From NCBI GenBank assembly GCA_002778465.1, contig PFBV01000002.1:2312-66311 (forward strand): DNA of 64,000 nucleotides, read 5' to 3'. A program made the position numbers and the translations under genes. This document shows positions 1 through 64,000 of the stretch, in pieces (within the stretch, counting starts at the first letter, position 1; each line of letters starts with the position of its first letter). The DNA comes from Candidatus Magasanikbacteria bacterium CG10_big_fil_rev_8_21_14_0_10_36_32. GTDB taxonomy: Bacteria; Patescibacteriota; Patescibacteriia; Magasanikbacterales; GWA2-37-8. The notes below the pieces were generated by a model. That model was not told the DNA's origin. It worked only from the letters and a program-made list of their open reading frames with translations, and searched no databases.

Positions 1-1
1 T

Positions 2-2353
2 GTTGGTCATCCAAAAGGATATATTGCCACCGATGTTGTCGCACGAATGAAACAGATGCAAGGGTTTAATGTTTTACATCCAATGGGTTGGGATGCCTTT
101 GGTTTGCCAGCGGAAAATTATGCTATTCAAAATAAAATTCACCCAGCTGAAGCAGTCAAAAAAAATGTTGCTACTTTCAAAAAACAATTGGAGTTGCTTG
201 GTTTTACTTATGATTGGGATAAAGAAATCAATACCACTGATCCGGCTTATTATAAATGGACGCAATGGATATTTTTACAGATGTTTAAAAAAGGATTGGC
301 TTATGAATCGTTCGCTCCGATAAATTGGTGCCCCTCTTGTCAGACAGGTTTGGCCAATGAAGATTTGGAAGAGGGGAAATGTGAACGTTGTGGTTCTTTG
401 GTTGAACAAAAACCGATACGTCAGTGGGTTTTAAAAATTACCGATTATGCCGAACGTTTATTAAATGATTTAGATAAATTAAAAAATTGGCCGGAAGCGA
501 TTAAAGAAATGCAGAAAAATTGGATTGGTCGGAGTGAGGGAGCGGATGTTGATTTTAAGATTAAAAACTTTGATTTAAAAATAAAGGTTTTTACCACACG
601 ACCAGATACTTTGTTTGGAGCTACTTACTGTGTAATCGCCCCGGAGCATGAATTAATGTCAAAACTCCAGCCCGAAATTGGCAATTGGCAGGAGGTCTCT
701 ATATATATAGAAGGCGCAAAGCATAAAACCGCCTTGGAACGGACAGATTTGGCTAAGAATAAGACAGGAATTGAGCTAAAAGGCATAAAAGCCATAAATC
801 CGGTTAATAATGAAGAATTAACAGTTTTTGTGGCTGATTACATTTTGGCTGGTTATGGCACAGGCGCGATTATGGCTGTTCCGGCGCATGATAGTCGCGA
901 CTACGAATTCGCGGTAAAATATGGTATTCCGATTAAAGAAGTAGTCGTTCCTGTTGGTGAAAATCAAAAATTAAATATCAAAAATCAAAATGACAATTCA
1001 AAATTAAAAAATGAAAATAACGAACTGAAGTCTAAAGTCCAAAGTTCAAAGCCCCAAATAATATTTGAGAAAGACGGAATCGCGGTTAACTCCGGTTTTT
1101 TGGACGGTTTACCAACTAAGGAAGCTAAAGAAAAAATGATTAAATGGTTGGAAGATAATAAATTCGGCGAGCGAAAAGTAAATTATAAATTGCGCGATTG
1201 GGTTTTTTCTCGACAGCGTTTTTGGGGTGAACCGATACCTTTAATTAAATGCGAAAAATGCGGTTGGGTTCCGGTTTCTGAAAATGATTTGCCGGTGGAA
1301 TTGCCAAAAGTTAAAAGTTATACCGCAACAGGCACGGGCGAGTCACCGTTGTCCGCTATTGAAAAATGGGTTAATACAAAATGTCCAAAATGTAGTGGTC
1401 CGGCTAAAAGAGAAACCAACACCATGCCTCAGTGGGGTGGTTCTTGCTGGTATTATCTTCGTTATATTGATTCACAAAATGATAAAGCGTTAGTTGATAA
1501 AGATAAGGAAAAATATTGGTCACCGGTTGATTTTTATGTCGGTGGCGCTGAACATGCTACTCGCCATTTAATTTATGCCCGTTTTTGGCACAAATTTTTA
1601 TTTGATATTGACGCGGTTAATTATGATGAACCATTTAATCGTCTGCAAAATGTCGGTTTGATTTTGGCGGAGGACGGCAGAAAAATGAGTAAACGTTGGG
1701 GTAATGTTATCAATCCTGATGATGTGGTTAAACAATATGGCGCTGACGCTATGCGTGTTTATGAAATGTTTATGGGACCATTTAATCAACCTTGCGCTTG
1801 GAATGCCAACGGTTTAATCGGCGCAAAAAGATTTTTAGACAAAGTTTGGTTTTTACAGGATAAAGTTGATAAAAAATTAGTGGTTAGTGGGAAAATAGAC
1901 AGCTTGGTTCATCAGACAATAAAAAAAGTGACTGATGATATTGAAACAATGCGATTTAATACTGCCATTGCTAAAATGATGGAATTAGTTAATGAAATGA
2001 ACAAAGAAACAGTAATTTCAGTTTCTAATTTTAAGTTTTTAATTTCTATTCTTTCTCCATTCGCTCCTCATATTTGTGAGGAATTATGGGCGGAACTTGG
2101 TGGAAAAGAGTTGTTGATTTTGTCTTTGTGGCCGAAATACGATGAAAAATCAGTTATGGCTGAAACTACTGTTATTGTTATTCAGGTAAACGGACGAGTG
2201 CGTGACAATATTGAATTTCAAACAGCTGATATCAGTGAGGAAGTGGCTAAAGAAGCGGCTTTATCCAGTGAATCAGTTAAAAAATATATTAATGGAACAG
2301 AAATAAAGAAAATTATTTATGTTAAAAACAAACTTCTCAATATCGTAATTTAA
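2..2353 (+). CDS. leuS: Leucyl-tRNA synthetase (5' end truncated by window edge)
   Basis: Frame is open from nt 2. Residues before the first Met (VGHPKGYIATDVVAR) are the class-I HIGH region. KMSK-type motif (RKMSKRWGNV), CxxC zinc-knuckle pairs and CP1/editing motifs (TRPDTLFGATY, AVPAHDSRDYEFA) are present. Stop TAA 2351-2353. Confidence 0.95.
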   Translation, partial: VGHPKGYIATDVVARMKQMQGFNVLHPMGWDAFGLPAENYAIQNKIHPAEAVKKNVATFKKQLELLGFTYDWDKEINTTDPAYYKWTQWIFLQMFKKGLAYESFAPINWCPSCQTGLANEDLEEGKCERCGSLVEQKPIRQWVLKITDYAERLLNDLDKLKNWPEAIKEMQKNWIGRSEGADVDFKIKNFDLKIKVFTTRPDTLFGATYCVIAPEHELMSKLQPEIGNWQEVSIYIEGAKHKTALERTDLAKNKTGIELKGIKAINPVNNEELTVFVADYILAGYGTGAIMAVPAHDSRDYEFAVKYGIPIKEVVVPVGENQKLNIKNQNDNSKLKNENNELKSKVQSSKPQIIFEKDGIAVNSGFLDGLPTKEAKEKMIKWLEDNKFGERKVNYKLRDWVFSRQRFWGEPIPLIKCEKCGWVPVSENDLPVELPKVKSYTATGTGESPLSAIEKWVNTKCPKCSGPAKRETNTMPQWGGSCWYYLRYIDSQNDKALVDKDKEKYWSPVDFYVGGAEHATRHLIYARFWHKFLFDIDAVNYDEPFNRLQNVGLILAEDGRKMSKRWGNVINPDDVVKQYGADAMRVYEMFMGPFNQPCAWNANGLIGAKRFLDKVWFLQDKVDKKLVVSGKIDSLVHQTIKKVTDDIETMRFNTAIAKMMELVNEMNKETVISVSNFKFLISILSPFAPHICEELWAELGGKELLILSLWPKYDEKSVMAETTVIVIQVNGRVRDNIEFQTADISEEVAKEAALSSESVKKYINGTEIKKIIYVKNKLLNIVI

Positions 2354-2369
2354 TGATACACTATAATAT

Positions 2370-2759
2370 ATGTTTGGAAAAAATAAGAAAATTAAAAACG
2401 TGTTAATTGTAGAGGATGATGCTTTGTTATCGCAAGTTTTAGGTAAAGCTTTTTCTGCCGCTGGTTTTGATGTAACCGGATTAACAGAGGGAATAAATGT
2501 GGTTTCTACGACAAAAAAAATAAAACCGGCAGCGATTTTGTTGGATTTAGTTTTGCCTGGTTTGGACGGGTTTACTGTTTTAAAAAATTTAAAATCCGAT
2601 AAGGCAACCGCTTCAATTCCAGTGATTGTTATTTCCAATTTGGGAGAGGCGGCTGATATAAAGTCGGTTATGGCGTTGGGAGCTGTTGAATATTTTATCA
2701 AGGCCAATACTCAAATGGAAAAAATAATAAAATTCACGCAAAAAATAATTAAAGATTGA
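2370..2759 (+). CDS. Single-domain (CheY-like) response regulator receiver
   Basis: 129 aa. Acidic pocket VLIVEDD, phospho-acceptor Asp in ILLDLVLPG, conserved Ser (VISNL) and Lys (FIKAN). No output domain. Confidence 0.85.
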   Translation: MFGKNKKIKNVLIVEDDALLSQVLGKAFSAAGFDVTGLTEGINVVSTTKKIKPAAILLDLVLPGLDGFTVLKNLKSDKATASIPVIVISNLGEAADIKSVMALGAVEYFIKANTQMEKIIKFTQKIIKD

Positions 2760-2764
2760 TTTCT

Positions 2765-3157
2765 ATGGCGGGTAAAAAATTAAAAGAAGTTTTGTTGGTG
2801 GTGGAAGATGATGAAATTTTGTTGAGAGCGTTATATTTGATGTTTAACAGTGGGAAATATACCATCGCCACAGCCACTGATGGAGAAACAGCTTTGAAAA
2901 TGGCTGAACGGATAAAACCCGATATGGTTTTATTGGATTTATTGATGCCAAAAATGAATGGCTTTGAATTTCTGAAAGTGTTTAAAGCGCATGATGAATT
3001 AAAAAAAATACCAGTGATTGTTTTGTCTAATTTAGGTGACAGTGACAGTAAGGAAAAAGCAAAAGCATTGGGCGCGATTGATTATTTCGTAAAAGCAAAT
3101 ATTAATTTAACTTCATTGGCAGATAAAATTAAACAAATTTTAAGCCAAAAAACATGA
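2765..3157 (+). CDS. Single-domain response regulator receiver
   Basis: ATG at 2765 (the ORF-track start 2756 is TTG and overlaps the upstream stop). VVEDDE, VLLDLLMPKMNG, VLSNL and FVKAN receiver motifs. No output domain. Confidence 0.85.
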   Translation: MAGKKLKEVLLVVEDDEILLRALYLMFNSGKYTIATATDGETALKMAERIKPDMVLLDLLMPKMNGFEFLKVFKAHDELKKIPVIVLSNLGDSDSKEKAKALGAIDYFVKANINLTSLADKIKQILSQKT

Positions 3158-3975
3158 AAATTAAATGGCTCAATTTAGTTCTATGGTTAACGAATAAAGT
3201 TTATACTTTAAAAAAGAACTTGGTTGAGAGGACGGGACTTATTATTATTGTAACAGTGATAAAACTGTTAATTTTGGAAGTTGTATTGGCAATTATTTCA
3301 TTGCCACTTTATTTGGGTCTTAAAACTAAAACAACTGCCGTTTATTTGGCAGAAAAAAGCGGTTTTGGGCAGGTGGCTTTTGATTATCGTTTGCGTCGGC
3401 TGTTAACTTTAACTGGAGTTGGTGTTATTTTTTTAATTTGGACAGTAAAATTAATTTTGATTATTTCCGTACCCCGCGTTTATGGCCAGTTGCAATTATA
3501 CAAAGTCGTGAATTTTCAATCCGGCACGGGCTTGTCGCAACAGTTGATTAAAACTGAAACAGATATCCAAACCGCCAAAATTTCCAATAAAATTATTGTG
3601 CCAGTGATTGAAAATGTCACAAAAACAGGGATGGACAGTTATGCAGTATCCGGCTCAGGACAATCATTTTCCACGGTGGCAGTTATGCTAACCGGACAAC
3701 AAACAATAATTTATACCATTCAAGCTGATAATAATGGTTATTGGACAATGATTCACAATCAAAAGAATTTTAGGCTGAATGATGGAAATCATTCATTATT
3801 AGCGTTTACTTATGATAAAAAAACTGGGCAGCGCAGCGATATTTCTCCGGAACAGTTCTTTAAAGTTAAGACATCATTGATAGATCGTTTAGTGAAAAAC
3901 ATAGATACCCTGACTAATTGGTCGGTGGTTATTGTAATTTTATTGGGATTATTTTTAACCATCCTAACAATATGA
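3154..3975 (+). CDS. Membrane protein with Ig-like beta domain and C-terminal TM anchor; short paralog of the downstream giant protein
   Basis: ATGA overlap with the upstream stop. The N-terminus (IKWLNLVLWLTNKVYTLKKNL ... EVVLAIISLPLYLGL) aligns by eye with the giant protein N-terminus (ISWLKIFFKLSGRIFELKQKL ... EIVFVFISLPLYFAV). The C-terminal part (ADNNGYWTM...LNDGNHSLLAF + TM helix) resembles the giant protein C-terminus (ADNQGNWHV...LSSGEHTVYAV + TM helix). Confidence 0.6.
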   Translation: MKIKWLNLVLWLTNKVYTLKKNLVERTGLIIIVTVIKLLILEVVLAIISLPLYLGLKTKTTAVYLAEKSGFGQVAFDYRLRRLLTLTGVGVIFLIWTVKLILIISVPRVYGQLQLYKVVNFQSGTGLSQQLIKTETDIQTAKISNKIIVPVIENVTKTGMDSYAVSGSGQSFSTVAVMLTGQQTIIYTIQADNNGYWTMIHNQKNFRLNDGNHSLLAFTYDKKTGQRSDISPEQFFKVKTSLIDRLVKNIDTLTNWSVVIVILLGLFLTILTI

Positions 3976-6900
3976 TGATTAGTTGGTTAAAAATATTTTT
4001 TAAACTTTCCGGGCGGATTTTTGAATTGAAACAAAAATTATCCCAAACTGACAGTTGGATAAAATCTTTGCCTTACGCTTTCCTTTTGATTTTAGACGAA
4101 ATAGTTTTTGTTTTTATTTCTTTGCCGTTGTATTTTGCCGTGCCGCCCAAAAAAGTTCAAGAAAAAGGAATTTTATTTCCTTCAGCCGAACCGGAAACCG
4201 AAAGAATGAAAATGTTTTTTATCAGAAGAAAAATAAGTTTAATTGCTTTTATCACCGCATTGGGAATGTTAGTTTTAAAATTTTTGGTAATCGGCGGTAT
4301 TTCTTTTTATTTGATGGGCGGGCAATTGCTTTTGGCTGCCACTCAAGATTGGCTATTTACCGTCCCTGGCGATTATGCTTATGACAGTTCAAAAATTGAA
4401 TTTGTTGGAGGGATTGCCAGATTGAAAAATTTGGGAACAACGGTTACAGGCAGTACCACTAATGCTAATTTTAATACCAATGCTACTGGCTGGACTTATG
4501 CTGATTGGGATCAAGGCGGTGGTGAGGCGAATGTAGTTGGAACTTATGTGGCATCAGGGGGAAATCCAGGCGGATTTGTTCAAATTAATTTTCCAGTTGG
4601 TAAAAGCGATGAGTTTGGCGGATATTGGCGTCAAGGTTTTGCAATCACGGAAAATAATCCAACCGCAACCCTCAGTTTTGATTGGTCAATAACCGCTTTT
4701 GACAATACTCCCGCCCCAGTCACATTTAAACTTTATGCTTTCATAGATACAGGAACAGGTGTTCCGGTTATTGGTCAAGAAGTTTGGAAATCAGAAGAAA
4801 TTACCGCAACAAGCGCTTGGGTTTCTATGACAAATTTAAATATTTCTTCAAAAGTTACGGCCGCTGGCACTTATTATTTAAAAATTGCGGTATGGTTGGA
4901 AACCCCAAATAACAACACAGGTCCTTTTACGCTTGGTTACGATAATGTCATAGTCAATTGGTCAAAAACTACGATTGTTTATGATTCTAATCGTCCGACA
5001 ATTATACCAAACAATTCTTTAACACCGGTCAATCCGGCGATTTGGAGTTCTTTTACAGAAACAGCTACAAAAAACGGAGGAGAAATTTATTATCAGTTAT
5101 CGGCTGATAATGGTTCTACTTGGAACTATTGGAATGGTTCGTCTTGGATATCCGCCGGCGCGTCTAATTATAATACCGCCATTGTTGTTAATAATAATAT
5201 TGCCGGTTTTTCTACCAGCACCAACAAAATAAAATGGAAAGCTTTTTTGGAAAGCAATGGCAGTCAACAAGTTAGTTTAAGCAAGGTTTCCATCGGCTAT
5301 ACGGAAAATTCCGCTCCCAGTATTTCTGAAGTAGTTCCTGTTCAGCAGACAGATAAAGGCCAAGTTTATATTTCTTATAATTTAACTGATGTTGAAAGCG
5401 ACCCCTCCAGTTTAATTACTTATGAATATTCTTTGACGGGCGCTTTTTCCGGGGAACAGGTGACAATGATAGCGTCCACTACTAATCCAATGCACAATGG
5501 TGTGTCCGGTTTGTCGGCTTCTCCGTCTGGCATCTCGCATATTTTTGTTTGGGACGGAATTATTAATTTGCCCAATGTTTACAACACTAGTACTTATGTT
5601 CGTTTGCGCGCCAATGACGGTATCGCAAGTGGTGTTTATGTCACTTCTTCAGCTATTACGATTGATTATGTAGCACCGGTTATTAGTAATTTATCTGTTA
5701 CGCAAAATTCCGGCAGTGCTAATTTTGATATTTCTTATGATTTATTTGATAACACTTCTGATAATATAAATATTGTTTTAGAAATCTCTGATGATGGCGG
5801 TTTGACTTGGGTTGTGCCGACTGTGTCATCAGTCGGAGATTTGGGTTCCAGTGTTACAGCCGGTATCGGAAAAGTAATTACTTGGAATGCCGGAGTTGAT
5901 TATCCGGCTCATCAAGTTTCCAATATGCAAGTTCGTCTTTTGGTTAAAGATAAATATCAAAATCAAAGCGTTTATTTTAATTCAGTCAATTTTGAATTAG
6001 ATACTTTGGCGCCGGTGGCTGCAATTACAGTTGATTTAATGGCTCAGCCAAATGCCGGCGATACCGCAGTTTTAATTTTTGGTTCTTTTATTGAAACAAA
6101 TCCTAATTATAACAATTTTTTTGTTGGAGTAAACAATGGAGATTATGGTTCGGCCACAGTCGGTGATAGTAATACAATTTCTCCTTCTGCCCAGTTGGTT
6201 GCTACCGGTGTAACCTTAACTGGCGCTGATTATATTGGTAAAGCAAAGATTGCTCACACTGATGATTTTGGTTTTTCAACTGATAATGAAAATTTTTCTC
6301 CCAATAGTTCATATAAATATGTAAAACCTTATACTCCACCGGCGCCGACAGTAGGTAATCCGGCAGAAGGGTCGTTAGATGTCACTATCAACAAATATTC
6401 TTCTGAAGCTGATGGATTAGAATATTTAGTTTTTGAGAATACCCAATCAAAATATATTCAAGGCGATGGTTTATTAAGTGATAGTCCTGTTTGGTTGTCA
6501 TCAGGAACAATAACTGTAATCGGCTTGTCTGATCCTTTGTCGCAATATATTTTTAAAACAAAATCTCGCAACAATAGCGATGCGGCACATACTCTAACCA
6601 GTGAGAGTGAATGGTCGTCCGGCGCGTCTACTGATTATCAATCACCATCCGTAACAATCAATTCCGTTGCACAGACTATTAATGGAACTAAATATGTGAC
6701 AGTTGATTATGTTGGTATTGATTTTCAGAATGCTCAGAATAATCTGGTAGTATATGAATATTCCACCGATGGTTTTGGTTGGATGACAATGACGGAAAAA
6801 GTTGGTGTAGATTCCAACGGTGTAAGCGGTTTAAGTTTTTCTTCCGGCGGAACGGCTTTCAAATTCGCGTGGGATGTTGGAAACGATTTGTTTTTAACCG

Positions 6901-9683
6901 AAGATTCCACTGTTTATGTTCGTCTTCAATCCAACGACTCTATTAACAGTAGTAATCTATCTGTTTCGTCCGCTTTTTTTGTGGATACGGCCGGACCAAT
7001 AATTTCCAATATTAATGTTAGTCAAGCAACTTCTTCCAATAATATTATTATTAATTATGATTTAACAGATACTGCCGGAGCTGATAATTTTATTGAATTA
7101 TTAATCTCTGATGATAGTGGCAGTTCTTATGTTGTAAGCGTGTCTGCGGTTACCGGCGACATTGGCGAAGGTGTCAGTTCCGGTATTGGAAAAGAAATTA
7201 TTTGGAACGCTGGGACGGATTTTAACGGACAAGAGCAGTCTGATATGCGGATAAAAATCCGTGCTAAAGATAGATATCAAAATCAGGGAGATTTTACAGA
7301 ATCATCTGATTTTCTTTTAGACACCAAAGGGCCAATTGTTAGTGATGTAAATGCGGTTCAATCAAGCAGTACCGTGTTAATAAATTATACTTTATCTGAA
7401 AATGTCGGTTTAGTTGTGTTTGAGGTGTCTGATGACAGTGGATTAACTTGGGTGGTATCCACCAGCAGTGTCAATGGTGATATTGGCGCCGATCAATTGT
7501 CCGGTTTAAAAAATTTCCAGTGGAATGCCAAAATTAATTTTAATGATCAAGAACAAAACGATGTGATGGTTCGTATTAGGGCAACTGATTATTTTAATAA
7601 TGTGGGCGATTATGTTTCGTCGGCTATTTTTTCTTTAGATACTAAACCTCCGGTTATAAGCAATATTACCGCTAATCAAACTCTGAATACAAAAGATTTT
7701 TCATTTAGTTATGAATTATCCGATGCTTCAGCCACAGCCACCATAGTATTGGATATTTCTTCCAATAGCGGTTTGGATTGGAATGTGGCGACTAGTACTC
7801 TCTCTGGAGATTCGGGAGATAATATTACCATGGGTGTTAAAAGTTTAATTTGGAATGCTGGTACGGATTTCAATGATCAGGAGAGTAATGTTATGCGTTT
7901 ACGTTTTCGTGCCACTGATGCTTGGGGTAATGAAAGTTTATTTTTTGAATCATCCGATTTTTCAGTGGATACAGCCGCTCCATCTGGTTTGTCGGAATTA
8001 ACCAAATATAGCATTACTGCAACTTCAGTGACATTAAATTGGTCATCCGGAGTAAATGATTCAAATTTTAATCATTATGAACTGTGGTATGGCGCGAATC
8101 AAAATGATGTTTTAAACAGAGCTGGTTCTGCGGACAAGTGGGATTCATTGGATGATGTTGATTTGAATAATATTACTACAATTTCTACAATTATTTCAGG
8201 AACAAGTTTTATTACTACTAAATATATAAAAATTTGGGCGGTTGATAATTATGGCAATGAATCATCGGCGCCGGATATTTCAGTAATTTATATTCCGCCG
8301 ACAGTGACCTATGATTTAATAGTGCAGGCGCCTACCGGTTCAGGCTCAATTAATCCGGCAATTGGCACTCATACATATAGTAAAGGAACCAATGTAGAAA
8401 TTACCGCTACTCCGGATAGTGGTTGGAATTTTGGTGGTTGGATTTTGGATGATTTATCAGGAGGCAATACAAATCCATTAACTTTAATAATGAATGCCGC
8501 GCATACAATTGGCGCTGTATTTAGTGAGGAAACCGTATCTGTTCCTGAAAAACAAGCGCCATCAGGCGGCGCGCCATTAGTTGTGATTGAGGCAACAGAT
8601 ACTACTCCGCCAACCGCGCCGATTTTAACGCCGGTTGCCGGACCACTGTCTTCAACCAGGGTAAAAATTTCCGGTTTAGCCGAACCTGGTTCAAAACTTT
8701 TTTTATACGATAAGGAAAGTCTGGTGGGACAATTAAGTTCTTTGGTTGGTAACAATGGAAGATTTGAACAAACTTTTGTTTTTAATGAAGGTGAACATAT
8801 TTTAACTTCCAAGGCGGTTGACACCAAAGGAAATCTTAGTCAGATTTCAGAATCAATTACATTTGTGATTGATTTAACTCCGCCGGATGCGCCGCAAATT
8901 TTATCTCCGAAAGAAAACAGTGTTTTATTGGCTAATGAATTAGTTTTGGTTGGTTTATCCGAACCGTTAACCGTTATGGAAATTAATTTAAGAGAAAATA
9001 TTTACAATACTGTCGCCAACGAAAGAGGAGTTTGGCAATTTAACATCTTTAATGTTACTGAAATTATACAAGGACGCCAGACAGTGACTGTACGAGCTAA
9101 AGATGCGGCTGGAAATATTAGCCGGCCTGTAACTTGGATAGGTACAGTAACAGTAGTCACGACCACTGGTGCTATTTATCCGATTCAAATTTTACCACCG
9201 GAAATAATTTCTCCGACTCCGTTGGCGCCGGCATCAATAATTCGTGAAGTTAACCAAGCAATTGAGACCACAGCTATAACGACTCCGTCAGTGGTCAGTG
9301 TTGAATTTTCCGGAGCCGATGACATTATTAGTTTTGCCGGCAAAGCTAAACCCGATGAAGAAGTGATAATTTATATTCATAGTAATCAGGCGGTAGTTTA
9401 TCGTACTGTGGCGGATAATCAAGGTAATTGGCATGTTCATCATTCACAAAATGAATTGGAATTATCCTCCGGTGAGCACACGGTATATGCGGTTGGCATT
9501 AACAGTGAAACAAATCTTAAAAGTCCGCCAAGTTTGATAGGGACATTTATTATTGAAAAAAATTGGTGGGTTAATATTTATAGGCATTTTAATTTTACCT
9601 CAACTTTAATTACCATTGCTGTTTTATTGATGGTTATGTCGTGGTTGTATTGGTTACGCCGTCGGGAAACAGTTAAAATTTAA
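3972..9683 (+). CDS. Giant (~1,903 aa) membrane-anchored, repeat-rich surface protein (adhesin-like)
   Basis: Likely start is ATG 3972 (ATGA overlap with the upstream stop); the ORF-track start 3918 lies inside the upstream gene. Architecture: two N-terminal TM segments, then a CBM/galactose-binding-like region (WTYADWDQGGG...NVIVNW). About six ~110-aa modules share ISN(L/I)xVxQ...(I/V)SDD(G/S)G(L/S)(T/S)W...(I/F)xWNAGxD...(V/I)R(L/I)xAxD...DTxxP, at nt ~5311-6005 and ~6650-7975. These are followed by an FN3-like domain (VTLNWSS...YELWYG), an InlB-B-repeat-like domain (GWNFGGWILD), Ig-like domains (DTTPPTAP.., DLTPPDAP..) and a C-terminal TM plus basic tail (WLYWLRRRETVKI). Confidence 0.8.
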   Translation: MMISWLKIFFKLSGRIFELKQKLSQTDSWIKSLPYAFLLILDEIVFVFISLPLYFAVPPKKVQEKGILFPSAEPETERMKMFFIRRKISLIAFITALGMLVLKFLVIGGISFYLMGGQLLLAATQDWLFTVPGDYAYDSSKIEFVGGIARLKNLGTTVTGSTTNANFNTNATGWTYADWDQGGGEANVVGTYVASGGNPGGFVQINFPVGKSDEFGGYWRQGFAITENNPTATLSFDWSITAFDNTPAPVTFKLYAFIDTGTGVPVIGQEVWKSEEITATSAWVSMTNLNISSKVTAAGTYYLKIAVWLETPNNNTGPFTLGYDNVIVNWSKTTIVYDSNRPTIIPNNSLTPVNPAIWSSFTETATKNGGEIYYQLSADNGSTWNYWNGSSWISAGASNYNTAIVVNNNIAGFSTSTNKIKWKAFLESNGSQQVSLSKVSIGYTENSAPSISEVVPVQQTDKGQVYISYNLTDVESDPSSLITYEYSLTGAFSGEQVTMIASTTNPMHNGVSGLSASPSGISHIFVWDGIINLPNVYNTSTYVRLRANDGIASGVYVTSSAITIDYVAPVISNLSVTQNSGSANFDISYDLFDNTSDNINIVLEISDDGGLTWVVPTVSSVGDLGSSVTAGIGKVITWNAGVDYPAHQVSNMQVRLLVKDKYQNQSVYFNSVNFELDTLAPVAAITVDLMAQPNAGDTAVLIFGSFIETNPNYNNFFVGVNNGDYGSATVGDSNTISPSAQLVATGVTLTGADYIGKAKIAHTDDFGFSTDNENFSPNSSYKYVKPYTPPAPTVGNPAEGSLDVTINKYSSEADGLEYLVFENTQSKYIQGDGLLSDSPVWLSSGTITVIGLSDPLSQYIFKTKSRNNSDAAHTLTSESEWSSGASTDYQSPSVTINSVAQTINGTKYVTVDYVGIDFQNAQNNLVVYEYSTDGFGWMTMTEKVGVDSNGVSGLSFSSGGTAFKFAWDVGNDLFLTEDSTVYVRLQSNDSINSSNLSVSSAFFVDTAGPIISNINVSQATSSNNIIINYDLTDTAGADNFIELLISDDSGSSYVVSVSAVTGDIGEGVSSGIGKEIIWNAGTDFNGQEQSDMRIKIRAKDRYQNQGDFTESSDFLLDTKGPIVSDVNAVQSSSTVLINYTLSENVGLVVFEVSDDSGLTWVVSTSSVNGDIGADQLSGLKNFQWNAKINFNDQEQNDVMVRIRATDYFNNVGDYVSSAIFSLDTKPPVISNITANQTLNTKDFSFSYELSDASATATIVLDISSNSGLDWNVATSTLSGDSGDNITMGVKSLIWNAGTDFNDQESNVMRLRFRATDAWGNESLFFESSDFSVDTAAPSGLSELTKYSITATSVTLNWSSGVNDSNFNHYELWYGANQNDVLNRAGSADKWDSLDDVDLNNITTISTIISGTSFITTKYIKIWAVDNYGNESSAPDISVIYIPPTVTYDLIVQAPTGSGSINPAIGTHTYSKGTNVEITATPDSGWNFGGWILDDLSGGNTNPLTLIMNAAHTIGAVFSEETVSVPEKQAPSGGAPLVVIEATDTTPPTAPILTPVAGPLSSTRVKISGLAEPGSKLFLYDKESLVGQLSSLVGNNGRFEQTFVFNEGEHILTSKAVDTKGNLSQISESITFVIDLTPPDAPQILSPKENSVLLANELVLVGLSEPLTVMEINLRENIYNTVANERGVWQFNIFNVTEIIQGRQTVTVRAKDAAGNISRPVTWIGTVTVVTTTGAIYPIQILPPEIISPTPLAPASIIREVNQAIETTAITTPSVVSVEFSGADDIISFAGKAKPDEEVIIYIHSNQAVVYRTVADNQGNWHVHHSQNELELSSGEHTVYAVGINSETNLKSPPSLIGTFIIEKNWWVNIYRHFNFTSTLITIAVLLMVMSWLYWLRRRETVKI

Positions 9684-9687
9684 TGAT

Positions 9688-12411
9688 ATGATGGTTATAG
9701 ATGAAAAACAAAAATTAAAATTAATTAAATTTTATCAATCTATATCTCATTGGTTGGGGATTGTTGTTTTAACGATTGGCGGGGTGGTGTTGGTGGGCTG
9801 GATTTTTGACATTCAAATATTAAAAAGCGTTTTACCTGGTTTGGTTGCAATGAAGGCCAATACCGCCGTTTGTTTTGTTTTATCAGGTTTTACTTTAATT
9901 TTATTACAGGAAAAACGTATTGGAACGGTTCAACGAATAATAGGGGGAATATTTTCATTTTTGGTTTTATTGTTAGGTGTTTTAACTTTGACTGAATATA
10001 TTTTTGGATTTAATTTTTACATTGATCAGTTGTTATTTAAGGAATTACCTGATGCTGTTTTAACTTTTTCACCGGGGCGAATGGCTGCCAATACCGCATT
10101 TAATTTTTTTCTTATTGGTGTTGCTTTGTTGACAGTCAGTTTAAGCAGGAAGTCAAAAATAATATTTGCAAATATTTTAGTTGTAATAGTCGGAATAGTT
10201 TCTTTATTGGCTTTAATCGGCTATATTTTTGGCGTATCGGTATTTTATCAAGGCATAGCATTGTATACGGCCATGGCTTTGCATACCGCGATTGCTTTTT
10301 TATTTATCGCAATCAGTATTTTTTTTATCAGGTTTGACCATGATTCAGTTCCTGTTTTAGGAGCCGGTGGAACCGGAGGCGCGGTTGTTAGACGTTTATT
10401 GCCGGTGATTGTAATAGTGCCAATAGTGTTAGGTTTATTGTTTCGTTTAGGCGAACAAAGAGGCTATTATAATAATGATTTTGAACTTTCTTTTCTCACC
10501 ACCTTTATTATTGTTATTTTGATGATATTTTTTTGGTTTAACGCTAAAAATATTAATAAAAATGAAATTTTGCAAGCCGAGAGTATTTTAAAATTAGAAG
10601 AATCAGAAAAAAAATATCGGGAAATTTTTAATAACATTCAGGATATCTTTTTTGAAGTTAATATGAATGGAATTGTTGTTGATATATCCCCTTCAATTGA
10701 ACAAATTACTAAATACAAAAGAGATGATCTGATTGGCCGAGACATAGGTCAATTATATGCTAAAAAAGAAGAAAGAAATGATATTTTAAAAACACTGGCT
10801 AAAATCGGAAAAGTTTATGATGTGGAAGCTGATTTTATTGATAAAGATGGTGCCAAATTAACCGGTTCAATGGTAGCCAGATTGATTAAAAACGAAAAAG
10901 GTGTTCCTTTGAGAATTGTCGGTACCATTCGCGATGTTACTGCCCGCCGGAGAGCCGAGGATGAATTGAAATTTAAGAATATTATTTTAGATACACAGCA
11001 AAATACTTCTTTAGATGGAATTTTGATAGTTGACGAAGAAGGAAAAATAATTTCTTTTAATCGACGTTTCGTGAAAATGTGGAATATAACGGATCAAGTG
11101 TTGGAATCAAAGTCAGATGAGCTCGCTTTACAATCGGTGCTTGACAAATTGGTAAATCCTGAAGAATTTTTGTCGCGGGTTAAATTTTTATATGAACATA
11201 AAAATGAAAAAAGTCGTGAAGAAATCTCATTAAAGGATGGAAGAATTTTTGACCGTTATTCTTCGCCAATGTTGTCTTTGGAAAAAGAGTATCTTGGCAG
11301 AGTTTGGTATTTTAGTGATGTGACGGAAAATCGCCAAGCCTCCAGTATATTAAAAAAATCAGAAGAAAAATATGCCGCTTTGGTGGAAAATAGCAATGAT
11401 GGCGTTTTAATTTTACAGGATGAGGTGATTAAATTTGCTAACCGAGCTATGTTGAATATGTTTGGTCTTACAGAAGAAAGGGTTATCGGTCGTTCTTTTT
11501 TAGACTTTACCGATGAACCGTCAAAAAAAATTGCTGCTGATAAATATAAAAAACGAATGAAAGGTGAAAAAATTGCTTCGCGGACGGAATTAAATTTAAT
11601 TCATAGCAGTGGACGGACATTTTCCGCGGAAATCAATGCGGCATTGATTTATCATGAAGGCCGGCCGGCCGATATGGCAACCGTGCGCGATATCAGCAAG
11701 GCAAAAGAAATAGACCGTATGAAATCAGAATTTGTGGCTGTTACTTCGCACCAATTAAGGACTCCTTTGACCGGCATAAAATGGTTTACCGAGTTGTTGA
11801 TAAAAGATAAAAAGCATAAATTATCAAAAGAACAAAAAGATTTTATTCAGCAAATTTCCGTCAGCAATGAGCGGTTAATAAGATTAGTTGATGATTTGTT
11901 AGATGTTTCACATATAGAAACCGGTCGTAAATATAATGTTGTTTTAAAGTCTGAAAGTTTACATGATGTGATTCAAGAGGTGGTGGATAGTCAAAATCTT
12001 TCGGCCAAGAAAAAAGATGTTAAAATAATTTGTCCGCGTTGCCGTGAAAAATTGATTATGCCGATTGATCGGGAAAAAATCCGACAGGTATTTTCCAATT
12101 TAGTCAGTAATGCTATTAAGTATTCTCCGGCTAAAAGCGTTATAGAAATAGGTAGAGAAAAAAAACACGAAGAGATTATTATTTTTATTAAAGATCACGG
12201 AGTGGGAATACCCAAACATCAACAGAAACGAGTTTTTGAAAAATTTTTCCGGGCGGACAATGTATCCACTACTGAAACAGGCACAGGGCTTGGTTTGTAT
12301 ATTGCTAAAGCAATTGTAGAAGGACATGGTGGGCGAATTTGGTTTGAATCAATAGAAAAAAAGGGTACGACTTTTTATGTCGCTTTGCCTATAAAAAATA
12401 AATTAATTTAA
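9688..12411 (+). CDS. Sensor histidine kinase: polytopic membrane N-domain, three PAS-like regions, HisKA and HATPase_c
   Basis: ~8 hydrophobic helices in the first ~290 aa. PAS-like segments (YREIFNNIQDIFFEV.., ILDTQQNTSLDGILIVDEEG.., YAALVENSNDGVLILQDE..). H-box SEFVAVTSHQLRTPL, N-box NLVSNAIKYSP, G1 DHGVGIP, G2 GTGLGLYIAK. Confidence 0.9.
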   Translation: MMVIDEKQKLKLIKFYQSISHWLGIVVLTIGGVVLVGWIFDIQILKSVLPGLVAMKANTAVCFVLSGFTLILLQEKRIGTVQRIIGGIFSFLVLLLGVLTLTEYIFGFNFYIDQLLFKELPDAVLTFSPGRMAANTAFNFFLIGVALLTVSLSRKSKIIFANILVVIVGIVSLLALIGYIFGVSVFYQGIALYTAMALHTAIAFLFIAISIFFIRFDHDSVPVLGAGGTGGAVVRRLLPVIVIVPIVLGLLFRLGEQRGYYNNDFELSFLTTFIIVILMIFFWFNAKNINKNEILQAESILKLEESEKKYREIFNNIQDIFFEVNMNGIVVDISPSIEQITKYKRDDLIGRDIGQLYAKKEERNDILKTLAKIGKVYDVEADFIDKDGAKLTGSMVARLIKNEKGVPLRIVGTIRDVTARRRAEDELKFKNIILDTQQNTSLDGILIVDEEGKIISFNRRFVKMWNITDQVLESKSDELALQSVLDKLVNPEEFLSRVKFLYEHKNEKSREEISLKDGRIFDRYSSPMLSLEKEYLGRVWYFSDVTENRQASSILKKSEEKYAALVENSNDGVLILQDEVIKFANRAMLNMFGLTEERVIGRSFLDFTDEPSKKIAADKYKKRMKGEKIASRTELNLIHSSGRTFSAEINAALIYHEGRPADMATVRDISKAKEIDRMKSEFVAVTSHQLRTPLTGIKWFTELLIKDKKHKLSKEQKDFIQQISVSNERLIRLVDDLLDVSHIETGRKYNVVLKSESLHDVIQEVVDSQNLSAKKKDVKIICPRCREKLIMPIDREKIRQVFSNLVSNAIKYSPAKSVIEIGREKKHEEIIIFIKDHGVGIPKHQQKRVFEKFFRADNVSTTETGTGLGLYIAKAIVEGHGGRIWFESIEKKGTTFYVALPIKNKLI

Positions 12412-12416
12412 ATTAT

Positions 12417-12794
12417 ATGCACAAAATTCTTATCGTGGAGGATGATAATATTTTGGCTCAAGCCATTTATACGGCTGTTAGGCGAGCCGGTTTTTCCGCT
12501 GAAGTGGCGGTTGATGGCGAGGATGCTTTAAAAAAAATGAAAAAAATAAAACCGGACGTGGTACTGCTTGATTTAATTTTACCAAAACGTTCCGGTGAGG
12601 ATGTTTTGGGAGCAATGAAACAGGATGAAACATTAAAAGAAGTACCTGTTTTGGTAATTACCGTCAAAGGCGACAAAGAAACTATCAGCCAGTGTGTAAA
12701 AATGGGTATTCGTGGATATTTAATCAAAGCGCATTATACTTTACAAGAAATAATCAATCAAATTAAAAAAGTGATTGCGGAAACAAAAAAATAA
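12417..12794 (+). CDS. Single-domain response regulator receiver
   Basis: 125 aa. ILIVEDDN, VVLLDLILPKRSG, VITVKG and LIKAH motifs. No output domain. Confidence 0.85.
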   Translation: MHKILIVEDDNILAQAIYTAVRRAGFSAEVAVDGEDALKKMKKIKPDVVLLDLILPKRSGEDVLGAMKQDETLKEVPVLVITVKGDKETISQCVKMGIRGYLIKAHYTLQEIINQIKKVIAETKK

Positions 12795-12796
12795 TT

Positions 12797-14278
12797 ATGA
12801 AGCCGGTGAAATTTTTTGAAAAAGTCGCCGGTTCCAAAAGCAAAACGTTTATTTCGTTTTGCTTTTGTTTTATTATGGGGGTTGGTTTTTTTTCTTTTAT
12901 TGAAATATCAGGAACAAAACTTTATTACTTATTAATTTGCGGTTTTGTAATTTTATTTGGTTTGATATTTTGGTGGAAAAATAAAGTGGCGCGGTTGATT
13001 TTATTGTGTTTATTGTTTGTAGTGTTGGGCAGTATGCGTTTTGTTGGTGAAATGATGTCGTCTCAGGCGGTAACAAATAATGATGGTCGGTTATTTTATG
13101 GAATTGTGGACGAAGAACCCAATTTTAAAATTGATAATGCTGAATATATTGTATCAACGGAATTTAATGAAAAAGTCTTAATCCGCCTTCCTCTTTATCC
13201 GCAATATAATTATGGCGATCGTTTAATGATTGATTGTCTTCCGGCACTTCCACAAAATTATCCTTCCGGCATATTTGATTATCGTCGTTATTTATCCAAT
13301 CAAGGAATTTTTTCGGTTTGTTTTAATCCTCCAGTCACAAAAATCGGAATTGATGAAGGTAATTTATTAAAATCAATTTTATTAAAAACCAAGAATATGG
13401 TCAGCGAACAGATAAACAGATTATTTGTTGAACCAGAAAGCAGTTTGTTGGCAGGTTTATTATATGGAGGACGCAGCGGTTTGCCTAAAGAATTGTCTGA
13501 TAGTTTTCGTCGGACAGGTTTGAGTCATATTGTGGCGGTATCAGGTTATAATATTTCCATTATTTCCGTGATATTTTTAAATATTTTAATTGTTCTTGGT
13601 TTTTCTCGTCCAAAAGCTTTTTGGTTGGCGATAATTGGTTTAGTTTCTTTTGTAATATTTACCGGCGCTTCCGCTTCAGTTGTCCGTGCCGGTATTATGG
13701 GATCATTGGTGTTGATTGCCGAAAAAGTTGGTCGGTTATCGGATGCCGGACGGTTGTTGTTTTTAGCCGGCGCTTTAATATTGCTGGTTAATCCGCGTTT
13801 ATTAGTTTGGGACGCAGGTTTTCAGTTGTCTTTTTTGGCTACTTTGGGTTTAATTTATTTAACGCCACATTTATGGTTTTCCAAAAGAAAAATTCCGGAA
13901 TTATTTTTTAACATAGTCAACCCGACTGTGGCGGCGATTATCGCTACCGCGCCGTTGATTATGTTTCAATTTGGACAGTTATCTTTGTCCGCTTTACCGG
14001 CTAATGTTTTAGTAATTTGGATGATACCATGGCTAATGTTGTTTGGATTTTTATCATTGTCTTTGGGGTGGATTTTTTATCCCTTGGGACAAATAATCGC
14101 GTGGTTGACAGGTTTTGGTTTAAAATATGTTATAATGGTGACAAGTTGGTTTTCTGCCCGAACCTGGGCGGCGGTTGAAATGAATATTTCTTGGTGGATG
14201 ATGTTAATAATGTATTTGTTAATTGTTTTATTTTTTTATGCCAAAAGTAAAAATTTTATCATCGGTCGCCGGATATGA
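12797..14278 (+). CDS. comEC: ComEC/Rec2-family DNA-uptake channel, N-terminal part (OB/DUF4131-like plus Competence domain), lacking the MBL domain
   Basis: 493 aa polytopic membrane protein. Contains the competence-domain signature region LLAGLLYGGRSGLPKELSDSFRRTGLSHIVAVSGYNISI...FTGASASVVRAGIMG. It ends without a beta-lactamase domain. Confidence 0.8.
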   Translation: MKPVKFFEKVAGSKSKTFISFCFCFIMGVGFFSFIEISGTKLYYLLICGFVILFGLIFWWKNKVARLILLCLLFVVLGSMRFVGEMMSSQAVTNNDGRLFYGIVDEEPNFKIDNAEYIVSTEFNEKVLIRLPLYPQYNYGDRLMIDCLPALPQNYPSGIFDYRRYLSNQGIFSVCFNPPVTKIGIDEGNLLKSILLKTKNMVSEQINRLFVEPESSLLAGLLYGGRSGLPKELSDSFRRTGLSHIVAVSGYNISIISVIFLNILIVLGFSRPKAFWLAIIGLVSFVIFTGASASVVRAGIMGSLVLIAEKVGRLSDAGRLLFLAGALILLVNPRLLVWDAGFQLSFLATLGLIYLTPHLWFSKRKIPELFFNIVNPTVAAIIATAPLIMFQFGQLSLSALPANVLVIWMIPWLMLFGFLSLSLGWIFYPLGQIIAWLTGFGLKYVIMVTSWFSARTWAAVEMNISWWMMLIMYLLIVLFFYAKSKNFIIGRRI

Positions 14279-14843
14279 TTTGTCTGCCGCCGATTATGAT
14301 AAAAAAGAAAAATATTTAAACAGTTTTGAAAAAAATAAAATTTGGCTATTGTTGGGATATTTATCTGGAAAAAAAATTTTAGATGCCGGAACAGGAACTG
14401 GACGTTTAGCTGTTGAAATGTCAAAAAATGGCGCGGAAGTAACCGCTCTTGATGTGTCGTCAGAAATGTTAAAACAGTTGTCGCGTAAAAGTAATAAAAT
14501 AAAAACCATGATTGGCGATGCTGAATGTTTGCCTTTTGACAAAGAGATTTTTGATTTGGTGACAGCCGCTTTTTTAATCGTTCATTTTAAGGATCCTTCT
14601 CGTTTTTTTGACGAAGCTTATCGTGTATTGAAAGATGGTGGAAGATTATTGGTGACAAATATTAATCAAAAAGAACCGCCAGAAATAAAAACTAAGCAAG
14701 GAGTTATAAAAATTGAATCGTTTTATCATCGCCCGGAAAAAATCAGGGAGATTTTACAGTCATTGGCTTTTACCATTGAAAAAGAAATTATTGTTAAAGA
14801 AGGGGAGAATTGGATAAATCAGATAATAGTAGCTAAAAAATAA
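14238..14843 (+). CDS. Class I SAM-dependent methyltransferase
   Basis: Motif I ILDAGTGTGRLA, acidic post-I (ALDVS), and LKDGGRLLV. ATG at 14238 (track start 14223 is TTG). The 5' end overlaps the end of the ComEC channel gene. Confidence 0.75.
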   Translation: MPKVKILSSVAGYDLSAADYDKKEKYLNSFEKNKIWLLLGYLSGKKILDAGTGTGRLAVEMSKNGAEVTALDVSSEMLKQLSRKSNKIKTMIGDAECLPFDKEIFDLVTAAFLIVHFKDPSRFFDEAYRVLKDGGRLLVTNINQKEPPEIKTKQGVIKIESFYHRPEKIREILQSLAFTIEKEIIVKEGENWINQIIVAKK

Positions 14844-14846
14844 TTC

Positions 14847-15123
14847 ACCCCGTTAGAGATATTTATGGTTTATATTTATTTAATGCAGAGCAAGAAAGAT
14901 AATCTTTGGTATACAGGTGCTACTAGAGATTTAAAAAAACGTTTTAAAGAGCATAATGATGGGAAAGTAAAAGCAACAAGGGATAGAAGACCTTTTGTGT
15001 TAATATATTATGAAGCTTGTTTGAATGAACACGATGCTTTTACTCGTGAAAAATATTTAAAGTCAGGAATGGGAAAACGTTATCTTAAAAATCGTTTAAA
15101 ACGTTTTTTATCTCTAACGGGGT
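14847..15123 (+). mobile_element. GIY-YIG ORF cassette bracketed by a perfect 15-bp inverted repeat
   Basis: ACCCCGTTAGAGATA at 14847-14861 and its exact reverse complement TATCTCTAACGGGGT at 15109-15123 enclose the 86-aa ORF. The cassette exactly fills the spacer between the methyltransferase stop and the ComEC-MBL start. Confidence 0.45.
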
Positions 15124-15125
15124 AA
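14865..15125 (+). CDS. Small GIY-YIG nuclease-superfamily protein
   Basis: 86 aa. VYIYLMQS...LWYTGATRDLKKRFKEHNDGK...PFVLIYYE fits the GIY-(x10)-YxG..R..E..N layout. Paralog of the ORF at 47285-47527. Confidence 0.8.
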   Translation: MVYIYLMQSKKDNLWYTGATRDLKKRFKEHNDGKVKATRDRRPFVLIYYEACLNEHDAFTREKYLKSGMGKRYLKNRLKRFLSLTG

Positions 15126-15128
15126 ATT

Positions 15129-15986
15129 ATGAAAAAGTTGTTTATAGTTATAGTAGTTGTCCTGCTGTTAAGCGTGGGCTTATTTTATTATATTCATTTT
15201 TCCGCCAATGAAAAAAAATTTGATATTATTTTTTTTGATGTTGGGCAAGGCGATGCAACGCTGGTGCGTTTTGAAGATGGAAGTAAAATGTTGGTAGATT
15301 GCGGACCGGACAGGACTATTTTGAAAAAACTCGGACAATATCTTCCTTTTTATGACCGGACGATTGATTATTTGCTTATTACTCATCCGGACAATGATCA
15401 TTATGGCGGTTGTGTTGACGTATTGCGTCGTTATCAAGTGAAAAATATAATTACAAATAGTGATCGTAAACCGGACGATACTTTTTGGCAAACTTGGCGT
15501 TTTTATGAAGAAAATGAAGATGCAAAAATTTTTATCATTGATGAACCGCAAATTTTTGAAATTGGGAACAATAAAATTGAATTTATTTATCCGGATACAT
15601 CTTTAATTTTATCTTCAGCCGGCGATACCAGCAATAATCAATCGTTGGTTTTTCGTTTAGTTGATAAAAGTGTAAAAGTTTTATTTACCGGAGATATTGA
15701 AGAATCATTGGAAAATGCTTTGATAAAAAAATATTGTTCAATTACAAACTGCCCTTTTTTATCAGCTGATATTTTGAAGGTCGCCCATCATGGCAGTGAC
15801 ACGTCAAGCAGTGAAGAATTTTTGAATGCGTCTAATCCGAAAGCGGCAGTGATTTCCGTCGGTCAGAATCGTTTTGGACATCCGTCTTTGCGAGTTTTGA
15901 AAAAGATGGAACGTTTACCGGTAATTGTTTTGCGCACTGATGAGTATGGCGATATTACATTTGACAAAATTTTAAAAACATGGTAA
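15129..15986 (+). CDS. ComEC-type metallo-beta-lactamase domain protein (C-terminal part of a split ComEC)
   Basis: N-terminal TM helix, then FFDVGQGDATL, ITHPDNDHYGG, FTGDIE and KVAHHGSDTSSS, the typical ComEC MBL-domain motifs. Confidence 0.8.
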   Translation: MKKLFIVIVVVLLLSVGLFYYIHFSANEKKFDIIFFDVGQGDATLVRFEDGSKMLVDCGPDRTILKKLGQYLPFYDRTIDYLLITHPDNDHYGGCVDVLRRYQVKNIITNSDRKPDDTFWQTWRFYEENEDAKIFIIDEPQIFEIGNNKIEFIYPDTSLILSSAGDTSNNQSLVFRLVDKSVKVLFTGDIEESLENALIKKYCSITNCPFLSADILKVAHHGSDTSSSEEFLNASNPKAAVISVGQNRFGHPSLRVLKKMERLPVIVLRTDEYGDITFDKILKTW

Positions 15987-15997
15987 TATATTACTAG

Positions 15998-16029
15998 AAA
16001 CGCTTCCATAATGAAGCGTTTTAATTTTT
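15998..16029 (+). terminator. Rho-independent terminator-like hairpin
   Basis: AAACGCTTC-cataat-GAAGCGTTT followed by a T-rich tract. Confidence 0.55.
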
Positions 16030-16055
16030 GACTTAATTTAATTTATTTTTTATAT

Positions 16056-17309
16056 ATGTCATCAGAAATATCAAAAGCCATTCAGGCATTATGTGCTGAA
16101 AAAAATCTCTCGTTAGAGGTGGTTATGGAAACCATTGAAACAGCTTTGTCAGCTGCTTATCGTAAGGATTTTGGCAATAAACAGCAAAACATCAAGGTTA
16201 AGTTTGATCCCGAAACAGCTGGAATAAAAGTGTGGGATGTTAAAACGGTTGTTGAAGATATTGAGGAAGAGACTTTGGAAGCAGCTCAAGAGGAATTAAC
16301 CGTTCGCCGTGAAAAAGCTCGAGCTGAAGGCCGTGAATTAACAGAAGAAGAAACTGAGGACTTGCCGCGTTTTAATCCAAAAACTGAAATAATGCAAACC
16401 CCAGCTAAAGAATTTAAGAAAAAAGCGAAAATTGGCGATGTTTTGGAAATTTCCTTGGAAGTACCCGGTGAATTTGGTAGAATGGCCGCTCAAACAGCCA
16501 AACAAGTTATTATTCAAAAAATTCGCGAGGCGGAACGAAATATGGTATTTGATGATTACAAAGATTATGAAGGTAAAATTATTGTTGGTACCATTCAAAG
16601 AGTTGAGGGTCGTAAAGTTTTGGTGGATTTAGGTCGTGGCACCGGTCTTTTACCGTCTGATCAACAGGTGAGTCGTGATCATTATCGCCCCGGCAGTCGA
16701 ATGAAATTTTATGTTGCTTCAGTTACTATGTCTATTCGCGGTCCGGAAATTATTTTATCTCGTAGTGATATAGGCATGGTACGTGAAATTTTTAAACAAG
16801 AAATTCCGGAAATCAGCGACGGTGCTATTTTGATTAAAGGTGTGGCTCGAGATGCTGGCGCCCGTTCCAAAATTTCTGTTTATACAGAAGACAGTTCGGT
16901 TGATCCAATAGGTTCATGTATTGGACAAAGAGGTGGACGTATTAATACTATTATTGAAGAATTAAACGGAGAAAAAATTGATGTGATTAGATACAGTGAG
17001 GATCCTGCAGAGTATATAGCTCACGCCTTGTCTCCGGCAAAAATTTCTCGTGTGGAAATTATCAGCCAAGAAGAACAAAACGCAGAAGTTTATGTTCCGG
17101 CCGATCAGTTTTCTTTAGCTATTGGACGAGGCGGTCAAAATGTTCGTTTAGCTTCCCAATTAACTGATTGGAAAATAAAAGTTATTGAAGAAGGCGGGTC
17201 AAAAGAAATATCAAGTGAAGATGTGAGCGAAGAAAATCCTGGTGAAGAAGAATTAGCCGTAGCTGATGAGGTGAAAGAAGAACCAAAAGAATCTGCTGAA
17301 ATAAAATAA
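16056..17309 (+). CDS. nusA: Transcription termination/antitermination factor NusA
   Basis: N-terminal NusA motif (ALCAEKNLSLEVVMETIETALSAAYRK), S1-like region (GKIIVGTIQRVEG), two KH regions (DPIGSCIGQRGGRI, LAIGRGGQNVRLA), and an acidic tail. Confidence 0.9.
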   Translation: MSSEISKAIQALCAEKNLSLEVVMETIETALSAAYRKDFGNKQQNIKVKFDPETAGIKVWDVKTVVEDIEEETLEAAQEELTVRREKARAEGRELTEEETEDLPRFNPKTEIMQTPAKEFKKKAKIGDVLEISLEVPGEFGRMAAQTAKQVIIQKIREAERNMVFDDYKDYEGKIIVGTIQRVEGRKVLVDLGRGTGLLPSDQQVSRDHYRPGSRMKFYVASVTMSIRGPEIILSRSDIGMVREIFKQEIPEISDGAILIKGVARDAGARSKISVYTEDSSVDPIGSCIGQRGGRINTIIEELNGEKIDVIRYSEDPAEYIAHALSPAKISRVEIISQEEQNAEVYVPADQFSLAIGRGGQNVRLASQLTDWKIKVIEEGGSKEISSEDVSEENPGEEELAVADEVKEEPKESAEIK

Positions 17310-17336
17310 AAATAATATAAAATTAAAATTATTATT

Positions 17337-18110
17337 ATGTTTACTTCCGTTTTTCACACTATTTTATACCAACCGATATTTAATTTTTTTGTCGGTTTAT
17401 ATAATTTAATTCCGGGTCATGATGTTGGTTTGGTAATTTTAATAATTACCATTTTAATTAGAATATTGGTTTGGCCACTTACTTCATCCTCAATTAAAGC
17501 TCAGCGATCTGTTCAAGAATTGCAGCCCAAGGTTGATGCGGTCAAAAAAGAATTTGCCAACGATCAGCAAAAACAAGCGGCGGAATTAATGAAATTATAT
17601 AAAGAAAACAAAGTTAATCCGTTTTCATCTTGTTTGCCATTGTTAATTCAATTGCCAATTTTGATTGCTTTATATATGGTAATGCGGGATGGATTAATGG
17701 CTGATAAATTTGCCGTTGAACTTTATTCTTTTGTTGATAATCCGGGAAAGCTTAATCCTTTATCGTTAGGATTTTTAGATATGGCTAAACCAAATTATGT
17801 TTTGGCGATTTTAGCCGGTTTGGCTCAATTTTGGCAGGCTAAAACAATGATGTCTAAACAACCGCCGAAAGCAGCTGGTGCTGGCGCCAAAGACGAGGGA
17901 ATGATGGCTACAATGAATAAACAAATGCTTTATTTTATGCCGGTCATGACTGTAATTATTGGTTTTGGTTTGCCGGCCGGTTTGACGGTTTATTGGTTTT
18001 TTAGCACGCTTTTAACCGTTGCCCAACAATCAATATTATTAAAGAAAAAAAATAAAAAAAATCCTGTTGAAGAAAAAGTTATTGAAGGTAAAGTGGAAGA
18101 AATAAAATAA
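17337..18110 (+). CDS. yidC: Membrane protein insertase YidC/Oxa1 family (short form)
   Basis: GLVILIITILIRILVWPLT, MKLYKENKVNPFSSCLPLLIQLPILIALY and GLTVYWFFSTLLTVAQQ are typical short YidC motifs. Confidence 0.85.
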   Translation: MFTSVFHTILYQPIFNFFVGLYNLIPGHDVGLVILIITILIRILVWPLTSSSIKAQRSVQELQPKVDAVKKEFANDQQKQAAELMKLYKENKVNPFSSCLPLLIQLPILIALYMVMRDGLMADKFAVELYSFVDNPGKLNPLSLGFLDMAKPNYVLAILAGLAQFWQAKTMMSKQPPKAAGAGAKDEGMMATMNKQMLYFMPVMTVIIGFGLPAGLTVYWFFSTLLTVAQQSILLKKKNKKNPVEEKVIEGKVEEIK

Positions 18111-18136
18111 GCTCGTAAACCGATAAGATAAAAAGT

Positions 18137-19060
18137 ATGTCTCCATTGGAACAATCCATCGTGAGAACTTTGACTTATTTTGATTTAGTTGATTATCCTT
18201 TAACCAAAGAGGAATTATTTTCTTATCTTTGGCGTCCGCCATTCGGTCGTTATGATGATTTTTTAACCGCTTTAGAATCGGGCAGTCAAAAATGGGAAAA
18301 TAAGTGGGGTTATTATTTTTTGTCTGGACGGGAACATATTGTTGAAAATCGCCGAGTGCGATTATTGCCCAGCGAACAAAAGTTACGTTTAGCGCGTCGT
18401 GCGGCAAAAAAAATTCGTTCCGTTCCTTTTTTGCGGGCGATTTTTTTATGTAATTCAGTTGCTTCCGGAACAGCCGGCGAATCCAGTGATATAGATTTTT
18501 TTATTATTGCCGATCCAAAAAGAATTTGGTTGGTGCGTTTTTTTACCAATTTTATTTTAAAACTTTTTGGTTGGCGTACTTATGGACAAAAAATTCGCAA
18601 TAGAATCTGTTTGTCTTTTTATGTTGATGGAGGACATTTGGATATTTCCCCGTTGCGAGCGGTGCCGGAAGATATCCATTTTATTTATTGGTTGTATCAA
18701 ATGTTGCCGCTTTATGATCCGGACAATTATAATGATAAATTTTTAAAGGCTAATAAATGGGCGGGTGATTATTTGCCCAATCTCAAAAAAGAAAATTTGC
18801 CGATTAGCGATTCGGCATTTCAAAATTCTCGGCTTGGCTTAATTTGGAAAAAAATTTGGGAAAAAATGTGGAGTGTCGGTTACGGCGATTTGCTTGAAAG
18901 TCAAGCTAAGGGATTTCAGTTGGCCATGATGAAAAAGAATATTAAATCAATGGCGGATATGGGGGATAATAGTGTAGTTATTGGAGATTCCGTCATCAAA
19001 TTACACGAAAACGATACAAGAAAGGAATATTATGAAAAATGGAAAAGCAGAATAAATTAA
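18137..19060 (+). CDS. Hypothetical protein with a nucleotidyltransferase-fold signature
   Basis: NSVASGTAGESSDIDFFII resembles the GS-x(n)-DxD minimal NTase motif. Otherwise unassigned. Confidence 0.45.
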   Translation: MSPLEQSIVRTLTYFDLVDYPLTKEELFSYLWRPPFGRYDDFLTALESGSQKWENKWGYYFLSGREHIVENRRVRLLPSEQKLRLARRAAKKIRSVPFLRAIFLCNSVASGTAGESSDIDFFIIADPKRIWLVRFFTNFILKLFGWRTYGQKIRNRICLSFYVDGGHLDISPLRAVPEDIHFIYWLYQMLPLYDPDNYNDKFLKANKWAGDYLPNLKKENLPISDSAFQNSRLGLIWKKIWEKMWSVGYGDLLESQAKGFQLAMMKKNIKSMADMGDNSVVIGDSVIKLHENDTRKEYYEKWKSRIN

Positions 19061-20403
19061 TATTTAATATGTTATCTCGCCTTACTAATTATCTTATCCT
19101 CTTATTTTTATTTGCGTTGCCTTTTCAAACCCGTTGGATTATTGAATATGGAATTTTAAATAATCGTCCATGGGAATTTGGGACTATCAGTTTGTATGGT
19201 ACGGAATTTTTTTTATGGCTGATAGTGATTTTGACCGGCATTCGGATTTTTGGCCGACCGGATTTTTGGAAATCATTCTCAAATTGTAGAATCAATGCTG
19301 ATTATTTTAAAATGCACAAAAAAAATATATTGGCTGTTTTGATTTTTTTATTCAGCACGGCTGTTTTTATACGTTCCGGCAATCCGATATCATGGCAATT
19401 TACCACTTGGTTTTTGGGAGGAATATGTTTAATGATTTCAATAGCTGTATCTGAATTATCTTTTTCCCGTGCCGGCATGACATTGTGGTTAAGCGGGGTT
19501 GTGCAAGGAGTATTGGCAGTTCAACAATTTTTTTATCAAAAAATTATTGGTTCAAAATGGTTAGGTATGTCCGCACAAAATTCAAGTGACTCAGGAGTTA
19601 GTGTGGTGCAGTTTGGTGACGAACGCTGGCTGAGAGCCTATGGCAGTTTTGGATGGCCTAATTCTTTGGGAATTTATTTAGCAGTTATCTTTGTTTTGGG
19701 TTTAATTTTATATTTTTATTTTTCTAAAACTAAATGGCGAATATTAATCCTGGTGGGACAATTGATTATTCTAACGGGGTTATTATTGTCTTTTTCCCGC
19801 GGTGCTTGGTTGGCGGCAGTTGGCGGTTTGCTTATTTTTGGGTTGATTGCTTGGAATAATCTGCCTTTTGAATTTACGCGGCGTAAATTTTATAGTCAAT
19901 TTGTAAAACAGTTGGCAGTTTATGCGGTATTAGTAATCAGTCTGGTGACGATTTATTTTCCAGTTTTTACAAATCGGTTTAATACAGGTAATTATTTGGA
20001 ATATTTATCTATAACGGAACGGCAAGATCAATTGAATGTTGCTGGTCAGATGATATCGGACAATTTATTTTTTGGTGTTGGCCCCGGATTGTACACTAAT
20101 TATTTGGCTAGATATTTTGTTTCGCCGACATATGGAGTTTATCAGCCTGTCCATAATATTTTTTTATTAGCACTGGCTGAATTGGGTATATTTGTGTTTT
20201 TATTTATTTTGGTCTTTGTCTTTTGGTTGATTAAAAAAATCGGTCGCGCCGGACCGATTTATTTTTCCGTTTTGACAGTTTTGTTTTTAGCCGGTTTTTA
20301 TGATCATTTTCTTTGGAGTTTATACGCCGGTCAGTTGATTTGGTGGGTGGTTTTGGCTTTAGGATTAATGTTAAAAAAATCGCAATCCAATATTGAAAAA
20401 TAA
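19039..20403 (+). CDS. O-antigen ligase/Wzy-like polytopic membrane protein
   Basis: ~10 TM helices with the LLSFSRGAWLAAVGGLL loop signature of the Wzy_C/O-antigen ligase family. An alternative ATG at 19069 avoids overlap with the upstream gene. Confidence 0.65.
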   Translation: MEKQNKLIFNMLSRLTNYLILLFLFALPFQTRWIIEYGILNNRPWEFGTISLYGTEFFLWLIVILTGIRIFGRPDFWKSFSNCRINADYFKMHKKNILAVLIFLFSTAVFIRSGNPISWQFTTWFLGGICLMISIAVSELSFSRAGMTLWLSGVVQGVLAVQQFFYQKIIGSKWLGMSAQNSSDSGVSVVQFGDERWLRAYGSFGWPNSLGIYLAVIFVLGLILYFYFSKTKWRILILVGQLIILTGLLLSFSRGAWLAAVGGLLIFGLIAWNNLPFEFTRRKFYSQFVKQLAVYAVLVISLVTIYFPVFTNRFNTGNYLEYLSITERQDQLNVAGQMISDNLFFGVGPGLYTNYLARYFVSPTYGVYQPVHNIFLLALAELGIFVFLFILVFVFWLIKKIGRAGPIYFSVLTVLFLAGFYDHFLWSLYAGQLIWWVVLALGLMLKKSQSNIEK

Positions 20404-20450
20404 TAAAAAATTATTATTTTATTTGTTTTGTTTTTAAAATAAATAACAAA

Positions 20451-20487
20451 AATAATACCCATTCTAATGGGTATTATTGTTTTTTTA
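20451..20487 (+). terminator. Terminator hairpin (member of the TACCCATT..AATGGGTA palindrome family)
   Basis: AATAATACCCATTctAATGGGTATTATT followed by GTTTTTTT. Confidence 0.65.
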
Positions 20488-20565
20488 TAAAAAAGCCAGC
20501 CATGTTGATTTTTATTTAAAATTAAGGTAAAATTTTATTATTCAGCCAACCGATATAATCTTTTT

Positions 20566-21192
20566 ATGATTACCCATATAATTGAATTTTTAGCCAATAT
20601 TGTAATCAATGTTATTGATTGGTCGGGATATGCCGGCGTTTTTTTTCTTATGTTGGTGGAGAGTTGCGGGATTCCAATGCCTTCGGAGGTAATTATGCCG
20701 TTTGCCGGCTTTTTGGTTTCCAAAGGAAAATTGTTATTTTGGGCAGTGGTGTTTCTGGGTGCGGCAGGAAATTTAATCGGATCTTGGCTGGCTTATTTTA
20801 TTGGAGTTAAAGGTGGACGGCCTTTGTTGGAAAAATATGGCAAGTATATTTTAATTTCTAGGCATGATTTGGATGTGGCTGACAGGTGGTTTGTCCGTTA
20901 TGGAGAGGCGACTGTATTTTTTGGTCGTTTGTTGCCGGTTGTTCGTACTTTTATTTCTTTTCCGGCTGGAGTGGCAAAAATGAATTTTAAAAAGTTTTCT
21001 TTTTATACTTTTGCTGGCGCTTTACCCTGGTCATTATTATTTGCTTGGTTGGGTGTAAAAATGGGAAATAATTGGGATTTAATTCGTGCAAAATTACACA
21101 GTTTTGATTTATTTATAGGTTGTCTTGTTTTGATTTTAATAATTTGGTATATTTGGCGACATTTAAAACATCGGCGTGAATATGTTAAATAG
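20566..21192 (+). CDS. DedA-family membrane protein
   Basis: GYAGVFFLMLVESCGIPMPSEVIMPFAGFL and FFGRLLPVVRTFISFPAG are canonical DedA/SNARE-associated motifs. Confidence 0.8.
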   Translation: MITHIIEFLANIVINVIDWSGYAGVFFLMLVESCGIPMPSEVIMPFAGFLVSKGKLLFWAVVFLGAAGNLIGSWLAYFIGVKGGRPLLEKYGKYILISRHDLDVADRWFVRYGEATVFFGRLLPVVRTFISFPAGVAKMNFKKFSFYTFAGALPWSLLFAWLGVKMGNNWDLIRAKLHSFDLFIGCLVLILIIWYIWRHLKHRREYVK

Positions 21193-21685
21193 TTTTTTAG
21201 AAATAGTTATTAATTTTTTTTCAGTCTTTCCGCGGGATTTGGCTGTTTTTTTACTTAGTATGTTTCCGGTTGGTGAATTGAAATTATCTTTGCCGGTAGG
21301 ACTTTTGGTTTATCATTTGCCGATTTGGCAGGTAGTAGTTTTGTCAATCGTCGGAAATATGATTCCGACTACTGTAATTTTATTTTTTGCCGACCGCTTT
21401 CATTGTTGGGTGGAAAAACGATCCGGATTTTTTTCCAAGAGATGGATTAATACTCTTGCTAAAATACAAAAAAAATTTTCCGGTCGATATGAAAAATATG
21501 GTTTGATTATTTTAGTGTTGATAACCAGTATTCCCGTACCTGGTTCGGGCGCTTATGCTGGCGCGTTAGCCGCTTTAGTTTTTGGTATTTCGGTAAAAAA
21601 ATCCTTGCCTTGTATTTTTTCCGGTATCTTATTATCAACCCTGATAATTATATTGTTAACTATTGGTGTGGATAAGGTGTTCTAA
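21182..21685 (+). CDS. Small polytopic membrane protein (COG2426-like putative small export protein)
   Basis: Four to five TM helices. ATG at 21182 (track start 21176 is GTG). Overlaps the dedA stop. The assignment is by general resemblance only. Confidence 0.45.
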   Translation: MLNSFLEIVINFFSVFPRDLAVFLLSMFPVGELKLSLPVGLLVYHLPIWQVVVLSIVGNMIPTTVILFFADRFHCWVEKRSGFFSKRWINTLAKIQKKFSGRYEKYGLIILVLITSIPVPGSGAYAGALAALVFGISVKKSLPCIFSGILLSTLIIILLTIGVDKVF

Positions 21686-21730
21686 GCAAAAATCATAAGT
21701 TTCAATGGCCAAACCCTGAACAATTTTATT

Positions 21731-21862
21731 TCAAATACCAAAGTCCAAATGTTAAAACCAAAACCTTTAATATTAAAAGTTAAATTAAAAATAGTAATGG
21801 TGTGTTTTTATCCTAGATTTGAGGTTTTGAGTTGTGGATTTGACATTTAACATTTGAGTTTT
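21731..21862. repeat. Heptamer-periodic degenerate arrays in inverted orientation (CAAAGTC/CAAATGT vs ATTTGAG/ATTTGAC)
   Basis: The left arm tcaaataccaaagtccaaatgttaaaaccaaaacc and the right arm gatttgaggttttgagttgtggatttgacatttaacatttgagtttt can pair. Pairing segments are caaatgttaaa/tttaacatttg (11 bp) and caaaacct/aggttttg (8 bp). The array ends 14 nt before the prfB ATG. Confidence 0.6.
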
Positions 21863-21875
21863 AAGATTATTTATT

Positions 21876-22949
21876 ATGTCTGATCGTTTGAAAAAAATTC
21901 AAGAAAAAATAGTAGAAGTATCCAAACTTTTAAAATTGGATGATTTAAAAAATAAAATGTCTCAGTTATCCGATGAAATGAACGCTTCTGATTTTTGGCA
22001 AAATCGTGAAAATGCCCAAGCGGTATCGCAAGATTATGAAGATATAAAAAAAGAATTGGAAAAATGGAAAGCGATTGAAACGAAAGCTGCCGATTTGGCG
22101 GAATTATCAGTTGTTAATGATCAATCATTGTCCGATGAAATAGAAAAACAAACCGCGGATTTGGAAAAAGAATTTTCTGAATATGAATTATATCTTTTAT
22201 TAAATGGACCTTATGACAAAAGCAATGCTGTGGTGGCGATTCATGCCGGTTCAGGCGGAACTGAAGCGCAAGATTGGTCAGAGATGCTTTTACGAATGTT
22301 TTTAAGATTTTGCGAATCGCGTGGTTGGAAAACAAAAATTATTGATGAATCGCGCGGGCAAGAGGCCGGCTATAAGTCAATTATGTTTGAGGTGACAGGA
22401 CGTTATGCTTTTGGTTATTTAAAATCTGAACACGGTGTTCACCGTTTGGTTCGTATTTCTCCGTTTGACGCAGAAAAAATGCGTCACACGTCATTTGCAT
22501 TAATTGAAGTATTGCCGGAATTGGATGATAAAATTGACATTAAATTGGAAACAAAAGATTTAAGAATTGATACTTTTATGTCCGGCGGACATGGTGGTCA
22601 AAGTGTTAATACCACTTATTCGGCGGTGCGAATTGTGCATATTCCGACTAATATTAGTGTTTCTTGTCAAAACGAGCGTTCACAACAACAAAATAAAGAA
22701 ACAGCTTTAAAAATTTTAAAAGCCAAATTATATCGTTTGGAAGAAGAAAAAAAAGCTAAAGAAAGAAATGAAATGCGCGGTGAATATAAATCAGCTGAAT
22801 GGGGCAATCAAATTCGTTCCTATGTGTTACATCCATATCATATGGTAAAAGATCACAGGACGGAGTATGAGTCGTCTGATCCCGAAGGAGTTTTGGAAGG
22901 AAATTTATTGCCATTGTCTGAAGCGTATTTAAAGTGGATTAAACAATAA
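21876..22949 (+). CDS. prfB: Peptide chain release factor 2 (uninterrupted, no +1 frameshift site)
   Basis: SPF tripeptide (RISPFD), GGQ (SGGHGGQSVNTT), NERSQQQNK. A single 357-aa ORF spans the full length. Confidence 0.92.
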   Translation: MSDRLKKIQEKIVEVSKLLKLDDLKNKMSQLSDEMNASDFWQNRENAQAVSQDYEDIKKELEKWKAIETKAADLAELSVVNDQSLSDEIEKQTADLEKEFSEYELYLLLNGPYDKSNAVVAIHAGSGGTEAQDWSEMLLRMFLRFCESRGWKTKIIDESRGQEAGYKSIMFEVTGRYAFGYLKSEHGVHRLVRISPFDAEKMRHTSFALIEVLPELDDKIDIKLETKDLRIDTFMSGGHGGQSVNTTYSAVRIVHIPTNISVSCQNERSQQQNKETALKILKAKLYRLEEEKKAKERNEMRGEYKSAEWGNQIRSYVLHPYHMVKDHRTEYESSDPEGVLEGNLLPLSEAYLKWIKQ

Positions 22950-22961
22950 AATGAAATTTTT

Positions 22962-23585
22962 ATGATTATTTTAAAAATAACCGATTTGGATAAGGTGGTG
23001 GAATTATTGCGAAAAGGAAAAGAAATAATTTTTCCGACTGAAACTTCGTATGGATTGGGTTGTGATGCCACCAATCAATTTGCAGTTGATACAATATTTA
23101 AGATAAAAGAAAGACCGATTGCCAAATCGTTGTTGATTATTGTGTTAAACGCGGAAACGGCTAAAAAATATTTGGTTTGGAATGAAATGTTGGAAAAAAT
23201 CAGCCAAAAATATTGGCCCGGTCCTCTGACCGTGATAGGAAGTTATAAAAAAAATCCGTTTTGGCAATTTTGGAAAAAAAATTTAGCTCGCGGTGTGGTT
23301 GGTACTGATAACAGCGTGGCTGTTCGCGTGACCGATTATCCTTTGATGAGTGAATTATCAGCCAGATTGGGTTGTCCGATAGTAGCCACATCAGCCAATG
23401 TTTCAGGCAATGGAGATTTTTATAATAGTCAGGAAGTTATCGGTCAATTTTCCGATCAGAAATTTTCTCCGGATGCTTTGATTGACGGCGGAGCTTTGCC
23501 TTTAAGATCGCCAACCACTATTGTTAGTGTAATTGATAATAAATTAAAAGTTTTGCGGCAAGGAGAATGTATTGTTGAAATATAA
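22962..23585 (+). CDS. tsaC: L-threonylcarbamoyladenylate synthase (TsaC/YrdC/Sua5 family)
   Basis: IIFPTETSYGLGCDA, IFKIKERPIAKSLLIIV, ATSANVSG and PTTIVSV are YrdC-domain motifs. Confidence 0.8.
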   Translation: MIILKITDLDKVVELLRKGKEIIFPTETSYGLGCDATNQFAVDTIFKIKERPIAKSLLIIVLNAETAKKYLVWNEMLEKISQKYWPGPLTVIGSYKKNPFWQFWKKNLARGVVGTDNSVAVRVTDYPLMSELSARLGCPIVATSANVSGNGDFYNSQEVIGQFSDQKFSPDALIDGGALPLRSPTTIVSVIDNKLKVLRQGECIVEI

Positions 23586-23634
23586 AAATAGTTAAAGATT
23601 CTTAAGTTTAATTAAAAAATTTATTTTACTGGAT

Positions 23635-24786
23635 ATGGTAATAGTTTATCCGACAAAATTATTCGGCTGGGCGATGATTATTTTATTTGCCATCAGTTCG
23701 GCTTTATTTATTGGTTCGCAAATTGTTTATACCGGCGCTTATGTGGACACGGAAATGTCATTGATGCTTCCGGCCGTTTTGTCAGATGAACACAAGTCGG
23801 ATGTTAAAACGAAATCGTCGCTCCGTGAAATTAAGGGAATTTATTTAACCGCTTATTCGGCCGGCAGTTCTAAAAAAATTGATGAAATTATCAGACTGAT
23901 AGACAGAACAGAGTTGAATGCGGTGGTGATTGATATAAAAGATTATAGTGGTTTGATTTTTTACGATAGCCAAGTTCCTTTGGTTAAGGAATTAAAATTA
24001 AAAGAAAAGCGTTTGGGCGATATTAAAGCGTTGATTGATAAGTTGCATCGCCATAAAATTTATGTGATTGCCAGACAGTCGGTTTTTCAAGACCCATTGT
24101 TGGCTGAGAAAAAAAACGATTGGGCGATAAAAAATAAAAATGGAGGTTTGTGGCGCGATAACAAAGGTTTGGCTTGGGTGGATGCGGCGAAAAAAGAAGT
24201 TTGGGATTATAATATTTTGATTGCCAAAGAGGCGGTTGCTTTGGGGTTTGATGAGATTAATTTTGATTATGTTCGTTTTCCATCTGACGGCAAAATGAGT
24301 GAAATGGTTTATTCCGGCGGAGAAAAAAAGAAATATCAAATTATGGCTGAATTTTACGCTTATGTTAGTAGGAAATTAGTTCGCGAACCGGCTTGGATTT
24401 CTATTGATATGTTTGGTTTGGTGATGGAAAAGAGTGGAGAAGATGATATGGCGATTGGTCAGCGTATTGTTGATGCGAATAATCAAGTTGATTACATTTG
24501 TCCAATGATGTATCCGTCACATTATCCGTCTGGTCATCTTGGTTTAAAAAATCCGGCTGATCATCCCTTTGAAGTGTTGGATAACGGAATGAATAAGGGT
24601 ATGACAATGTTTCAAAACACCAGGGCGCAACCGCGGCCTTGGTTGCAAGCTTTTAATTTGGGTGCTGATTATGACGCGACAAAAATTCGCGAGCAAATTG
24701 ATGCGGTGGAAAAATATGCTTCGGCAGGTTGGCTTTTGTGGAATGCCAGCAATAGATATAGTGATGCGGGATTAAAGTTAAATTAA
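23635..24786 (+). CDS. Membrane-anchored putative glycoside-hydrolase-like protein (COG1306/DUF4015-type)
   Basis: N-terminal TM, then IKGIYLTAYSAG...LNAVVIDIKDYSG...FDEINFDYVRFP, resembling GHL TIM-barrel family members. Confidence 0.55.
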   Translation: MVIVYPTKLFGWAMIILFAISSALFIGSQIVYTGAYVDTEMSLMLPAVLSDEHKSDVKTKSSLREIKGIYLTAYSAGSSKKIDEIIRLIDRTELNAVVIDIKDYSGLIFYDSQVPLVKELKLKEKRLGDIKALIDKLHRHKIYVIARQSVFQDPLLAEKKNDWAIKNKNGGLWRDNKGLAWVDAAKKEVWDYNILIAKEAVALGFDEINFDYVRFPSDGKMSEMVYSGGEKKKYQIMAEFYAYVSRKLVREPAWISIDMFGLVMEKSGEDDMAIGQRIVDANNQVDYICPMMYPSHYPSGHLGLKNPADHPFEVLDNGMNKGMTMFQNTRAQPRPWLQAFNLGADYDATKIREQIDAVEKYASAGWLLWNASNRYSDAGLKLN

Positions 24787-24798
24787 AATTATCAGATT

Positions 24799-25644
24799 AT
24801 GCCAAATTTATTCAATCAAGATTATTTGGCGCATCTTTGCGGAAAATATAATCTTCAACCGTCTAAGCATTACGGTCAGAATTTTTTAATTAATTTTGAG
24901 CCGGTTGAAAAGATGATTGATATATCCGATTTATCAGCTGATGATTCGGTGGTGGAAATTGGTCCGGGTTTTGGCGGTTTAACTTTTGTTTTGGCGGCTA
25001 AAACAAAAAAAGTTTTAGCTTTTGAAATTGAGAAAAAAATATCAGCTTATTGGGAAGAACAAATTAAAAAATACCCAAATATAGAAATTGTTTGGGGAAA
25101 TATTTTAAAACAAAATATAAATTTAAAATTAGAAGCAGGAAATTATAAAGTAGTGGCTAATTTGCCATATCAAATTACTTCATCGGTTATCAGATTTTTT
25201 TTGGAAGCGGAAAATCCGCCGGAGATTATGGTTTTAATGGTTCAAAAAGAAGTGGCGGACAGAATTTGCGCCGAGGCGGGGGATATGTCTTTATTATCGG
25301 TGGCGGTTCAATATTACGCTAAGGCGGAAATTGTCGCTCAAGTTTCGCGTTTAAATTTTTGGCCGGCGCCAAAAGTTGATTCGGCAATAATAAAATTATC
25401 AGTCAATAATCATCAGTCGGTTAAAAATAGTGAAGAATTTTTTAGAATTGTAAAAATTGGATTTGCCAATCGCCGAAAAATGCTGATAAAAAATTTGGAA
25501 TCAATTGTCGGTAAAAAAAACAGATCAAACTTAGAAAAAATTTTTATAAAATTGGATTTAAATCAAAAAATTCGAGCGCAAGAATTATCAGTGGAAAAAT
25601 GGAAACAGTTAACTGATTTATTGAAGCCGATTATCACTATTTAA
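24799..25644 (+). CDS. rsmA: 16S rRNA (adenine1518/1519-N6)-dimethyltransferase
   Basis: KHYGQNFL, VVEIGPGFGGLT, VANLPYQITS and FWPAPKVDS are KsgA/RsmA motifs. Confidence 0.9.
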   Translation: MPNLFNQDYLAHLCGKYNLQPSKHYGQNFLINFEPVEKMIDISDLSADDSVVEIGPGFGGLTFVLAAKTKKVLAFEIEKKISAYWEEQIKKYPNIEIVWGNILKQNINLKLEAGNYKVVANLPYQITSSVIRFFLEAENPPEIMVLMVQKEVADRICAEAGDMSLLSVAVQYYAKAEIVAQVSRLNFWPAPKVDSAIIKLSVNNHQSVKNSEEFFRIVKIGFANRRKMLIKNLESIVGKKNRSNLEKIFIKLDLNQKIRAQELSVEKWKQLTDLLKPIITI

Positions 25645-25688
25645 TGTTGTTTTGATTTATGTTATAATTGATAAAGCTTTATAAAATT

Positions 25689-26354
25689 ATGATAGAGGAA
25701 CAAAATCAAGAAAATTCGCAAAATCAGTTTTCCAAAGAACATAAAATCGGGTTGGTTTTATTATCGCTTTTTGCCGTTTTAGCGGTTGGTTTGGGTATTT
25801 TACAAATTAGAAATAATGCTTATCGTCCGTTTGCTTTAAACAATTCAATCCCGCCATTTTTAAATGAAGAAATAAATACCGAGGAAGCATTGCGTTACCG
25901 TGATACGGATTTAGATGGCTTGAATGATTTTGATGAATTATATATTTACAGCACCAGTCCCTATTTGGAGGATACTGATTCTGATGGGGTTAAAGACAAA
26001 GAGGAAATTGACAAAGGACGAAATCCTCTTTGTTATGAAGGAAAAAATTGCGGTTTTAATGATATGAGCATTAATGCCAGTTCATTTCCGGCCAAACAGG
26101 ATAATGTAGCTTTATATGGCGAAGCGGCTCCGCAATCAATGGAAGAATATTTGCAGAATCCTGACACCATTCGTGAATTGTTACTTACTTCAGGTTTGAG
26201 TCAGGAACTAGTTAATAAATTAACTGATGATGATTTAAAGACAATGGCTGGAGAAATTTTTGCATCCACTACTTTAATGACTGCGTCAAGTACGTCGGAT
26301 GAAACTGATTTGAGCGCCACCGCTGAATTTATAAATGATTTAATGAATAAATAA
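25689..26354 (+). CDS. Membrane-anchored protein with thrombospondin type-3-like Ca-binding repeats
   Basis: ATG at 25689 (track start 25668 is TTG). One TM helix, then DTDLDGLNDFDE and DTDSDGVKDKEE (DxDxDGxxDxxE) repeats. Confidence 0.5.
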   Translation: MIEEQNQENSQNQFSKEHKIGLVLLSLFAVLAVGLGILQIRNNAYRPFALNNSIPPFLNEEINTEEALRYRDTDLDGLNDFDELYIYSTSPYLEDTDSDGVKDKEEIDKGRNPLCYEGKNCGFNDMSINASSFPAKQDNVALYGEAAPQSMEEYLQNPDTIRELLLTSGLSQELVNKLTDDDLKTMAGEIFASTTLMTASSTSDETDLSATAEFINDLMNK

Positions 26355-26365
26355 TAATTTTTTAT

Positions 26366-27898
26366 ATGCCACAAAAGAAAATTGTGGTTTGGTTAATTAT
26401 GATTTTTGTATGCGGCGCGTTAGTACGACTGCCGCATTTTTTAACTGTCATTCCCAACGCCGGAGTTTGGGAGTCAAAAATCGCTTGGTATGATGAGGTT
26501 TTGTCTATTCATTTTGCTTCACAAGAAATAAATAGCACAATCGCTTTATCAGGTTTAGACACCAGTCCGTGTCTTTTTTTTATGATTCTTCATTTTTGGC
26601 TTTTGATTTTTAGTAACGCCAGTGTGTTTGTTGCGGCCATTCTGCCTTTTTTGTTCAGTTTAGCCGGCATTGTCGCTATTTATTTTCTCGGTCGGAGAAT
26701 TTACGACGAAAAAATTGGTTTGTTTTCCGCCGCTTTGCTTGCTTTATCTCCTTTAAATATTCAATATGCCACAGAAATCAGAGTCTATTCATTATTGGTT
26801 TTTTTGACAATTTTATTTTTGTTGTTTTTGTGGCGAATTAAGGATTTGAGCAAAATAAAAGATTGGACAGGATTTATCATCTGTTCTTTATTATTGCTGT
26901 ATGCTCATTATACGGCAATAATTTTAATTATTTTTGGTTTTATGTTTTTAGTGTTTTTTAAAAGAAATGAAACCAAGAAAATAATTTTTTCTTTTTTTGC
27001 AATCTCTGTTGGAGTAATTCCTTTAATTTTAATTTTTCAAAGATGGACGGATTTTGTCGGCGCAAATTTTTCTTTTTTTAGCCGTTTTTTTTCACATGGC
27101 GGTTTGTTGTCATTTTTTCAATATTTATATTTTATTTCTTTCGGTTCATCCGGCGCCGATGGAGCGATGATAATTTTTTCGTTGTTGATTGCCGGTTTTT
27201 TTATTTATTTTTGGCGGCGCTCAGTGGATATTAACAGTCGAGTTTTAATTGTTTTCGTTATTGCCGGTTGGTTGGCATTGGCCGGTTTTAAGTTTATTTA
27301 TCATGAACGATATTATTTAATTTTGACTATTCCGCTGATATTATTGGCGGCTGTCGCCTTGCGAATTGTTTTTGAAAAATATCGTCTGGTGAGCGTGATA
27401 GGCGGTTTATTGTTTTTGTTTATTTTTATTTTTTCTTGTTATATTGTTCCACCCGAGCACGCTTATAAATATTTTACGCCTGAGTTTGTTAAGATAATCA
27501 ACAGCCAATATCAAACAGGGGATGTGATAATTGCCGATCATTATAGTAAATTATTATGGAATCAATATTATCCTGGACCGGCTGAAATTAAATTATTTTT
27601 TCCTTATGAAAATGAATTGTTGCCGGCTGATTCAAATTTGCGCTGGCGATTTAGCGATTACGCCAATGTTAATTCTGACAATGTCGTTTTATTTGATAAT
27701 TTAGTAAAAAATGAACAAAGATTTTGGATTGTTATGTTTAATCCTCTAAATTATTCAGTTCAAGATCCGCAAGGATTACTGCCTGAATATTTAGACAGCC
27801 ATTATTCAAGGTGGGCGACTTATTTTTTTCCGCTTTTTGTCTCGAAAAACGACTTTCAGGTTGAATTACGATTATATGTCGTAAAACCAGCTGATTAA
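26366..27898 (+). CDS. GT-C fold glycosyltransferase (ArnT/PMT, GT39-like)
   Basis: ~11 TM helices, a first-loop acidic motif (AWYDEVLS), and a soluble C-terminal domain. Confidence 0.6.
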   Translation: MPQKKIVVWLIMIFVCGALVRLPHFLTVIPNAGVWESKIAWYDEVLSIHFASQEINSTIALSGLDTSPCLFFMILHFWLLIFSNASVFVAAILPFLFSLAGIVAIYFLGRRIYDEKIGLFSAALLALSPLNIQYATEIRVYSLLVFLTILFLLFLWRIKDLSKIKDWTGFIICSLLLLYAHYTAIILIIFGFMFLVFFKRNETKKIIFSFFAISVGVIPLILIFQRWTDFVGANFSFFSRFFSHGGLLSFFQYLYFISFGSSGADGAMIIFSLLIAGFFIYFWRRSVDINSRVLIVFVIAGWLALAGFKFIYHERYYLILTIPLILLAAVALRIVFEKYRLVSVIGGLLFLFIFIFSCYIVPPEHAYKYFTPEFVKIINSQYQTGDVIIADHYSKLLWNQYYPGPAEIKLFFPYENELLPADSNLRWRFSDYANVNSDNVVLFDNLVKNEQRFWIVMFNPLNYSVQDPQGLLPEYLDSHYSRWATYFFPLFVSKNDFQVELRLYVVKPAD

Positions 27899-28030
27899 AT
27901 TGAAAAGTTATTCACATTTTTAGCTATTCCAAGCATTCGTATTGTGTTATACTAATATAGTAATTGAACAGTTTATGATTGAGCCAAAAAAATATTTTTT
28001 CTCAAACAAATTGGCTTGATTTTGATATTT

Positions 28031-31000
28031 ATGATGAAATGTCCGCGAAAAATTAGTCTGAAAATTTTAATGGCCTTATTTATCGTGTCAGGTTTTTTTG
28101 GCACGGCGATTTTTGGAGTGGAAAAAGCTCAGGCGCAATACGATAATCAAATCAATGCTTCGTTTTTATCTTGGCAGGCGCAGGGTGAAGCGGAAAAAGC
28201 CAAGGCCGAAGTTCAGTCAAATTTATTGAAGAATAAAAATTACATGGTGATGAATGCGGTTATTAATGCCATGAGTTATTTTGCCAATAAAATTTCTTAT
28301 GATATGGCTGTTTGGCTGGCATCGGGTGGAAAAGGACAAGCGCCGTTTTCAAGTACTTCCGGATTTTTTAAATATTTAGGGCAAGTAACCGGAGATTCTC
28401 TCGGTGAATCGCTTGGTTCATTGGGTGAGAGTCTTGGTTTAAATATCTGCGATTTGCCGGATCCGCGGCTGGACTTGGCGCTTCAATTAGGTTTAAATTT
28501 TCATTATGCTGAACCGACACCGAAATGTTCCTGGCAGGATTTAAAAAAAGCTTACAGCGTGGAAAATTTTAAAAGTAAATATCTGAGTCAGGAAGGAACC
28601 ATTGGAAGGTTGTCCGCTTCAGTGACGGTTAAAGATACTGATTTTGGCATTTGGACTGACGCTCGCGCTAAGATTGACGGCATAGCTGTTCAAAAAGAAA
28701 ATGCCGCCCAAGCTGATCGTGAAGAAGGAAGCGGTATGAAAGCTGTAACCGATTTAATTTCCGGACAAGTTAAAACGCCGGCCGTGGTAGTGAAAGACAC
28801 GATGATGAAACAGTCGGCTGACAGTAAAATGACAAAAGAGGAAGCAAAAAAGACCGGTGAGGTTTGGGGAGCTTTCGGCGCGGGCGCTACTCAAGTCGCG
28901 TATAAAGCGGCCAGCACTTTTATCAGTACCATGCTTGGTACGGTGCTTAAGAATTTTATGGAGGGTGGTATGTTGCCGGGAGGACACAAAGTTTGTAATC
29001 CGGGTTTGACATTGACCGGTGTTAATTTGGAACCGTGTTCCAGTGATTCTTCAGGCGGCAATAATTTAGCTGATAATTATTACGCTGACGCCAGAAATAC
29101 TGATAATCGTGCCGCCGCTCAAGCTATGTTTAGCCAATTGTTGATACCCCAAATAAAAACTCTGGATAATTATAATTTGATTGCCAGTTTGGCGGAATGT
29201 TCACCTGAAAATTTATCGCCGGACAGTTGTGTGGTAGATCAATCGTTTTTACAAATTTTACAGTCAGCCGATAATGGAGAATCTTTAACTGTTAAACAGG
29301 CGATGGAAAAAGGCTGGCTACACGGAGATTGGAAAATGATTTCATCGCTTGATAAAGCCGCTTCGCAAAAACAAGATTGTTCCCAGAGCGCTTATTGTCA
29401 GCGTAATATGACATTTTTGCGTCAAGCCAGAATTTTGTCGGTTGGTTTTGAATTTGCCGCGCTTTTATCGCCGGTAAATAATCCGGTTAGCTTAAAAGAA
29501 GTAGTAGACAATTTTTATACCGTTGGCAGTCCTTATTATCATTTGATTAATCCGCATTGGGTTATTAAATTGCCAAAAATTCGCTGTAAAGCTTTTACTT
29601 TCAGTTCTATCGCTCAAAATGGCGCGCGATTGGAAGAATGTTCTGATTTGCAACATTGTGTTGGTTACAATAAAGACGGTTCTTGTCAGACTTGGGGTTA
29701 TTGTATGAAAGAACGTCCAATTTGGAAATTTAATGCCAATTACTGTGATTCGCAATATAGCACTTGTCGAGCATTTACTGATTCTGATGGAAATAGCGTC
29801 GGATATTTGGTTAGAACGTTGGATACCAGTTTTTGCGGAGAAGATACAGATGGTTGCCGTCGTTATTCGGCCGGTAAAGTTTATGCCAGCGCTACTAATT
29901 CCGTTTGGTTGCCGGAAGAAATAAAATATAATACCGTTTCTAATTATTTTTACAATTCCAGTTTATATTTTAATAAAAAACTAACCAGCTGTGACGCTAA
30001 AGATGACGGTTGTTCGGCTTTTAAATTAGCTTCTAAAACTGATACTTTATTATATTTGCGCAAAGCGCCGGATTATCTCGGTTGTTATGATGCTGATTTA
30101 AAATCAGTTCCGGCTAAATTATATGATGGAATTGCTTGGCCGAAAAATTTAACCGAATTAAGTTTGGTTACTCCGCAAAATACTGAAGCTTGTAAAAATT
30201 ATGCTCAGGTTTGTTTGCCTGAAGAAGAAAATTGCAATCTCTACACTTCTGTTTTAAATCAGGAAGCAATACCTGGTAAATTTAAACCGGCTGAAATAGT
30301 TTCCATGACCGCCGGTCAGCAATTAGTTTGGAATGATCAGTGCGATGCTTCTTGTGTCGGTTATGCCGCTTATAAAGAAATGCCAAGCAGTTATACTAAT
30401 GGAGAAAATTTGGCATATATTATTCCTTCATCCGGAAACACCTGCACATCTTATGATGCAGGTTGTTCAGCTTTTACGAATTTGAGCACCACTAATCCGT
30501 CAGGTATGGAACAAACTGAATATTTTTCTTATTTGCGTTCCTGTATTTTGCCGGATCAAACAAAACAAAAAACTTTTTATCTTTATGAAAGTTCAGAATC
30601 AGGCGGATATAAACTGCAAACTTTTGTTTTAGAAAAAGACGCTACTGGCGCGCCAAAACAAATTTGGCGAGATATATCTGAAATTGATTCATTTGGTGAT
30701 TGTGATTCAACCAGTTATGCCGCCGGAACGGCTGATCCGGATTGTCATCAGTTTAATGACGATGGTGGAAATATTTATTATAAATATCTTTCAAAAACAA
30801 TTTTAGTATCGGAAAATTGCAATCCTTATCGTTTGAACAATACCGAGTTGGTTGATGGACAATGTCCGTTTGATTTTGACGGTTTTGGCAATCGTGTTGG
30901 TAATGCGGTGGAGAAAATCAATGAGGCTTGTTATTATTATGGTTTGCCGGTAGGAGATACCAGGGGAGCAGGGGAAACAAAAGTTTGTTCAGCCGCGACT

Positions 31001-34000
31001 AATTCATGCCGCGCCTACAAGGGTAATGCCGGCAATAATGTGCGGGTGGTTTTTCAAGATAATTTTGAAAATGAAGAAATAGGCGATTGGTCTGGAGGTT
31101 TGGGCGGCAGTTTGGAAATTTCCTTGGAATCAAATCAAATTAATGGCCATTCATTAAAGAATTTTGGTCAAGATGGTTTTTATCGTCAGAATGTTGAGGT
31201 TGCAGAAGGTAAGAGTTATGTTTTAACTTTTTGGGCCAAAGGTAATGCTATTATTTTTCCTTCTTTTCAAGATGAAGGAGTTTATAAATTAAGTTTTGGT
31301 GATGCGGTTAGCTTGACTGATGTTTGGCATTATTATTCTTTCGGACCGTTAGAATTTAATCAATCAGTTACCAGTACATATTTAAATTTTAATATTTCAG
31401 GTACGGGATTAAAAAATGTTTTTATAGACAATATAAAATTAATGGAAATTACCGATTACCTGTATTTGGTTAAAAACAGTTTAAGTGTTAATCAGATTTG
31501 TGATAGTAATTTGGAAGATAATATGCCGGGTGAGGCGTTGGGTTGCACGGCCTATAAAGATCCATTAAATAATATATATAATTTAACCAATTTCAGTTAT
31601 CTTTGTCGTGAAGCGGCGGTTGGTTGTACTGCTGTGTTGGATACATATAATACTTTGAATACTGCCGAACCGCGTACTTATAATGTGTGGCTTTATGGCG
31701 AGATGATAAATTTAGATGGTCGGAGCGCTGAGGTGGTAATCGGTGGAAAAACTTTTTCATGTATTGTGCCGACAGGAGCGAAAGGTTGTTATGTTGATAT
31801 TTTTGGACCGACTTTGGCGCAAATAGTAAGTGTTAGTGTTCCTGGTATTTTAACTTCTTCCACTATTTATATTCCGGGAGATACGCCAACCAGTTCACCG
31901 ATTTATTTGGTGGCCAACAAATCGGCAACTTGTAAATCTGAAAATATCGGTTGTCGATCGGTTGGAAAAGGCACTGTCACCAGAGATGGAGTATTGAATC
32001 CTTTGTCCAGTGAATATGAAGATGTGGCGGTTAAAAATGATCCGGCGCTGTTTGATGATGTTTTGTGCGGCAGTGAATCGGTAGGTTGCCGCGGTTACAC
32101 ATCCGGTGACAGCAAATATTATTTTAAAGATCCGAAAATTATCGGCCAACGCGTTTGTGCTTATATGTCCGCTAAAAATGATAGTGGCTTGCCGATTATG
32201 GGTTGGTATTGGAAAGATAATAAAATGTGTGGCGATTCATCCGGATTTTGTTCATCAGATGCCGATTGCGCCGCCGGAGTTAAATGTCAAAATGTTCCGT
32301 GTTATCCTCTTTATTATAAATTTAATGAAACACAAGGCGCTATTGAATGGGGATTGTGGTCTTTTGGCAGTACTCAGTATAAAGGTTTTGTGGGACAATG
32401 TCCTGAAGAACAAAACGGTTGTACTGAATTTATAGATCGTGCCAGCAGCGCTCAGGTTTCTGGTAAAAAATGCGCTTTCACTGGCAAAAAATGTGAACTA
32501 AATAGTGATTGCAATGAAGAAGAAAATGATTATTGTAAAGAAAATGTTTCTGGCACTTATTATCTTTTAAATGATGGAGTTTTGGCTGAAACAAAAAATA
32601 AATGTAATGGCATGGTCAGTCAAGCCGAAGGTTGTATTTTGCTTGATCAAACGGACAAGCCGAATAAATATTGGAATACCACTTCAACCTATGAAGTTTC
32701 CCAATCCGCTCAAGATGCTTTTGTTGTGCCAGTAGATAAAGCCGAATTAAACGATGCCAATATAATTTTAAAAGTTACCCACGACAGAGAATGCGCTGAA
32801 TGGGGATATTGCGATTTAAAACAAGATTATAAAGATGAAGATACTGGTGAAACAACTTCTCGTTGTTATCATTTGGGTGTTTGTCAAAAAGCGACCGGTT
32901 CTTCAATTTTTAACAAAGAATGTTTGGTGCCGGTTACTCAATGGGATGATAAAAATCAGGAACTCTCATTGGCTCATTATAATTCCCGTGAAGCTTATTG
33001 GGATTCTTTGGATTACTCCGGTTATTCAGTGCCATGGCTTTACTCAATTGCTGATTTAACCGCTCGTCCGTTGGCTGGTGATAATTTTCATTTGGTTCAT
33101 GTTGATTACAGTGAAGATGCGGCGGGAGATTGTAATGGCAGCGCCGACAATGGAGATGTTTGCGGTTTGGATGATACGGGAAAGTGTTTTAACGGAGAAT
33201 GTTTGCATTCACCAAATAATTATTCCTCTTTGACTAACCATTTAACATTGTTAAATTGTCGTGGTAACGCCGAAGATTCCAGTCCGTTTCCATCATCTGT
33301 TTTGACTGATGAAAGCGCCAGTTTAGATTATAAAATATTTAAATCAGGATTTGAGAGTGTTAATTTATGTTATGATAAATCCGGCAGTGTGGTAAATTGT
33401 GATTGCAGTTATAAAAAATTAAGAACTTCAGCTGGTGATGTTTATACCCCGTCCAATCAGTCAGTTGGCAGTTCATATGTTTGTAGTGGTGGAACAAAAC
33501 AAGGTAAATTCTGTAATGGAAAAGATGATATCACCACTTGCGGCAGCGATGGTATTTGCGGCGTTATTCAAACATTGAGCGCAATGAACGGCTGGCAGGG
33601 ATATTGTTTGGAACGTGATACGCGACAGTTTATCAATGGCACTGAAACCGGAAATTGTTTGACTTGGTGGCCGATTGAAGTTCCGCCGGGGACTACTAAT
33701 ATTTGGGATATTGACGATTCAGCTGGTTATCAAATTGCTGAAGGAAAACAAGACAGGTTTATGTGTTTGGTTAATGAGCCGGTTATTAACGATCCTGAAA
33801 TAATGATGCATATATTATTATATGGGAGTCATGTTTCCGCAGCCAATGATTATAATATTCAGCAATTACCCAAATCTTATAAAATACAAACCGCCGGTCT
33901 TGACCATAGTTTTAAAATAACCGATTTGCCGCCCAATGCGGCTGTATCTGGTTGTTCGGACAATAATGCGGATGATGATTTTTATGACCCGTTACCTGGA

Positions 34001-36127
34001 ACGCCCAGTAATAATGTATATAATTATCAGATATATGACTATGATAGCAATAAAAATTCAAAAGGAAAGTTTTGTCCAATAAACAGAGAAACTTTGCGCA
34101 AGGATGGCGATACAATGCGAATGTGTGCGAATCCAACTTGGGATGATGATAATCAAACCTATTCTGAATGTCCGCCGTCGGGTATTCTCGCTGCCGATGG
34201 TACGCGTTGGGTAAATAACAACTATGAAAATAAATATTTCCATCGCAATGAAATAGAAAGAATTGATATTGTTTTTGATAGAATAGGCGATGATCAATAT
34301 GCTGATGGATATATTAGTTTTATAACAGACAGTATTAACGCTGTTGAAGGTCATGCTTTTGATACGGAAGAACATTTTTTAAATAAAGAAGGAGAAAGCG
34401 CGACTAAGGGCGTGGTTGATAATTATGAAATGAGATGTCCGGATTGGAATAGTATTGAAGATGGATTGGGAAATTTAAGAGCTTGGGAATGGCGCGGTGG
34501 AGTAGGTGTTCCATCGTGGACTTTGCCTGATGCGGATGATACAACATTAAGTAAAATGCAAGTTCTCGCTCAGGGTGTTTGTGAAGATTTATACAGAGAA
34601 GTTCAAGTTAAATCAAGTGAAGTAAATCAGAAAAATTTGGCTATAAGAGTGGTTTGGGATGGAGATTATCATTTACGCGGTATTTGGGTAAATTTGGAAA
34701 ATACGGGGTCGGCTGATGTAAACGCTGGATTCTTTTTCGTAATCCATTTTAATGATGGCCGTTGTGAAAAATTTGCCAAAGTTGCCACCGATACTGCTTC
34801 AAAAGATTTTGCTTTTAAACCATTCACTAATAATTTAGCGACAGGCAAAACAATCAATATGGGTTCCGCGCCGGTTGGTATTACTTTAACTGACAGAGTT
34901 TCTAATTTAAACGGTGGAAATTACGGATTAGCTTGGGGCGAGGGAGAATATTTAGAACCGCCAAGCGCCAGTGTTAAAGAAGCCTTTGTAAATCCGTTTA
35001 TACCATGGCCCAATACGCATCTTTTTATTGATACTGTGATTTTTTCACAGGGCGGCGATTATTTAAAAAATTATGAAATGACCAATTTTAAAGCCGGCGT
35101 GCCGTTGGTTTGGGCAAGATACGGATTGGCAAAATATGAAGACGGAGGTATTTATGATGGACCTGATTATACAACATTTAATAGTGAGATTTTTGATGTT
35201 TCAACTGTAGATATGCCGTGGGAAATTATGTTGGAAAATATGTACGCCAAAGTTTTTGGACAGTATGAGCAAAGTTACAGTGGTGGTATGCCGACTGAAT
35301 TTACATTATTATCCGGCACGGAATTAGATATGGCAAATTCTGCTAACGCTATCAAAAGCGGATTAAAAATTTATCCGCCTCATGTGGCCGCGCCGATTAT
35401 CGGTTCAACCGGAGATGATTGGCAGTTGGATGCCATATCCGTTAATGACAGGGTGTCCGGTGATATTTATTTAGTCAGCGGTTCGCAGGTGCATATTAAA
35501 TTTTATGCTTGGGCTCATGGTAATCAAATGCCATTGAGAAAAATCTGGGTTGATAAAGGTGATGGAATTAAAATCAGCAATGATAGTGTCAGTTTTGGCA
35601 ACCGCAAATTTAAATGCGCCGAAGGCACTTGTGGCGCCACTGCTGGCGGCTGGCAATTTCCTTGTGAAAATAATGATGATTGTGCGCCATTGTATAGTGA
35701 TTCAATCACGGACGATTCTACTGCCTGTTATTATCCGGCTGCATATGACCATCGTAAGTTTGGTAATACCGGAGATACCGGTTGTCATGAAGGTCCGTAT
35801 GATTTTGTTACTGATTTTAATTGTCCTTACGGCGATTTGACGCATTGGCCTGTTAGTTGGTTGGAACCGGAAGAACAGGCTTATATTCAAAGTCAATTTG
35901 GAGATATTAGTTATGTTTGTATGGTACAACCAAAAGTCCAAGTGACTGATAATTGGGGTTGGTGTAATGGAACTTGTAAAACTACTTATGCTGGAGGTGG
36001 TTCTAATATTGAGGGTGATGGTTGTTATGAAGATTATAGTGGGAAAGATTGTTCAACCGACGAATATGGCAATAACAAAGCTTGGACTAAATATAACGGA
36101 AGATTAATCATTATTCCAACACAATAA
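28031..36127 (+). CDS. Giant (~2,698 aa) secreted/anchored cysteine-rich protein of unknown function
   Basis: ATG at 28031 (track start 28016 is TTG). N-terminal signal/anchor (ILMALFIVSGFFGTAIFGVEKAQA). At least nine C-x6-C-[RST]-x-[FYV] motifs lie between nt ~29.7 and 32.45 kb. Three (W/Q)GYC motifs are present. A CBM/galactose-binding-like module (VVFQDNFENEEIGDWSGG...VFIDNIKLMEI) sits at nt ~31.04-31.45 kb. Many CxxxDC-type Cys clusters occur in the C-terminal half. A strong terminator follows. Confidence 0.8.
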   Translation: MMKCPRKISLKILMALFIVSGFFGTAIFGVEKAQAQYDNQINASFLSWQAQGEAEKAKAEVQSNLLKNKNYMVMNAVINAMSYFANKISYDMAVWLASGGKGQAPFSSTSGFFKYLGQVTGDSLGESLGSLGESLGLNICDLPDPRLDLALQLGLNFHYAEPTPKCSWQDLKKAYSVENFKSKYLSQEGTIGRLSASVTVKDTDFGIWTDARAKIDGIAVQKENAAQADREEGSGMKAVTDLISGQVKTPAVVVKDTMMKQSADSKMTKEEAKKTGEVWGAFGAGATQVAYKAASTFISTMLGTVLKNFMEGGMLPGGHKVCNPGLTLTGVNLEPCSSDSSGGNNLADNYYADARNTDNRAAAQAMFSQLLIPQIKTLDNYNLIASLAECSPENLSPDSCVVDQSFLQILQSADNGESLTVKQAMEKGWLHGDWKMISSLDKAASQKQDCSQSAYCQRNMTFLRQARILSVGFEFAALLSPVNNPVSLKEVVDNFYTVGSPYYHLINPHWVIKLPKIRCKAFTFSSIAQNGARLEECSDLQHCVGYNKDGSCQTWGYCMKERPIWKFNANYCDSQYSTCRAFTDSDGNSVGYLVRTLDTSFCGEDTDGCRRYSAGKVYASATNSVWLPEEIKYNTVSNYFYNSSLYFNKKLTSCDAKDDGCSAFKLASKTDTLLYLRKAPDYLGCYDADLKSVPAKLYDGIAWPKNLTELSLVTPQNTEACKNYAQVCLPEEENCNLYTSVLNQEAIPGKFKPAEIVSMTAGQQLVWNDQCDASCVGYAAYKEMPSSYTNGENLAYIIPSSGNTCTSYDAGCSAFTNLSTTNPSGMEQTEYFSYLRSCILPDQTKQKTFYLYESSESGGYKLQTFVLEKDATGAPKQIWRDISEIDSFGDCDSTSYAAGTADPDCHQFNDDGGNIYYKYLSKTILVSENCNPYRLNNTELVDGQCPFDFDGFGNRVGNAVEKINEACYYYGLPVGDTRGAGETKVCSAATNSCRAYKGNAGNNVRVVFQDNFENEEIGDWSGGLGGSLEISLESNQINGHSLKNFGQDGFYRQNVEVAEGKSYVLTFWAKGNAIIFPSFQDEGVYKLSFGDAVSLTDVWHYYSFGPLEFNQSVTSTYLNFNISGTGLKNVFIDNIKLMEITDYLYLVKNSLSVNQICDSNLEDNMPGEALGCTAYKDPLNNIYNLTNFSYLCREAAVGCTAVLDTYNTLNTAEPRTYNVWLYGEMINLDGRSAEVVIGGKTFSCIVPTGAKGCYVDIFGPTLAQIVSVSVPGILTSSTIYIPGDTPTSSPIYLVANKSATCKSENIGCRSVGKGTVTRDGVLNPLSSEYEDVAVKNDPALFDDVLCGSESVGCRGYTSGDSKYYFKDPKIIGQRVCAYMSAKNDSGLPIMGWYWKDNKMCGDSSGFCSSDADCAAGVKCQNVPCYPLYYKFNETQGAIEWGLWSFGSTQYKGFVGQCPEEQNGCTEFIDRASSAQVSGKKCAFTGKKCELNSDCNEEENDYCKENVSGTYYLLNDGVLAETKNKCNGMVSQAEGCILLDQTDKPNKYWNTTSTYEVSQSAQDAFVVPVDKAELNDANIILKVTHDRECAEWGYCDLKQDYKDEDTGETTSRCYHLGVCQKATGSSIFNKECLVPVTQWDDKNQELSLAHYNSREAYWDSLDYSGYSVPWLYSIADLTARPLAGDNFHLVHVDYSEDAAGDCNGSADNGDVCGLDDTGKCFNGECLHSPNNYSSLTNHLTLLNCRGNAEDSSPFPSSVLTDESASLDYKIFKSGFESVNLCYDKSGSVVNCDCSYKKLRTSAGDVYTPSNQSVGSSYVCSGGTKQGKFCNGKDDITTCGSDGICGVIQTLSAMNGWQGYCLERDTRQFINGTETGNCLTWWPIEVPPGTTNIWDIDDSAGYQIAEGKQDRFMCLVNEPVINDPEIMMHILLYGSHVSAANDYNIQQLPKSYKIQTAGLDHSFKITDLPPNAAVSGCSDNNADDDFYDPLPGTPSNNVYNYQIYDYDSNKNSKGKFCPINRETLRKDGDTMRMCANPTWDDDNQTYSECPPSGILAADGTRWVNNNYENKYFHRNEIERIDIVFDRIGDDQYADGYISFITDSINAVEGHAFDTEEHFLNKEGESATKGVVDNYEMRCPDWNSIEDGLGNLRAWEWRGGVGVPSWTLPDADDTTLSKMQVLAQGVCEDLYREVQVKSSEVNQKNLAIRVVWDGDYHLRGIWVNLENTGSADVNAGFFFVIHFNDGRCEKFAKVATDTASKDFAFKPFTNNLATGKTINMGSAPVGITLTDRVSNLNGGNYGLAWGEGEYLEPPSASVKEAFVNPFIPWPNTHLFIDTVIFSQGGDYLKNYEMTNFKAGVPLVWARYGLAKYEDGGIYDGPDYTTFNSEIFDVSTVDMPWEIMLENMYAKVFGQYEQSYSGGMPTEFTLLSGTELDMANSANAIKSGLKIYPPHVAAPIIGSTGDDWQLDAISVNDRVSGDIYLVSGSQVHIKFYAWAHGNQMPLRKIWVDKGDGIKISNDSVSFGNRKFKCAEGTCGATAGGWQFPCENNDDCAPLYSDSITDDSTACYYPAAYDHRKFGNTGDTGCHEGPYDFVTDFNCPYGDLTHWPVSWLEPEEQAYIQSQFGDISYVCMVQPKVQVTDNWGWCNGTCKTTYAGGGSNIEGDGCYEDYSGKDCSTDEYGNNKAWTKYNGRLIIIPTQ

Positions 36128-36140
36128 AAAATAAATTAAA

Positions 36141-36178
36141 AAATCCCCCAACAATTTAGTTGGGGGATTTGTTTTTTT
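36141..36178. terminator. Bidirectional rho-independent terminator
   Basis: AAATCCCCCAAC-aattta-GTTGGGGGATTT followed by GTTTTTTT, with an A-run upstream that serves the minus strand. Confidence 0.8.
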
Positions 36179-36222
36179 AAAGGACAAACTTATCTGTGGA
36201 ACTCCACAGTTCTGAGATGACC

Positions 36223-36747
36223 TCAAGCGTAACCTGACTGAATCAGATTGCCATTGGATAGTATAGTCGCTATCAGCCAGCCGCAACTGCCGGTTTTTAC
36301 CAGTGGCAGATTCTTTCCTTGATAATCTCCCTTGAGAAAAGCGAGAGTGCCGTTTCCGGTAAAGTTTACCACGCACATATTTCCGATTTCCGGAGTGATT
36401 GTGACGGTCATCACCATGGTAGTTTCAGTGTTGTACCAGTCGCCGGCGATATGTGTCAGCTCATTGCAACTAGCAGGATCAATGAAAACCAGTTTGGACA
36501 ATTCCGTGTCCATCACACTGTTTTCCGGCTCGGTAATGATTGGCGGCAGATTGAGATCTGAATCGCCGTTCATTTCTGAATCGCCGTATTCATCCATCAA
36601 TTCGCCACCATCAATGTCTTCGTCATAAGGATAACATCCAGATGTTATAACGGCGAACAAGAGCATTACAGCAATGGCTATAATTGCAATGACAATTGTG
36701 GCAACCGCTCCTACTGTAACATGGGAATCATAATGTAAATTTCTCAC
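36223..36747 (-). CDS. Small putative lipoprotein, atypically GC-rich
   Basis: GTG start preceded by AAGGAGG. TM/signal segment ending in the lipobox-like AVITSGC. Acidic linker, then a beta-rich domain. A hand-counted 60-nt sample (36241-36300) has 28 G+C (47%). Confidence 0.55.
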   Translation of the reverse strand: MRNLHYDSHVTVGAVATIVIAIIAIAVMLLFAVITSGCYPYDEDIDGGELMDEYGDSEMNGDSDLNLPPIITEPENSVMDTELSKLVFIDPASCNELTHIAGDWYNTETTMVMTVTITPEIGNMCVVNFTGNGTLAFLKGDYQGKNLPLVKTGSCGWLIATILSNGNLIQSGYA

Positions 36748-36779
36748 CGTTTCCTCCTTTTTGTTTCAGATTTTGGTCG

Positions 36780-36793
36780 TTTGAATATTCAAA
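36780..36793. promoter_or_regulatory. Perfect 14-bp palindrome in the 5' UTR of the minus-strand lipoprotein gene (operator candidate)
   Basis: TTTGAATATTCAAA lies between the predicted -10 and the RBS. Confidence 0.3.
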
Positions 36794-36804
36794 GAACTTT
36801 AATA

Positions 36805-36833
36805 GTTTTAGCATATTTAAAGATTTTTGTCAA
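36805..36833 (-). promoter_or_regulatory. Sigma70-like promoter for 36747..36223
   Basis: On the minus strand: TTGACA, 17 nt spacer, TAAAAC. Confidence 0.4.
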
Positions 36834-36960
36834 TCTCGCATAAATTTAAAATAGCCTGTTAAAATAAATATTTTTAAAATGGAATTTTAAATGTTAAATT
36901 ATCTTAATTTTAGCCATCTTTAGCCTTTTTTTATGTGGATAACCAACGATTTTTTGTTGT

Positions 36961-36989
36961 TTGTTGTCTTCTTTAATTTATGGTATAAT
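36961..36989 (+). promoter_or_regulatory. Extended -10 promoter candidate for the T4SS-like operon
   Basis: TTGTTG, 17 nt spacer, TATAAT with TGn immediately upstream (tggTATAAT). Confidence 0.4.
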
Positions 36990-37094
36990 ATGAGTATTAA
37001 ATTAGCTGTAAAAAGGCTATAAGCGAACGAAGATGAGTGAAATAATCGTCGAGAAGGCGGATATTTCCAAGTCAAGAAGCTTATATTATTATAT

Positions 37095-40000
37095 ATGCTA
37101 CAGACTTTAGCCCGGACCGGGCGAAAATTTTGGAATTTTATCAGACCGCGCAGAAAGTGGGGTCTTATTTCGCTTTTTATTTTTGCCGGTGTCGGTTTGT
37201 GTGTTTATTTTTTTGGCGGAACATTGGTAAATTCAGCCGGTGGTTCTGAAGAAGTATATCAAGGCACTTTGCTTACTAAAATAGTAACCGATATTATGGT
37301 TTGGATTGCCGGATTTTTTATTCAGGCAACAGTTTTTATAATGGATTTTGTTATTGAAATAGCCGGTTATAGTAATTTTATAAATTCCAAAGCGGTTTTA
37401 TTTGGTTGGACGCTGGTGCGTGACATTGCCAATATGTTTTTTGTTGTGATTTTATTGATAATCGCTTTTGGTACGGTTTTGGGCGCTGAAACATATAGCT
37501 GGAAAAAACTTTTGGTAAAATTTGTTTTAGCGGCCGTGTTAGTGAATTTTAGCCGGATAATTTGCGGAATAATTATTGATGCCGCTCAGGTGTTTATGAT
37601 GACTTTTTTGAATGGTGTGGCGGCGGTAGCCGGTGGAAATATTATTAATGCTTTTAAATTAAATGATGTTTTAAGTTTTGATCCGAATGTGCAACCGGAA
37701 GGAATGACAGATGTCAGTGTTTTAGGTTCAGCCATTGCTTGTATGTTTTTTGCGGCGATTGCCGCCTTTACCATCGGCGCTTATTTTATTGTTTTACTCG
37801 GACGTTTAGTGACTTTATGGATTTTAATAATTTTATCGCCGTTGGCTTTTGTTTTAAATGTTATTCCAAAAACTCAATCTTATGCCGGACAATGGTGGTC
37901 TGAATTTACCAACAATGTTATTGCCGGTCCGATTTTGGCTTTTTTTCTTTGGTTGTCTTTTGCTGTGGTTGGCGATGGAATGCCTCATAATGAATTAAGC
38001 GATAATTCGGCTTTTATGTTAAATACCGAATCAGTGGAAAGTACGGGGAATAATAATGTAATGGGTGGTTTGGCTAAAGTTATGGAATGGGGAAATTTGG
38101 CAAATTTTATAATCGCCGTCGGTATGCTTTTAGCCGGCGTAAAAGCAACTCAAAAATTAGGTGTGATTGGTTCCGGTATGCTCGGGAGCGCGGTGGAAAT
38201 GGGCAAAAAAGTTGCGACAGTGGCGACTGGAATAGCGGCTGGCCGATGGTTGGCGCAAAAAGGTGTTGAAGGAACAAAAATTGCAGGCAAAGGCGTGTTG
38301 ATGAAAGCGCCATTTGTTGGCGGAGATGCTTGGAAACGGCGCGGTAGAACTATTGCCGGAAAAGTGTCTTCAAAAGTTCAGGATATTCAATATGCCCGCG
38401 AACAGGCGGCAAAAAAATTAGAGAAAAAAGGTGGTTTTGGAAAATTTGCCGCTGGAATTATTGAAACTGCAACTAAAAAAGAAGAAGCGTCTAAACAATG
38501 GGGGAAATTAGCCGCGATGAAAAAAGAAGTCAGAATGGAAGATATGGGTTTAGGTTCGCGTCAAGTTGGAAAAGATACTTTAGTGGAAAAAGTTCGTTTA
38601 GATACGCTTAAGGCGCAGAGTACTGCCGCCAAAGAACGCTGGTATAATAATGCTTTAGTTAAATTTTATAACGCGCCGGATGAATTAAAAGATTTACAAA
38701 CTCAGCGTGGCGGTTTAGCGACCAGAGAATCAGCGGAACAGGCGATTGTTCAGGAAGCCAGTTTGGAAATTGCTAAAGCTCAAGCTGAGTTGGAGAACAT
38801 AAAAGACAATCCGGAAAAAATCAAACAATTGAATGATAGTATTGCGCAGAGTACTGCTATTAAACAAAATGCTGAACAAAATTTATCTCAGATTGTTGAT
38901 ACCAAAAAAACACTTGATAAACAAGTTGATACTATTTTCAAAGACGATAAAAAATGGAACAAAGACAGTTTGATTGGAAAGGATATTTTAGAACAGAGAA
39001 TCCAAAAGGAAAAAAATATGTCTGATGTGGCCGCCGCTCAAGGTATGATGGAATTAAGTTATTTAAATACCGAAGCCGGCAGACAAGCTCAAGTCAACGC
39101 GGCGGAATCAAAAATTATTCAACAACAGATGGGAGAAACAGTCAATGCTCAAAAACAATTGGTTGAATTAAAAAAGATTGAAGAATTATTGAAAAAGCCG
39201 CAGCCGGGACAAGATGCGTCTGCTTTGTCCGCACGTTATCAGGCTTTGCAGCAGGATATGTATTCCTCCAAAGCCGGCGGAGAACAATTGCGGATTGATC
39301 AAGCTCGCGAGGCGGAAAAGAAATTAGCTGTGGCTCGTGATGAAAAATTAAAACAATCCAGTCAGTTACCTCGTTATTTAAGCCAAGTTTTGCAAAAACA
39401 AAATAAAGAGGATATTGATATGTATTCCTCAAAAAACTTTGACCAAATGATGGCTAATATTAAATTTTTGAGCGGTCAAATGGAAAAAGAGACAGATGTT
39501 GACAAGAAAAGCATAATGCAAAAAGATTTACAGAATTGGGTGGTAGCCTCCTTTAATCGCGGTTCTGATTTTGGCTTAGCCGCTTTGAGTACGGCAAAGA
39601 AAAATAAAGATATTTCCGCTGATAATGTGGATAGCGCCAGAGCTGCTCACTTATCGGCCTTTTTAGGGGAAGAAGTGGAACAGTCATCTGAAGGTGTGAA
39701 TAAGGCTATGGAAAAAATGAAAAAATTGCAGGGTGAAAACTTTGACGCTTTTATGACGAATTATGTTGGCGGTTTATCAATGATGGCTGATAATGGCGCG
39801 GTAACGCACGGCGGTTTGTATAAAATGGTGACTGATAAAAATACCGGCCGGCAGACTTATGAAGTGACACATAAAGATTATGATAAAGATTTGATTAAAT
39901 CCAAAAGAGATTATCATTTGTCTCAGGCTAGGCAAGCCGGTCGCGGATTTAATGGTTCTTTAGATTTTAAAGACGGTAAATTTAAATTAGACAGTGAAGT

Positions 40001-40247
40001 ATCGGTTAACCATGTTGTAAATTTGATTGGCGCTAGAACTTCGGTCGGTTATGCTAATATGCACAAGATGAATTTAGATTCATTAAGCTCTGCCATTGAA
40101 AATACTGATAAGGAAGAATTTTTGAAACAATTAGGTGAAAAATTAAGTAAAAGCATTACTGAAACAAAAGCGATGGAGATGTTATTAAAACGCATTTCGG
40201 GAAAAGCTTTAGATAAAATTAATAAATATATTACATCAAATAAATAA
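37095..40247 (+). CDS. Polytopic membrane protein (VirB6/TrbL/PrgH-like topology) with a ~700-aa K/E/Q-rich coiled-coil extension
   Basis: ~8 hydrophobic helices in the first ~340 aa (e.g. ANMFFVVILLIIAFGTVLG, LWILIILSPLAFVLNVIP). The remainder is low-complexity helical sequence rich in K/E/Q/A. Confidence 0.5.
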   Translation: MLQTLARTGRKFWNFIRPRRKWGLISLFIFAGVGLCVYFFGGTLVNSAGGSEEVYQGTLLTKIVTDIMVWIAGFFIQATVFIMDFVIEIAGYSNFINSKAVLFGWTLVRDIANMFFVVILLIIAFGTVLGAETYSWKKLLVKFVLAAVLVNFSRIICGIIIDAAQVFMMTFLNGVAAVAGGNIINAFKLNDVLSFDPNVQPEGMTDVSVLGSAIACMFFAAIAAFTIGAYFIVLLGRLVTLWILIILSPLAFVLNVIPKTQSYAGQWWSEFTNNVIAGPILAFFLWLSFAVVGDGMPHNELSDNSAFMLNTESVESTGNNNVMGGLAKVMEWGNLANFIIAVGMLLAGVKATQKLGVIGSGMLGSAVEMGKKVATVATGIAAGRWLAQKGVEGTKIAGKGVLMKAPFVGGDAWKRRGRTIAGKVSSKVQDIQYAREQAAKKLEKKGGFGKFAAGIIETATKKEEASKQWGKLAAMKKEVRMEDMGLGSRQVGKDTLVEKVRLDTLKAQSTAAKERWYNNALVKFYNAPDELKDLQTQRGGLATRESAEQAIVQEASLEIAKAQAELENIKDNPEKIKQLNDSIAQSTAIKQNAEQNLSQIVDTKKTLDKQVDTIFKDDKKWNKDSLIGKDILEQRIQKEKNMSDVAAAQGMMELSYLNTEAGRQAQVNAAESKIIQQQMGETVNAQKQLVELKKIEELLKKPQPGQDASALSARYQALQQDMYSSKAGGEQLRIDQAREAEKKLAVARDEKLKQSSQLPRYLSQVLQKQNKEDIDMYSSKNFDQMMANIKFLSGQMEKETDVDKKSIMQKDLQNWVVASFNRGSDFGLAALSTAKKNKDISADNVDSARAAHLSAFLGEEVEQSSEGVNKAMEKMKKLQGENFDAFMTNYVGGLSMMADNGAVTHGGLYKMVTDKNTGRQTYEVTHKDYDKDLIKSKRDYHLSQARQAGRGFNGSLDFKDGKFKLDSEVSVNHVVNLIGARTSVGYANMHKMNLDSLSSAIENTDKEEFLKQLGEKLSKSITETKAMEMLLKRISGKALDKINKYITSNK

Positions 40248-40285
40248 AATTAATACTGATAAATTAAGCAAGATAAGTTTTGAAT

Positions 40286-41311
40286 ATGGCATCAATTGTT
40301 AGACAACTAAACGATACTGAACTGCGAGAAAAAAATCTCGTCTATTTTGGTTTTGATACGCAGGAGATGGAAGGTTTTTGGAATGCGTTGCATGAATATT
40401 TTAATGAAGCCTCACCATCTGATGACAGACAATATTGGTGGAGTTTTTTCCGTTGGTATACTGATGCCACATGGCAGGATATGACACGAATAGATAGGGA
40501 TGTTTTTGAAAGGATTGCAGTTGGACGGCAAATACCAATGGCTTTGATTTTGGGTTTTGATGTTTGGAATAGAATTATGGCTTATCTGTCATTAAAAGGA
40601 TTAGATGAAGAAGATACGCAAAACTTATATGTGAAAATTCGCGTCGCTTTTCTTAATTCAGAAGCAATAGTTGGTTATGGAAAAGGAAATTCCGAAATTA
40701 AAATAGTTGATTTAATAAAAGAATTGACTTTGATTAACAGTCGTGGGCGGGATTCAATGGCTATGGCGGAATTTTATGAAAAAATAAAAAATTTATTATT
40801 TCCGTCTAATGATAGTTGGTTAAAAGAGTTTATTGATGTTGATTATAAAGAAGCGGTGATGAAAATGGTAGATTTGATGGATTTTTTTATTACAGTGGAA
40901 TCTGACGATTTACCGGGGATAATGGATATGTATTTGCATTCAGAATTATATCCAACTGCCTCAACTGTTGCTCCGACTTCCGCTAAACAGGTTCAGTCTA
41001 TATCATTTAATCAACCGGAGACGGTCAAAGAAAAAAAAGTTGTTTTACCTGCTAAAAAAACGGAAGTTAAAGCTATTGTTTCAACACCGACTCCAATTCC
41101 GCCCAAGCCTGTCAAACCGCCTGTTCCGTCTTATTTAGATATAAAAAAAGAAGTTAATTTGGTTTTTAAAAAAGATCAGGACGGGGAATTTGTCGATTTA
41201 GACGGAGTCCTGAATAAATTATCTGAACTGGCTGTAAAATATAGCGATAATAAAATCGCTGAACTTTATTATTTTGACGAAAAAGAAAATAAATTTAAGT
41301 GGGGAGTTTAA
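40286..41311 (+). CDS. Hypothetical cytoplasmic protein (T4SS-operon member)
   Basis: ATG at 40286 (track start 40280 is TTG). No TM helix. Pro-rich linker (TPTPIPPKPVKPPVP) before a small C-terminal domain. No recognisable family motif. Confidence 0.5.
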   Translation: MASIVRQLNDTELREKNLVYFGFDTQEMEGFWNALHEYFNEASPSDDRQYWWSFFRWYTDATWQDMTRIDRDVFERIAVGRQIPMALILGFDVWNRIMAYLSLKGLDEEDTQNLYVKIRVAFLNSEAIVGYGKGNSEIKIVDLIKELTLINSRGRDSMAMAEFYEKIKNLLFPSNDSWLKEFIDVDYKEAVMKMVDLMDFFITVESDDLPGIMDMYLHSELYPTASTVAPTSAKQVQSISFNQPETVKEKKVVLPAKKTEVKAIVSTPTPIPPKPVKPPVPSYLDIKKEVNLVFKKDQDGEFVDLDGVLNKLSELAVKYSDNKIAELYYFDEKENKFKWGV

Positions 41312-41315
41312 AATT

Positions 41316-42461
41316 ATGTCTGATAACGCAACAATTTTAATTAAAAAAGCTGATGGCACAACCGAGAAGATAACTCTGGCTGAATTTCATGCTCGACAAA
41401 AGCAGTCTGCTCCGGCAGTTTTACCACCGGCGGATATTTCCCATTCTTCCGTTAAACCGGTTAAAATTGAAAAAAAAGTTGAACCGCTAAAATCTTTTAA
41501 TCCGCCAAAGGTAGAATCCAAAATTGAATTGTCAGAAAAAATTAAAAAAACAGAATTTACCAAAGATGATGCCGTTTCGTTGTTGGATGAATCATTGGAT
41601 GATGAAAAACCGAATATGCCTTTAGTCAGCCAGTCGCGTGTTTCTCAAGCTGACGAAATTATAAATAAATTAAATTTTAGAGCGCCGGATACGATTCGAT
41701 TACGAGGATTGATTCAATTGCGGTTGAAAGAAGTGCGAAGCGATGAAGAAACAAGAAGTTGGCTGATTCGGCCGATTGTTGACGGAGGCGCCGGAATCAA
41801 TGCGATGCAAGCTGAAGATGTTTTAAAATTATGCCGTGGAGAAAAAATTTCAAATAACTTTGAAGAAGTTAGTCCTTTAAAAAAAGGTTTACCCGGCGGT
41901 TTAAATGAACTGCCAATGGCTTCCGGCAATAAAACCGCTCCGATTGTTTATAAAGAACAGCCGGTTCCGGCAATTATGCCCAATAAAAAATCTTTTGTTG
42001 CCGCTTCTCCGGCCAAAGAAATAAAAAATTTAGGAGAATTAAAAAAAATATCCGATCAGAATTTGTCTGTTGACAGACATAATAAGATTTTATCTGATGA
42101 CAAAGAAATTCCGTCTGTTCGTCATATGGTGCGAGATATTATTCCGAACAAAAAAACCAGTATGAGTCCGACTGACGAAATTCGCTTTATATCATTGGTT
42201 GATTTTCGTCGTTTGTCCGCTAATCCGGAAGAGGCGATTGCCAGATTAAAACAAAAATTTATCAATTTGAAAGATGAATCGTATCTGCTTTATTTGGATG
42301 CTTTACAGGTTTGGCGAATGAGTCCGTTGTATCAGGATTATGTTGGCAGTGTTATTCGCGCGTTAAATCAAAATGTCCGTCTTAACAATTCATTGTTAGA
42401 TAAAAACAAAATACAAATGACGGAAATATCAGCGATTATTAAAATGGAAAATAGTTTTTAA
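41316..42461 (+). CDS. Hypothetical protein (T4SS-operon member)
   Basis: ATG at 41316, 5 nt after the upstream stop and preceded by GGGGAG. The ORF-track start 41274 overlaps the upstream gene. No recognisable motif. Confidence 0.5.
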   Translation: MSDNATILIKKADGTTEKITLAEFHARQKQSAPAVLPPADISHSSVKPVKIEKKVEPLKSFNPPKVESKIELSEKIKKTEFTKDDAVSLLDESLDDEKPNMPLVSQSRVSQADEIINKLNFRAPDTIRLRGLIQLRLKEVRSDEETRSWLIRPIVDGGAGINAMQAEDVLKLCRGEKISNNFEEVSPLKKGLPGGLNELPMASGNKTAPIVYKEQPVPAIMPNKKSFVAASPAKEIKNLGELKKISDQNLSVDRHNKILSDDKEIPSVRHMVRDIIPNKKTSMSPTDEIRFISLVDFRRLSANPEEAIARLKQKFINLKDESYLLYLDALQVWRMSPLYQDYVGSVIRALNQNVRLNNSLLDKNKIQMTEISAIIKMENSF

Positions 42462-42463
42462 AT

Positions 42464-42889
42464 ATGCAACAATTTGTCGTACCTCAATTTATTGATGTGG
42501 AAGATAAAATTTTCGGACCAATCACGGCGCGGCAGTTTGTGATTTTATTGGTGGCAACATTAATTATTTTTCTCACTTATAAATTAGCTGATATTACATT
42601 ATTTATTTTTTTAACTTTGGTAATAGGCGGTTTAGCTTTAGTTTTTGCTTTTGTTAAAGTAAACGGACAGCCGTTCCATTATGTTATTTTAAGCATGATT
42701 CAGACATTACGCCGACCGAGTTTAAGAGTTTGGAATAAAACTTTTGACAAAAGCGAATTAACTCATTATCGTGAAGAATCAAAAGTTGTGGTTGTTGAAA
42801 AAATTAAACGAGTGCCAAAATTGTCTTACAGCCGTATTCGAGATTTATCTTTGGTGGTAAATACCGGCGGTTATTATAAACCTGAATAA
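42464..42889 (+). CDS. PrgI-family (VirB3-like) small T4SS membrane protein
   Basis: N-terminal VPQFIDVEDKIFGPITARQFVILLVA followed by two TM helices, as in Gram-positive conjugation PrgI/VirB3-like proteins. It sits upstream of VirB4. Confidence 0.65.
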   Translation: MQQFVVPQFIDVEDKIFGPITARQFVILLVATLIIFLTYKLADITLFIFLTLVIGGLALVFAFVKVNGQPFHYVILSMIQTLRRPSLRVWNKTFDKSELTHYREESKVVVVEKIKRVPKLSYSRIRDLSLVVNTGGYYKPE

Positions 42890-42891
42890 TT

Positions 42892-43581
42892 ATGAAAAAT
42901 AAAAAAGCGGTCAATAAAAGAAATGCCGTTCCGACTACACAAAAAAATACGGCTATCGCTGAAATTAAACATGATACTGTAGTGGTAAAAGATGGTACTT
43001 TGCGTTCGGTTTTGATGGTGTCCAGTATTAATTTTGCTTTAAAAAATGACGATGAACAGCAGGCGATTGTGTCTAATTATGTTTCTTTTTTAAATTCGCT
43101 TGATCATCCTTTGCAAATTCTTATTCAATCCCGTCAGCTTAATATAAAACCGTATTTGGAAAGATTGGCGGACAAAGAAAAAGAACAGCCAAATGAATTG
43201 TTAAGAATGCAAATTGCCGATTATCGTTCGTTTGTTTCAGAATTGGTCAATTTGGGAAAAATTATGAGTAAACATTTTTTTGTGGTGGTGCCTTACGATC
43301 CGCTGACAAATAAAAAAAGAGGTTTTTGGTCGCGTTTGCTTGAAGTTATTAATCCGGCCATTACAGTTCGTTTGAAAGAAGAAAGATTTTTGCAGAGAAA
43401 GAGAGATTTGGATATGCGAGTAAGACAAATTCAAGGCGGTTTGCAAAGTATGGGGTTGGAAGTTGTTAAATTAGATACTCAATCGTTGATTGAACTTTAT
43501 TATTCCGCGTATAATCCGGATATCGCTCTTAGCGAACCGTTGGCGGATGTGGTGGAAACCATGCAATTAGAAAACGCTTAA
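42892..43581 (+). CDS. Hypothetical protein between the VirB3-like and VirB4 genes
   Basis: 229 aa and soluble. The segment IKHDTVVVKDGTLRSVLMVSSINFALKNDDEQQAIVSNYVSFLNSL resembles the extreme N-terminal module of Gram-positive VirB4-type proteins. This is by-eye inference only. Confidence 0.45.
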   Translation: MKNKKAVNKRNAVPTTQKNTAIAEIKHDTVVVKDGTLRSVLMVSSINFALKNDDEQQAIVSNYVSFLNSLDHPLQILIQSRQLNIKPYLERLADKEKEQPNELLRMQIADYRSFVSELVNLGKIMSKHFFVVVPYDPLTNKKRGFWSRLLEVINPAITVRLKEERFLQRKRDLDMRVRQIQGGLQSMGLEVVKLDTQSLIELYYSAYNPDIALSEPLADVVETMQLENA

Positions 43582-43591
43582 TTTTTTATTT

Positions 43592-45463
43592 ATGGCATTT
43601 AAACCAAGCTCAATTAAAGCAGAAAAAGAATCTACTGGTCGTCTTAAAGAAGATGAAAACAAAATAAAGAAGCAGACGGCCGAAGAAATGATTACTTTGG
43701 AAGAAGAAAAGATTTTTCGCGAAGGTGTTGTCAGTATCCGTGATTTAATAGCGCCTTCCGCTTTTCGCGTTGAATCCAGTTTTATACAATTGGGTGATTT
43801 ATATTGCCGGACTATTTTCATTACCGCTTACCCGAGATATATTTCCATCGGCTGGAGTTCGCCGGTTATTAATTTGTCGGTCACCATGGACATCTCAATG
43901 TTTTTTTATCCGGTTAAATCAGCTGTTATTTTAAAACAATTAAAAAATAAAGTCGGCGCTTTGGAAGCGCAAATTAGTTCCGACACAGAAAAAGGCGCGC
44001 CTCGCGATCCAATTCGGGAAACAGCTTTGCGCGATATTGAACAATTGCGAGATAATTTAACGCAAGGAATTGAACATTTTTTTCAATTTTGTTTTTATGT
44101 TACTCTTTACGCCAAAAGTAAAGAGGAATTGGATCAAACCACTGAAGATATTGAAAATATTTTCGGTTCAAAACTGATTATGAGTCGCAAAGTTTTATAT
44201 CAGGCGGAACAAGGTTTTAATTCCACTTTACCGATGGCAAATGACGAATTGTACATTGCTTTTAATATGAATTCGTCTCCGATTGCCGCTTCTTTTCCAT
44301 TTATTTCCGCGGAATTAACCTCAGATGATGGTATTCTTTATGGCATTAATCGCCATAATAACAGTTTGATTTTGTTTGACCGGTTTTCTTTGCAAAATGG
44401 CAATATGGTGGTTTTCGCTTCGGCCGGTGCCGGAAAAAGTTACGCCGTTAAACTGGAAGTTTTGCGCACAATGATGATGGGAACCGATGTGATGATTATT
44501 GATCCGGAAATGGAATATAAACATCTTTGTGATGCGGTTGGTGGAACTTACATTAGTATTTCGTTGTCTTCGGAAGCAAAAATCAATCCATTTGATTTGC
44601 CCCGTCCGGTCGGTTCTGATATTTCCACTGAGGATATTATTCGTAGCGCCGTTATTACCATGAAAGGCTTGTTGCGTATTATGTTGAATGGTTTGACGGT
44701 GGAGCAGGATTCAATTATGGATAGAGCTTTGATTGAAACTTACGCCAAGAAAGATATTACGCCGGAGGCGGATTTATCCAATATTAAACCGCCGATTATG
44801 CAGGATTTAGTGGAAGTTTTGGAAGGTATGCAAGGTTCCGATGAATTGGTAATGAAATTAAAAAAATATACCGAAGGAACTTTCAGTGGACTGTTTAATT
44901 CGCCGACTAATGTTGATGTTAAAAATCAATTGGTGATTTATAGTGTTCGTGATTTAGAGGATGAACTTCGCCCGATTGCTATTTATTCAATCGTTAACTA
45001 TATTTGGAATGTTGTACGTTCGGAAAGAAAAAAACGAGTTTTGGTGATTGATGAAGCTTGGTGGCTGATGATGCATGAGGACAGCGCCAGATTTATTTAT
45101 GGTTTGGTTAAACGCTGCCGAAAATATTATCTCGGAGTGACTACTATCACTCAGGATGTGAATGACTTTTTGAAATCTCAATATGGACAGGCGATCGTTA
45201 CCAACTCGGCTTTGCAGTTGTTGTTGCGTCAGTCGCCGGCGGCGGTGGATTTGGTTCAGCGGGTGTTTATGTTGACTGACAGCGAGAAATATTTGTTATT
45301 GGAAAGCGGAGTGGGCGAGGGTATATTTTTTGCCGGCAATAAACATGCCGCCATTAAAGTTGTTGCTTCTTATACAGAAGATCAGTTGGTTACCACCAAT
45401 CCGGAACAATTATTGGCTATAGAAAAAGCAAAGCGCGAATTTGAAGAACAGAGTAAAAAATAA
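43592..45463 (+). CDS. virB4: VirB4/PrgJ-class T4SS ATPase
   Basis: Walker A FASAGAGKSYAV, Walker B RVLVIDEAWWLM, downstream GVTTITQD motif. The N-terminal half (IRDLIAPSAF..GDLYCRTIFITAYPRYISIGW) is as in Gram-positive VirB4 homologs. Confidence 0.85.
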   Translation: MAFKPSSIKAEKESTGRLKEDENKIKKQTAEEMITLEEEKIFREGVVSIRDLIAPSAFRVESSFIQLGDLYCRTIFITAYPRYISIGWSSPVINLSVTMDISMFFYPVKSAVILKQLKNKVGALEAQISSDTEKGAPRDPIRETALRDIEQLRDNLTQGIEHFFQFCFYVTLYAKSKEELDQTTEDIENIFGSKLIMSRKVLYQAEQGFNSTLPMANDELYIAFNMNSSPIAASFPFISAELTSDDGILYGINRHNNSLILFDRFSLQNGNMVVFASAGAGKSYAVKLEVLRTMMMGTDVMIIDPEMEYKHLCDAVGGTYISISLSSEAKINPFDLPRPVGSDISTEDIIRSAVITMKGLLRIMLNGLTVEQDSIMDRALIETYAKKDITPEADLSNIKPPIMQDLVEVLEGMQGSDELVMKLKKYTEGTFSGLFNSPTNVDVKNQLVIYSVRDLEDELRPIAIYSIVNYIWNVVRSERKKRVLVIDEAWWLMMHEDSARFIYGLVKRCRKYYLGVTTITQDVNDFLKSQYGQAIVTNSALQLLLRQSPAAVDLVQRVFMLTDSEKYLLLESGVGEGIFFAGNKHAAIKVVASYTEDQLVTTNPEQLLAIEKAKREFEEQSKK

Positions 45464-45493
45464 TTCACTTTTTATTTAACAGGGTAAAACAAT

Positions 45494-46090
45494 ATGACTA
45501 CACTCCGCACAAGAATTTTTATTATTTTTAGCATATTTTTTCTGTTCGTTTTAGCGGTTAGCATTATTTTGATTGTGATTAATAAGCAAAAACAGGCGGT
45601 TATTGAAACAACTTCTACACCGTCGGCGATAGATTTTGATAATTTTACGCAGGATAAAATTAGCGCGCCGGCTGCCCAAGTGACGCCAACTCAAGGAATA
45701 ACCGTAAAACAACCAACCACTGAGGAACAAATGAAAAATGCCGCTAAACAGATAGCAAAGATTTTTGTGGAACGCTATGGCACTTATTCCACTGATAATA
45801 ATTTCAGCAATATTAAAGAATTGGATACAATGTGCAGTCGGGATTTGTGGAGTGTTTTAAGTTCGCGGATAACTGACACTCAGGTCAATAACGGATTTGT
45901 CGGTGTTACCACTAAAGCGGTTACCTCAGTAATCACTTCTTGGCAAACAGATAAAGCTATTGTTGAAATTACAACTGTCCGGACAGAAACAAAAGATGGC
46001 GTCACTTCTTCAAAAAATCAAAAAGCTACAGTTACTTTGGTTAATGTTCAGAATAATTGGCTGGTGGATGATGCAAAATGGGGACAATAA
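45494..46090 (+). CDS. Bitopic membrane protein, VirB8/PrgL-like candidate
   Basis: One N-terminal TM helix, a T/P/Q-rich linker, and a ~115-aa C-terminal alpha+beta domain (AAKQIAKIFVERYGTYS...ATVTLVNVQNNWLVDDAKW). This is compatible with an NTF2-like fold, and the gene follows VirB4. Confidence 0.35.
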   Translation: MTTLRTRIFIIFSIFFLFVLAVSIILIVINKQKQAVIETTSTPSAIDFDNFTQDKISAPAAQVTPTQGITVKQPTTEEQMKNAAKQIAKIFVERYGTYSTDNNFSNIKELDTMCSRDLWSVLSSRITDTQVNNGFVGVTTKAVTSVITSWQTDKAIVEITTVRTETKDGVTSSKNQKATVTLVNVQNNWLVDDAKWGQ

Positions 46091-46106
46091 AAAAATATAT
46101 TTAACA

Positions 46107-46141
46107 AAAACCCCGATATCAAATCGGGGTTTTAAATTTTT
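46107..46141 (+). terminator. Rho-independent terminator closing the T4SS-like operon
   Basis: AAAACCCCGAT-atcaa-ATCGGGGTTTT followed by AAATTTTT. Confidence 0.7.
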
Positions 46142-46852
46142 ATGGATAATTTTTTTAAGTTTATCAAAGATATTCTTTTTCCGATTTTTTGCGTTGATTG
46201 CGGAAAAGAAGGCGAATGGTGGTGTTCGCCTTGCCGTAAGAAAATCAAGTCAGTTTTAATTGCCAAATGTCCGGTTTGTCACCGCCATAGCGAATTTGGC
46301 GCAGTTTGTGTTGTTTGTCGCTCGGTTTCCTCTTTGGATGGTTTGGTTTCCTATTTGCCTTATTTTGAAAAATATCCGGCCGCTATTTTGATTCATAAAT
46401 TTAAATATCAATACGCTAAAGATATTGTTGAAATTTGGAAAAAAATAATGTCGCCGATAAATTTTTTTTGGTTGGAAAATAAAAAAACAGTTGCTATTAT
46501 TCCTGTGCCGTTGCACAGCCGGCGTGAACGGGAGCGCGGTTTTAATCAGGCCGATTTACTTGTCGGAGTTTTTCATGATAAAATGTCTGCTGAATTTTCA
46601 ACAGTTGATTTTCAGATTAATCGTGATTTAATTCGTCGCCGGTTTACTCAACAGCAGGCGAAATTGACTAAAGAGGAAAGGTTGGAAAATATAAAAGATG
46701 CTTTTGATTGGCAAGGCAAAGAATGTCCGAAAACGATTATTTTGATTGATGATGTTTTTACCAGTGGCGCCACTATGCAGGAATGCGCGAAAATTTTAAA
46801 ATCCGCCGGCGCGGAAATTGTTTGGGGTGTCACTCTGTCCAGAGCGGAGTAA
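46142..46852 (+). CDS. comFC: ComF-family protein (ComFC: double zinc ribbon plus phosphoribosyltransferase domain)
   Basis: CVDCGKEGEWWCSPC and CPVCHR...CVVCR zinc ribbons. PRTase loop IILIDDVFTSGATMQE. Confidence 0.8.
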   Translation: MDNFFKFIKDILFPIFCVDCGKEGEWWCSPCRKKIKSVLIAKCPVCHRHSEFGAVCVVCRSVSSLDGLVSYLPYFEKYPAAILIHKFKYQYAKDIVEIWKKIMSPINFFWLENKKTVAIIPVPLHSRRERERGFNQADLLVGVFHDKMSAEFSTVDFQINRDLIRRRFTQQQAKLTKEERLENIKDAFDWQGKECPKTIILIDDVFTSGATMQECAKILKSAGAEIVWGVTLSRAE

Positions 46853-46925
46853 ATATCCTTGACTTTGCATAAATAATGTGCTATTTTAAAATCATCTGCG
46901 CATAACAAACCATGGAGGTGATGAA

Positions 46926-47084
46926 ATGAGGCTGTTGGGTAGTTTCTTTGGTGGCGCGTCAATCGGAGGATTGATTGCTATGTTCATCACAATCCATCCG
47001 GAAATGGTAATTTTTTGGATGGTTTATAGCATCGTGTGCGCCATAATTTCTGCCGGAATGCTCATTGGGTCCAGAAACAAGTAG
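46926..47084 (+). CDS. 52-aa hydrophobic micro-protein (below the ORF-track threshold)
   Basis: GGAGGTG RBS 5 nt upstream of the ATG. Encodes MRLLGSFFGGASIGGLIAMFITIHPEMVIFWMVYSIVCAIISAGMLIGSRNK (two TM helices). A promoter-like TTGACT-N17-TATTTT lies at ~46859-46887, and a terminator follows at 47105. Confidence 0.4.
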   Translation: MRLLGSFFGGASIGGLIAMFITIHPEMVIFWMVYSIVCAIISAGMLIGSRNK

Positions 47085-47104
47085 TTCTTTTTTAGAAAAA
47101 TCCG

Positions 47105-47131
47105 CCAGCTGTTTTTAACAGCTGGCTTTTT
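47105..47131 (+). terminator. Rho-independent terminator
   Basis: CCAGCTG-tttttaa-CAGCTGG followed by CTTTTT. Confidence 0.65.
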
Positions 47132-47160
47132 AAATACCCATTTAAACGGGTATTTAAATA
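47130..47160. repeat. TTAAATACCCATTTAAAcGGGTATTTAAA palindrome (family also at 61888-61917 and 20451-20478)
   Basis: Near-perfect 30-bp palindrome. An almost identical copy (T instead of C at the centre) is at 61888-61917. Confidence 0.8.
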
Positions 47161-47180
47161 CGAGATGATTTGTTCAGTGT

Positions 47181-47209
47181 TTGACTTTTCAATTTATTTT
47201 TGCTATTAT
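47181..47209 (+). promoter_or_regulatory. Sigma70-like promoter positioned as for a tRNA gene
   Basis: TTGACT, 17 nt spacer, TATTAT. The -10 ends 12 nt before the GGAGAGG of the tRNA 5' fragment. Confidence 0.5.
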
Positions 47210-47221
47210 TATCCGAGAATT

Positions 47222-47273
47222 GGAGAGGTGGCTTCTGAGCTCCTGCCTGCCGGTAGGCAGGGGTCGAAAGCGG
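47222..47273 (+). pseudogene. Duplicated 5' portion (nt 1-29) of tRNA-Ser(GCU), interrupted by 3-nt and 20-nt insertions
   Basis: GGAGAGGTGGCT|tct|GAGCT|CCTGCCTGCCGGTAGGCAGG|GGTCGAAAGCGG compared with the tRNA 5' end GGAGAGGTGGCTGAGCTGGTCGAAAGCGG at 47529-47557. All 29 shared nt are identical. Confidence 0.7.
47242..47261. repeat. 20-bp GC-rich palindrome CCTGCCTGCCGGtAGGCAGG (second copy at 53222-53241)
   Basis: One mismatch from a perfect palindrome. The perfect copy CCTGCCTGCCGGCAGGCAGG is at 53222-53241. GC content contrasts strongly with the background. Confidence 0.8.
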
Positions 47274-47528
47274 TAATAAAATTTATGTATTGCGTGTATT
47301 TTTTACAAAGTCTGAAAGATAAAGGTTTGTACATCGGAAAAACGAATAATATTAAACGTCGGTTATCTGAACACAACGCCGGTAAAGTTCAATCGACAAA
47401 AAGTAGAAAACCTTTTATTTTGTTGGGATTAGAAAAATACCAAACAGAAAAAGAATGTTTGGCGGCAGAATTAGAATGGAAAAAAGGATATAAACGCGAA
47501 CAATTAAAAGTTAGATATAGTCTATAAT
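47274..47528 (+). mobile_element. GIY-YIG cassette lying between the tRNA-Ser 5' duplicate and the intact tRNA-Ser
   Basis: The cassette is bounded by 29-nt direct repeats (the tRNA 5' part). It contains only the 80-aa GIY-YIG ORF, whose stop is 1 nt from tRNA position 1. Confidence 0.45.
47285..47527 (+). CDS. Small GIY-YIG nuclease-superfamily protein (paralog of 14865-15125)
   Basis: MYCVYFLQSLKDKGLYIGKTNNIKRRLSEHNAGKV...KPFILL. The start is taken at ATG 47285 because the longer track ORF (47165) reads through the tRNA fragment and the palindrome. Confidence 0.75.
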   Translation: MYCVYFLQSLKDKGLYIGKTNNIKRRLSEHNAGKVQSTKSRKPFILLGLEKYQTEKECLAAELEWKKGYKREQLKVRYSL

Positions 47529-47624
<96 letters not shown>

Positions 47625-47781
47625 GGACAATTTAGTATCGGATAGACCCGAGTAATGGTGAAGAATCCGTGATCCGACTGCCTAAAAAATTGTAATAAAA
47701 ACAACGATTTTCTGGTCGCTGTTTTTTTAATAAAAAATAGGTTCTTCAATAAGGTGAATATTTGAGTTATAATATAAGCAA

Positions 47782-47967
47782 ATGAACTGCCCCGATATGA
47801 AGAATAAACTTTTATACTGTATCCCAAAAATTCTAGCAATACTGCTGGGGATATTTTTTATCATTTTCGGTGAATTTGATGATAGTCCCGGAGCGCAACT
47901 ATTAGGTGTGGTATTAGTTGTGATCGGTATTGTTAGTATATTTAAAAACAATAAAAAATCTGCATGA
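47782..47967 (+). CDS. Small two-TM membrane protein
   Basis: 61 aa. Preceded by TTCAAT-N17-TATAAT at ~47745-47773. Two hydrophobic helices. An alternative ATG is at 47797. Confidence 0.4.
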   Translation: MNCPDMKNKLLYCIPKILAILLGIFFIIFGEFDDSPGAQLLGVVLVVIGIVSIFKNNKKSA

Positions 47968-48003
47968 AATTTTTTAACCAAGATTTTATTTAACGGGGTA
48001 AAT

Positions 48004-49569
48004 ATGAATAATCATTTAAAATCAATTTTAAAAATCCTGTTAATCGTTTTGTCCTACACTTTCATCATCTGCATTTTTTCCAACAGCTATGACTATGATT
48101 TAGGCTGGCATTTGAGATTTGGCAAAGAATTTTGGGAAAGTTTGAAATTTTCTTTTACCGACACTTACACTTGGCAACATTTTGGACAGTTTTGGACAAA
48201 TCATGAATGGGGAGGTGATTTATTGTTTTGGCCGATTTACAACGATCTTTCTTATTTTGGCTTAATTTTATTAGTCGCTTTGTCGCCGTTGGCGGCGTTT
48301 TTAATTGTTTTGAAAATTTTTCAGCCGCGATGGACGATAGCCGGATTGATTTTAATTTTTGTTTTTTTATGGACAATGCCGCATATCCTGATTTTGCGTT
48401 TGGCAATGTTAACGCCGTTATTTTTGGCAATTCTTTGGTATTTTTTGGAAAAATTTCCTAAGCAAAATAATTATTTTTTTTGGCCGTTGGTATTATGGTT
48501 TTGGTCAATTTTGCATGGCAGTTGGATTTTAGGTTTTATTGTGATTGGTATTTATAGTTTTGGAAATATTTTAAATTTGGTGGCGAAAAAATATTGCCCG
48601 CGTTTTCATAATCCAAAATTATGGTCAATTAAAGATATTCGGAATGCTATTGTTTGGACTTTGATTTCCGCCGGCGTGATTTGCATTAATCCTTATGGTT
48701 GGCATATTTGGCAAGAAGTTATAAATTATTTTTCTTTGTCATTTTACAAATTGCATATCTTGGAATGGGTGCCGAGTTATGTTTATCCGATTTATTGGAA
48801 ACCGCTGTTTATTATGGGCGCCGGCATTCCGTTGGCAGTTTGGGGTTTTGTTAAAAAAAGAGTGACTTTACCGCAAATTCTCTTATTCGCCGCTCTTTGG
48901 TTGGCCGCTTGGCAATATAAACGGCAGGCGATTTTATTTTTATTGGTTTGTCTGTCGTTGTTTTCAGGTTGTTGGGAAATAGTAAAATCAAGGTTATTAA
49001 ATCGTTTTACAATCAAAGTTGTTTATTTTTTTCCGATTATTGCCGTGTTTTTATTAATCGTCGGTTATTTAATCAGGATTGATTGGACAAAAGATATTTG
49101 GAATAATCAAAGTTTATTATCTGCTAACACCATGCCGGTTGAAGCGGTTGAATTTTTGAAGGAACGAACTGTCGGACACACAACTTTTGTATTTAATGAA
49201 TTCAGCTGGGGCGGATATATGAATTGGACATGGCCGGAGGGGTTGGTTTTTTTTGACGGTCGTGGCGCCGCCACTTGGATGTATGATAAAAAAACAACAA
49301 TGACTGAAAAATATTTTAATATTAAATATGAAGCCGGCGGATTTGAATTTTTAGAAGCTTCTCCGGCTGAATATATCATACTCAGTAAAGATGTTATCGC
49401 TTATCCGCCACCGGATAAATTAAACCGGTTGTTTTTTGGACAAAAAGATTTGGATAAAATTTTAAAACCCGCTTCGCCACAGCTTCAGCAAATGCTTGAC
49501 CGGAGCCAAAGTTGGCAAAATATCTATGAAGATGAAGTTTGTAATGTTTGGCAACGGTTCAGCCGATAA
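48004..49569 (+). CDS. Polytopic membrane protein with a C-terminal soluble domain (GT-C-like topology, function unknown)
   Basis: ~12 TM helices followed by a ~150-aa soluble tail. No diagnostic motif recognised. Confidence 0.55.
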   Translation: MNNHLKSILKILLIVLSYTFIICIFSNSYDYDLGWHLRFGKEFWESLKFSFTDTYTWQHFGQFWTNHEWGGDLLFWPIYNDLSYFGLILLVALSPLAAFLIVLKIFQPRWTIAGLILIFVFLWTMPHILILRLAMLTPLFLAILWYFLEKFPKQNNYFFWPLVLWFWSILHGSWILGFIVIGIYSFGNILNLVAKKYCPRFHNPKLWSIKDIRNAIVWTLISAGVICINPYGWHIWQEVINYFSLSFYKLHILEWVPSYVYPIYWKPLFIMGAGIPLAVWGFVKKRVTLPQILLFAALWLAAWQYKRQAILFLLVCLSLFSGCWEIVKSRLLNRFTIKVVYFFPIIAVFLLIVGYLIRIDWTKDIWNNQSLLSANTMPVEAVEFLKERTVGHTTFVFNEFSWGGYMNWTWPEGLVFFDGRGAATWMYDKKTTMTEKYFNIKYEAGGFEFLEASPAEYIILSKDVIAYPPPDKLNRLFFGQKDLDKILKPASPQLQQMLDRSQSWQNIYEDEVCNVWQRFSR

Positions 49570-49627
49570 AAACAAATTAGTCATTTTAACGTAAAAATAG
49601 TATAATATATGTATAATTATACTATTT

Positions 49628-50293
49628 ATGAAAAAAATCCTGTTTTTATTTGTTGTTTTAACGCTTTGTCTTGCTGGAACAGTTGATGCTCATCAACCAA
49701 GATTGGTATTTGGCGGGAATGTTGTTGATATTAAAAATCCTGAAATATCCCAAGCATTTTACAGCGAGTTAAAAGGAGAGCCGGCTTATTATCAGATAAA
49801 ATCCGATGATTATTTTGATTTTTATGCCAACCTTTTAGTGCCGAACATTAAAGAAATAAAAACTGATGTTTCAGCCGAAGTGACCGATGAAAATGGGGCA
49901 ATAATATTTTTTTTGGATGGTCCAGAACAAAAAGAATGGAAATCTTTTTATGAACCGTTTGCCGGCGATTCATATTTAAAAGGTCCTGAAGCAAAAGTGC
50001 CCGAGGGAGAAAAAATGCTGCCGGGAAATTATCAGATAAAAGTATTCAGTTCTAACAATAATAGCAAGTATGTGTTAGTGGTGGGGGAGAAAGAAAGTTT
50101 TCCTATTACAGAAATTATCAATATGGTTAAAGTGTTGCCAATTTTAAAATCAGATTTTTTTGGAAAACCGCCGTTGTTCGCTTTTTTTAATTTAACCGGA
50201 TTGGTTTTACTGGTTCCATTTGTGGTTTTATTTGGATTGGCGATGGTCGCGATTTTGAAGATAAAAAAACAAAAAAGAAAAAAAGTGGTATAA
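49628..50293 (+). CDS. Secreted protein with signal peptide and C-terminal TM anchor
   Basis: Signal peptide MKKILFLFVVLTLCLAGTVDA. C-terminal helix plus KKQKRKKVV tail. Confidence 0.55.
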   Translation: MKKILFLFVVLTLCLAGTVDAHQPRLVFGGNVVDIKNPEISQAFYSELKGEPAYYQIKSDDYFDFYANLLVPNIKEIKTDVSAEVTDENGAIIFFLDGPEQKEWKSFYEPFAGDSYLKGPEAKVPEGEKMLPGNYQIKVFSSNNNSKYVLVVGEKESFPITEIINMVKVLPILKSDFFGKPPLFAFFNLTGLVLLVPFVVLFGLAMVAILKIKKQKRKKVV

Positions 50294-50337
50294 TATATTA
50301 AAGTTTTTAAACTTAATAAATTATAAGTTAATTAAGT

Positions 50338-50787
50338 ATGTTAGATGAATCGAAAAAATTTGATTTGCCGGTCGGCATGGGTGATGATATTGATGAAGAT
50401 TTAATGATTTTTTCGTCTTTGAAAAAAGCCGCCGAGTCGGCTGTTTTAGAAGATGGAGATGAGGGGCAATTAACCGTTGATGTGGCGGAAACCGAAACAG
50501 AACTGATTATTGTTTCAACCATGGCCGGAACACCGAAAGATAAAGTTGAATTGCATTTGAACAATGATTTATTGACCATTAAAGGAGAACGAACTCCGCC
50601 GATTTCATCGGAAGCCGCTTATCATTACCATGAATGTTATTGGGGGAAATTTTCCCGCAGTATTGTTTTGCCGGTTGATGTCAGAGCGGATTTGGCCATC
50701 GCTGAATATAAAAACGGCTTGTTGATTGTCCGTCTGCCAAAAATTAAAACTGATCAGTCAATTCCGGTATATATAATAGAAGAGTAA
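50338..50787 (+). CDS. Hsp20/alpha-crystallin small heat-shock protein
   Basis: ACD motifs: VDVAETETELIIVSTMAGTPKDKVELHLNNDLLTIKGER, GKFSRSIVLP and AEYKNGLLIVRLPK. Confidence 0.85.
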   Translation: MLDESKKFDLPVGMGDDIDEDLMIFSSLKKAAESAVLEDGDEGQLTVDVAETETELIIVSTMAGTPKDKVELHLNNDLLTIKGERTPPISSEAAYHYHECYWGKFSRSIVLPVDVRADLAIAEYKNGLLIVRLPKIKTDQSIPVYIIEE

Positions 50788-50799
50788 ATTTGATAAAAT

Positions 50800-52797
50800 A
50801 TGGCCGAAGGTGCAATTAAAAAAATCGCGGAAAAAATACAGCTTATTCCAGCCAGGAAAAATAATTGGAAAACCGTCGTAATAATATTGGCGGTTGTTTT
50901 TGGTTTATTGGCGGTTGTGTTCGGCGTATCAGTCGTTTATTCCAAAACATACGTTGGAAAAGTTTATCCCGGAATTTATCTTGGGCATTATGATTTGTCA
51001 GGTTGGACAGCCGATGATGTAAAAAAGTTTGTTGATAGTTTTAGCCGACGTTTATCTCAGGAAGGATTGGTTTATATGTTTGAGCAAAACGGGCAATCGC
51101 AAAGAGTAGCGGTTAATCCGGCGCTTATTTCCAGCGAAGCGGCCATTGAAACGATTTTTTTAAGCAATAAAGAATTTGCCGGTGAAATTTTAAATATTGG
51201 CAGGGGAGAATCTTTTTGGTTTAAAAAAATGTGGCTGCCGTTGTGGTATAGAATAAAAACGATTCATTTGTCTTTGCCGGTGAAAATTGACCGTCAGAAT
51301 TTTCAAGGGATTATAGAAAACGCGTTAGAGGGATATGTGATTGAACCGCGTGACGCCAATATTCATTTGAGCAGTATTAATCCGTTGGCTTATGAGCTGA
51401 CTTTAGAACAATCAGGTGAAGTTTTTGATTATGAACAAATTATAGATGATACAGTTCAAAAATTATCTGAGCCGTCGCTGGAATCAATCGTTATTTCAAA
51501 ACGGTTGGTTATTCCATCGGTGACAAAAAAAGATTTAGCGGCAGCTGAAGAAAATATTTTAAGGGCGTTTAATTTTGGTCCGGCGATATTATCCCATACC
51601 GATACCGATGCCAAAGAAACTCAAGTTTGGTCGGTTGGTCCGGAATTATTGGTAAAATGGTTAAAACCTGTTTATGATTCCACCGGGAAAATTAAGTTGG
51701 AATTAAAAGAAAAAGAAGTGGGTCAATATTTGGAAAATTTGAGGGTGATTGTTGATCAGCCGGCTGAGGATGCTAAATTTTCAATGGAAAATGGCAAGGT
51801 GAGTGAATTTAAAAATGGTCATTCCGGACGCAGTTTGAATGTGGCTAAAACTTACGGTGAATTAAATAATTTATTTATCAAAATAAGCCAAGGAGAAAAT
51901 GTTGATAAAACAGTTATTAATTTAGCGGTTGACCAAACCGAACCGAAATTGAAATTATCCGATATTAATGATTATGGAATTACCGGAATATTCGGCGTTG
52001 GTACTTCAACTTTTTATGATAGTCATAATAACCGCATTAAAAATATTGCCAACGCAGTTGAACGGTTGAATGGTATAATTATCAAGCCGGGGGAAGAATT
52101 TTCTTCTATTAAATATGCCGGTTCATTTACTGAAGAAAATGGATTTTTACCGGAAGAAATAATCAAAGGCAATAAAATTATTAAAGAAGTCGGAGGAGGA
52201 ATGTGTCAGATTGGCACCACTTTGTTCAGAATGGCCATGAATTCCGGTATGCCGATTACAGAACGAACCAATCATTCTTTGGTGGTTGGTTATTATGCAG
52301 ATCCAATTAATGGAAATCCGGGTACGGACGCTACTTTGTATGAACCAATTTTGGATTTTAAATTTATGAATGATACCGGCGGTTATTTGTTGTTGCAAAC
52401 GGAAATTAATTATAAAAAACAAATGTTGATTTTTACTTTGTGGGGAACACCTGATGGTCGTTCTGGATTTTATAGCCGTCCGATAGTGAGTAAATGGATT
52501 CCAGCCGGTTTGCCGCAAGAAATAAAAACAACCACTTTAAAACCTGGTGAGACAAAATGTCAAAATGCATTTCGTGGCGCGAACGCCAGTTTTACATATA
52601 CTCGGTTTAATCAATCGGGTGAAAAAATTGAACGGGTATTTTCCAGTTATTACCGTCCGTTGCCAAAAATGTGTATGACTGGCATTAGTCCGAATGAATG
52701 CCCTGACGGAAAAACAACTTGTGATATTATTGTTAAAAATACAGCCACCAGTACGCCTTCGGCCACACCGAATTCTCAACCTCTTTTAGCTGACTAG
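50800..52797 (+). CDS. VanW-family protein, membrane anchored
   Basis: N-terminal TM helix. The C-terminal VanW core is GGGMCQIGTTLFRMAMNSGMPITERTNHS..YY. Confidence 0.8.
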   Translation: MAEGAIKKIAEKIQLIPARKNNWKTVVIILAVVFGLLAVVFGVSVVYSKTYVGKVYPGIYLGHYDLSGWTADDVKKFVDSFSRRLSQEGLVYMFEQNGQSQRVAVNPALISSEAAIETIFLSNKEFAGEILNIGRGESFWFKKMWLPLWYRIKTIHLSLPVKIDRQNFQGIIENALEGYVIEPRDANIHLSSINPLAYELTLEQSGEVFDYEQIIDDTVQKLSEPSLESIVISKRLVIPSVTKKDLAAAEENILRAFNFGPAILSHTDTDAKETQVWSVGPELLVKWLKPVYDSTGKIKLELKEKEVGQYLENLRVIVDQPAEDAKFSMENGKVSEFKNGHSGRSLNVAKTYGELNNLFIKISQGENVDKTVINLAVDQTEPKLKLSDINDYGITGIFGVGTSTFYDSHNNRIKNIANAVERLNGIIIKPGEEFSSIKYAGSFTEENGFLPEEIIKGNKIIKEVGGGMCQIGTTLFRMAMNSGMPITERTNHSLVVGYYADPINGNPGTDATLYEPILDFKFMNDTGGYLLLQTEINYKKQMLIFTLWGTPDGRSGFYSRPIVSKWIPAGLPQEIKTTTLKPGETKCQNAFRGANASFTYTRFNQSGEKIERVFSSYYRPLPKMCMTGISPNECPDGKTTCDIIVKNTATSTPSATPNSQPLLAD

Positions 52798-52822
52798 CTG
52801 TGTTGGCAGGATAATTTAAACT

Positions 52823-53061
52823 AAAAAACAAACCACCCCGCATTATTTTGCGGGGTGGTTTAATTGATATTGGGGGAATGAACCCCCTAGAGTTCCGTAT
52901 TCAAGAAGATGTGTCAAAGGTGGAGATAAGCCGTGGCCTATGCAGACCGTTAACACATCCCCATGCTTGTGGTGAATACGGGAAATTGCTCGTTTTTTCT
53001 CGTTAAAAGGGGCAATTTCTCGTATTCTTACAGCATTGGATGTCCGTAGATTTTCAAACAA
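52823..53061 (-). ncRNA. Candidate ~240-nt structured non-coding RNA (class unknown)
   Basis: A minus-strand promoter (TTGACA-N17-TACAAT, 53096-53068) and the terminator at 52861-52823 bracket a region with no ATG-initiated ORF or RBS. It contains a 16-bp stem with one mismatch (GAATACGAGAAATTGC / GCAATTTCCCGTATTC, plus-strand coordinates 52974-53027). A competing GAATACGG segment and a GGGGG-n6-CCCCC hairpin are also present. Confidence 0.35.
52830..52861. terminator. Bidirectional terminator
   Basis: AAACCACCCCGC-attatttt-GCGGGGTGGTTT with A-run and T-run flanks on both sides. Confidence 0.8.
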
Positions 53062-53067
53062 CAAAGT

Positions 53068-53096
53068 ATTGTATCACATCTAAATCATTTTGTCAA
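53068..53096 (-). promoter_or_regulatory. Near-consensus sigma70 promoter with no downstream CDS
   Basis: On the minus strand: TTGACA (53096-53091), 17 nt spacer, TACAAT (53073-53068). Confidence 0.5.
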
Positions 53097-53212
53097 CCCC
53101 GTTAGAAAAGCCAATTGAAAAATTTTAGTAATCTTAGCCTAAAAATTGAATAATACCCTGTGGATAAACCTTTAGAAAAGCATCTTTTCGTGGAATAATT
53201 TTCTAACGGGGT
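53096..53212. repeat. ORF-less element bounded by a perfect 14-bp inverted repeat related to the GIY-YIG cassette IR
   Basis: ACCCCGTTAGAAAA at 53096-53109 and TTTTCTAACGGGGT at 53199-53212. It shares the 11-mer ACCCCGTTAGA with the IR at 14847/15123. The interior is 89 nt and non-coding. Confidence 0.55.
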
Positions 53213-53214
53213 CA

Positions 53215-53290
53215 AGCCCGACCTGCCTGCCGGCAGGCAGGCGTAAAAAAGTCGGGGTCCCGACCCCCCAAAGGGGCGTCGGGAGGGATC
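53215..53290. repeat. GC-rich cluster of nested hairpins including the 20-bp palindrome
   Basis: CCCGAC[CTGCCTGCCGGCAGGCAGG..]GTCGGG, then CCCGAC[CCCC-caaa-GGGG]cGTCGGG. Very GC-rich relative to its surroundings. Confidence 0.6.
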
Positions 53291-53423
53291 AATTTAGTCA
53301 TTTTTTGGTTTAAACTGGGGAAAAATATTATTTTTGGCTAATGTTAGGGTTAAAATCTGTATTATCCGTATTTTGTTTATTAATTCAAGTCAATGTGTTA
53401 ATTTTATTTATTTTTATTTCAGA

Positions 53424-53454
53424 ATAAAACAAAAACCCCGCATTTACGGGGTTT
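53424..53454 (-). terminator. Rho-independent terminator for the 52-aa ORF
   Basis: On the minus strand: AAACCCCG-taaatg-CGGGGTTT followed by TTGTTTT. Confidence 0.7.
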
Positions 53455-53473
53455 GAAGAACAATAAAGGTATT

Positions 53474-53632
53474 TTATTTGCGATTGTGTATGATGTTATA
53501 GAAAAATTCAGCGCTGACTGCGCCAAGGGCTATACCAAACAGAATACCAATCGCGCCCAATGAATTTTTGAATAAGAATCCGATGACTCCTCCGGCCACA
53601 GCTCCAATGAGCATAATTGATTTGTCCAACAT
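53474..53632 (-). CDS. 52-aa glycine-zipper-like hydrophobic micro-protein
   Basis: AGGAG RBS before the ATG at 53632 (the track ORF extends to 53680). Encodes MLDKSIMLIGAVAGGVIGFLFKNSLGAIGILFGIALGAVSAEFFYNIIHNRK. It has its own promoter-like TTGACA-N17-TATCTT and its own terminator. Confidence 0.45.
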   Translation of the reverse strand: MLDKSIMLIGAVAGGVIGFLFKNSLGAIGILFGIALGAVSAEFFYNIIHNRK

Positions 53633-53717
53633 TATTTGTCTCCTTGGTTTTGGTTGCGTATTAAAAAGAACATTGTTCAAAAGATAGCATTTTTATATAG
53701 ATGTGTCAATTATAGAT

Positions 53718-53753
53718 AAAAACAAAAAACCACTCCGTTTACTGAGTGGTTTT
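53718..53753 (-). terminator. Rho-independent terminator after clpP
   Basis: On the minus strand: AAAACCACTC-agtaaacg-GAGTGGTTTT followed by TTGTTTTT. Confidence 0.75.
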
Positions 53754-53763
53754 AATTTGAATC

Positions 53764-54387
53764 TTACTCAATAATTTTATCTATCAAACCGTATTTTTTA
53801 GCTTCAGTCGGATTGATGAAATAATCACGGTCAGTATCTTTTTCAATTGTCGGCATCGGCTGTCCGGTATGTTTGGCTAAAATTTTATTCAAACGATCTT
53901 TCATTTTAATAATTCTTTCCGCATGGATTTTAATGTCGCTGGCTTGACCTTCCATCCCACCCATCACTTGATGAATCATTACTTCGGCGTTTGGCAGAGC
54001 TAATCGTTTTCCTTTGGCGCCAGCGGCCAAAAGAACGGCGGCCATGCTGGCGGCCATACCGACACAAATTGTGCTGACATCGGATTTAAGAAATTGCATT
54101 GTGTCATAAATCGCCATGCCGGAAGTGACTGAACCGCCTGGAGAATTAATATATAGTTTAATGTCTTTGTCAGGATTTTGATTATCCAAAAATAGCATTT
54201 GAGCGATAACTAAATTAGCCACCGCGTCATCAATCGGTCCACCAAGAAAAATAATTCTGTCTTGTAATAAACGGGAAAAAATATCAAACGACCGTTCGCC
54301 ATAGCTGGTTTTTTCCACCACGATAGGAACGAGATGTTGAGCTTGTGGCATTTTTTGGGAAATAGTTGTATTTTCTTCTTGTGTCAT
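53764..54387 (-). CDS. clpP: ATP-dependent Clp protease proteolytic subunit
   Basis: [20 protein letters not shown], the active-site context [18 protein letters not shown], and MIHQ. Confidence 0.95.
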
Positions 54388-54428
54388 ACGTTTTTAATTT
54401 ATATTATAAGTTTAATTTTATATTATTT

Positions 54429-55388
54429 TTAATCCAAAGTCAAAATACGGTTTAAAACTTCTTCAATTGTTCCGTCGGCCGTAAATCCGGCAGCTTTTTT
54501 ATGTCCGCCGCCGCCAAGTTTTCTAGCAATGGACGATACATCCACTGTGTTGCCTGTTGTGCGAAGATTACCTTTTATTTTATTGTCTGGAATTTCTCTC
54601 AACATTAAAGCAATTTGCGTGTTGCTTAAAATATTTAAAAAATTAGAAATGCCGTCGCCGTCTTCTTCGGCCGCGCCGCATTTTTTAAAATCTTCCAAAG
54701 TTAAATAAGTGTGGGCTAAATCCATTTTTTCATTTTTAGTTAGACGAGCTAAAGCAATGCCCCACAGTTTTAAGGAATTGATGGTTTTTTCTTTTTGAGT
54801 GTAATAATAAATTAAATTGAAATTTGCGCCTAAACGAACCAAATCGCCGGCAATAGTGAAAGAATCGGGAGAAGTGCCGCCATTAGTGAAGTTGTCCGTA
54901 TCGGTGATTAAACCGGACAGAAGAGCGGTAGCCATAGACGGACTGATGCGAATGCGATTGTGTTGAAAAAATTGATAAAGAACTTCAGCGGTTGCAGCCG
55001 CTTTTTTCATTACCATATTATAATGGCCGTAATTTTCATTGGTAGCATGATGATCAATGTTGATTATCGTCGCCGGATGATTATGAATAAATTCAGCAAT
55101 GCCCGCATAATGTAAATCCCCGCAATCCATCACTACAATTAAATCAATTTTTCGGTCGTTGAATAATTCAGTATTATTTTCCAATTGTGGAAAATTCGGC
55201 AGGAATTTTAATCTTGGGCTGGCCGGTGTCACACAAAAAATAGTTGGCGAATGGCCAAGATTGGTTAAATGTTCCAATAAAGCGTTGGCTGAACCTAAAG
55301 TATCTCCATCCGGATGAGGGTGGGTGACAATTACGATTTTATTGGCTTTTTCCATTTCCTGTTGAATTTGTTTGGCTATGCGTTGCAT
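54429..55388 (-). CDS. nrnA: DHH/DHHA1 phosphoesterase (NrnA-like)
   Basis: HPHPDGDTLGS, VMDCGD, NIDHHATN and GGGHKKAAG motifs. Confidence 0.8.
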   Translation of the reverse strand: MQRIAKQIQQEMEKANKIVIVTHPHPDGDTLGSANALLEHLTNLGHSPTIFCVTPASPRLKFLPNFPQLENNTELFNDRKIDLIVVMDCGDLHYAGIAEFIHNHPATIINIDHHATNENYGHYNMVMKKAAATAEVLYQFFQHNRIRISPSMATALLSGLITDTDNFTNGGTSPDSFTIAGDLVRLGANFNLIYYYTQKEKTINSLKLWGIALARLTKNEKMDLAHTYLTLEDFKKCGAAEEDGDGISNFLNILSNTQIALMLREIPDNKIKGNLRTTGNTVDVSSIARKLGGGGHKKAAGFTADGTIEEVLNRILTLD

Positions 55389-55395
55389 GATAAAT

Positions 55396-55518
55396 GAAAG
55401 TCAAATGTCAAAATTCAAATGTCAAAACTTTGGTATCCGTATGGCGGATTATTTTTTATGATAAATTATCGTAAAACGACCCTGTAATTTTGATTTTTGA
55501 TTTTTGCATTTTGAGTTT
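55396..55518. repeat. Heptamer-periodic arrays in inverted orientation in the nrnA/smc divergent region
   Basis: Left arm gaaagtcaaatgtcaaaattcaaatgtcaaaac (AAATGTC period 7). Right arm aattttgatttttgatttttgcattttgagttt (ATTTTTG period 7). Confidence 0.6.
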
Positions 55519-55740
55519 AACAAATTATTATATCCCTCTTGTTCATTATTGTCAAGATATGTTATAATTATGGGTATAAAATGGCTGTTAGCAGCAAATA
55601 CAGGCGAGTAAAATTAACAAATAAATTTTTTATATTTTCACGCCAAAAAAGTTTATTTTGCCTGGTATTGTGAAGTTTTTTCAGTTTTAATAAAATTTTA
55701 TCCGCAAATTATCCTGCGGTCTCTGTTTTAGGGGTTTACT

Positions 55741-58700
55741 ATGTATTTAAAGCGTTTAGAAATTCAAGGTTTTAAGTCCTTTGCCAGCAGGACTGTTTTA
55801 GAATTTTTACCGCCTAAAAATGGAAGTTTAGGAGTAACGGCAGTAGTCGGTCCTAACGGTTCAGGTAAATCAAATATTTCCGATGCTATTCGTTGGGCGA
55901 TGGGTGAACAGAGTTTAAAAGTTTTGCGCGGGAAAAAAAGTGACGATGTTATTTTTAATGGTTCGGAAACAAAAAGCCGGTTGGGTATGGCTGAAGTTTC
56001 TTTGATTTTAGACAATACCGACGGAAAAATTTATAAAGAATATCCCGAGATAATAATTACTCGTCGTGTTTATCGCCAAGGCGAAGGAGAATATTTGATT
56101 AATAATAATGCGGCTCGGCTTTTTGATATTCATTTGGTTTTAGCGCAGTTGCAATGCGCTGGAAATTCATATGGTATTGTTGGACAAGGTATGATTGATC
56201 AAATGTTAGTTGCTACGCCGGCTGAGCGCAAAGAATTTTTAGATGAAGCTTCGGGAATTAAAGAATTTCAAATTAAACGCCATCAAGCCGCTTTGAAATT
56301 GAATCGGACTTCGGAAAATATTATTCAAGCTGAACGGTTGATACAGGAAGTTGAACCAAGATTAAGATTATTGTCACGCCAAGTTAAAAAATTGGAAAAA
56401 CGGCAAGAAGTGGAGTTGCAGTTAAGAGAGTCTCAGGAAAAATATTTTAATTCAATCTTTCATCGCAATAAAAATGAAGCCGATGAGATTAGTACTGCTT
56501 TGTCGGCGGTGGAAAAGAAATATGAAGTGGCTAAACAAGAATTGGAGAAAATTCAAAATGAATTAAGCCAGCATGCTCGGGCGGCCGGACGGCAGGAAGT
56601 TTTTGCCGGTTTGCAGGATGATTATCGTATCGCTCAACATGAAAAAAATGAATTAGCGAGGCAAATGATGATGTTGGAAGGGCAAATGCATACTGAATAT
56701 AGTCAGCGCGGACAGCAAAATATCGGTTGGTTGGAAAATAAAATTAATGATTTAAAATTTCAAACTGAAAAAATATCCGGTCAATGTCGTTCTTTGGAAG
56801 AGGAAAATAAAAAAATCAATGAAGAATTGACTCAACAACGGAAGAAGTTGGATAAAATGTCATCTGATAAAGCGGAAAAAATGGTTAAAATTTCGCGTTG
56901 GCAAAATCAGTTGATGGAAGGACAATCAGAACAGAATTTTTTGCAGTTAAGCGGTTTAACCACTATTAAATCAATTTTGGAAGCCAAAGGCAGTTTAGGA
57001 AAAATTTATGGCGTGGTGGCCAGTTTGGCTGAAGCAGATTTACAATATTGTTTGGCTTTGGATGTGGCTGCCGGTTCACGCCTTTCGTCCATCGTGGTTG
57101 ATGATGACGAAGTTGCTCGTTTGGCGATTAATTATTTGCGTGAAAAAAGATTGGGTGTGGCAACATTTTTACCGTTAAATAAAATTACTGAAAGAGAATT
57201 GTCGCCGGAAATGGAGATTTTAAAGAAAGAGCCGGATGTCGTCGGCTGGGCGATTGATTTATTAAAATTTGAAAATAAATTTAGGAATATTTTTTCTTTT
57301 ATTTTGGGAGATACATTGGTTGTAAAAGATTTACAGGCGGCTAAGCGTATTGGTATTGGCCGAATTAGGATGGTGACATTGGAAGGTGATTTGGTGGAAA
57401 GAAATGGCGTAATGAGAGGCGGTTATCGACAATTTAAAAAATACAGCCTTAGTTTCGCCGCTAAATTTTCTTTAAGCAGCGAGGATAGAATGAAAGAATA
57501 TCAAACACAGCTAACTTTGGAACAGCAGGGATTGTTGGAAATTGATAGAGAAATGGATGTTGTAAAACGCGCTATTGGAGAAAGTGAAGCTCAGAATCAG
57601 GCGAAACGAGCCAAGCTTGATTTGTTGAATGAAGAAATTCAAAAAAATGATAAGGAAAAATCATCTTTGGAACGCGATTTGTCACTTTTACAATTAACAC
57701 CGGAAGAGCATGGTGAACATTTGGTTAAGTTGGCTGGCGATAAAGAAAAATTAATGAAAGAAATTGGACAAGCTGACCAAAAATTGGCGGAATTGGATAA
57801 AAAAATAAGCGAATTTAATGAAGATGAAGAAAAGAAAAAACAGCGTGTTTTTTCTTTGCAAAATGAAATGAATTCCAAACAAGATGAATTAAATCATTTA
57901 ACTTCCGATCGCAATGATTATCGTGTGGCTTTGGCAAAAATTGAAACAAAGCAGGAAGCTTTGAACGAAGAAGTGAATACTGATTTAAATACTTCCATAA
58001 TGTCTATCGTGGAACGCAATTTGGAAATTGTTCCGACAGCGCAATTGGAAGAATTGGCCGCTGAATTGCAAAAATTAAAATATCAGCTAAGTTTAATTGG
58101 CAGTATTGATGAAGAAGTAATTCAAGAACATGAGCAAACAAAAGAAAGATATGATTTTCTGTCTAATCAGTTGATTGATTTAAAAACCGCGATTGAAAAT
58201 TTGGAAAAAATGGTGGAAGATTTGGATGATTTGATGAAAACAAAACGAGCGGTGGCTTTCAAAAAAATTAGAAAAGAATTTGATCGTTATTTTAAAATTT
58301 TGTTTGAAGGCGGCAGCGCGAATTTGGAAGAAATTTATACGGAAGAAAAAGATGAAGAATTGGAGATTGGTAATGAAGGAGAAATGGAAATTCCTCCGGA
58401 AATTCCGACGTCAAGAAAGAAAGAAAAAGTGTTGGTTGGAATTGATGTTTTGGCTAATCCGCCGGGTAAGAAAATTAAAAGTATAAATGCGTTATCTGGA
58501 GGAGAACGCACTTTAACCTCAATCGCTTTAATTTGCGCCGTGTTGAATTATAATCCGTCACCATTTGTTGTTTTGGATGAAGTGGAAGCGGCTTTGGATG
58601 AAGCTAACACCCTGCGGTTTACTAAGATTTTGGCGGAATTGGCGACTAAATCTCAATTCATTATTATTACTCATAATCGCGTCACTATGCATTCTGCTGA

Positions 58701-58788
58701 TGCGCTTTATGGTGTGACAATGAGCAGTGAAGGTATTTCCAGATTGTTAAGTGTGAAGATGGAAGATGTACCGCAATATTCCAAATAG
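55741..58788 (+). CDS. smc: Chromosome partition protein SMC (short, 1,015 aa)
   Basis: N-terminal Walker A GPNGSGKSN, long coiled coils, a hinge (GVVASLAE..LDVAAGSRL), the signature LSGGERTLTSIAL, and Walker B VLDEVEAALD. Confidence 0.9.
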   Translation: MYLKRLEIQGFKSFASRTVLEFLPPKNGSLGVTAVVGPNGSGKSNISDAIRWAMGEQSLKVLRGKKSDDVIFNGSETKSRLGMAEVSLILDNTDGKIYKEYPEIIITRRVYRQGEGEYLINNNAARLFDIHLVLAQLQCAGNSYGIVGQGMIDQMLVATPAERKEFLDEASGIKEFQIKRHQAALKLNRTSENIIQAERLIQEVEPRLRLLSRQVKKLEKRQEVELQLRESQEKYFNSIFHRNKNEADEISTALSAVEKKYEVAKQELEKIQNELSQHARAAGRQEVFAGLQDDYRIAQHEKNELARQMMMLEGQMHTEYSQRGQQNIGWLENKINDLKFQTEKISGQCRSLEEENKKINEELTQQRKKLDKMSSDKAEKMVKISRWQNQLMEGQSEQNFLQLSGLTTIKSILEAKGSLGKIYGVVASLAEADLQYCLALDVAAGSRLSSIVVDDDEVARLAINYLREKRLGVATFLPLNKITERELSPEMEILKKEPDVVGWAIDLLKFENKFRNIFSFILGDTLVVKDLQAAKRIGIGRIRMVTLEGDLVERNGVMRGGYRQFKKYSLSFAAKFSLSSEDRMKEYQTQLTLEQQGLLEIDREMDVVKRAIGESEAQNQAKRAKLDLLNEEIQKNDKEKSSLERDLSLLQLTPEEHGEHLVKLAGDKEKLMKEIGQADQKLAELDKKISEFNEDEEKKKQRVFSLQNEMNSKQDELNHLTSDRNDYRVALAKIETKQEALNEEVNTDLNTSIMSIVERNLEIVPTAQLEELAAELQKLKYQLSLIGSIDEEVIQEHEQTKERYDFLSNQLIDLKTAIENLEKMVEDLDDLMKTKRAVAFKKIRKEFDRYFKILFEGGSANLEEIYTEEKDEELEIGNEGEMEIPPEIPTSRKKEKVLVGIDVLANPPGKKIKSINALSGGERTLTSIALICAVLNYNPSPFVVLDEVEAALDEANTLRFTKILAELATKSQFIIITHNRVTMHSADALYGVTMSSEGISRLLSVKMEDVPQYSK

Positions 58789-58814
58789 TAAAAATTTGGC
58801 TAAAATAAGGAATT

Positions 58815-58843
58815 TTGACATTATTCATAATTTTTTATATTAT
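58815..58843 (+). promoter_or_regulatory. Sigma70-like promoter
   Basis: TTGACA, 17 nt spacer, TATTAT. Confidence 0.45.
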
Positions 58844-58875
58844 AAACACACAGTCTAAATCAAAAATATATTTAT

Positions 58876-59994
58876 ATGAGAAATTTTGAATCGTCACCGC
58901 ACAATCAAGAACCAAAAGAGAAGCCTGAATGGGTGCAAAATTTACGCGTTGCTTTTGGCGCGTGGAAAAATGCAGATAAAGCAATGATACAAGAACTCGG
59001 AGAGAGGGAAGGTTTGATGGGTGATATTCACAGAAAGTTGAATTTGGAAGTGGCTACCATTTTTCATAATCAAATCAGTTCAATGCGTGATTTGCCCAGT
59101 TTTGTTCCGTTAGAGCAAGATTCTCAAGTTACAGGGCGTGCGGATGTTGATGTGGAAAACGAAAATGCAACGGTAAAATTTTCTCAACATTCTCAGCCCA
59201 CCGAAAGAAAATATTTTTTACCGCAAACACACGAACTTTATGTTGAAATGCCTTTTGCAACAATGAACCCGGAGAGTAGAAAAAATTATTTACCGGAGAG
59301 TAAAAGTTTTAAGGGATTTGAAGAAATTAAGAAAGAAAAAAAGACGGGAGGCAGGGCAAATCATTATTCCGCCTTTTATGATTTTTATGATTTGACACCG
59401 CCCACTCAAGAGACTTTAGAGCAAGAAAGCCGTAAATTAAGTTTTCAATTTTGGGATACATACCCGCGCGGGGAATATGACAAAGCGCAGGCATCCCAAA
59501 GAACACGCGACAGGTATGGGTTGTCGCCCGAACAGATATGTGAAATTATTTCACATCTTGAAGGCACGGTTAAAGATGAAGGCGACTGTAAAAAATTAGA
59601 GGCGATGAAAAACGATGTAAATAAAACACTGGATGCATTTCCGGAAAAATTAAATCAGGTGAAAGAAAAAAATGCTGAACATATCAAACAAAGAATTATT
59701 AATTTGACTAATTTTTTGCTTGAAGATTTTAAGAAAGACTTGCCTAAGTCAATAAGTATCGGACATCATGAATATGATGAAAATCATAACAAAATTGCGA
59801 GTTATTTTTATATGCCGCACGAAAAGAAGTTGATAAAAGCGCCGTACAAGAAAGGCTTTTTAAGTGATGGATCAAAACCTGATTTTTCTAAAGCCGAGGA
59901 TGCTCCGGAAGAAGAGTGGCTACATGTGGGATTGTTGGGAGATATGCTTTTAAATATATTTCCTGATGATATTAGGAATAGTATTAAAAAATAA
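58876..59994 (+). CDS. Hypothetical cytoplasmic protein (monocistronic)
   Basis: 372 aa, no TM helix and no recognised motif. It has its own promoter and its own terminator. Confidence 0.5.
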   Translation: MRNFESSPHNQEPKEKPEWVQNLRVAFGAWKNADKAMIQELGEREGLMGDIHRKLNLEVATIFHNQISSMRDLPSFVPLEQDSQVTGRADVDVENENATVKFSQHSQPTERKYFLPQTHELYVEMPFATMNPESRKNYLPESKSFKGFEEIKKEKKTGGRANHYSAFYDFYDLTPPTQETLEQESRKLSFQFWDTYPRGEYDKAQASQRTRDRYGLSPEQICEIISHLEGTVKDEGDCKKLEAMKNDVNKTLDAFPEKLNQVKEKNAEHIKQRIINLTNFLLEDFKKDLPKSISIGHHEYDENHNKIASYFYMPHEKKLIKAPYKKGFLSDGSKPDFSKAEDAPEEEWLHVGLLGDMLLNIFPDDIRNSIKK

Positions 59995-60003
59995 TTACCA
60001 TTA

Positions 60004-60037
60004 AAAACAAGACCGCCCAAAAAGGCGGTTTTTGTTT
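60004..60037 (+). terminator. Rho-independent terminator
   Basis: AAACAAGACCGCC-caaaaa-GGCGGTTTTTGTTT. Confidence 0.7.
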
Positions 60038-60106
60038 AATCAGATAAACCACCAGCGATAAACTGAGGGTAGTTCATTGGATTTTTTGTTATATAATTAT
60101 TGGGGA

Positions 60107-60135
60107 TTGACAGCAGTTTTTAAATATGATATATT
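60107..60135 (+). promoter_or_regulatory. Consensus-like promoter of rpsP
   Basis: TTGACA, 17 nt spacer, TATATT. The 3' part AAATATGATATATTG is identical to the promoter at 61196. Confidence 0.55.
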
Positions 60136-60214
60136 GTTGTTGCTCTCTAAATCGTCATTTATAAATAATGTCAGTTCATAATTCATGGTTTTCAATAAAA
60201 AATTATTGGCCCGT

Positions 60215-60242
60215 GAACTGGGAACTGAGAACTGTTAACTGT
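60215..60242 (+). repeat. Four tandem heptamers GAACTGN directly upstream of the rpsP start codon
   Basis: gaactgg gaactga gaactgt taactgt. The complementary CAGTTC is at 60172-60177. Confidence 0.7.
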
Positions 60243-60246
60243 TTAT

Positions 60247-60723
60247 ATGCTAATTATTCGCATGCAACGGGTAGGCAAGAAGAAATTCTCTACTTACCGT
60301 TTAATTATTTCTGAAAAAACAAAAGATACGCAAGGATCTTATTTAGAGGCCTTGGGTACTTTTAATCCGCACGCCAAAGAAAATGCTTTTAAGCCTAATA
60401 TTGAAAGAATTAAATATTGGTTAAGTAAAGGCGCTTTAGTTTCGGATACTTTGAATAATTTGTTGATTTCCAACAATATTATTGAAGGTGATAAAAAGAA
60501 ATCAGTTTTTTTAACAAAAAAAAGACAGGTTAAATTAGCTGAAAAAAAGAAAGCGGTCACTCCCGCTCCAGTTGAAACTCCTGCCGAAACTCCAGTTGAA
60601 ACTTCAGTTGAACAACCAATTGCTCCTGTTGAAACTCCTGCCGAAACTCCAGTTGAAACTTCAGTTGAACAACCAATTGCTCCTGTTGAAACTCCTGCCG
60701 AAACTCCGACTGAGCAGGTTTAA
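60247..60723 (+). CDS. rpsP: 30S ribosomal protein S16 with a repeat-containing C-terminal extension
   Basis: MLIIRMQRVGKKKFSTYRLIISE...GTFNP...IERIKYWLSKGA is the bS16 core (~85 aa). It is followed by a ~70-aa P/E/T/V-rich tail. Confidence 0.9.
   Translation: MLIIRMQRVGKKKFSTYRLIISEKTKDTQGSYLEALGTFNPHAKENAFKPNIERIKYWLSKGALVSDTLNNLLISNNIIEGDKKKSVFLTKKRQVKLAEKKKAVTPAPVETPAETPVETSVEQPIAPVETPAETPVETSVEQPIAPVETPAETPTEQV
60565..60707 (+). repeat. 57-bp tandem repeat, 2.5 copies, in frame in the rpsP tail
   Basis: Units start at 60565, 60622 and 60679. Copies 1 and 2 differ at one nucleotide. Each encodes APVETPAETPVETSVEQPI. Confidence 0.9.
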
Positions 60724-60800
60724 TAAATTAGTTTCGCAGTACTGGTGGTGTTACCACAATGTCGACAGACTGCAACATTAAAAATTTTAAAGATATTACT

Positions 60801-61136
60801 ATGACGAACGCAGATCAGCAATTTCTGGAAACACTCGTTAAAGCGGTTGTTAACAACCCGAACGACGTAAAAGTTGACAGAGTGGTTGATGAAAGAGGAG
60901 TTTTACTTACTCTGGATGTCAATCCGCAAGATATGGGTTATATTATTGGTCGACAAGGCCAAACTGCCCATGCGATTCGTACCTTGTTGAAAATCGTCGG
61001 TGCCAAAAATAATGCCCGCGTTAATTTAAAAATTAACGAACCGGCTGGTAGTGAGCACAGACGCAGAGAAGACAGAGGTCCGGTCGAGACTAGCGCCCCG
61101 GTAGATACCAGCGCCATTGATAACTTGGAAATCTAA
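60801..61136 (+). CDS. KH-domain RNA-binding protein (YlqC/UPF0109 family)
   Basis: ATG at 60801. FLETLVKAVVNNPNDVKV...GYIIGRQGQTAHAIRTLLK (GxxG KH motif). Canonical position after rpsP. Confidence 0.8.
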   Translation: MTNADQQFLETLVKAVVNNPNDVKVDRVVDERGVLLTLDVNPQDMGYIIGRQGQTAHAIRTLLKIVGAKNNARVNLKINEPAGSEHRRREDRGPVETSAPVDTSAIDNLEI

Positions 61137-61148
61137 AATTAAAATTTA

Positions 61149-61186
61149 AAATCGCCTCCGCAAATGCGGAGGCGATTTTGTTTTTA
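61149..61186 (+). terminator. Strong rho-independent terminator
   Basis: AAATCGCCTCCGC-aaat-GCGGAGGCGATTT followed by TGTTTTT. Confidence 0.8.
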
Positions 61187-61195
61187 TTTAAAATC

Positions 61196-61224
61196 TTGAC
61201 AAAAGCTTTAAAATATGATATATT
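61196..61224 (+). promoter_or_regulatory. Consensus-like promoter (twin of the rpsP promoter)
   Basis: TTGACA, 17 nt spacer, TATATT. Confidence 0.55.
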
Positions 61225-61286
61225 GATTTGTTCTTTAAAAAACAACCAAGTCCTGTAAAAAAACAGGCAAAACAAGGAGAAGAGAG

Positions 61287-61820
61287 ATGAAGAAGGGAAT
61301 GTTTTTCGTTTTGTTCGTATTCGCGATTCTGTCCGTTTCCGCTTGTGGTAGCGCGCAGTTTCAGAACGTTGCGGATGATAATCCGATAACGGACCAGACC
61401 TGTACAGTCATCGTGGATCGTACCCAGTCGCTGGATGAGATGATTCAGGCGGGGCGGTACAGTTTCGTTTCTGATTACTTTACCGCTGAGAATTTCCCGG
61501 TAGAGCAGCCGCAGGTGGAGGTGGAGGTAACACTTCACGTCATCACCATGAATAGGGTGGTTACCACCAATGCAATTTTGGCTGAAATTGATAAGCGTGG
61601 TTTGCGTCCGGCGACCTTGTCGGAGCTATTGGCTTTCGGAGTCAAGTATCCGTCGGCCCAAAGACATTTTTCGGTCGTCGCTTTCGGTTCGATTTGGTCA
61701 ATTAGCGGTTTTCGTGTAGTGACCTTTCTGTCCGGTGACGATGATATTCGGGCGCTGAACATGGATTATTTTGGTGGTGATTGGGACGAAGCCACCCGTT
61801 TCCTTGCCGTCGTCAAGTAA
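61287..61820 (+). CDS. Putative lipoprotein, strongly GC-enriched
   Basis: AAGGAG RBS. Signal peptide plus lipobox (FAILSVSAC). A hand-counted 60-nt sample (61321-61380) has 32 G+C (53%), versus 19 (32%) in an rpsP sample (60301-60360). Confidence 0.6.
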   Translation: MKKGMFFVLFVFAILSVSACGSAQFQNVADDNPITDQTCTVIVDRTQSLDEMIQAGRYSFVSDYFTAENFPVEQPQVEVEVTLHVITMNRVVTTNAILAEIDKRGLRPATLSELLAFGVKYPSAQRHFSVVAFGSIWSISGFRVVTFLSGDDDIRALNMDYFGGDWDEATRFLAVVK

Positions 61821-61845
61821 ATCCCGTTCTTTTTTCAACATACAG

Positions 61846-61872
61846 CCACCTCAGTTCTTGAGGTGGTTTTTT
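61846..61872 (+). terminator. Rho-independent terminator
   Basis: CCACCTCA-gttct-TGAGGTGG followed by TTTTTT. Confidence 0.75.
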
Positions 61873-61887
61873 ATTGGATAGAGTTTT

Positions 61888-61917
61888 TTTAAATACCCAT
61901 TTAAATGGGTATTTAAA
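61888..61917. repeat. TTTAAATACCCATTTAAATGGGTATTTAAA perfect palindrome
   Basis: Second copy of the 47130-47160 element, flanked by a T-run and an A-run. Confidence 0.8.
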
Positions 61918-61946
61918 AAAATATATAGTTCTTATTTTTTTATTTA

Positions 61947-61975
61947 TTGACAGTAATTTTATTTTATTGTATATA
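61947..61975 (+). promoter_or_regulatory. Sigma70-like promoter
   Basis: TTGACA, 17 nt spacer, TATATA. Confidence 0.5.
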
Positions 61976-62031
61976 TACAGAATACTGTTCTTTTAAATCA
62001 ATCGGCCTAAGGGTCAAAAAAGGAGGTCCAA

Positions 62032-62667
62032 ATGGGCACAAAGGGAAGATTTTTGACGATTTTTGTTACATCGATTTTTCTCATGTTGGCCATTTTTACC
62101 GCCGGCTGCGCTGTTTTTTCGTCACAGGTGAAGGATGTTAAATCAGAAGATCCGAACAGAGCGCTGTTCAATCATTGGCATGCGATTTGTTTGAATGTTG
62201 ATGATGAAGAAGTTGATCATTTTGCGGCAGAGGAAATGTCCAAATTGACAGAACCTTTTTATGACGACTGGTTGTCTATTTTCATGTGTGCTCAATCCAA
62301 GAGTGATTTGAGCTATAAATCTTTGGCATGGGCAGGTCAGTTGTCATCAAAATTTTCTGAGATGAAAATTGTGGCACAGCTTGTATATTGGAAGAAAATA
62401 ACCGATGATGATGAACGTCTTCAAAAAATATTTCAGTATACACTATACAAAATGTACTGGGAGGCGGAGAGTTTTAAGGAGTGGGCTGTTGTAACTAAAT
62501 TTGCCAATTGTGAAACGTATAATGATTTATTTCTAGAGTCGCTGAGTCGTATGGCTAGTTTGGCCAATACTTTCAAGGAATGGAAATGTGTCTATGATAT
62601 TGCTCCTAAGGATAACGCGATTCGCAAGATTGCTTTTTACAGAATGATTGGGATGGTCAAACCGTAA
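62032..62667 (+). CDS. Putative lipoprotein (helical, unknown function)
   Basis: AAAGGAGG RBS. Signal peptide plus lipobox (LAIFTAGC). Confidence 0.55.
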   Translation: MGTKGRFLTIFVTSIFLMLAIFTAGCAVFSSQVKDVKSEDPNRALFNHWHAICLNVDDEEVDHFAAEEMSKLTEPFYDDWLSIFMCAQSKSDLSYKSLAWAGQLSSKFSEMKIVAQLVYWKKITDDDERLQKIFQYTLYKMYWEAESFKEWAVVTKFANCETYNDLFLESLSRMASLANTFKEWKCVYDIAPKDNAIRKIAFYRMIGMVKP

Positions 62668-62736
62668 GGGCAGTTTAATTCGCAAGTTTGCGCTTACGAG
62701 ACGATTGAGATAATTCGTTCTTTTTAAAAAAAATTT

Positions 62737-62763
62737 ACCCCGACTTTAAGTCGGGGTTTTTAT
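62737..62763 (+). terminator. Rho-independent terminator
   Basis: ACCCCGAC-tttaa-GTCGGGGT followed by TTTTAT. Confidence 0.7.
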
Positions 62764-62828
62764 TTAGATAAACTTGTTTTTTTATTTTTTTTATTGTATT
62801 ATGCAATTTGTGAATTATTAGTTGATTT

Positions 62829-63494
62829 ATGCGTTTTGATATCTTAACTTTATTTCCAGATATTGTTCACAGCTATGGCAGTGAGAGTATTTTAAAGCGG
62901 GCGCAAAAAGCCGGCTTTATTAAAATTGCGGCGCATAATTTTAGAGATTATACCAAAGATAAACAGTGGCATGTTGATGATAAACCATATGGCGGCGGAG
63001 CCGGGATGGTTCTTCAAGTCCAACCGATTTGGGATTGTTTGAAAAATATTAAAGCATTAAAAAATAAAAAAACAAAAACATCAAAACAAAAAACGAAGAT
63101 TATTATTTTAGATCCGGCGGGAAAAAAGTTTAACCAAAGAATGGCGGAGAAATTATCCAAGCTGGACAGAGTGATTTTAATTTGCGGACGCTATGAAGGT
63201 TTTGATGAAAGAATTTATAAATTGGCTGATGAAAAAGTGTCGGTAGGCGATTATGTTTTGTCCGGCGGAGAATTGCCGGCGCTGGTAATTGTTGAGGCAG
63301 TGTCGCGGCTCATTCCTGGCGTGTTGGGAAATGAGGAATCACTGTTGAATGAAACATTTGGAAAAGGTAAATATCCGGTTTATACTCGTCCGGAAAATTT
63401 TATGGGTCAAAAAGTGCCAAAAATTCTTCTTTCAGGCGACCATAAAAAGATTAAAGAATGGCGTCAAAAAATGGCTAAGATTATCCACAAGTAA
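62829..63494 (+). CDS. trmD: tRNA (guanine37-N1)-methyltransferase
   Basis: MRFDILTLFPD, DDKPYGGGAGMV, LICGRYEGFDERI and SVGDYVLSGGELPA are TrmD motifs. Confidence 0.92.
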   Translation: MRFDILTLFPDIVHSYGSESILKRAQKAGFIKIAAHNFRDYTKDKQWHVDDKPYGGGAGMVLQVQPIWDCLKNIKALKNKKTKTSKQKTKIIILDPAGKKFNQRMAEKLSKLDRVILICGRYEGFDERIYKLADEKVSVGDYVLSGGELPALVIVEAVSRLIPGVLGNEESLLNETFGKGKYPVYTRPENFMGQKVPKILLSGDHKKIKEWRQKMAKIIHK

Positions 63495-63499
63495 AGCCC

Positions 63500-63528
63500 T
63501 TGACATATAATTTGTTTTGTGTTATTCT
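63500..63528 (+). promoter_or_regulatory. rRNA operon promoter candidate P1
   Basis: TTGACA, 17 nt spacer, TATTCT with TGn upstream. A weaker second candidate is TTGACA-N17-ACTAAT at 63684-63712. Confidence 0.4.
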
Positions 63529-63808
63529 TGTAGGGTTAAATTTAAAAAACGACCTTCACCTTTCAATATCCACAACTAAAATTTTTCTAAGTCCGCGCAG
63601 GAAACTGGAAAGAAAAAAGAGCAACTGATATTTCGGTTTCTCTTTTTTCTTTCTAAGGTGTAGAAAGTTAGAAAGAAAGTACTTTGACAACATGAATATG
63701 GCAAAAACTAATGAAGCCTAATTTTATATTCCTTTATAACATTGTAAATCCAAATTTGTTTTTGTTTCGTCATGCTTCGGTATGACCACCAAAAACAAAC
63801 TTCAAACT

Positions 63809-64000
63809 TATATTAAGAGTTTGATCCTAGCTCAGGATGAACGCTGGCGGCGTGTCTAAGGCATGCAAGTCGAGCGACGTGTTCCCCGCAAGGGGAATTA
63901 CGAGCGGCAAACGGGTGAGTAACACATTGGTAACCTACCTCTAAGTCGGGGATAGCCTGCCGAAAGGCGGATTAATACCCGATAGTAACGCGGGGGCAAA
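63809..64000 (+). rRNA. rrs: 16S rRNA, 5' ~190 nt (continues beyond the window; 5' end approximate)
   Basis: AGAGTTTGATCCTAGCTCAGGATGAACGCTGGCGGCGTG...GCAAGTCGAGCG...GGGTGAGTAACAC matches the universal 16S 5' domain (27F site at 63816). Confidence 0.92.

Follow-up and report, generated by a model that had tools for sequence, protein, structure and literature searches.

We report an unannotated RNA family that is strongly conserved in Magasanikbacteria-type Patescibacteria and, as far as tested, confined to them. In the window (the whole 64-kb stretch of DNA analysed, in which all positions are counted), conserved signals suggest an autonomous gene on the minus strand, transcribed from about 53062 to 52823 into a non-coding RNA of ~240 nt. 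The conserved core of this RNA is an imperfect rod in which a long-range helix of 9 bp (PL) and a hairpin of ~21 bp (P2) are separated by a loop, J. Compensatory changes indicate two mutually exclusive states, both of them maintained: state A, in which a 5′ copy pairs with a middle strand, and state B, in which the same middle strand forms PL. Our best explanation, to which we give a probability of about 0.6, is that the gene would encode a two-state RNA acting in trans, with an invariant loop that binds a protein or ligand and is gated by the competing helix.

Transcription signals, synteny and family membership

The promoter is of sigma-70 type and occupies 53096-53068 on the minus strand, with a –35 TTGACA (53096-53091), a 17-nt spacer and an extended –10 TGaTACAAT (53076-53068). 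This is the TTGACA-N17-TACAAT arrangement described in an earlier sequence-only reading of the region; it agrees with the consensus at 11/12 positions in addition to having the TG of an extended –10, is the top-scoring promoter of a 2.5-kb scan, and is one of only five sites of at least 11/12 in the 64-kb window. Transcription likely starts at the G at 53062 on the minus strand, and the GUU after the –10 is conserved across homologues. The 5′ leader that follows (53062-53030) varies in sequence and length across the family, where it spans 14-230 nt, and is short in this lineage. At the other end, an intrinsic terminator (52862-52822, minus strand), consisting of a 14-bp GC-rich stem (52862-52829) and a U-tract, would set the RNA 3′ end. 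The terminator is common to the RNA gene and the convergent vanW gene, which lie tail-to-tail. It had been described as bidirectional, which fits the hairpin, readable on both strands, but not the U-tail, a good one being found on the minus strand only. The predicted fold has a minimum free energy (MFE) of –91 kcal/mol, compared with –54.5 ± 4.3 kcal/mol for shuffled sequences (z = –8.5; 0/200 shuffles equally stable).

Homologues were found at the same vanW/clpP spacer in 79/81 related genomes. Among metagenome contigs, 89 of the 98 that were pattern-matched carry a homologue, and the remaining ones are chance matches with no covariance model hit. The element is kept, together with its covariation, at about 160 other loci. 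Each locus has one copy; the RNA as a repeat or mobile element was considered and rejected, as the 64-kb window contains only this one copy and viral contigs gave no match. In about 145/158 homologous loci the core is preceded, at a distance of 14-230 nt, by a TTGACA-17-TGnTAnnnT promoter (at least 10/12), and in 150/159 loci a terminator follows 50-99 nt past it, with stems that differ in sequence between species and retain their pairing. The sequence-only reading had proposed a stand-alone structured ncRNA of ~240 nt, and the presence of the RNA's own promoter and terminator in about 145-150 of about 159 loci bears this out.

The locus is always situated in a spacer between convergent transcription units, near smc. 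Synteny extends across the clade for the entire block hsp20-vanW / clpP-nrnA-smc, within which the RNA gene can face either way: in a divergent clade the whole gene, promoter included, is inverted in place. This inversion implies an autonomous gene that is independent of either neighbour's transcript. In both orientations the next gene is convergent, in agreement with the earlier view that there is no downstream gene to regulate. Adjacency to vanW or clpP is uninformative as to a functional tie, the block being syntenic in any case and the RNA gene changing orientation within it. The RNA core retains 70-91% nucleotide identity where the adjacent VanW proteins are only 41-75% identical. Retention in essentially every sampled member of this class-level clade points to an important lineage-specific function, given also the consensus promoter and a loop that is more conserved than the adjacent proteins.

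Family membership was assigned with Rfam 15 (4227 covariance models), taking a score at or above the family gathering threshold as membership. The Rfam scan, which had been proposed along with the sequence-only reading, placed the RNA in no family: on the whole window only a tRNA-Ser and the start of the SSU rRNA were returned, and at gathering score 16 diverse homologous loci gave only tRNA, 23S and 5S. At E ≤ 10, positions 52600-53800 showed only weak terminator-type chance matches, far under the gathering score. ARAGORN detected no tmRNA, the hallmarks of which are a tag ORF and a tRNA-like acceptor and T arm, and the sole Rfam tmRNA match (6.7 bits) lies outside the RNA. RNase P RNA, for which the conserved regions of the P4 helix are a hallmark, had no Rfam match at the window, and RF00169 (SRP) had none at E ≤ 10. 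These results agree with the sequence-only reading, which had found no match by eye to SRP, RNase P, tmRNA or 6S. Local resemblances to a group II intron domain V (CCGUAU...ACGGUU), a 16S h44 decoding site, an SRP ACCA loop and, for the P3 hairpin, a T-arm were also considered and set aside, as none of them is conserved across the alignment or of the right architecture. A full-text literature search returned nothing on such an RNA.

Conserved core, loop J and the competing helix

Covariation backs three elements, namely the variable hairpin P1, the long hairpin P2 and the long-range helix PL. Overall, 93% of cells are paired; sliding the partners lowers this to about 40-45%, and the observed values are attained by 0/500 shuffles. 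A search for covariation in homologous intergenic regions had been suggested from the sequence alone; the signal is strong, in the independent set as well.

The middle strand CCGUAUUCA (52981-52973, minus strand) is the partner common to both competing helices. In PL, it pairs with 52903-52895, part of the 3′ copy UUGAAUACGG (52904-52895, minus strand), which is the PL 3′ strand in state B and follows an invariant CUUCUU. The ‘third segment’ of the earlier reading, GAAUACGG, is located here, at 52902-52895. Pairing in PL amounts to 96.7% in the first set and 99.2% in the independent one, and several compensatory changes arose independently. In the independent set, UG, UA, CG and GC pairs are all seen at 141/296 and 143/294, and 144/293 is CG in 70 and UA in 13. 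Paired strands that differ in sequence between loci include CCGUAGUC/GACUACGG (locus L092), CGCGCCC/GGGCGCG (L134), CCGCAGUC/GGCUGCGG (L153) and CCGCAUUC/GAAUGCGG (L106).

Hairpin P2 (52962-52905, minus strand; GGGGAUGUGUUA ... UGACACAUCUUC) is an extended, imperfectly paired stem interrupted by an internal loop and capped by an apex of the form GGC-loop-GCU, the commonest apical loop across the family being UUCG. RNAalifold gives it 21 pairs, most of which show compensatory changes, and the hairpin is 95-98% paired. G.U pairs at 137/199 and 161/172 are invariant (71-72 of 72 sequences), and under the covariance model the sense strand reaches 119 bits, the antisense strand 29 bits. The structure is therefore strand-specific and exists at the RNA level, since read from the other strand these invariant G.U pairs would become A.C mismatches, and the sense score far exceeds the antisense score. 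In the distal part of P1 (53019-52982, minus strand; GAAAUUGC ... GCAAUUUC plus loop), sequence and length vary and pairing is conserved; RNAalifold pairs alignment columns 42-46 with 106-110, all 10 pairs have changed on both sides, and one locus (L002) has an enlarged insert with the stem kept. The GGGGG-n6-CCCCC hairpin that had been noted ahead of the terminator corresponds to P3 (52887-52872, minus strand; GGGGG-UUCAUU-CCCCC). A hairpin intervenes before the terminator in 146/159 loci, conserved as a hairpin and variable in sequence; a T-loop reading of the P3 loop is not conserved.

Between PL and P2, J presents a nearly invariant loop of 10-11 nt, CACGACAAGCAU, on the 5′ side and 1-2 U on the 3′ side. 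It lies at 52972-52963 on the minus strand (CCACAAGCAU in the window, CGACAAGCAU in the family consensus), is predicted to be single-stranded in both states and is our proposed recognition site. The segment ACAAGCAUGG is invariant or at least 90% conserved in the alignments, and the Watson-Crick and G.U pairs flanking J (145/292, 146/291, 157/289, 158/288, 160/286) are the same in 84-87 of the 87 sequences. A pairing between leader and J, P0 (AUGCUGU:ACAAGCAU), appears in the MFE fold of the window and was rejected, being not conserved (leader versus control segment, p = 0.78).

The competitor of PL is the 5′ copy GAAUACGA (53027-53020, minus strand), which in state A pairs with CCGUAUUC of the middle strand to form the base of P1. 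The 16-bp stem of the sequence-only reading, GAAUACGAGAAAUUGC (53027-53012) with GCAAUUUCCCGUAUUC (52989-52974), is present. The emphasis shifts, however, from this hairpin base to the long-range pairing of the middle strand with the third segment, which is the best-supported helix. In the alignment, columns 26-35/116-125 are mostly paired, with a G-C to A-U compensation at 28/123 (GC 58, AU 8); the independent set shows the same at 4/144 (GC 66, AU 7) and 9/138 (GC 52, AU 9), and changes of the middle strand are matched throughout by compensatory A-U pairs in the 5′ copy. The alternative folds that had been suspected thus have compensatory changes in each of the two competing helices. Pairing of the 5′ copy is kept less well than that of PL, at about 75-80%, with 4 positions unpaired in 19-44 sequences, and the compensatory events behind it are few, about 3-4 of them independent. 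The near-copy of the PL 3′ strand is found upstream in the window and in most lineages, where the proposed alternative pairing stands, but it is not family-wide: some clades have no such competitor, and divergent clades without the mimic are predicted to fold straight into PL.

In silico, state A is the more stable of the two, by a median of 4.7 kcal/mol, in 67/72 main-clade RNAs. Taking state B as the probable functional fold rests on covariation, against nearest-neighbour energies that favour state A. The switch may also be an addition peculiar to some lineages, or an aid to co-transcriptional folding, instead of a regulatory gate.

Proposed function and alternative explanations

In the reading that we prefer, the RNA would act in trans, and J with its invariant flanking pairs would form a three-dimensional recognition pocket for a conserved partner, most likely a protein and possibly a small ligand. 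The partner-competent fold would be state B. The upstream mimic strand would act as an internal competitor keeping the RNA in state A until the partner, or co-transcriptional kinetics, shifts the balance to PL. We favour a pocket over a seed on indirect grounds: J and its flanking pairs are invariant, no conserved partner of J was found within the RNA, and complementary sites in the window, in 1.49 Mb of related loci and in 23S, 5S and the 16S 5′ end do not exceed chance. A trans-acting or structural RNA had already been considered the simplest reading, there being no gene downstream, and action in trans remains the probable mode. A more specific version, speculative and rather unlikely in its full form, would make it the RNA subunit or sensor of a lineage-specific CPR system, trans-acting and self-gated, with a pocket of J, PL and P2 that binds a conserved protein or metabolite only once the 3′ strand has displaced the mimic. 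If true, this would be a riboswitch-like or RNP switch that stands alone and lacks a cis target, possibly serving a Magasanikbacteria-only housekeeping function.

Several other explanations bear on the same evidence. Possible, if unlikely, is a base-pairing sRNA in which J, or an exposed GGAUnCGG copy, is the seed for mRNAs elsewhere and the two states control its presentation. A stand-alone gene with promoter and terminator and then an A/U-rich 3′ region is in keeping with this, as is an invariant unpaired segment of 11 nt, a typical seed size; the complement of J, CCAUGCUUGUCG, includes AUG and could span a start codon, reading AUGCUUGUC. Target searches of the window, related loci and rRNA, however, gave no excess of complementary sites. 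With up to 2 mismatches there is no site for the J complement in the 64-kb window, and with 3 mismatches 13 were observed where 10.3 were expected; 1.49 Mb of related loci showed no excess except on the gene's own antisense strand, and neither J nor the 3′ segment has targets near neighbouring genes beyond chance. Within the RNA, no conserved partner that would form a pseudoknot with J was detected, no region being enriched over shuffled J. J is complementary at 9/11 positions to GCAUGCAAGUCG in the 16S rRNA (window 63861-63872), with an A.A/A.A interruption, which we take as chance: no site in the complete 23S and 5S of one carrier (locus L134) or in the 16S 5′ end is better than GCAUGCAAGUCG, and duplex energies of J with rRNA are no better than with shuffled queries. 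The helical pairs beside J are also invariant, which a simple seed does not require, and an equally invariant target would be needed, yet proteins in the clade are only about 40-50% identical. A trans-working, riboswitch-like ligand sensor or a small ribozyme, with the invariant loop and its flanks as binding pocket or active site, we consider improbable. Such a sensor would account for the aptamer-type layout, in which PL is built from distant strands next to an invariant junction, a variable hairpin and a competing helix, and for the prediction that state A is more stable, so that state B would need extra stabilisation. Against it, no gene lies downstream whichever way the RNA gene points, Rfam riboswitches and ribozymes give no match, and the terminator stems vary freely, with no conserved alternative partner in the core of the kind expected of a cis-regulatory leader. 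Most small self-cleaving ribozymes are unlike single-copy, syntenic genes with a dedicated promoter, whereas this RNA has a single copy, core-genome synteny and a promoter of its own.

Quite improbable, in our estimate, is a divergent analogue of 6S RNA, which would be an abundant RNA binding the RNA polymerase holoenzyme through a helix-flanked bubble, with the mimic strand taking part in release. A strong housekeeping-type promoter, a single copy and near-universal presence in the clade fit this picture, and in some divergent lineages (loci L087 and L106) the core forms a rod, in which a closing stem of 19-25 bp leads into a bubble and then a 24-bp terminal stem. In 6S RNAs, synthesis of a product RNA triggers rearrangement and alternative pairing is known; the alternative pairing conserved here recalls this, and by a sequence-level analogy the 5′ copy would correspond to a product RNA templated from the middle strand. 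The bubble of 6S RNAs is open on both strands, however, and the one seen here is strongly asymmetric (10-11 nt versus 1-2 nt); the main-clade RNA is not rod-shaped, with P1 and P3 flanking the 9-bp helix; the sequence invariance of J is atypical of 6S; and RF00013 has no match at gathering score or at E ≤ 10. A DNA-level element, such as a recombination or segregation site or a bidirectional terminator, or a cis antisense regulator acting by read-through into vanW, would explain why the locus is always between convergent units and close to smc, and why the hairpin terminator is common with vanW. Both are very improbable: the strand-specific G.U pairs are invariant and would be mismatches in DNA, the covariance model favours the sense strand by far, the consensus promoter moves with the element even when it is inverted, and a strong terminator comes after the RNA in 150/159 loci, with no antiterminator alternative. 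We find it scarcely credible that the locus is a small protein gene with incidental structure. The TTG ORF noted earlier (52843-53064) is indeed present and gives an unbroken frame of 73 codons in the window, but its start at 53064 is upstream of the likely transcription start at 53062 and lacks an RBS, and its frame continues through the terminator stem. A conserved small protein had been named as one finding that would count against an RNA, and no frame is conserved: no core reading frame is open in all homologues (the best, on the antisense strand, in 54/71), the longest ORF in homologues has a median of 29 aa, and no third-position excess is seen. Indel lengths in P1 and P3 are not divisible by three, substitutions are pairwise compensatory, and no Pfam match was found.

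Significance and comparison with known systems

Patescibacteria (CPR) have genomes of about 1 Mb with few known regulators and, to our knowledge, hardly any characterised non-coding RNAs apart from the universal set. The family is a candidate Rfam entry, and its covariance model would help to annotate Magasanikbacteria MAGs better, many of these being wrongly labelled in public databases. It is, in addition, a clear natural case of two helices that exclude each other and both appear to be under selection.

In its general features, the RNA is most readily set beside orphan ncRNA classes of the Weinberg/Breaker type, such as the raiA motif and OLE, which are likewise stand-alone and intergenic, combine conserved loop or junction islands with covarying helices, are restricted to one lineage and have no function assigned. 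Unlike these classes, the Magasanikbacteria RNA has no Rfam 15 match and carries a built-in competitor with both helices compensated. It shares with 6S RNA (SsrS) a single copy, a housekeeping-type promoter, helices beside an unpaired loop, the potential to refold and probable abundance, but its loop is one-sided and sequence-invariant, its main-clade form is not a rod, and there is no Rfam 6S signal. Riboswitch aptamers with P1/anti-P1 switching have a comparable closing helix of distant strands, an invariant junction, a variable hairpin and a competing helix. In contrast to these, the competitor lies upstream and not in a downstream expression platform, the terminator is constitutive with no gene downstream, and a ligand is only hypothesised. 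In the case of the 4.5S SRP RNA, the likeness extends to a long imperfect hairpin, conserved asymmetric internal loops, an own promoter and terminator, a single copy and conservation within a clade. The signature of SRP RNA domain IV is a GNAR tetraloop with flanking AGG and AGCA loops. The Magasanikbacteria RNA differs in having, in place of this signature, an apex of GGC-loop-GCU, mostly with UUCG, and in placing its invariant loop about 21 paired positions from that apex.

The RNA gene and its surroundings

The ~240-nt RNA (~53062-52823, minus strand) lies in the spacer between vanW and clpP and carries its own transcription signals. A -35 hexamer, TTGACA (53096-53091), is separated by 17 nt from the TACAAT of an extended -10 element, TGaTACAAT (53076-53068); the likely transcription start is a G at 53062, and an intrinsic terminator with a 14-bp GC-rich stem (52862-52829) is followed by a U-tract ending at ~52822. 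The sequence-only reading had called both the TTGACA-N17-TACAAT promoter and the terminator on this strand, and both hold. The promoter is the top-scoring site in a 2.5-kb scan and one of five sites matching at least 11 of 12 positions in the whole 64-kb window. The other four (55527-55555 on the minus strand; 58815-58843, 60107-60135 and 61196-61224 on the plus strand) stand in front of the nrnA-clpP operon and of three protein genes located downstream of smc. The TG extension is also found in two of these four, and strong promoters in this genome may as a rule follow the extended -10 consensus. The predicted 240-nt transcript has a minimum free energy of -91 kcal/mol, compared with -54.5 +/- 4.3 in dinucleotide shuffles (z = -8.5).

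The neighbouring gene, recognized from the sequence as convergent with the RNA gene, is vanW (50800-52797, plus strand). Its protein is 100% identical to one named 'Candidatus Magasanikbacteria bacterium CG10_big_fil_rev...', in keeping with a Patescibacteria/CPR MAG as source. A 68-aa ORF (53474-53680), clpP and a DHH/DHHA1-family (nrnA-like) gene lie upstream on the minus strand. Synteny of the hsp20-vanW / RNA / clpP-nrnA / smc block is kept across the clade. Relative to related genomes, the window has a ~380-nt extra stretch (53100-53480) between clpP and the RNA promoter, which is more stable than its shuffles (z = -3.6). The 68-aa ORF, which belongs to this stretch, gives weak, sub-threshold Pfam matches to glycine-zipper and DUF456 membrane families. 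The stretch has a terminator of its own at 53454-53433, a GC hairpin and T-run at 53284-53245 resemble a further one, and a 14-nt perfect inverted repeat (53096-53109 / 53199-53212) adjoins the -35 hexamer with one base in common. A 20-nt GC palindrome, CCTGCCTGCCGGCAGGCAGG (53222-53241), recurs with one mismatch at 47242-47261, whereas chance would predict none in the window; the second copy is embedded in GC-rich sequence (GGAGAGGTGGC...GGTCGAAAGC), ~270 nt upstream of tRNA-Ser.

A conserved, autonomous, non-coding gene

Scanning one genome per GTDB species with VanW as anchor, we obtained 80 loci, which the contig of a 75%-identical relative (L002) brings to 81 related loci. Absence from relatives, which the sequence-only reading would have held against an RNA gene, is not what we observed: using the window RNA as query in nhmmer and blastn, a homologue was found in 79/81 related loci, always just past vanW. 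Three loci gave no match, nor any hit in a covariance model search; two stop at, or no more than ~240 nt from, the vanW stop codon, and in the third (L020) the vanW homologue is in another context. Nucleotide identity of the RNA core is 70-91%, against 41-75% for the neighbouring VanW proteins. Metagenome contigs searched with an RNA-anchored pattern yielded 98 stretches. A covariance model made from the genome-set sequences (R1) scored 67-137 bits in 89 of them, hitting each contig once. In the remaining nine the model scored nothing and the neighbouring genes are missing; they match in number the chance pattern hits estimated in advance. The window holds one copy, scoring 119 bits in sense versus 29 bits in antisense. 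Many of the species-representative records in GTDB that carry this Magasanikbacteria-type locus bear the title 'uncultured Gammaproteobacteria bacterium' (TPA assemblies; L005, L009, L010, L012, L013 and others), and one that of 'Candidatus Udaeobacter sp.' (L052); mislabelling or mis-binning of these MAGs is the probable cause.

The RNA gene has the opposite orientation, in the same vanW-clpP spacer, in a divergent sub-clade whose VanW proteins are 34-42% identical (L084, L092, L098, L100, L104, L119, L121, L122, L131, L140, L151, L167, L175, L180). It is there co-directional with vanW, convergent on clpP, and has its own TTGACA-17-TGnTAnnnT promoter; leaders in the divergent clade span 10-230 nt, so that some members of the family well exceed the window RNA in length. 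In ~145 of 158 loci, inverted ones included, a promoter of this form (at least 10 of 12 positions) precedes the core by 14-230 nt; an intrinsic terminator stands 50-99 nt past the core in 150/159, with a hairpin between core and terminator in 146/159. Promoter and terminator travelling with the RNA, even when it is inverted, are the signature of an autonomous gene, and a UTR or DNA-level spacer element was rejected because the transcription signals move together with the gene. The stand-alone structured RNA proposed earlier is upheld.

A coding reading was likewise rejected. The 73-aa TTG-initiated ORF noted earlier does exist, starting upstream of the inferred transcription start and passing through the terminator, and has no conserved frame in homologues. 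Across the conserved core, every frame is closed in at least some homologues (the best, on the antisense strand, is open in 54/71), the longest ORF per homologue has a median length of 29 aa, and third codon positions are not enriched for variation. Indels in P1, the variable 5' hairpin, and P3, the hairpin before the terminator, are of arbitrary lengths, and a Pfam search of the RNA region gave no match. The conserved small protein that would have counted against the sequence-only reading was not found. The locus is established as a non-coding RNA gene that is autonomous, conserved and structured, and whose RNA has two helices that exclude each other.

Two mutually exclusive helices

The 16-bp stem, the third GAAUACGG segment and the GGGGG/CCCCC hairpin (P3) described from sequence were all recovered at the coordinates given there, and RNAalifold returned two stems rich in compensatory pairs, the long hairpin P2 and distal P1. 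Two explicit structures were counted: B, consisting of distal P1, P2 and the long-range helix PL (middle strand with 3' copy), and A, in which a 5' copy, the mimic, pairs with the middle strand in place of PL. B pairs 93.3% of cells in the genome set and 93.1% in the metagenome set, and A 89.7% and 87.4%; for B, sliding partners leave only ~40-45% of cells paired and 0/500 shuffles attain the observed values. PL itself is paired at 96.7% (genome set) and 99.2% (metagenome set), and the three unpaired genome-set cells at most positions match the three L015-type sequences (L015, L034, L061), whose 3' copy is one column out of alignment register. Its several independent compensations include CCGUAUUC/GAAUACGG in the window clade, CCGUAUCC/GGRUGCGG in the majority, CCGUAGUC/GACUACGG in L092, CGCGCCC/GGGCGCG in L134, CCGCAGUC/GGCUGCGG in L153 and CCGCAUUC/GAAUGCGG in L106.

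The 10 contested pairs of A are imperfectly kept: four positions fail to pair in 19-44 sequences. G-C to A-U compensation occurs exactly at middle-strand changes, at alignment columns 28/123 (AU 8) in the genome set, at 4/144 (AU 7) and, in the CCCUG clade, 9/138 (AU 9) in the metagenome set, and once more between L034 and L061. Compensatory changes in both helices indicate that both are under selection, in line with the alternative folds anticipated from sequence; selection is stricter on PL than on the 5' copy:middle strand helix. Which strand is transcribed follows from the G.U pairs 137/199 and 161/172, invariant in 71-72 of 72 sequences. By nearest-neighbour energies, state A is the more stable in 67/72 main-clade RNAs (median margin 4.7 kcal/mol); divergent clades that lack a good mimic strand are predicted to fold directly into PL, which in some is extended to 19-25 bp, giving a rod-shaped core.

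The invariant loop and known RNAs

The most conserved part is the near-invariant loop J (CACGACAAGCAU), together with GG(R)G 3' of it and CUUCUUG on the facing strand. The Watson-Crick and G.U pairs beside J stay constant in 84-87 of the 87 distinct sequences, though free to covary. Searches for a conserved partner of J found none inside the RNA, in the leader, in the 64-kb window, in 1.49 Mb of related loci, or in rRNA (23S, 5S and the 5' end of 16S). J (52963-52973) is 9/11 complementary to a universally conserved 16S segment, GCAUGCAAGUCG (63861-63872), interrupted by two A.A mismatches; we judged this pairing to be chance, since shuffled queries reach duplex energies at least as good against rRNA. 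For a plain antisense seed, the flanks of J would not have to be invariant. Unpaired invariant nucleotides between invariant pairs are expected of a three-dimensional pocket, and J with its flanking pairs may form such a recognition pocket for a protein or ligand. We infer that the RNA would act in trans through J, probably with a protein partner, and that the competitor helix would gate this action.

Consistent with the earlier exclusion of SRP, RNase P, tmRNA and 6S RNA, Rfam 15 gave no family match at gathering score for the window or for 16 diverse homologues, nor at E<=10 for the region, and ARAGORN finds no tmRNA. A literature search found no description of such an RNA; on these two grounds, the Rfam and literature results, it is filed as a new family of a familiar general kind, the stand-alone structured bacterial ncRNA. 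SRP RNA differs by its domain IV signature, which the window RNA lacks. With riboswitch aptamers it shares a closing helix and a competitor, but it has neither downstream gene nor expression platform. Like 6S RNA it has a promoter of housekeeping style, is present in single copy and has the potential to refold, but it lacks the two-sided central bubble and rod shape that define 6S. The distinguishing feature of the family is its built-in mimic strand.

Follow-up and report, generated by a model that had tools for sequence, protein, structure and literature searches.

Orphan hairpin repeats beside one another in a Magasanikbacteria contig and the small GIY-YIG nucleases to which they are probably cognate

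We characterized the intergenic region 53091-53290 in a 64,000-nt stretch of DNA from a Candidatus Magasanikbacteria contig (the window, by which we mean the whole stretch analysed). The region is best read as a cluster of orphan hairpin repeats, each cognate to one small GIY-YIG nuclease encoded in the same window, and we put the probability of this reading at about 0.68. One repeat is an ORF-less element bounded by an inverted repeat that also flanks the nuclease gene at 14.8 kb (GIY1), and the other is a 20-bp palindrome (PAL) that is the partner of the tRNA-Ser-linked nuclease gene at 47.3 kb (GIY2). Thus, the locus joins both nuclease loci through shared repeats, as had been proposed in a sequence-only reading of this DNA. 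The same reading had taken the region for a single derivative combining both repeats; instead, we found two independent and unrelated elements 9 nt apart, and the position of PAL beside the inverted-repeat element may be a coincidence.

Layout of the repeat region

The 14-bp inverted repeat, the 20-bp palindrome and the CCCGAC/GTCGGG hairpins described previously were all found in place. The inverted repeat is perfect (ACCCCGTTAGAAAA at 53096-53109 and TTTTCTAACGGGGT at 53199-53212) and surrounds 89 nt, and PAL, likewise a perfect palindrome, begins nine nt past the right arm. The features of the region and of the adjoining DNA are as follows.

52826 to 53061, minus strand: candidate conserved structured small RNA ending in a terminator shared with the VanW gene; context, outside the repeats
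53068 to 53096, minus strand: promoter-like site TTGACA-17-TACAAT with TG extension, 11 of 12 matches, facing the conserved small RNA; the element abuts its -35 box
53093 to 53096, no strand: left TCAA, putative target-site duplication, also within the minus-strand -35 hexamer TTGACA
53097 to 53211, no strand: ORF-less element of 115 bp, with left arm CCCCGTTAGAAAA (53097-53109), an unrelated 89-nt interior and right arm TTTTCTAACGGGG (53199-53211)
53212 to 53215, no strand: right TCAA direct repeat
53217 to 53256, no strand: hairpin CCCGAC...GTCGGG enclosing PAL and GCGTAAAAAA; CCCGAC (53217-53222) pairs with GTCGGG (53251-53256)
53222 to 53241, no strand: PAL CCTGCCTGCCGGCAGGCAGG, solo copy
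53245 to 53271, minus strand: intrinsic-terminator-like site, GGGGTCGGGACCCC then GACTTTTTT, overlapping both CCCGAC hairpins
53259 to 53283, no strand: second hairpin, CCCGAC-CCCCC-AAA-GGGG-C-GTCGGG

No ORF in the region reaches 60 aa, and within the 115-bp element the mechanically called ORFs are short, at most 37 aa. The exact core motif of the arms, CCCCGTTAGA, occurs five times in the window, on the plus strand at 14848 and 53097 and on the minus strand at 15113, 19770 and 53202. When one mismatch was allowed, seven matches were found against 1.6 expected, and none of 100 shuffles reached seven. PAL has a sole other copy in the window (47242-47261, one mismatch, C>T), where none is expected by chance. 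The window total is one ORF-less arm pair and two PAL copies, one of them solo. This solo PAL lies inside local GC hairpins that resemble a minus-strand terminator. A similar terminator hairpin (ACCCCGAC/GTCGGGGT) is located at 62737-62757, and searching other loci for 10-mers of the CCCGAC hairpins gave only noise.

PAL and the tRNA-Ser-linked nuclease

The cassette to which PAL is tied is arranged as follows.

47222 to 47624, plus strand: GIY2 cassette, consisting of a tRNA-Ser 5' fragment (47222-47273) with PAL in its D-loop (47242-47261), an 80-aa GIY-YIG ORF (47285-47527) and an intact tRNA-Ser(GCT) gene (47529-47624)

The fragment is a copy of the first ~29 nt of tRNA-Ser(GCT), plus PAL and a 3-nt insert. 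Both GIY-YIG ORFs of the window are real (Pfam PF01541, E-values of 1e-16 and 4e-18), and PF01541 is the only significant domain family in the 86-aa and 80-aa proteins; besides, the 80-aa protein has a sub-threshold match to the related T5orf172 model. An NCBIfam search gave no family-level match (TIGR01453 at 21-24 bits, far under the 56-bit cutoff), and the best relatives of solved structure are the UPF0213 proteins 1zg2 (5.5e-8) and 1ywl.

The order tRNA-Ser 5' fragment, PAL in the D-loop, ORF and intact tRNA-Ser was conserved in all 15 informative GIY2 homologues (nine upstream-extended gene calls and six sampled contigs), and in 16 of 16 with the window, which bears out the proposed tie between PAL and this cassette. 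It was seen in full in 6/6 sampled contigs. In all nine gene calls PAL is translated, as LPAGRQ, SCLPAGRG or SPACRQAG, and in several of them codons of the tRNA-Ser 5' end (GEVAE, EEWLS, ERWLS) precede it. A viral scan for GIY2-type genes yielded only three loci. When the PAL copies were taken as the starting point, a GIY-YIG start was found 20-70 nt downstream of 7 of the roughly 190, compared with an expectation of about 0.05.

Exact PAL is present in at least 167 stretches, at least 120 genomic and 47 viral. It is identical across at least ten phyla as well as in viral contigs, and the hosts of exact PAL in non-coding DNA include Patescibacteria, Bacteroidota, Planctomycetota, Omnitrophota, Proteobacteria and viral contigs. 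About 95% of the roughly 190 copies are solo (about 180). Comparison of filled with empty paralogues showed an insert of exactly 20 bp in seven of seven cases, with target duplication absent. All-against-all BLAST of the ORFs near PAL recovered a small GIY-YIG protein (five loci) and a ParB-like phage protein (six loci); no transposase or other protein family recurred there. Enrichment of 9-mers around PAL revealed only PAL-derived and AT-rich words and a weak SRM-derived word.

Insertion of PAL can disrupt or lengthen tRNA gene predictions, and some copies occupy terminator loops or have an A run on one side and a T run on the other (L055, L110). Cases in tRNA D-loops, anticodon loops and variable loops, together with one in a terminator loop, had suggested that PAL targets hairpin loops. 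As a general rule this was rejected: with PAL deleted and the flanks folded as DNA, 18.2% of the sites fell in such loops against 15.6% of control positions (p = 0.43).

The inverted-repeat element and the 86-aa nuclease

The other nuclease gene of the window lies inside the same arms as the ORF-less element.

14847 to 15123, plus strand: GIY1 cassette, a 15-bp inverted repeat (ACCCCGTTAGAGATA at 14847-14861 and TATCTCTAACGGGGT at 15109-15123) around an 86-aa GIY-YIG ORF (14865-15125)

We searched for arms from 45 nt before the ATG to the 3' end of the gene in 80 GIY1 relatives from metagenomes (65-77% identical). An exact inverted repeat of at least 9 nt was present in 76 of the 80 and one of at least 12 nt in 70, while the shuffled control gave 8 at most. 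The arms are thus a family-specific flank, and the suggested kinship of the inverted repeat at 53 kb with the 14.8-kb cassette holds. Across the family the 14-bp stem is 98.3% paired, compared with just 35-47% in slid controls, and compensatory changes occur at 6 of the 14 pairs; both sides had changed in 40 cells, compared with 7.1 for shuffles, none of which (0/500) reached 40. Such covariation would be expected just as much of matched protein-binding ends as of base-pairing, and so does not by itself demonstrate a hairpin.

Among the collected loci, we identified 49 non-redundant ORF-less copies (22-128 bp) of the CCCCGTTAGA arm pair, 12 of which lie between perfect 4-nt direct repeats (permutation mean 0.97, maximum 5 in 500). 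The window element is flanked by TCAA on both sides. An arm-pair copy with near-identical flanks (CTTGTCAA before and TCAAGC after it) was found in L228. At the ORF-bearing cassettes, a 4-nt direct repeat was present in 4 of 70 (1.0 expected, permutation maximum 4), that is, with no clear target duplication.

Comparison with relatives, which had been recommended as a check, showed the site of the window element as TTTTGTCAAG, uninterrupted, in the syntenic relatives L191 and L192, which have neither element nor arms and which keep the promoter; the nearest genome with a readable site is only 52% identical in VanW, and the contig of a 75% relative ends before the site. The window element would have inserted in TTTTG-TCAA-G, in the -35 box of the small-RNA promoter, where the insertion appears to have duplicated TCAA and left the promoter hexamer intact. 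The empty allele of the 53097-53211 site would then read TTGTCAAG.

Judged from its sequence, 53097-53211 behaves like a non-autonomous, MITE-like member of the CCCCGTTAGA-bounded family. It shares its terminal inverted repeats with the ORF-bearing GIY1 cassette, is small (115 bp) with no credible ORF, and has both a putative target duplication and an empty site elsewhere, in relatives as distant as the VanW identity indicates. The notion of a MITE-like copy was therefore sound for the inverted-repeat part, and it does not extend to PAL as part of the same derivative. Full members of the family would carry the 86-aa GIY-YIG gene between their arms, so that the GIY1 cassette is a candidate autonomous partner of the ORF-less element. 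The parent ORF consists of a GIY-YIG nuclease domain only, and to our knowledge such a domain alone is not a known transposase.

We consider it unlikely that the region is instead a structured RNA (a small RNA, a cis-regulatory leader or a terminator) whose arms pair the 5' UTR with the 3' end of the ORF and mask the ribosome-binding site. The region does fold more strongly than shuffles (z = -4.3 on the plus and -5.4 on the minus strand), as is expected of any set of palindromes. A GC-rich hairpin (53271-53252) followed by CTTTTTT forms a terminator-like hairpin and T-run at 53271-53245 on the minus strand only; this match concerns the CCCGAC hairpins and neither PAL nor the inverted repeat. 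Where a cassette carries the ORF, the end of the left arm falls 3-13 nt ahead of the ATG, as a ribosome-binding site would, and the arm covaries with the 3' end. Besides, among mismatched PAL variants near GIY2-type genes, those reading G-T in the sense direction predominate by about 5 to 1. However, Rfam at gathering thresholds returned only tRNA and 16S rRNA in the window and nothing credible at 52780-53480 with E up to 10. The interiors of ORF-less copies are mutually unalignable, G-U pairs fill only 2 of 533 cells over the 13 inner pairs of the GIY1 arms, and the arm sequence itself is conserved beyond pairing. The copies lie in unrelated contexts, flanked by direct repeats, and PAL, being palindromic, has no defined strand.

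An empty landing site, with the CCCCGTTAGA hairpin as a pre-existing target into whose loop the GIY-YIG ORF homes and the window copy holding other filler, appears quite unlikely. Short-loop arm hairpins of 22-48 bp do exist (L055, L198, L224 and some viral contigs), and the GIY1 ORF sits exactly between the arms, its last codons being the right arm. The 4-nt direct repeats, however, lie outside the arms, which argues that the arms travel with the element, and they do so even at the 28-29-bp copies L055, L171 and L180, which suggests that the hairpin itself was inserted. Furthermore, neither the arms nor any other part of the element is present at this site in the relatives, and arm sequence varies in step with the nuclease variant concerned.

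A decayed GIY-YIG pseudogene cassette, the interior being an ORF remnant after deletion and drift, is improbable. It has the arms of the full cassette, and the right arm reads in frame as ...NNFLTG, close to the family C-terminus (...FLSLTG or KKFLTG). The 89-nt interior nevertheless has no similarity to either nuclease gene in local alignment (19 against 17.5 +/- 2.5 for shuffles) and no GIY-YIG residues in any frame. Other ORF-less interiors are mutually unrelated and often hold GC hairpins, and no intermediate with ORF fragments was found at the same site in relatives.

Generic terminator hairpins and chance palindromes with no relation to nucleases are very improbable: although CCCCGAC/GTCGGGG stems recur in the ordinary terminator at 62737-62757, some viral-contig CCCCGTTAGA hairpins are terminator-like and PAL at times occupies terminator loops or A/T-run settings, an exact 20-mer in so many stretches and phyla is not chance, and both motifs, widespread as they are, proved strongly linked to GIY-YIG genes (PAL in every informative GIY2-type cassette, arms at 76/80 GIY1-type genes), which was the very point on which the sequence-only reading had staked its refutation. 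This explanation is refuted for the inverted repeat and PAL, and is possible only for the two CCCGAC hairpins.

Proposed mechanism and comparison with known systems

Under the reading of orphan repeats with cognate nucleases, the resident nucleases would bind or cut the hairpins, probably as single-stranded DNA, and may thereby spread or maintain them in trans, by analogy with the NTS/SRM repeats of Ssn nucleases and with IS/MITE pairs. Mobility of the repeats is likewise suggested by these analogies. For the host, the copies described here may do nothing more than, perhaps, insulate the small-RNA promoter against read-through. A bolder proposal, which we offer tentatively and regard as possible but doubtful, is that small GIY-YIG nucleases mobilise so-far undescribed prokaryotic hairpin elements: one subfamily would move the CCCCGTTAGA-bounded cassettes as well as the miniatures that lack the ORF, producing 4-bp target duplications, and another, tRNA-Ser-borne, would disperse the autonomous-looking PAL in trans, by precise insertion with no target duplication and with hardly any change in its sequence, across at least ten phyla and phages. 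The insertion-like behaviour is seen in 4-bp direct repeats with an empty site and in seven precise 20-bp filled/empty pairs. An exact 20-mer across phyla is unusual and would call for either frequent horizontal transfer or very stringent recognition; if the mobile-element reading is true, few known mobile sequences would be as small or as widely shared as PAL.

No description of these elements emerged from literature searches on the palindrome sequence, on GIY-YIG with tRNA and palindrome, or on CPR bacteria with GIY-YIG and inverted repeats, and PHROGs and PADLOC gave nothing informative. Fungal mitochondrial GC clusters (yeast, and the Neurospora PstI palindromes), like the repeats described here, are short palindromes rich in GC that lie dispersed in AT-rich DNA, frequently near tRNA genes, and are suspected of mobility. 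Such clusters have organelle- and lineage-specific sequences, and we know of no fixed nuclease partner for them.

Free-standing GIY-YIG homing endonucleases in tRNA regions (T4 SegB, PMC2330249) are similar in that the gene adjoins tRNA genes and selfish inheritance is plausible. Seg and Tev enzymes, however, have about 200-250 aa with a linker and a DNA-binding domain, whereas the window proteins have 80-86 aa. We know of no Seg gene with a partial tRNA duplication carrying a fixed palindrome.

REP/BIME sequences with their RAYT partners (IS200/IS605-like Y1) share with PAL the form of short GC-rich extragenic palindromes in intergenic mosaics, and with the nucleases a single-copy gene flanked by its own repeats and a presumed action on single-stranded DNA hairpins. 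PAL differs from REPs, which are imperfect palindromes tagged with GTAG or CGTC: its palindrome is perfect, begins with CCTG and lacks either tag, and the partner enzyme is GIY-YIG, not HUH. Whereas REPs are species-specific, PAL is identical across at least ten phyla.

The CCCCGTTAGA family resembles MITEs and their parent insertion sequences in its terminal inverted repeats, present in ORF-bearing and ORF-less copies, in its small copies (22-128 bp) with short flanking direct repeats, and in the location of the window copy in a promoter region. Unlike MITE parents, its ORF encodes a GIY-YIG enzyme rather than a DDE, HUH or serine/tyrosine transposase, and its ORF-bearing copies have no clear target duplication. 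Unlike in MITEs, the arms are conserved with covariation over many metagenomes.

The closest known system is that of the Ssn nucleases (CDD cd10448) with their NTS/SRM hairpin repeats. Ssn proteins are tiny single-domain GIY-YIG nucleases (about 90-100 aa) that recognise specific hairpin repeats as single-stranded DNA and cut only single-stranded DNA, sequence-specifically, beside the hairpin; these repeats flank their genes and are found, besides, in hundreds of solo copies (Chenal et al. 2025, Nat Commun, PMC11893778). As in Ssn, the nuclease has about 80-95 aa (here 86 and 80) and consists solely of a GIY-YIG domain, its gene is physically linked to one particular short repeat able to form a hairpin, and the cognate repeat differs between nuclease subfamilies. 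The repeats here also occur away from a nuclease gene, as 49 ORF-less arm pairs and about 180 solo PAL across the collected loci and one of each in the window, and such copies may correspond to the solo intergenic copies of the Ssn repeats. Canonical SRM repeats accompany PAL in L042, L085, L100 and L105; the SRM motif HGTCWYN(0-2)YYVSBRHN(0-5)WNVSBRGN(0-2)RNCYNB had no match in the 64-kb window and none in 194 kb of the 80 GIY1-family loci. Unlike Ssn genes, GIY1 lies within one split hairpin whose right arm encodes the C-terminus, not between two hairpins, and GIY2 is linked to a tRNA-Ser gene whose 5' part is duplicated, an arrangement not reported for Ssn; among solved structures, those nearest to the window proteins are, besides, UPF0213 proteins. 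The window would add two further nuclease-repeat pairs with defined sequences, the CCCCGTTAGA arms with the 86-aa enzyme and the 20-bp PAL with the 80-aa tRNA-Ser-linked enzyme, which are suited to the published single-stranded DNA binding and cleavage assays and are candidate new specificities for single-stranded DNA tools.

Repeats and a candidate small RNA beyond the VanW gene

The repeats at 53091-53290 fall in a gap without genes between a VanW-family protein gene and a glycine-zipper-like 68-aa gene, beyond which lie ClpP, a DHH protein, and SMC. By its VanW-family protein, which matches one from "Candidatus Magasanikbacteria bacterium CG10_big_fil_rev" at 100% identity, the window belongs to a MAG of Candidatus Magasanikbacteria (Patescibacteria). 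We confirmed that all sequence features described in the sequence-only reading, i.e., the 14-bp inverted repeat, the 20-bp palindrome (PAL), and the CCCGAC/GTCGGG hairpins, are present where it placed them.

50800-52797, VanW-family protein gene (one border of the gap)
52830-52861, VanW terminator
53096-53068, minus strand, strong promoter-like site (TTGACA-17-TACAAT with TG) abutting the left arm of the inverted repeat
53096-53109 / 53199-53212, perfect 14-bp inverted repeat
53217-53256 and 53259-53283, two hairpins with CCCGAC/GTCGGG stems
53222-53241, PAL, perfect 20-bp palindrome CCTGCCTGCCGGCAGGCAGG
53680-53474, minus strand, 68-aa gene (other border), with a terminator at 53454-53433
47242-47261, PAL copy with one mismatch

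Instead of the one composite derivative of both repeats that had been proposed, the locus holds two orphan repeats, independent of each other, with local terminator-like hairpins. PAL is not expected by chance in the window (G+C content, ~36%), where the core arm motif CCCCGTTAGA has five exact copies and seven with at most one mismatch versus 1.6 expected. A self-palindromic 32-nt sequence, TTTTTAAATACCCATTTAAACGGGTATTTAAA, is also found at 47127-47158 and 61888-61919, the copies being 97% complementary to each other and one lying ~65 nt upstream of the cassette of the second nuclease (GIY2); a further dispersed hairpin repeat or a common terminator are possible readings.

The minus-strand promoter-like site at 53096-53068 faces a stretch (~53061-52826) with a folding z of -7.6 versus shuffles, which is conserved far above the neighboring protein in L190 (75% identical), L191, and L192 (52% identical). 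In a relative with VanW identity of only 75%, its core is near-identical; four genomes show compensatory pairs together with a loop of the UNCG type, and no Rfam family matched it. We read 52826-53061 (minus strand, ~235 nt) as a candidate unannotated conserved small RNA served by a promoter and a terminator of its own. The order HSP20-VanW-gap-ClpP-DHH-SMC is preserved in L191 and L192, and because their gap of only ~340 nt contains terminators and the candidate small RNA alone, 53097-53725, comprising the repeats, an AT-rich spacer, and the 68-aa gene, is extra DNA in the window. Both the 68-aa glycine-zipper/DUF456-like gene (53474-53680, minus strand) and the spacer (53290-53433) are missing from the syntenic gap.

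Inverted-repeat arms with and without a nuclease gene

A metagenome scan with a GIY-YIG protein alignment yielded 80 loci encoding proteins 65 to 77% identical to the 86-aa protein of the first nuclease cassette (GIY1, 14865-15125). Almost all carry CCCCGTTAGAGA 3 to 13 nt ahead of the ATG, and the closing codons of the ORF (...F-L-S-L-T-G-stop) are made up by its complement, TCTCTAACGGGG. Exact inverted repeats reach a length of 9 nt or more in 76 of the 80 loci and of 12 nt or more in 70; the maximum in shuffled upstream sequence was 8 nt. The 14-bp stem is 98.3% paired among 41 distinct arm pairs (35 to 47% in slid controls), with two-sided changes at six pairs and 40 compensatory cells versus 7.1 in shuffles (0/500 shuffles). 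The arm variants include GAGAT/ATCTC, GAGACAG/CTGTCTC, CCCGAACGAAACAG/CTGTTTCGTACGGG, and CCCCGTTAGAAATTT/AAATTTCTAACGGGG, the last being nearest to the window's repeat. Such covariation would arise from a hairpin and from matched ends bound by a protein alike. Only 2 of 533 cells in the inner 13 pairs are G-U, a near-absence that fits symmetry at the DNA level better than it fits a stem in RNA; the suggestion of a structured RNA at the repeats is not supported.

Many arm pairs without an ORF, 22 to 128 bp long and with mutually unrelated interiors, occur in the same loci. Perfect 4-nt direct repeats, including TTTA, TTCA, TTAA, CAAG, and TCAA, flank 12 of the 49 nonredundant ORF-less pairs (mean, 0.97, and maximum, 5, in 500 permutations); direct repeats at ORF-bearing cassettes number 4/70 versus 1.0 expected, with no clear duplication. 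The window copy reads TTTTG-TCAA-[CCCCGTTAGAAAA...TTTTCTAACGGGG]-TCAA-GCC beside an intact promoter hexamer, TTGACA, and L191 and L192 have an uninterrupted TTTTGTCAAG at the same -35 box, which together would be the trace expected of an insertion that duplicated 4 bp of its target. In L228, identical flanks (CTTGTCAA before and TCAAGC after) surround an ORF-less copy that has one 10-mer in common with the window copy.

The window's inverted repeat is, on these sequence comparisons, a gene-less member of the GIY-YIG cassette family. The proposed MITE-like nonautonomous copy accordingly stands for this part, given the same arms, TCAA on both sides, and the empty L191/L192 site, but not for the locus as a whole. 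A decayed gene copy is contradicted by the 89-nt interior, in which no trace of a nuclease gene was found, and a landing site was not borne out.

Two partnerless right-arm-like motifs lie at 47989-47998 and 19770-19779 in the window; one, TTTAACGGGGTAAATATG, directly precedes a gene start, like 15113, and the other, CTAACGGGG, is within a membrane-protein ORF. In L194, L206, L230, and L239, an additional right arm stands immediately before the left arm (e.g., TCTAACGGGGCCCGTTAGAGAC), 20 to 110 nt upstream of the ATG, an arrangement resembling the point where two elements meet or a circular form closes. The GIY1-type cassette at L228 1330-1500 interrupts the gene for a four-helix-bundle protein (23S rRNA intervening-sequence type) at its 3' end, and many others share one recurring host context (...ccaaagaggcgaatagggttgga|CCCCG...).

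The palindrome, tRNA genes, and the second nuclease

PAL is the constant partner of GIY2 (80 aa, 47285-47527) as well as widespread, and the nuclease side of this link is complete. The earlier claim that the locus connects both GIY-YIG loci by common repeats thus held: besides the arms of the GIY1 type, PAL is translated in 9/9 upstream-extended gene calls among homologues of the 80-aa protein, in several of which the first codons of tRNA-Ser precede it, and all six fetched contigs have a tRNA-Ser fragment with PAL in the D-loop, the ORF, and an intact tRNA-Ser (anticodons GGA, GCT, and TGA). PAL loci near GIY-YIG genes in different phyla share one architecture, i.e., tRNA 5' part A, PAL, part B, ORF, and intact tRNA A-B-C; L044 has it without an ORF. 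One of the six contigs (L280, 424-483) carries three tandem head-to-tail PALs in one fragment. In seven filled/empty pairs of PAL-bearing fragment and adjoining intact tRNA, the insert is exactly 20 bp, without duplication.

Other PAL-associated tRNA genes are varied. At L275 244-380, a single tRNA downstream of a GIY-YIG gene has three PAL-like inserts. In two viral contigs (L123 8616 and L151 2284), a phage tRNA-Met gene is complete except that PAL occupies its variable loop; ARAGORN calls the tRNA after PAL removal, and the tRNA may tolerate PAL as an additional arm. A tRNA with PAL in the D-loop (L021 4020-4225) is apparently also split past the anticodon region, where a whole tRNA-Met gene separates it from its 3' half. 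Downstream of a PAL-linked GIY-YIG gene at L274 820-960 (L162 contig), tRNA-Lys is broken after the anticodon stem by an unrelated GC-rich sequence, possibly an intron. At L089 3861-4145, PAL (translated as PACRQAG) and a GIY-YIG domain are in frame within a 714-aa ORF whose two halves repeat each other and which resembles a specificity subunit of type I restriction systems.

Searching GTDB species representatives for the exact 20-mer, with C or T permitted at position 13, gave PAL in at least 120 stretches; the matches listed cover several Patescibacteria classes, Bacteroidota, Omnitrophota, Planctomycetota, Gamma- and Deltaproteobacteria, Bdellovibrionales, Nitrospirae, Chloroflexi, and Ignavibacteria. 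Cultured isolates with PAL are Winogradskyella echinorum, Olivibacter oleidegradans, and Flagellimonas yonaguniensis, and 47 viral-contig stretches carry it. Copies are mostly solo, without flank conservation, and long open frames hold fewer of them than expected (53% of copies versus 91% of bases); density in GIY1-family loci is ~1 per 39 kb. Of ~190 copies, 7 precede a small GIY-YIG gene by 20 to 70 nt, versus ~0.05 expected. Compared with same-locus controls, its flanks are enriched in short direct repeats (14.8% versus 3.9%; p = 5e-7) and inverted repeats (9.1% versus 2.4%). Degenerate 7- to 9-nt tandem-repeat arrays or longer direct repeats (14 nt in L130) often surround PAL (L020, L029, L050, L071, L080, L090, L102, L122, and L130), and its own arms are sometimes tandemly duplicated (L026, L032, L040, and L059). 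A test of whether PAL prefers hairpin loops in general did not confirm it.

Comparison with the Ssn nucleases

Neither the GIY1 arms nor PAL was found described in the literature searched. Chenal et al. (2025, PMC11893778) showed that Ssn proteins, which have a single GIY-YIG domain and belong to CDD family cd10448, cut single-stranded DNA beside specific NTS/SRM hairpin repeats; these repeats flank the ssn gene and have hundreds of solo copies, a layout likened by the authors to an insertion sequence. By analogy, the GIY1 and GIY2 systems, whose proteins may belong to cd10448 or to the UPF0213-like group, seem similar to Ssn in outline, and we infer that resident nucleases mobilize the repeats. 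Canonical SRM repeats lie near PAL in several genomes; the published SRM motif is missing from the window and GIY1-family loci. Unlike ssn, GIY1 is inside a split hairpin, an arm of which encodes the nuclease C terminus, and GIY2 is joined to a tRNA-Ser gene with partial 5' duplication.

Follow-up and report, generated by a model that had tools for sequence, protein, structure and literature searches.

The window, by which we mean the whole 64-kb stretch of DNA that was analysed, belongs to a genome of Candidatus Magasanikbacteria (CPR/Patescibacteria). The genes of interest run in the order rpsP, KH (KhpA), terminator, ORF1, ORF2, trmD and 16S rRNA, and the spacer between KH and trmD holds two monocistronic genes, ORF1 and ORF2, both predicted to encode lipoproteins. 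The features of the locus are as follows.

60107-60135, + strand: rpsP promoter, with the motif TTGACA-N14-TGATATATT in common with the ORF1 promoter
60247-60723, + strand: rpsP (S16); Pfam E 1e-14, NCBIfam E 7.5e-19
60801-61136 (longest ORF from 60759), + strand: KH-domain protein of the KhpA type; KH_KhpA-B E 1e-22
61147-61180, + strand: intrinsic terminator closing the rpsP-KH unit; 15 pairs, then a T-run
61196-61224, + strand: ORF1 promoter, TTGACA-N17-TATATT; score 11/12, TG upstream
61274-61279, + strand: ORF1 Shine-Dalgarno sequence, AAGGAG, by direct reading
61287-61820, + strand: ORF1, 177 aa, COU29_00650, PIT88744.1; predicted lipoprotein; C-type-lectin-like domain as modelled; member of a family of variable proteins of diversity-generating retroelements (DGRs)
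61287-61346, + strand: ORF1 signal peptide and lipobox (LSVSA-C20), as predicted; weak matches to lipoprotein N-terminal models
61389-61817, + strand: conserved family domain of ORF1 (aa 35-177), modelled with a C-type-lectin-like fold; per-residue confidence >90 over most of it
61680-61817, + strand: ORF1 segment equivalent to the family variable repeat (aa 132-177, AFGSIWSISGFRVVTFLSGDDDIRALNMDYFGGDWDEATRFLAVVK); third-position A 0.06
61844-61868, + strand: ORF1 terminator, a GC-rich hairpin and T-run 24 nt past the stop codon
61884-61921, no strand: palindrome TTTTTTAAATACCCATT TAAA TGGGTATTTAAAAAA, two perfect 17-nt arms with a 4-nt centre
61947-61975, + strand: ORF2 promoter, TTGACA-N17-TATATA; the sole such site in the window
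62020-62026, + strand: ORF2 Shine-Dalgarno sequence, AAGGAGG, by direct reading
62032-62667, + strand: ORF2, 211 aa, COU29_00655, PIT88745.1; predicted lipoprotein (Cys26) with modelled alpha-helical hairpin repeats; GC3 0.406
62737-62757, + strand: ORF2 terminator
62829-63494, + strand: trmD; TrmD match E 1e-83
63809-64000, + strand: 5' end of 16S rRNA, starting at 63809

This layout bears out an earlier note on the same DNA, which had described a terminator after KH and, beyond it, two self-contained units, each with its own promoter, Shine-Dalgarno sequence, lipobox and terminator. A hairpin followed by a T-run also lies directly 3' of KH in two relatives, L005 and L006. The same note had remarked that trmD is followed by rRNA and not by rplS; 16S rRNA does follow trmD in the window and rplS does not, and because L005 and L006 share the trmD-16S linkage, it characterises the clade and is not peculiar to the window. 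The motif TTGACA-N14-TGATATATT has only two perfect matches in the 64 kb, those of the rpsP and ORF1 promoters, with 0.45 expected. The C-terminal tail of rpsP is coded by 57-nt tandem repeats. The palindrome between ORF1 and ORF2, of which a second copy lies at 47127-47160, is possibly an operator or an insertion junction. A search of the ORF1-ORF2 region for structured RNA with Rfam returned only sub-threshold matches, to the terminator hairpins.

The N-terminus of ORF1 reads MKKGMFFVLFVFAILSVSAC, with the lipobox VSAC and Cys20, and its MKKGMFFVLFVFAILSVSA-C20 fits the strict lipobox [LVI][ASTVI][GAS]C together with a positive n-region and a hydrophobic h-region. The lipobox of ORF2, ...FLMLAIFTAG-C26 (TAGC), has Thr at -3 and therefore fits only the looser lipobox consensus, in which Thr at this position is admitted. 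Weak NCBIfam matches to lipoprotein N-terminal models were also obtained. Judged by these motifs, ORF1 and ORF2 would be bacterial lipoproteins, that is, Lgt/LspA substrates.

The KH-trmD spacer and rimM

In many bacteria, the gene for RimM has the KH gene or rpsP on one side and trmD on the other, and the earlier note proposed that horizontally acquired lipoproteins had replaced or displaced rimM in this slot. Its observation that a RimM-like ORF is missing was correct: an HMM made from 30 RimM genes adjoining trmD in other phyla gave no match at E <= 1 in the whole 64 kb, and comparison of ORF1 and ORF2 with Pfam and NCBIfam gave no RimM or PRC match. We also rejected the idea that either protein is RimM in disguise, given the lack of a match to the RimM HMM and predicted folds that are C-type-lectin-like for ORF1 and all-helical for ORF2; a PRC-barrel or RimM fold, which the earlier note had named as counter-evidence to its proposal, is seen in neither. 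The likeness to RimM is one of position only. ORF1 and ORF2 differ from it in having no sequence match or common fold and in bearing export signals, and RimM is absent from the clade to which they belong. RimM adjoins trmD in 30 of 80 loci, with no CPR locus among these 30 and the window likewise without it, and published surveys report RimM to be absent from most CPR genomes (PMC6744442, PMC12641178). Since rimM is missing across the CPR, the apparent disruption of a conserved cluster is ordinary; ORF1 and ORF2 did not displace rimM, as the CPR had none to lose, and this part of the earlier proposal has to be given up.

In the closest relative, L005 (TrmD 77% identical), smc-rpsP-KH is followed by 311 bp and then trmD, without ORF1 or ORF2, and the KH-trmD spacers of L007 (109 bp), L013 (150 bp) and L052 (66 bp) are empty; KH thus leads to trmD over 66-311 bp, without rimM, in these CPR relatives. 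The L005 spacer was rejected as an ORF1 remnant, as tblastn found no trace of ORF1 or ORF2 in it. The comparison of synteny recommended in the earlier note therefore finds homologues of both genes not to be at the same position in L005, L007, L013 and L052, and these observations support ORF1 and ORF2 being a lineage-specific insertion in the KH-trmD spacer. Of the claim that the two genes were horizontally acquired, the lineage-specific addition stands, as does a codon usage of ORF1 that is foreign to this genome, whereas the proposed donor does not. The ancestral order in the clade is rpsP-KH, a short spacer, trmD and 16S, without rimM, and in this lineage two independent self-contained accessory genes have come to occupy the spacer. 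ORF1 and ORF2 were rejected as a conserved pair, an ORF2-like gene being found near 0 of ~90 ORF1-family loci.

Gene loss in the relatives instead of gain here is possible and less parsimonious. According to such a history, ORF1 and ORF2 would be ancestral to Magasanikbacteria at the KH-trmD slot and would have been lost in L005, L007 and other relatives, and it could draw on the insert that L006 also carries in its KH-trmD spacer and on an ORF2-family gene beside KH-trmD in another CPR contig, L177. However, the L006 insert is a different gene (1044 aa), unrelated to ORF1 and ORF2 and of host-like GC, short spacers are found in four CPR relatives of three lineages, and the spacer of L005 bears no trace of either gene. 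We therefore regard ancestry followed by loss as very unlikely and retain insertion in this lineage.

ORF2 is a member of a small CPR family that is unrelated to ORF1, and it has a paralogue in the same genome (COU29_03790, 27% identical). Its model is all-helical with hairpin repeats of ~35-40 aa, and 29 weak, multi-segment matches reveal the internal repeat, whose motif (..A..KM..LA.SF.EW..V..) corresponds to no Pfam family. In its hairpin repeats ORF2 resembles alpha-helical repeat proteins (TPR/HEAT/designed-solenoid-like), although it has no significant sequence or structure match to them, the Foldseek matches being weak (E > 0.04) and distributed over designed helical repeats, TPR and 14-3-3 proteins. 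We infer that ORF2 is a putative surface scaffold or binding protein.

The ORF1 family and its linkage to DGRs

Searches for a known family of ORF1 or ORF2 in Pfam, NCBIfam, PHROGs, PADLOC and PDB sequences gave nothing meaningful. A single-sequence search found 28 homologues of ORF1, and a profile search found 1016. Their taxonomy, which the earlier note had advised consulting, is mostly patescibacterial where named: the few members with organism names are Patescibacteria/Magasanikbacteria, save one 'Deltaproteobacteria' MAG, and the organism-named members listed contain no Pfam domain. The best homologue is 44-46% identical and lies on a 955-bp contig, and no close homologue was found in an identifiable donor lineage. 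The family's neighbours in nine loci are unrelated housekeeping genes. As 0 family members occur in IMG/VR viral contigs, ORF1 was rejected as phage or mobile-element cargo.

In the AF2 model of ORF1 (pLDDT 87), the ~140-aa C-terminal domain is predicted to adopt a C-type-lectin-like fold, and the leading Foldseek matches are mostly C-type lectin domains, none of them significant. A lipobox occurs in about 3 of 130 family members, and most family members have no signal peptide, so surface display is not general to the family; ORF1 is a rare lipoprotein-anchored variant. From its N-terminal sequence, ORF1 itself would be lipid-anchored and outward-facing, and it is a putative surface binding or adhesion protein.

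What the earlier note had missed is that ORF1 is a homologue of variable proteins that owe their diversity to DGRs. In 14 related loci, the variable repeat forms the last ~135 nt of the target gene and is paired with a template repeat, and mismatches within these 14 pairs affect 252 of 475 template A positions, compared with 8 of 534 for C, 1 of 497 for G and 7 of 391 for T (16 of 1422 at C, G and T together). Reverse transcriptase or Avd genes are present in 23-26 of the fetched ORF1-family loci, with RVT_1 and bAvd confirmed in L125, L143, L137 and L172. In a complete cassette, ~300 nt separate the target gene from the template repeat, beyond which come avd, in the reverse orientation, and then the reverse transcriptase gene; the template-repeat adenines are copied in an error-prone manner into the variable repeat, and the ligand-binding face of the protein is thereby rewritten. 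In addition, a (T/C)CTTGG array directly follows the variable repeat in most relatives and does not follow the template repeat, with a mean of 1.8 CTTGG copies per 80 nt after the variable repeat in DGR-linked relatives and 0 for ORF1. The ORF1 family is a large DGR variable-protein family, apparently mostly of Patescibacteria. Of the 46 ORF1-family genes for which 1.5 kb or more of downstream sequence is available, only 12-17 are DGR-linked, and solitary copies are common (roughly 60-75% of the members with enough flanking sequence).

With the DGR variable proteins Bordetella phage Mtd, Treponema TvpA and Thermus TaqVP, which have a C-type-lectin fold, ORF1 shares a C-type-lectin-like fold as modelled, a variable segment at the extreme C-terminus that ends at the stop codon and a GC-rich hairpin downstream of the coding sequence, and its homologues likewise have TR/VR pairs with adenine-specific substitutions, bAvd and reverse transcriptase. 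It differs from these systems in showing no sequence similarity by Pfam or PDB searches, in its much smaller domain (~140 aa) and in that about 67 kb around it hold neither a cognate template repeat nor genes for Avd and reverse transcriptase. A further parallel is LdtA of Legionella pneumophila, which PMC11661182 describes, after Arambula et al. 2013, as a DGR-diversified surface lipoprotein. LdtA has, like ORF1, an N-terminal lipoprotein signal with a lipobox and a C-terminal C-type-lectin-type variable region, and by analogy the role expected for ORF1 may be that of a putative lipid-anchored, surface-displayed binding protein. In contrast to the solitary ORF1, LdtA is part of a DGR cassette that is active and lies on a mobile island, and the two have no detectable sequence homology.

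DGRs restricted to Patescibacteria have been described as DGR clade 2 by Roux et al. 2021 (PMC8144416) and as a 'CPR set' by Wu et al. 2018 (PMC5758913), and both surveys portray those of the CPR as cellular cassettes with one small target of unknown function. The loci L094-L172, from groundwater and sediment metagenomes, are likewise cellular cassettes with one small unknown-function target; keyword searches of the two surveys gave no match for their GC3 excess limited to the target gene or for their CTTGG arrays beside the variable repeat.

Base composition of ORF1 and its relatives

The earlier note had called ORF1 GC-rich, and it is indeed the top GC3 outlier among the 47 ORFs of the window (GC 0.498, GC3 0.573; z = 4.3 against a mean GC3 of 0.324 with an sd of 0.058); ORF2 has z = 1.4. 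The codon-usage analysis that the note had recommended points the same way, as the synonymous codons of ORF1 differ from those of neighbour genes (AAG in 5 of 5 cases versus 21%, GAG in 6 of 8 versus 16%, ACC in 9 of 12 versus 10% and TTA in 0 of 12 versus 36%) and are foreign to this genome. Translational selection was rejected as the source of the high GC3, since GC3 is lowest (0.233) in rpsP, a gene for which high expression is expected, and since ORF1 favours G-ending codons for Lys, Glu and Gln.

Across the family, GC exceeds that of the flanks in 45 of 45 genes (mean +0.12 to +0.14), at flank GC of about 0.25 to 0.64. In a comparison that covered 16 target genes, with reverse transcriptase and Avd set against their flanks in 14 and 12 cases, respectively, the reverse transcriptase and Avd genes were host-like, at about -0.04 relative to the flanks. 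GC3 is ~0.7 in the target genes versus ~0.4 in the reverse transcriptase and Avd of the same cassette, and third-position A, at 0.32 in Avd and 0.25 in reverse transcriptase, is down to 0.14 in the domain outside the variable repeat and to 0.03 within the repeat. Strict avoidance of A over the whole gene was rejected, as it is seen only in the variable repeat (A3 0.03 versus T3 0.24); upstream of the repeat, A3 and T3 drop together. A avoidance accounts for the GC enrichment of the variable repeat only and not for that of the whole ORF1-family gene. High GC and low A are best read as a trait of the ORF1 family and not as a donor signature, and because the excess is present in 45 of 45 family genes while reverse transcriptase and Avd are host-like, composition cannot identify a donor. 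At the ORF1 locus the rise in GC is confined to the coding sequence, and the promoter is native-type and near-identical to that of rpsP.

These results bear on the higher-GC donor, possibly the host organism of the symbiont, from which the earlier note had derived both lipoproteins. Its proposal as a whole, replacement or displacement of rimM included, is consistent with the absence of ORF1 and ORF2 from the closest relative, with the foreign codon usage of ORF1 and with a window devoid of RimM. Nevertheless, rimM is absent beside trmD in every sampled CPR locus and is reported to be nearly absent from the CPR. Those ORF1-family members that carry organism names are mostly patescibacterial, and no family member was found in viral contigs. 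The GC excess is shared by the whole family, reverse transcriptase and Avd of the same cassettes match the host, and a paralogue of ORF2 lies elsewhere in this genome. Acquisition of this kind is hardly credible.

A different form of transfer would make ORF1 a recent import from a GC-richer CPR lineage and the family-wide GC excess the product of repeated transfers. The GC3 of ORF1 is below the family norm of about 0.7, as for an ameliorating import, the family genes stand in varied genomic contexts, each of them solitary, and PMC5758913 argues from deviating GC that about 20% of DGRs were transferred horizontally. However, the excess has the same sign in all 45 genes over that whole range of flank GC, only the target gene is GC-rich in the DGR-linked cassettes tested while the co-evolving reverse transcriptase and Avd are host-like, and the rise at ORF1 stops at the coding sequence, next to a native-type promoter almost identical to that of rpsP. 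We consider this explanation rather doubtful and prefer to read the composition as intrinsic to the family.

ORF1 as a solitary family member

The search for DGR components around ORF1 covered the 64 kb of the window and 5.6 kb of the genome downstream. Over the 61 kb that precede the gene and the 5.6 kb that come after, it detected neither a template repeat nor genes for Avd or reverse transcriptase. HMMs of reverse transcriptase and Avd made from the 23-26 family-linked genes gave no match at E <= 10 in the 64-kb window, and neither repeat search nor BLAST found a template repeat for 61660-61870 in the window and the 5.6 kb downstream. An active DGR inside the window was rejected, there being no direct repeat with ORF1, no ORF with a YxDD motif and no reverse transcriptase or Avd HMM match. 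Compared as DNA with foreign template repeats, the ORF1 segment gives short alignments of 59-72% identity, which are too short and too diverged to reveal an A-bias. ORF1 keeps the scaffold and a variable-repeat-like C-terminus and has no CTTGG array. The hairpin at 61844-61868 stands where DGR targets have a hairpin or cruciform (PMC3240598), and the array of the family is missing there. Because template repeat, Avd and reverse transcriptase are not found nearby and the CTTGG array is missing, ORF1 is a DGR target that is most probably fixed (a 'fossil') or, at best, remote. Its variable repeat is presumably inactive, and the gene would be expressed from a strong native-type promoter.

By contrast, ORF1 could be an active remote target, in which case 61680-61817 would still be diversified in trans by a template repeat and by Avd and reverse transcriptase genes located in another part of the genome. 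Targets lying over 100 kb away from the reverse transcriptase have been described (PMC5758913), and metagenome surveys overlook remote targets (PMC8144416). In ORF1, the variable repeat also has the conserved ...RFLAV(V/R)K at its end, a GC-rich hairpin lies 24 nt downstream, and third-position A is as low as 0.06 in the repeat. Against continuing diversification, CTTGG is not found once after ORF1, compared with the mean of 1.8 copies in DGR-linked relatives, and scaffold positions of its variable repeat have drifted from the family consensus and the translated template repeats (W to Y, R to V). Three assemblies with ORF1 are identical across the gene, which is weak evidence because all are of the same strain. 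On balance, an active remote target is unlikely. Taken together, we consider it quite probable that the locus represents a lineage-specific insertion in which ORF1 is a fossil or remote lipoprotein of a DGR family and ORF2 a helical-repeat lipoprotein.

As a tentative conjecture, possible although not one that we favour, the GC enrichment of the whole coding sequence and the CTTGG array may serve in target recognition or as a guard against off-target adenine mutagenesis, and ORF1 may be a decommissioned target that has been domesticated. One route to off-target mutagenesis would be cDNA running from the template repeat back into a co-transcribed target mRNA; ORF1 would have lost the array, come under a promoter of housekeeping type and gained a lipoprotein signal, and be drifting towards host composition. 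If this is true, ORF1 would be a dated snapshot of a hypervariable gene domesticated into a fixed surface protein.

In summary, a 'hypothetical protein' with more than 1000 metagenomic relatives can now be labelled as belonging to a DGR variable-protein family with a predicted C-type-lectin fold, and its solitary members would escape the RT-adjacent detection that Roux et al. set out (PMC8144416). In addition, a sharp GC3 island in the low-GC genome of a symbiont need not be a donor signature; here it is best read as intrinsic to the family. The predicted properties of ORF1, namely a lipid anchor, a formerly hypervariable lectin fold and a promoter like that of a ribosomal protein gene, also bear on the biology of the organism. 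Given the presumed attachment of CPR bacteria to host cells, ORF1 may reasonably be put forward as a candidate factor for host attachment.

Gene order between the KH gene and trmD

Exact-sequence matching assigns ORF1 to locus tag COU29_00650 and ORF2 to COU29_00655, in a Crystal Geyser (CG10 series) MAG of Candidatus Magasanikbacteria. Both lie near the right end of the window, where the gene order is as follows.

Features at the right end of the window (coordinates, strand, feature)
55741-58788, +, smc, followed by the gene for a 372-aa hypothetical protein, also on the + strand
60107-60135, +, promoter of rpsP
60247-60723, +, rpsP
60801-61136, +, KH gene, KhpA-type
61147-61180, +, terminator 3' of the KH gene, 15-bp stem
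61287-61820, +, ORF1 CDS, with its own promoter and Shine-Dalgarno sequence
61844-61868, +, ORF1 terminator
61947-61975, +, ORF2 promoter
62032-62667, +, ORF2 CDS, with its own Shine-Dalgarno sequence
62737-62757, +, ORF2 terminator
62829-63494, +, trmD
starts at 63809, +, 16S rRNA

In both proteins a lipobox cysteine ends the signal peptide (...LSVSA-C20 in ORF1, ...IFTAG-C26 in ORF2), and the ORF1 and rpsP promoters have TTGACA-N14-TGATATATT in common. The earlier note described two self-contained lipoprotein units of which the first is GC-rich, and annotation and composition bear out every particular; each ORF forms a self-contained transcription unit, and the spacer that received the two is short in relatives.

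The same note proposed that these genes had replaced or displaced rimM, a proposal that comparison with relatives contradicts. A RimM HMM, derived from the gene that directly precedes trmD in other phyla, Firmicutes among them, matched 30 of the 80 TrmD-relative loci fetched, abutting trmD every time. It matched no sampled CPR locus and nothing across the 64-kb window, in agreement with the statement that the window holds no RimM-like ORF. The KH gene is followed directly by trmD after 311 bp in a Magasanikiibacteriota locus (L005, TrmD 77% identical; smc-rpsP-KH, then trmD-16S), 109 bp in another CPR relative (L007), 150 bp in Falkowbacteria (L013) and 66 bp in Azambacteria (L052). In a further relative (L006, TrmD 70% identical), the gene for an unrelated 1044-aa repeat protein stands between KH and trmD; this insert (2780-5914) has Thr/Ser/Gly/Asn-rich repeats, a hydrophobic N-terminal segment and host-like GC. 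The spacer may be a place where surface-protein genes have landed more than once. Because the sampled CPR loci carry no rimM beside trmD and RimM has been reported as 'missing in most CPR genomes' (Méheust et al. 2019, PMC6744442; PMC12641178 agrees), ORF1 and ORF2 did not replace rimM but were inserted, in this lineage specifically, into a short KH-trmD spacer. Synteny shows the two genes to be special to this lineage, and the absence of rimM to be shared by the sampled CPR relatives; the apparent rimM story is accounted for by a known clade-wide loss. Similarly, trmD is indeed followed by the rRNA operon and not by rplS, as had been noted, but the succession of trmD and 16S (window gap 63495-63808) is also found in L005 and L006 and is thus a clade feature.

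Several other observations concern this region. In L173, a further assembly of the window's strain, the next called gene begins ~500 nt past the expected 16S end, and judged from this assembly the rRNA genes may be unlinked. The L005 spacer contains a ~200-nt GC-rich stretch (5745-5975; 0.58) with a predicted fold stabler than shuffled sequence (z -3.35, + strand), which matches no Rfam family and resembles neither ORF1 nor the window. The C-terminal tail of the rpsP product is encoded by 57-nt tandem repeats (PVETPAETPVETSVEQPIA; 60553-60678), which vary in copy number among same-strain assemblies (158 aa in the window, 139 aa in L173). Between the ORF1 terminator and the ORF2 promoter lies a palindrome with two perfect 17-nt arms (61884-61921). 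The palindrome, TTTAAATACCCATTTAAA(T/C)GGGTATTTAAA, is present twice in the window, the second copy being at 47127-47160, against 0 expected. Both copies are just 3' of a terminator, and a small accessory gene begins just 3' of each: ORF2 after the first and a GIY-YIG-like ORF (47165-47527) after the second. The sequence could serve both genes as an operator, or could mark the junction of an insertion. The GIY-YIG-like ORF is immediately 5' of a tRNA gene (47529-47621), the 5' end of which is partially duplicated (GGAGAGGTGGCT...GGTCGAAAGCGG) at ~47222-47275; the region 47165-47621 resembles a mobile insertion targeted to a tRNA gene.

The ORF1 family and diversity-generating retroelements

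Searches of Pfam, NCBIfam, PHROGs, PADLOC and PDB sequences found nothing for ORF1. Sequence search recovered 28 unannotated homologues (35-49% identity) that have a ~140-aa C-terminal domain in common and differ in their N-termini; family motifs are MIxAGxYDW, GLRPATLxELLAFG and, at the extreme C-terminus, RFLAVRK. Profile search enlarged the family to at least 1016 proteins, and no member was found on IMG/VR viral contigs. Among the matches listed, the few members with organism names are from Patescibacteria or Magasanikbacteria, with the exception of one 'Deltaproteobacteria' MAG, and no listed member has a Pfam domain. Some contigs encode two members: 906 kb (P0082 and P0135), 9.7 kb (P0100 and P0111) and 15 kb (P0146 and P0154); in L085, two family genes (6001-6564 and 7938-8549) are separated by 1.4 kb and have near-identical 3' flanks with CTTGG arrays.

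ORF1 is a homologue of proven targets of diversity-generating retroelements (DGRs), and structural modelling predicts a C-type-lectin-like fold for it. As this fold is the classic scaffold of DGR variable proteins, template repeats were sought. In many of the 80 metagenome loci obtained with the family profile, the last ~45 codons of the family gene are duplicated 300-400 nt downstream, and the second copy translates to Asn-rich sequence (for example, ...NGNRNVAYLN.D..ERNLNLNWFDN.WNDNYRFLAVRN). When 14 variable/template pairs were aligned as DNA, mismatches fell at template A in 252/475 positions, compared with C 8/534, G 1/497 and T 7/391, and homology stopped within 7 nt of the stop codon; such adenine-restricted mismatches are the defining DGR signature. 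The cassette runs from the target gene with its variable repeat through ~300 nt to the template repeat, avd (-) and reverse transcriptase (+); the adjoining bAvd and RVT_1 genes were Pfam-confirmed in 4 loci, and family-derived HMMs found Avd or reverse transcriptase in 23-26 fetched loci. Being cellular and single-target, these cassettes resemble the Patescibacteria-restricted DGR clade described in PMC8144416 and PMC5758913. Directly 3' of the stop codon, family genes carry arrays of 3-6 (T/C)CTTGG repeats at ~8-9 nt spacing, with an average of 1.8 copies per 80 nt following the variable repeat, compared with 0.00 following the template repeat and a background of ~0.1 per 70 nt; the arrays occur in DGR-linked and solitary genes alike (L094-L172, L001-L092).

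The window copy is solitary. The window contains no direct repeat involving ORF1 and no YxDD-motif ORF, and no template repeat was found there or in the 5.6 kb beyond (L173); DGR machinery is absent within ~67 kb of ORF1. Solitary copies are the majority in the family: of 46 distinct full-length genes whose downstream sequence spans at least 1.5 kb, a template repeat accompanies only 12, and Avd or reverse transcriptase 16-17, and 6/22 are DGR-linked where flanks reach at least 3 kb on both sides. ORF1 retains scaffold residues, some positions having drifted, and a variable-repeat-like C-terminus (aa 132-177), with S, F, V, S, A, N, D, G, D and A at the template-repeat Asn positions. No CTTGG copy follows its stop codon, and its lipobox is unusual: only ~3/130 full-length members have one, the others having a ~60-aa helical N-domain and no signal peptide. 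The reverse transcriptase and Avd HMMs gave no match in the window at E <= 10. Other DGR lineages have documented remote targets (PMC5758913); that ORF1 is still an active target served from outside the stretch searched seems unlikely. Given the lack of nearby machinery and of a CTTGG array, the drifted scaffold and the lipobox, we read ORF1 as a decommissioned, at best remote, DGR target re-fitted as a lipoprotein.

Base composition of ORF1 and its relatives

ORF1 (GC 0.498, GC3 0.573) ranks first in GC3 among the 47 window ORFs (mean 0.324, sd 0.058; z = 4.3), and its synonymous codon choice differs from that of neighbouring genes, so that its description as strikingly GC-rich holds. The suggestion of a donor with higher GC, possibly the host, is not supported. 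In 45/45 family genes with adequate flanks the CDS is GC-richer than the rest of the locus, by a mean of +0.12 in solitary and +0.14 in DGR-linked genes; at the extreme, the GC3 of another Magasanikbacteria gene reaches 0.88 against a locus GC of 0.36. The rise is limited to the CDS, and the cassette reverse transcriptase and Avd genes, if they deviate from their flanks at all, fall below them in GC (-0.04), a contrast inside one cassette that whole-cassette transfer from a GC-rich donor cannot yield. High GC is therefore a property of the ORF1 gene family, and permits no inference to a high-GC donor or to the symbiont's host.

Third-position A is 0.03 in the variable repeat, 0.14 in the rest of the domain, 0.17 in the N-terminal region, 0.25 in reverse transcriptase and 0.32 in Avd. 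Because invariant codons must be A-free, A avoidance explains the variable repeat, but not the enrichment of the whole gene. The GC3 of ORF1 (0.57, family ~0.7) would fit slow drift towards host composition. The second most GC-rich window ORF (36223-36747, - strand; GC3 0.463, z 2.4), among only 4 minus-strand ORFs, likewise encodes a small predicted lipoprotein (...LLFAVITSG-C). Taken with ORF1, ORF2 and an ORF2 paralogue (GC3 0.588), it points to a class of small, GC-rich lipoprotein genes in this genome.

ORF2 and a putative role at the cell surface

A word-indexed search matched ORF2 only to itself, and exhaustive phmmer over 1.8 billion cluster representatives yielded 29 weak relatives. 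Each matches ORF2 in several segments, a pattern that exposes a ~35-40-aa repeat (..A..KM..LA.SF.EW..V..), and the N-terminus of several relatives is of lipobox or transmembrane type. A single-sequence model of ORF2 consists of helices throughout (pLDDT 66 overall, 76-94 in the C-terminal half) and had no significant structure match, resembling only generic helical repeats. The paralogue COU29_03790 (27% identical) lies elsewhere in the genome, near smpB and infC, and is GC-rich (0.479 vs locus 0.362). An ORF2-family gene (467 aa) also occurs in an unrelated low-GC CPR contig (L177, 5001-7960), convergent to smc-KH-trmD; in this contig trmD follows KH after 35 bp, without rimM. As no ORF2-like gene is near any other ORF1-family locus among about 90, ORF1 and ORF2 are independent.

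CPR DGRs, C-type-lectin-fold targets, remote or unlinked targets and DGR-diversified lipoproteins are already known; novelty may lie in the target-gene-restricted GC3 excess and in a CTTGG array that flanks the variable repeat but not the template repeat. Both proteins would be lipid-anchored on the outward-facing side of the membrane, where ORF1, by analogy with Mtd, TvpA and the Legionella lipoprotein LdtA, might bind a ligand via the face of residues 132-177 and ORF2 might act as a binding scaffold. The two proteins may aid the cell-surface interactions that life attached to a host would demand of CPR bacteria.
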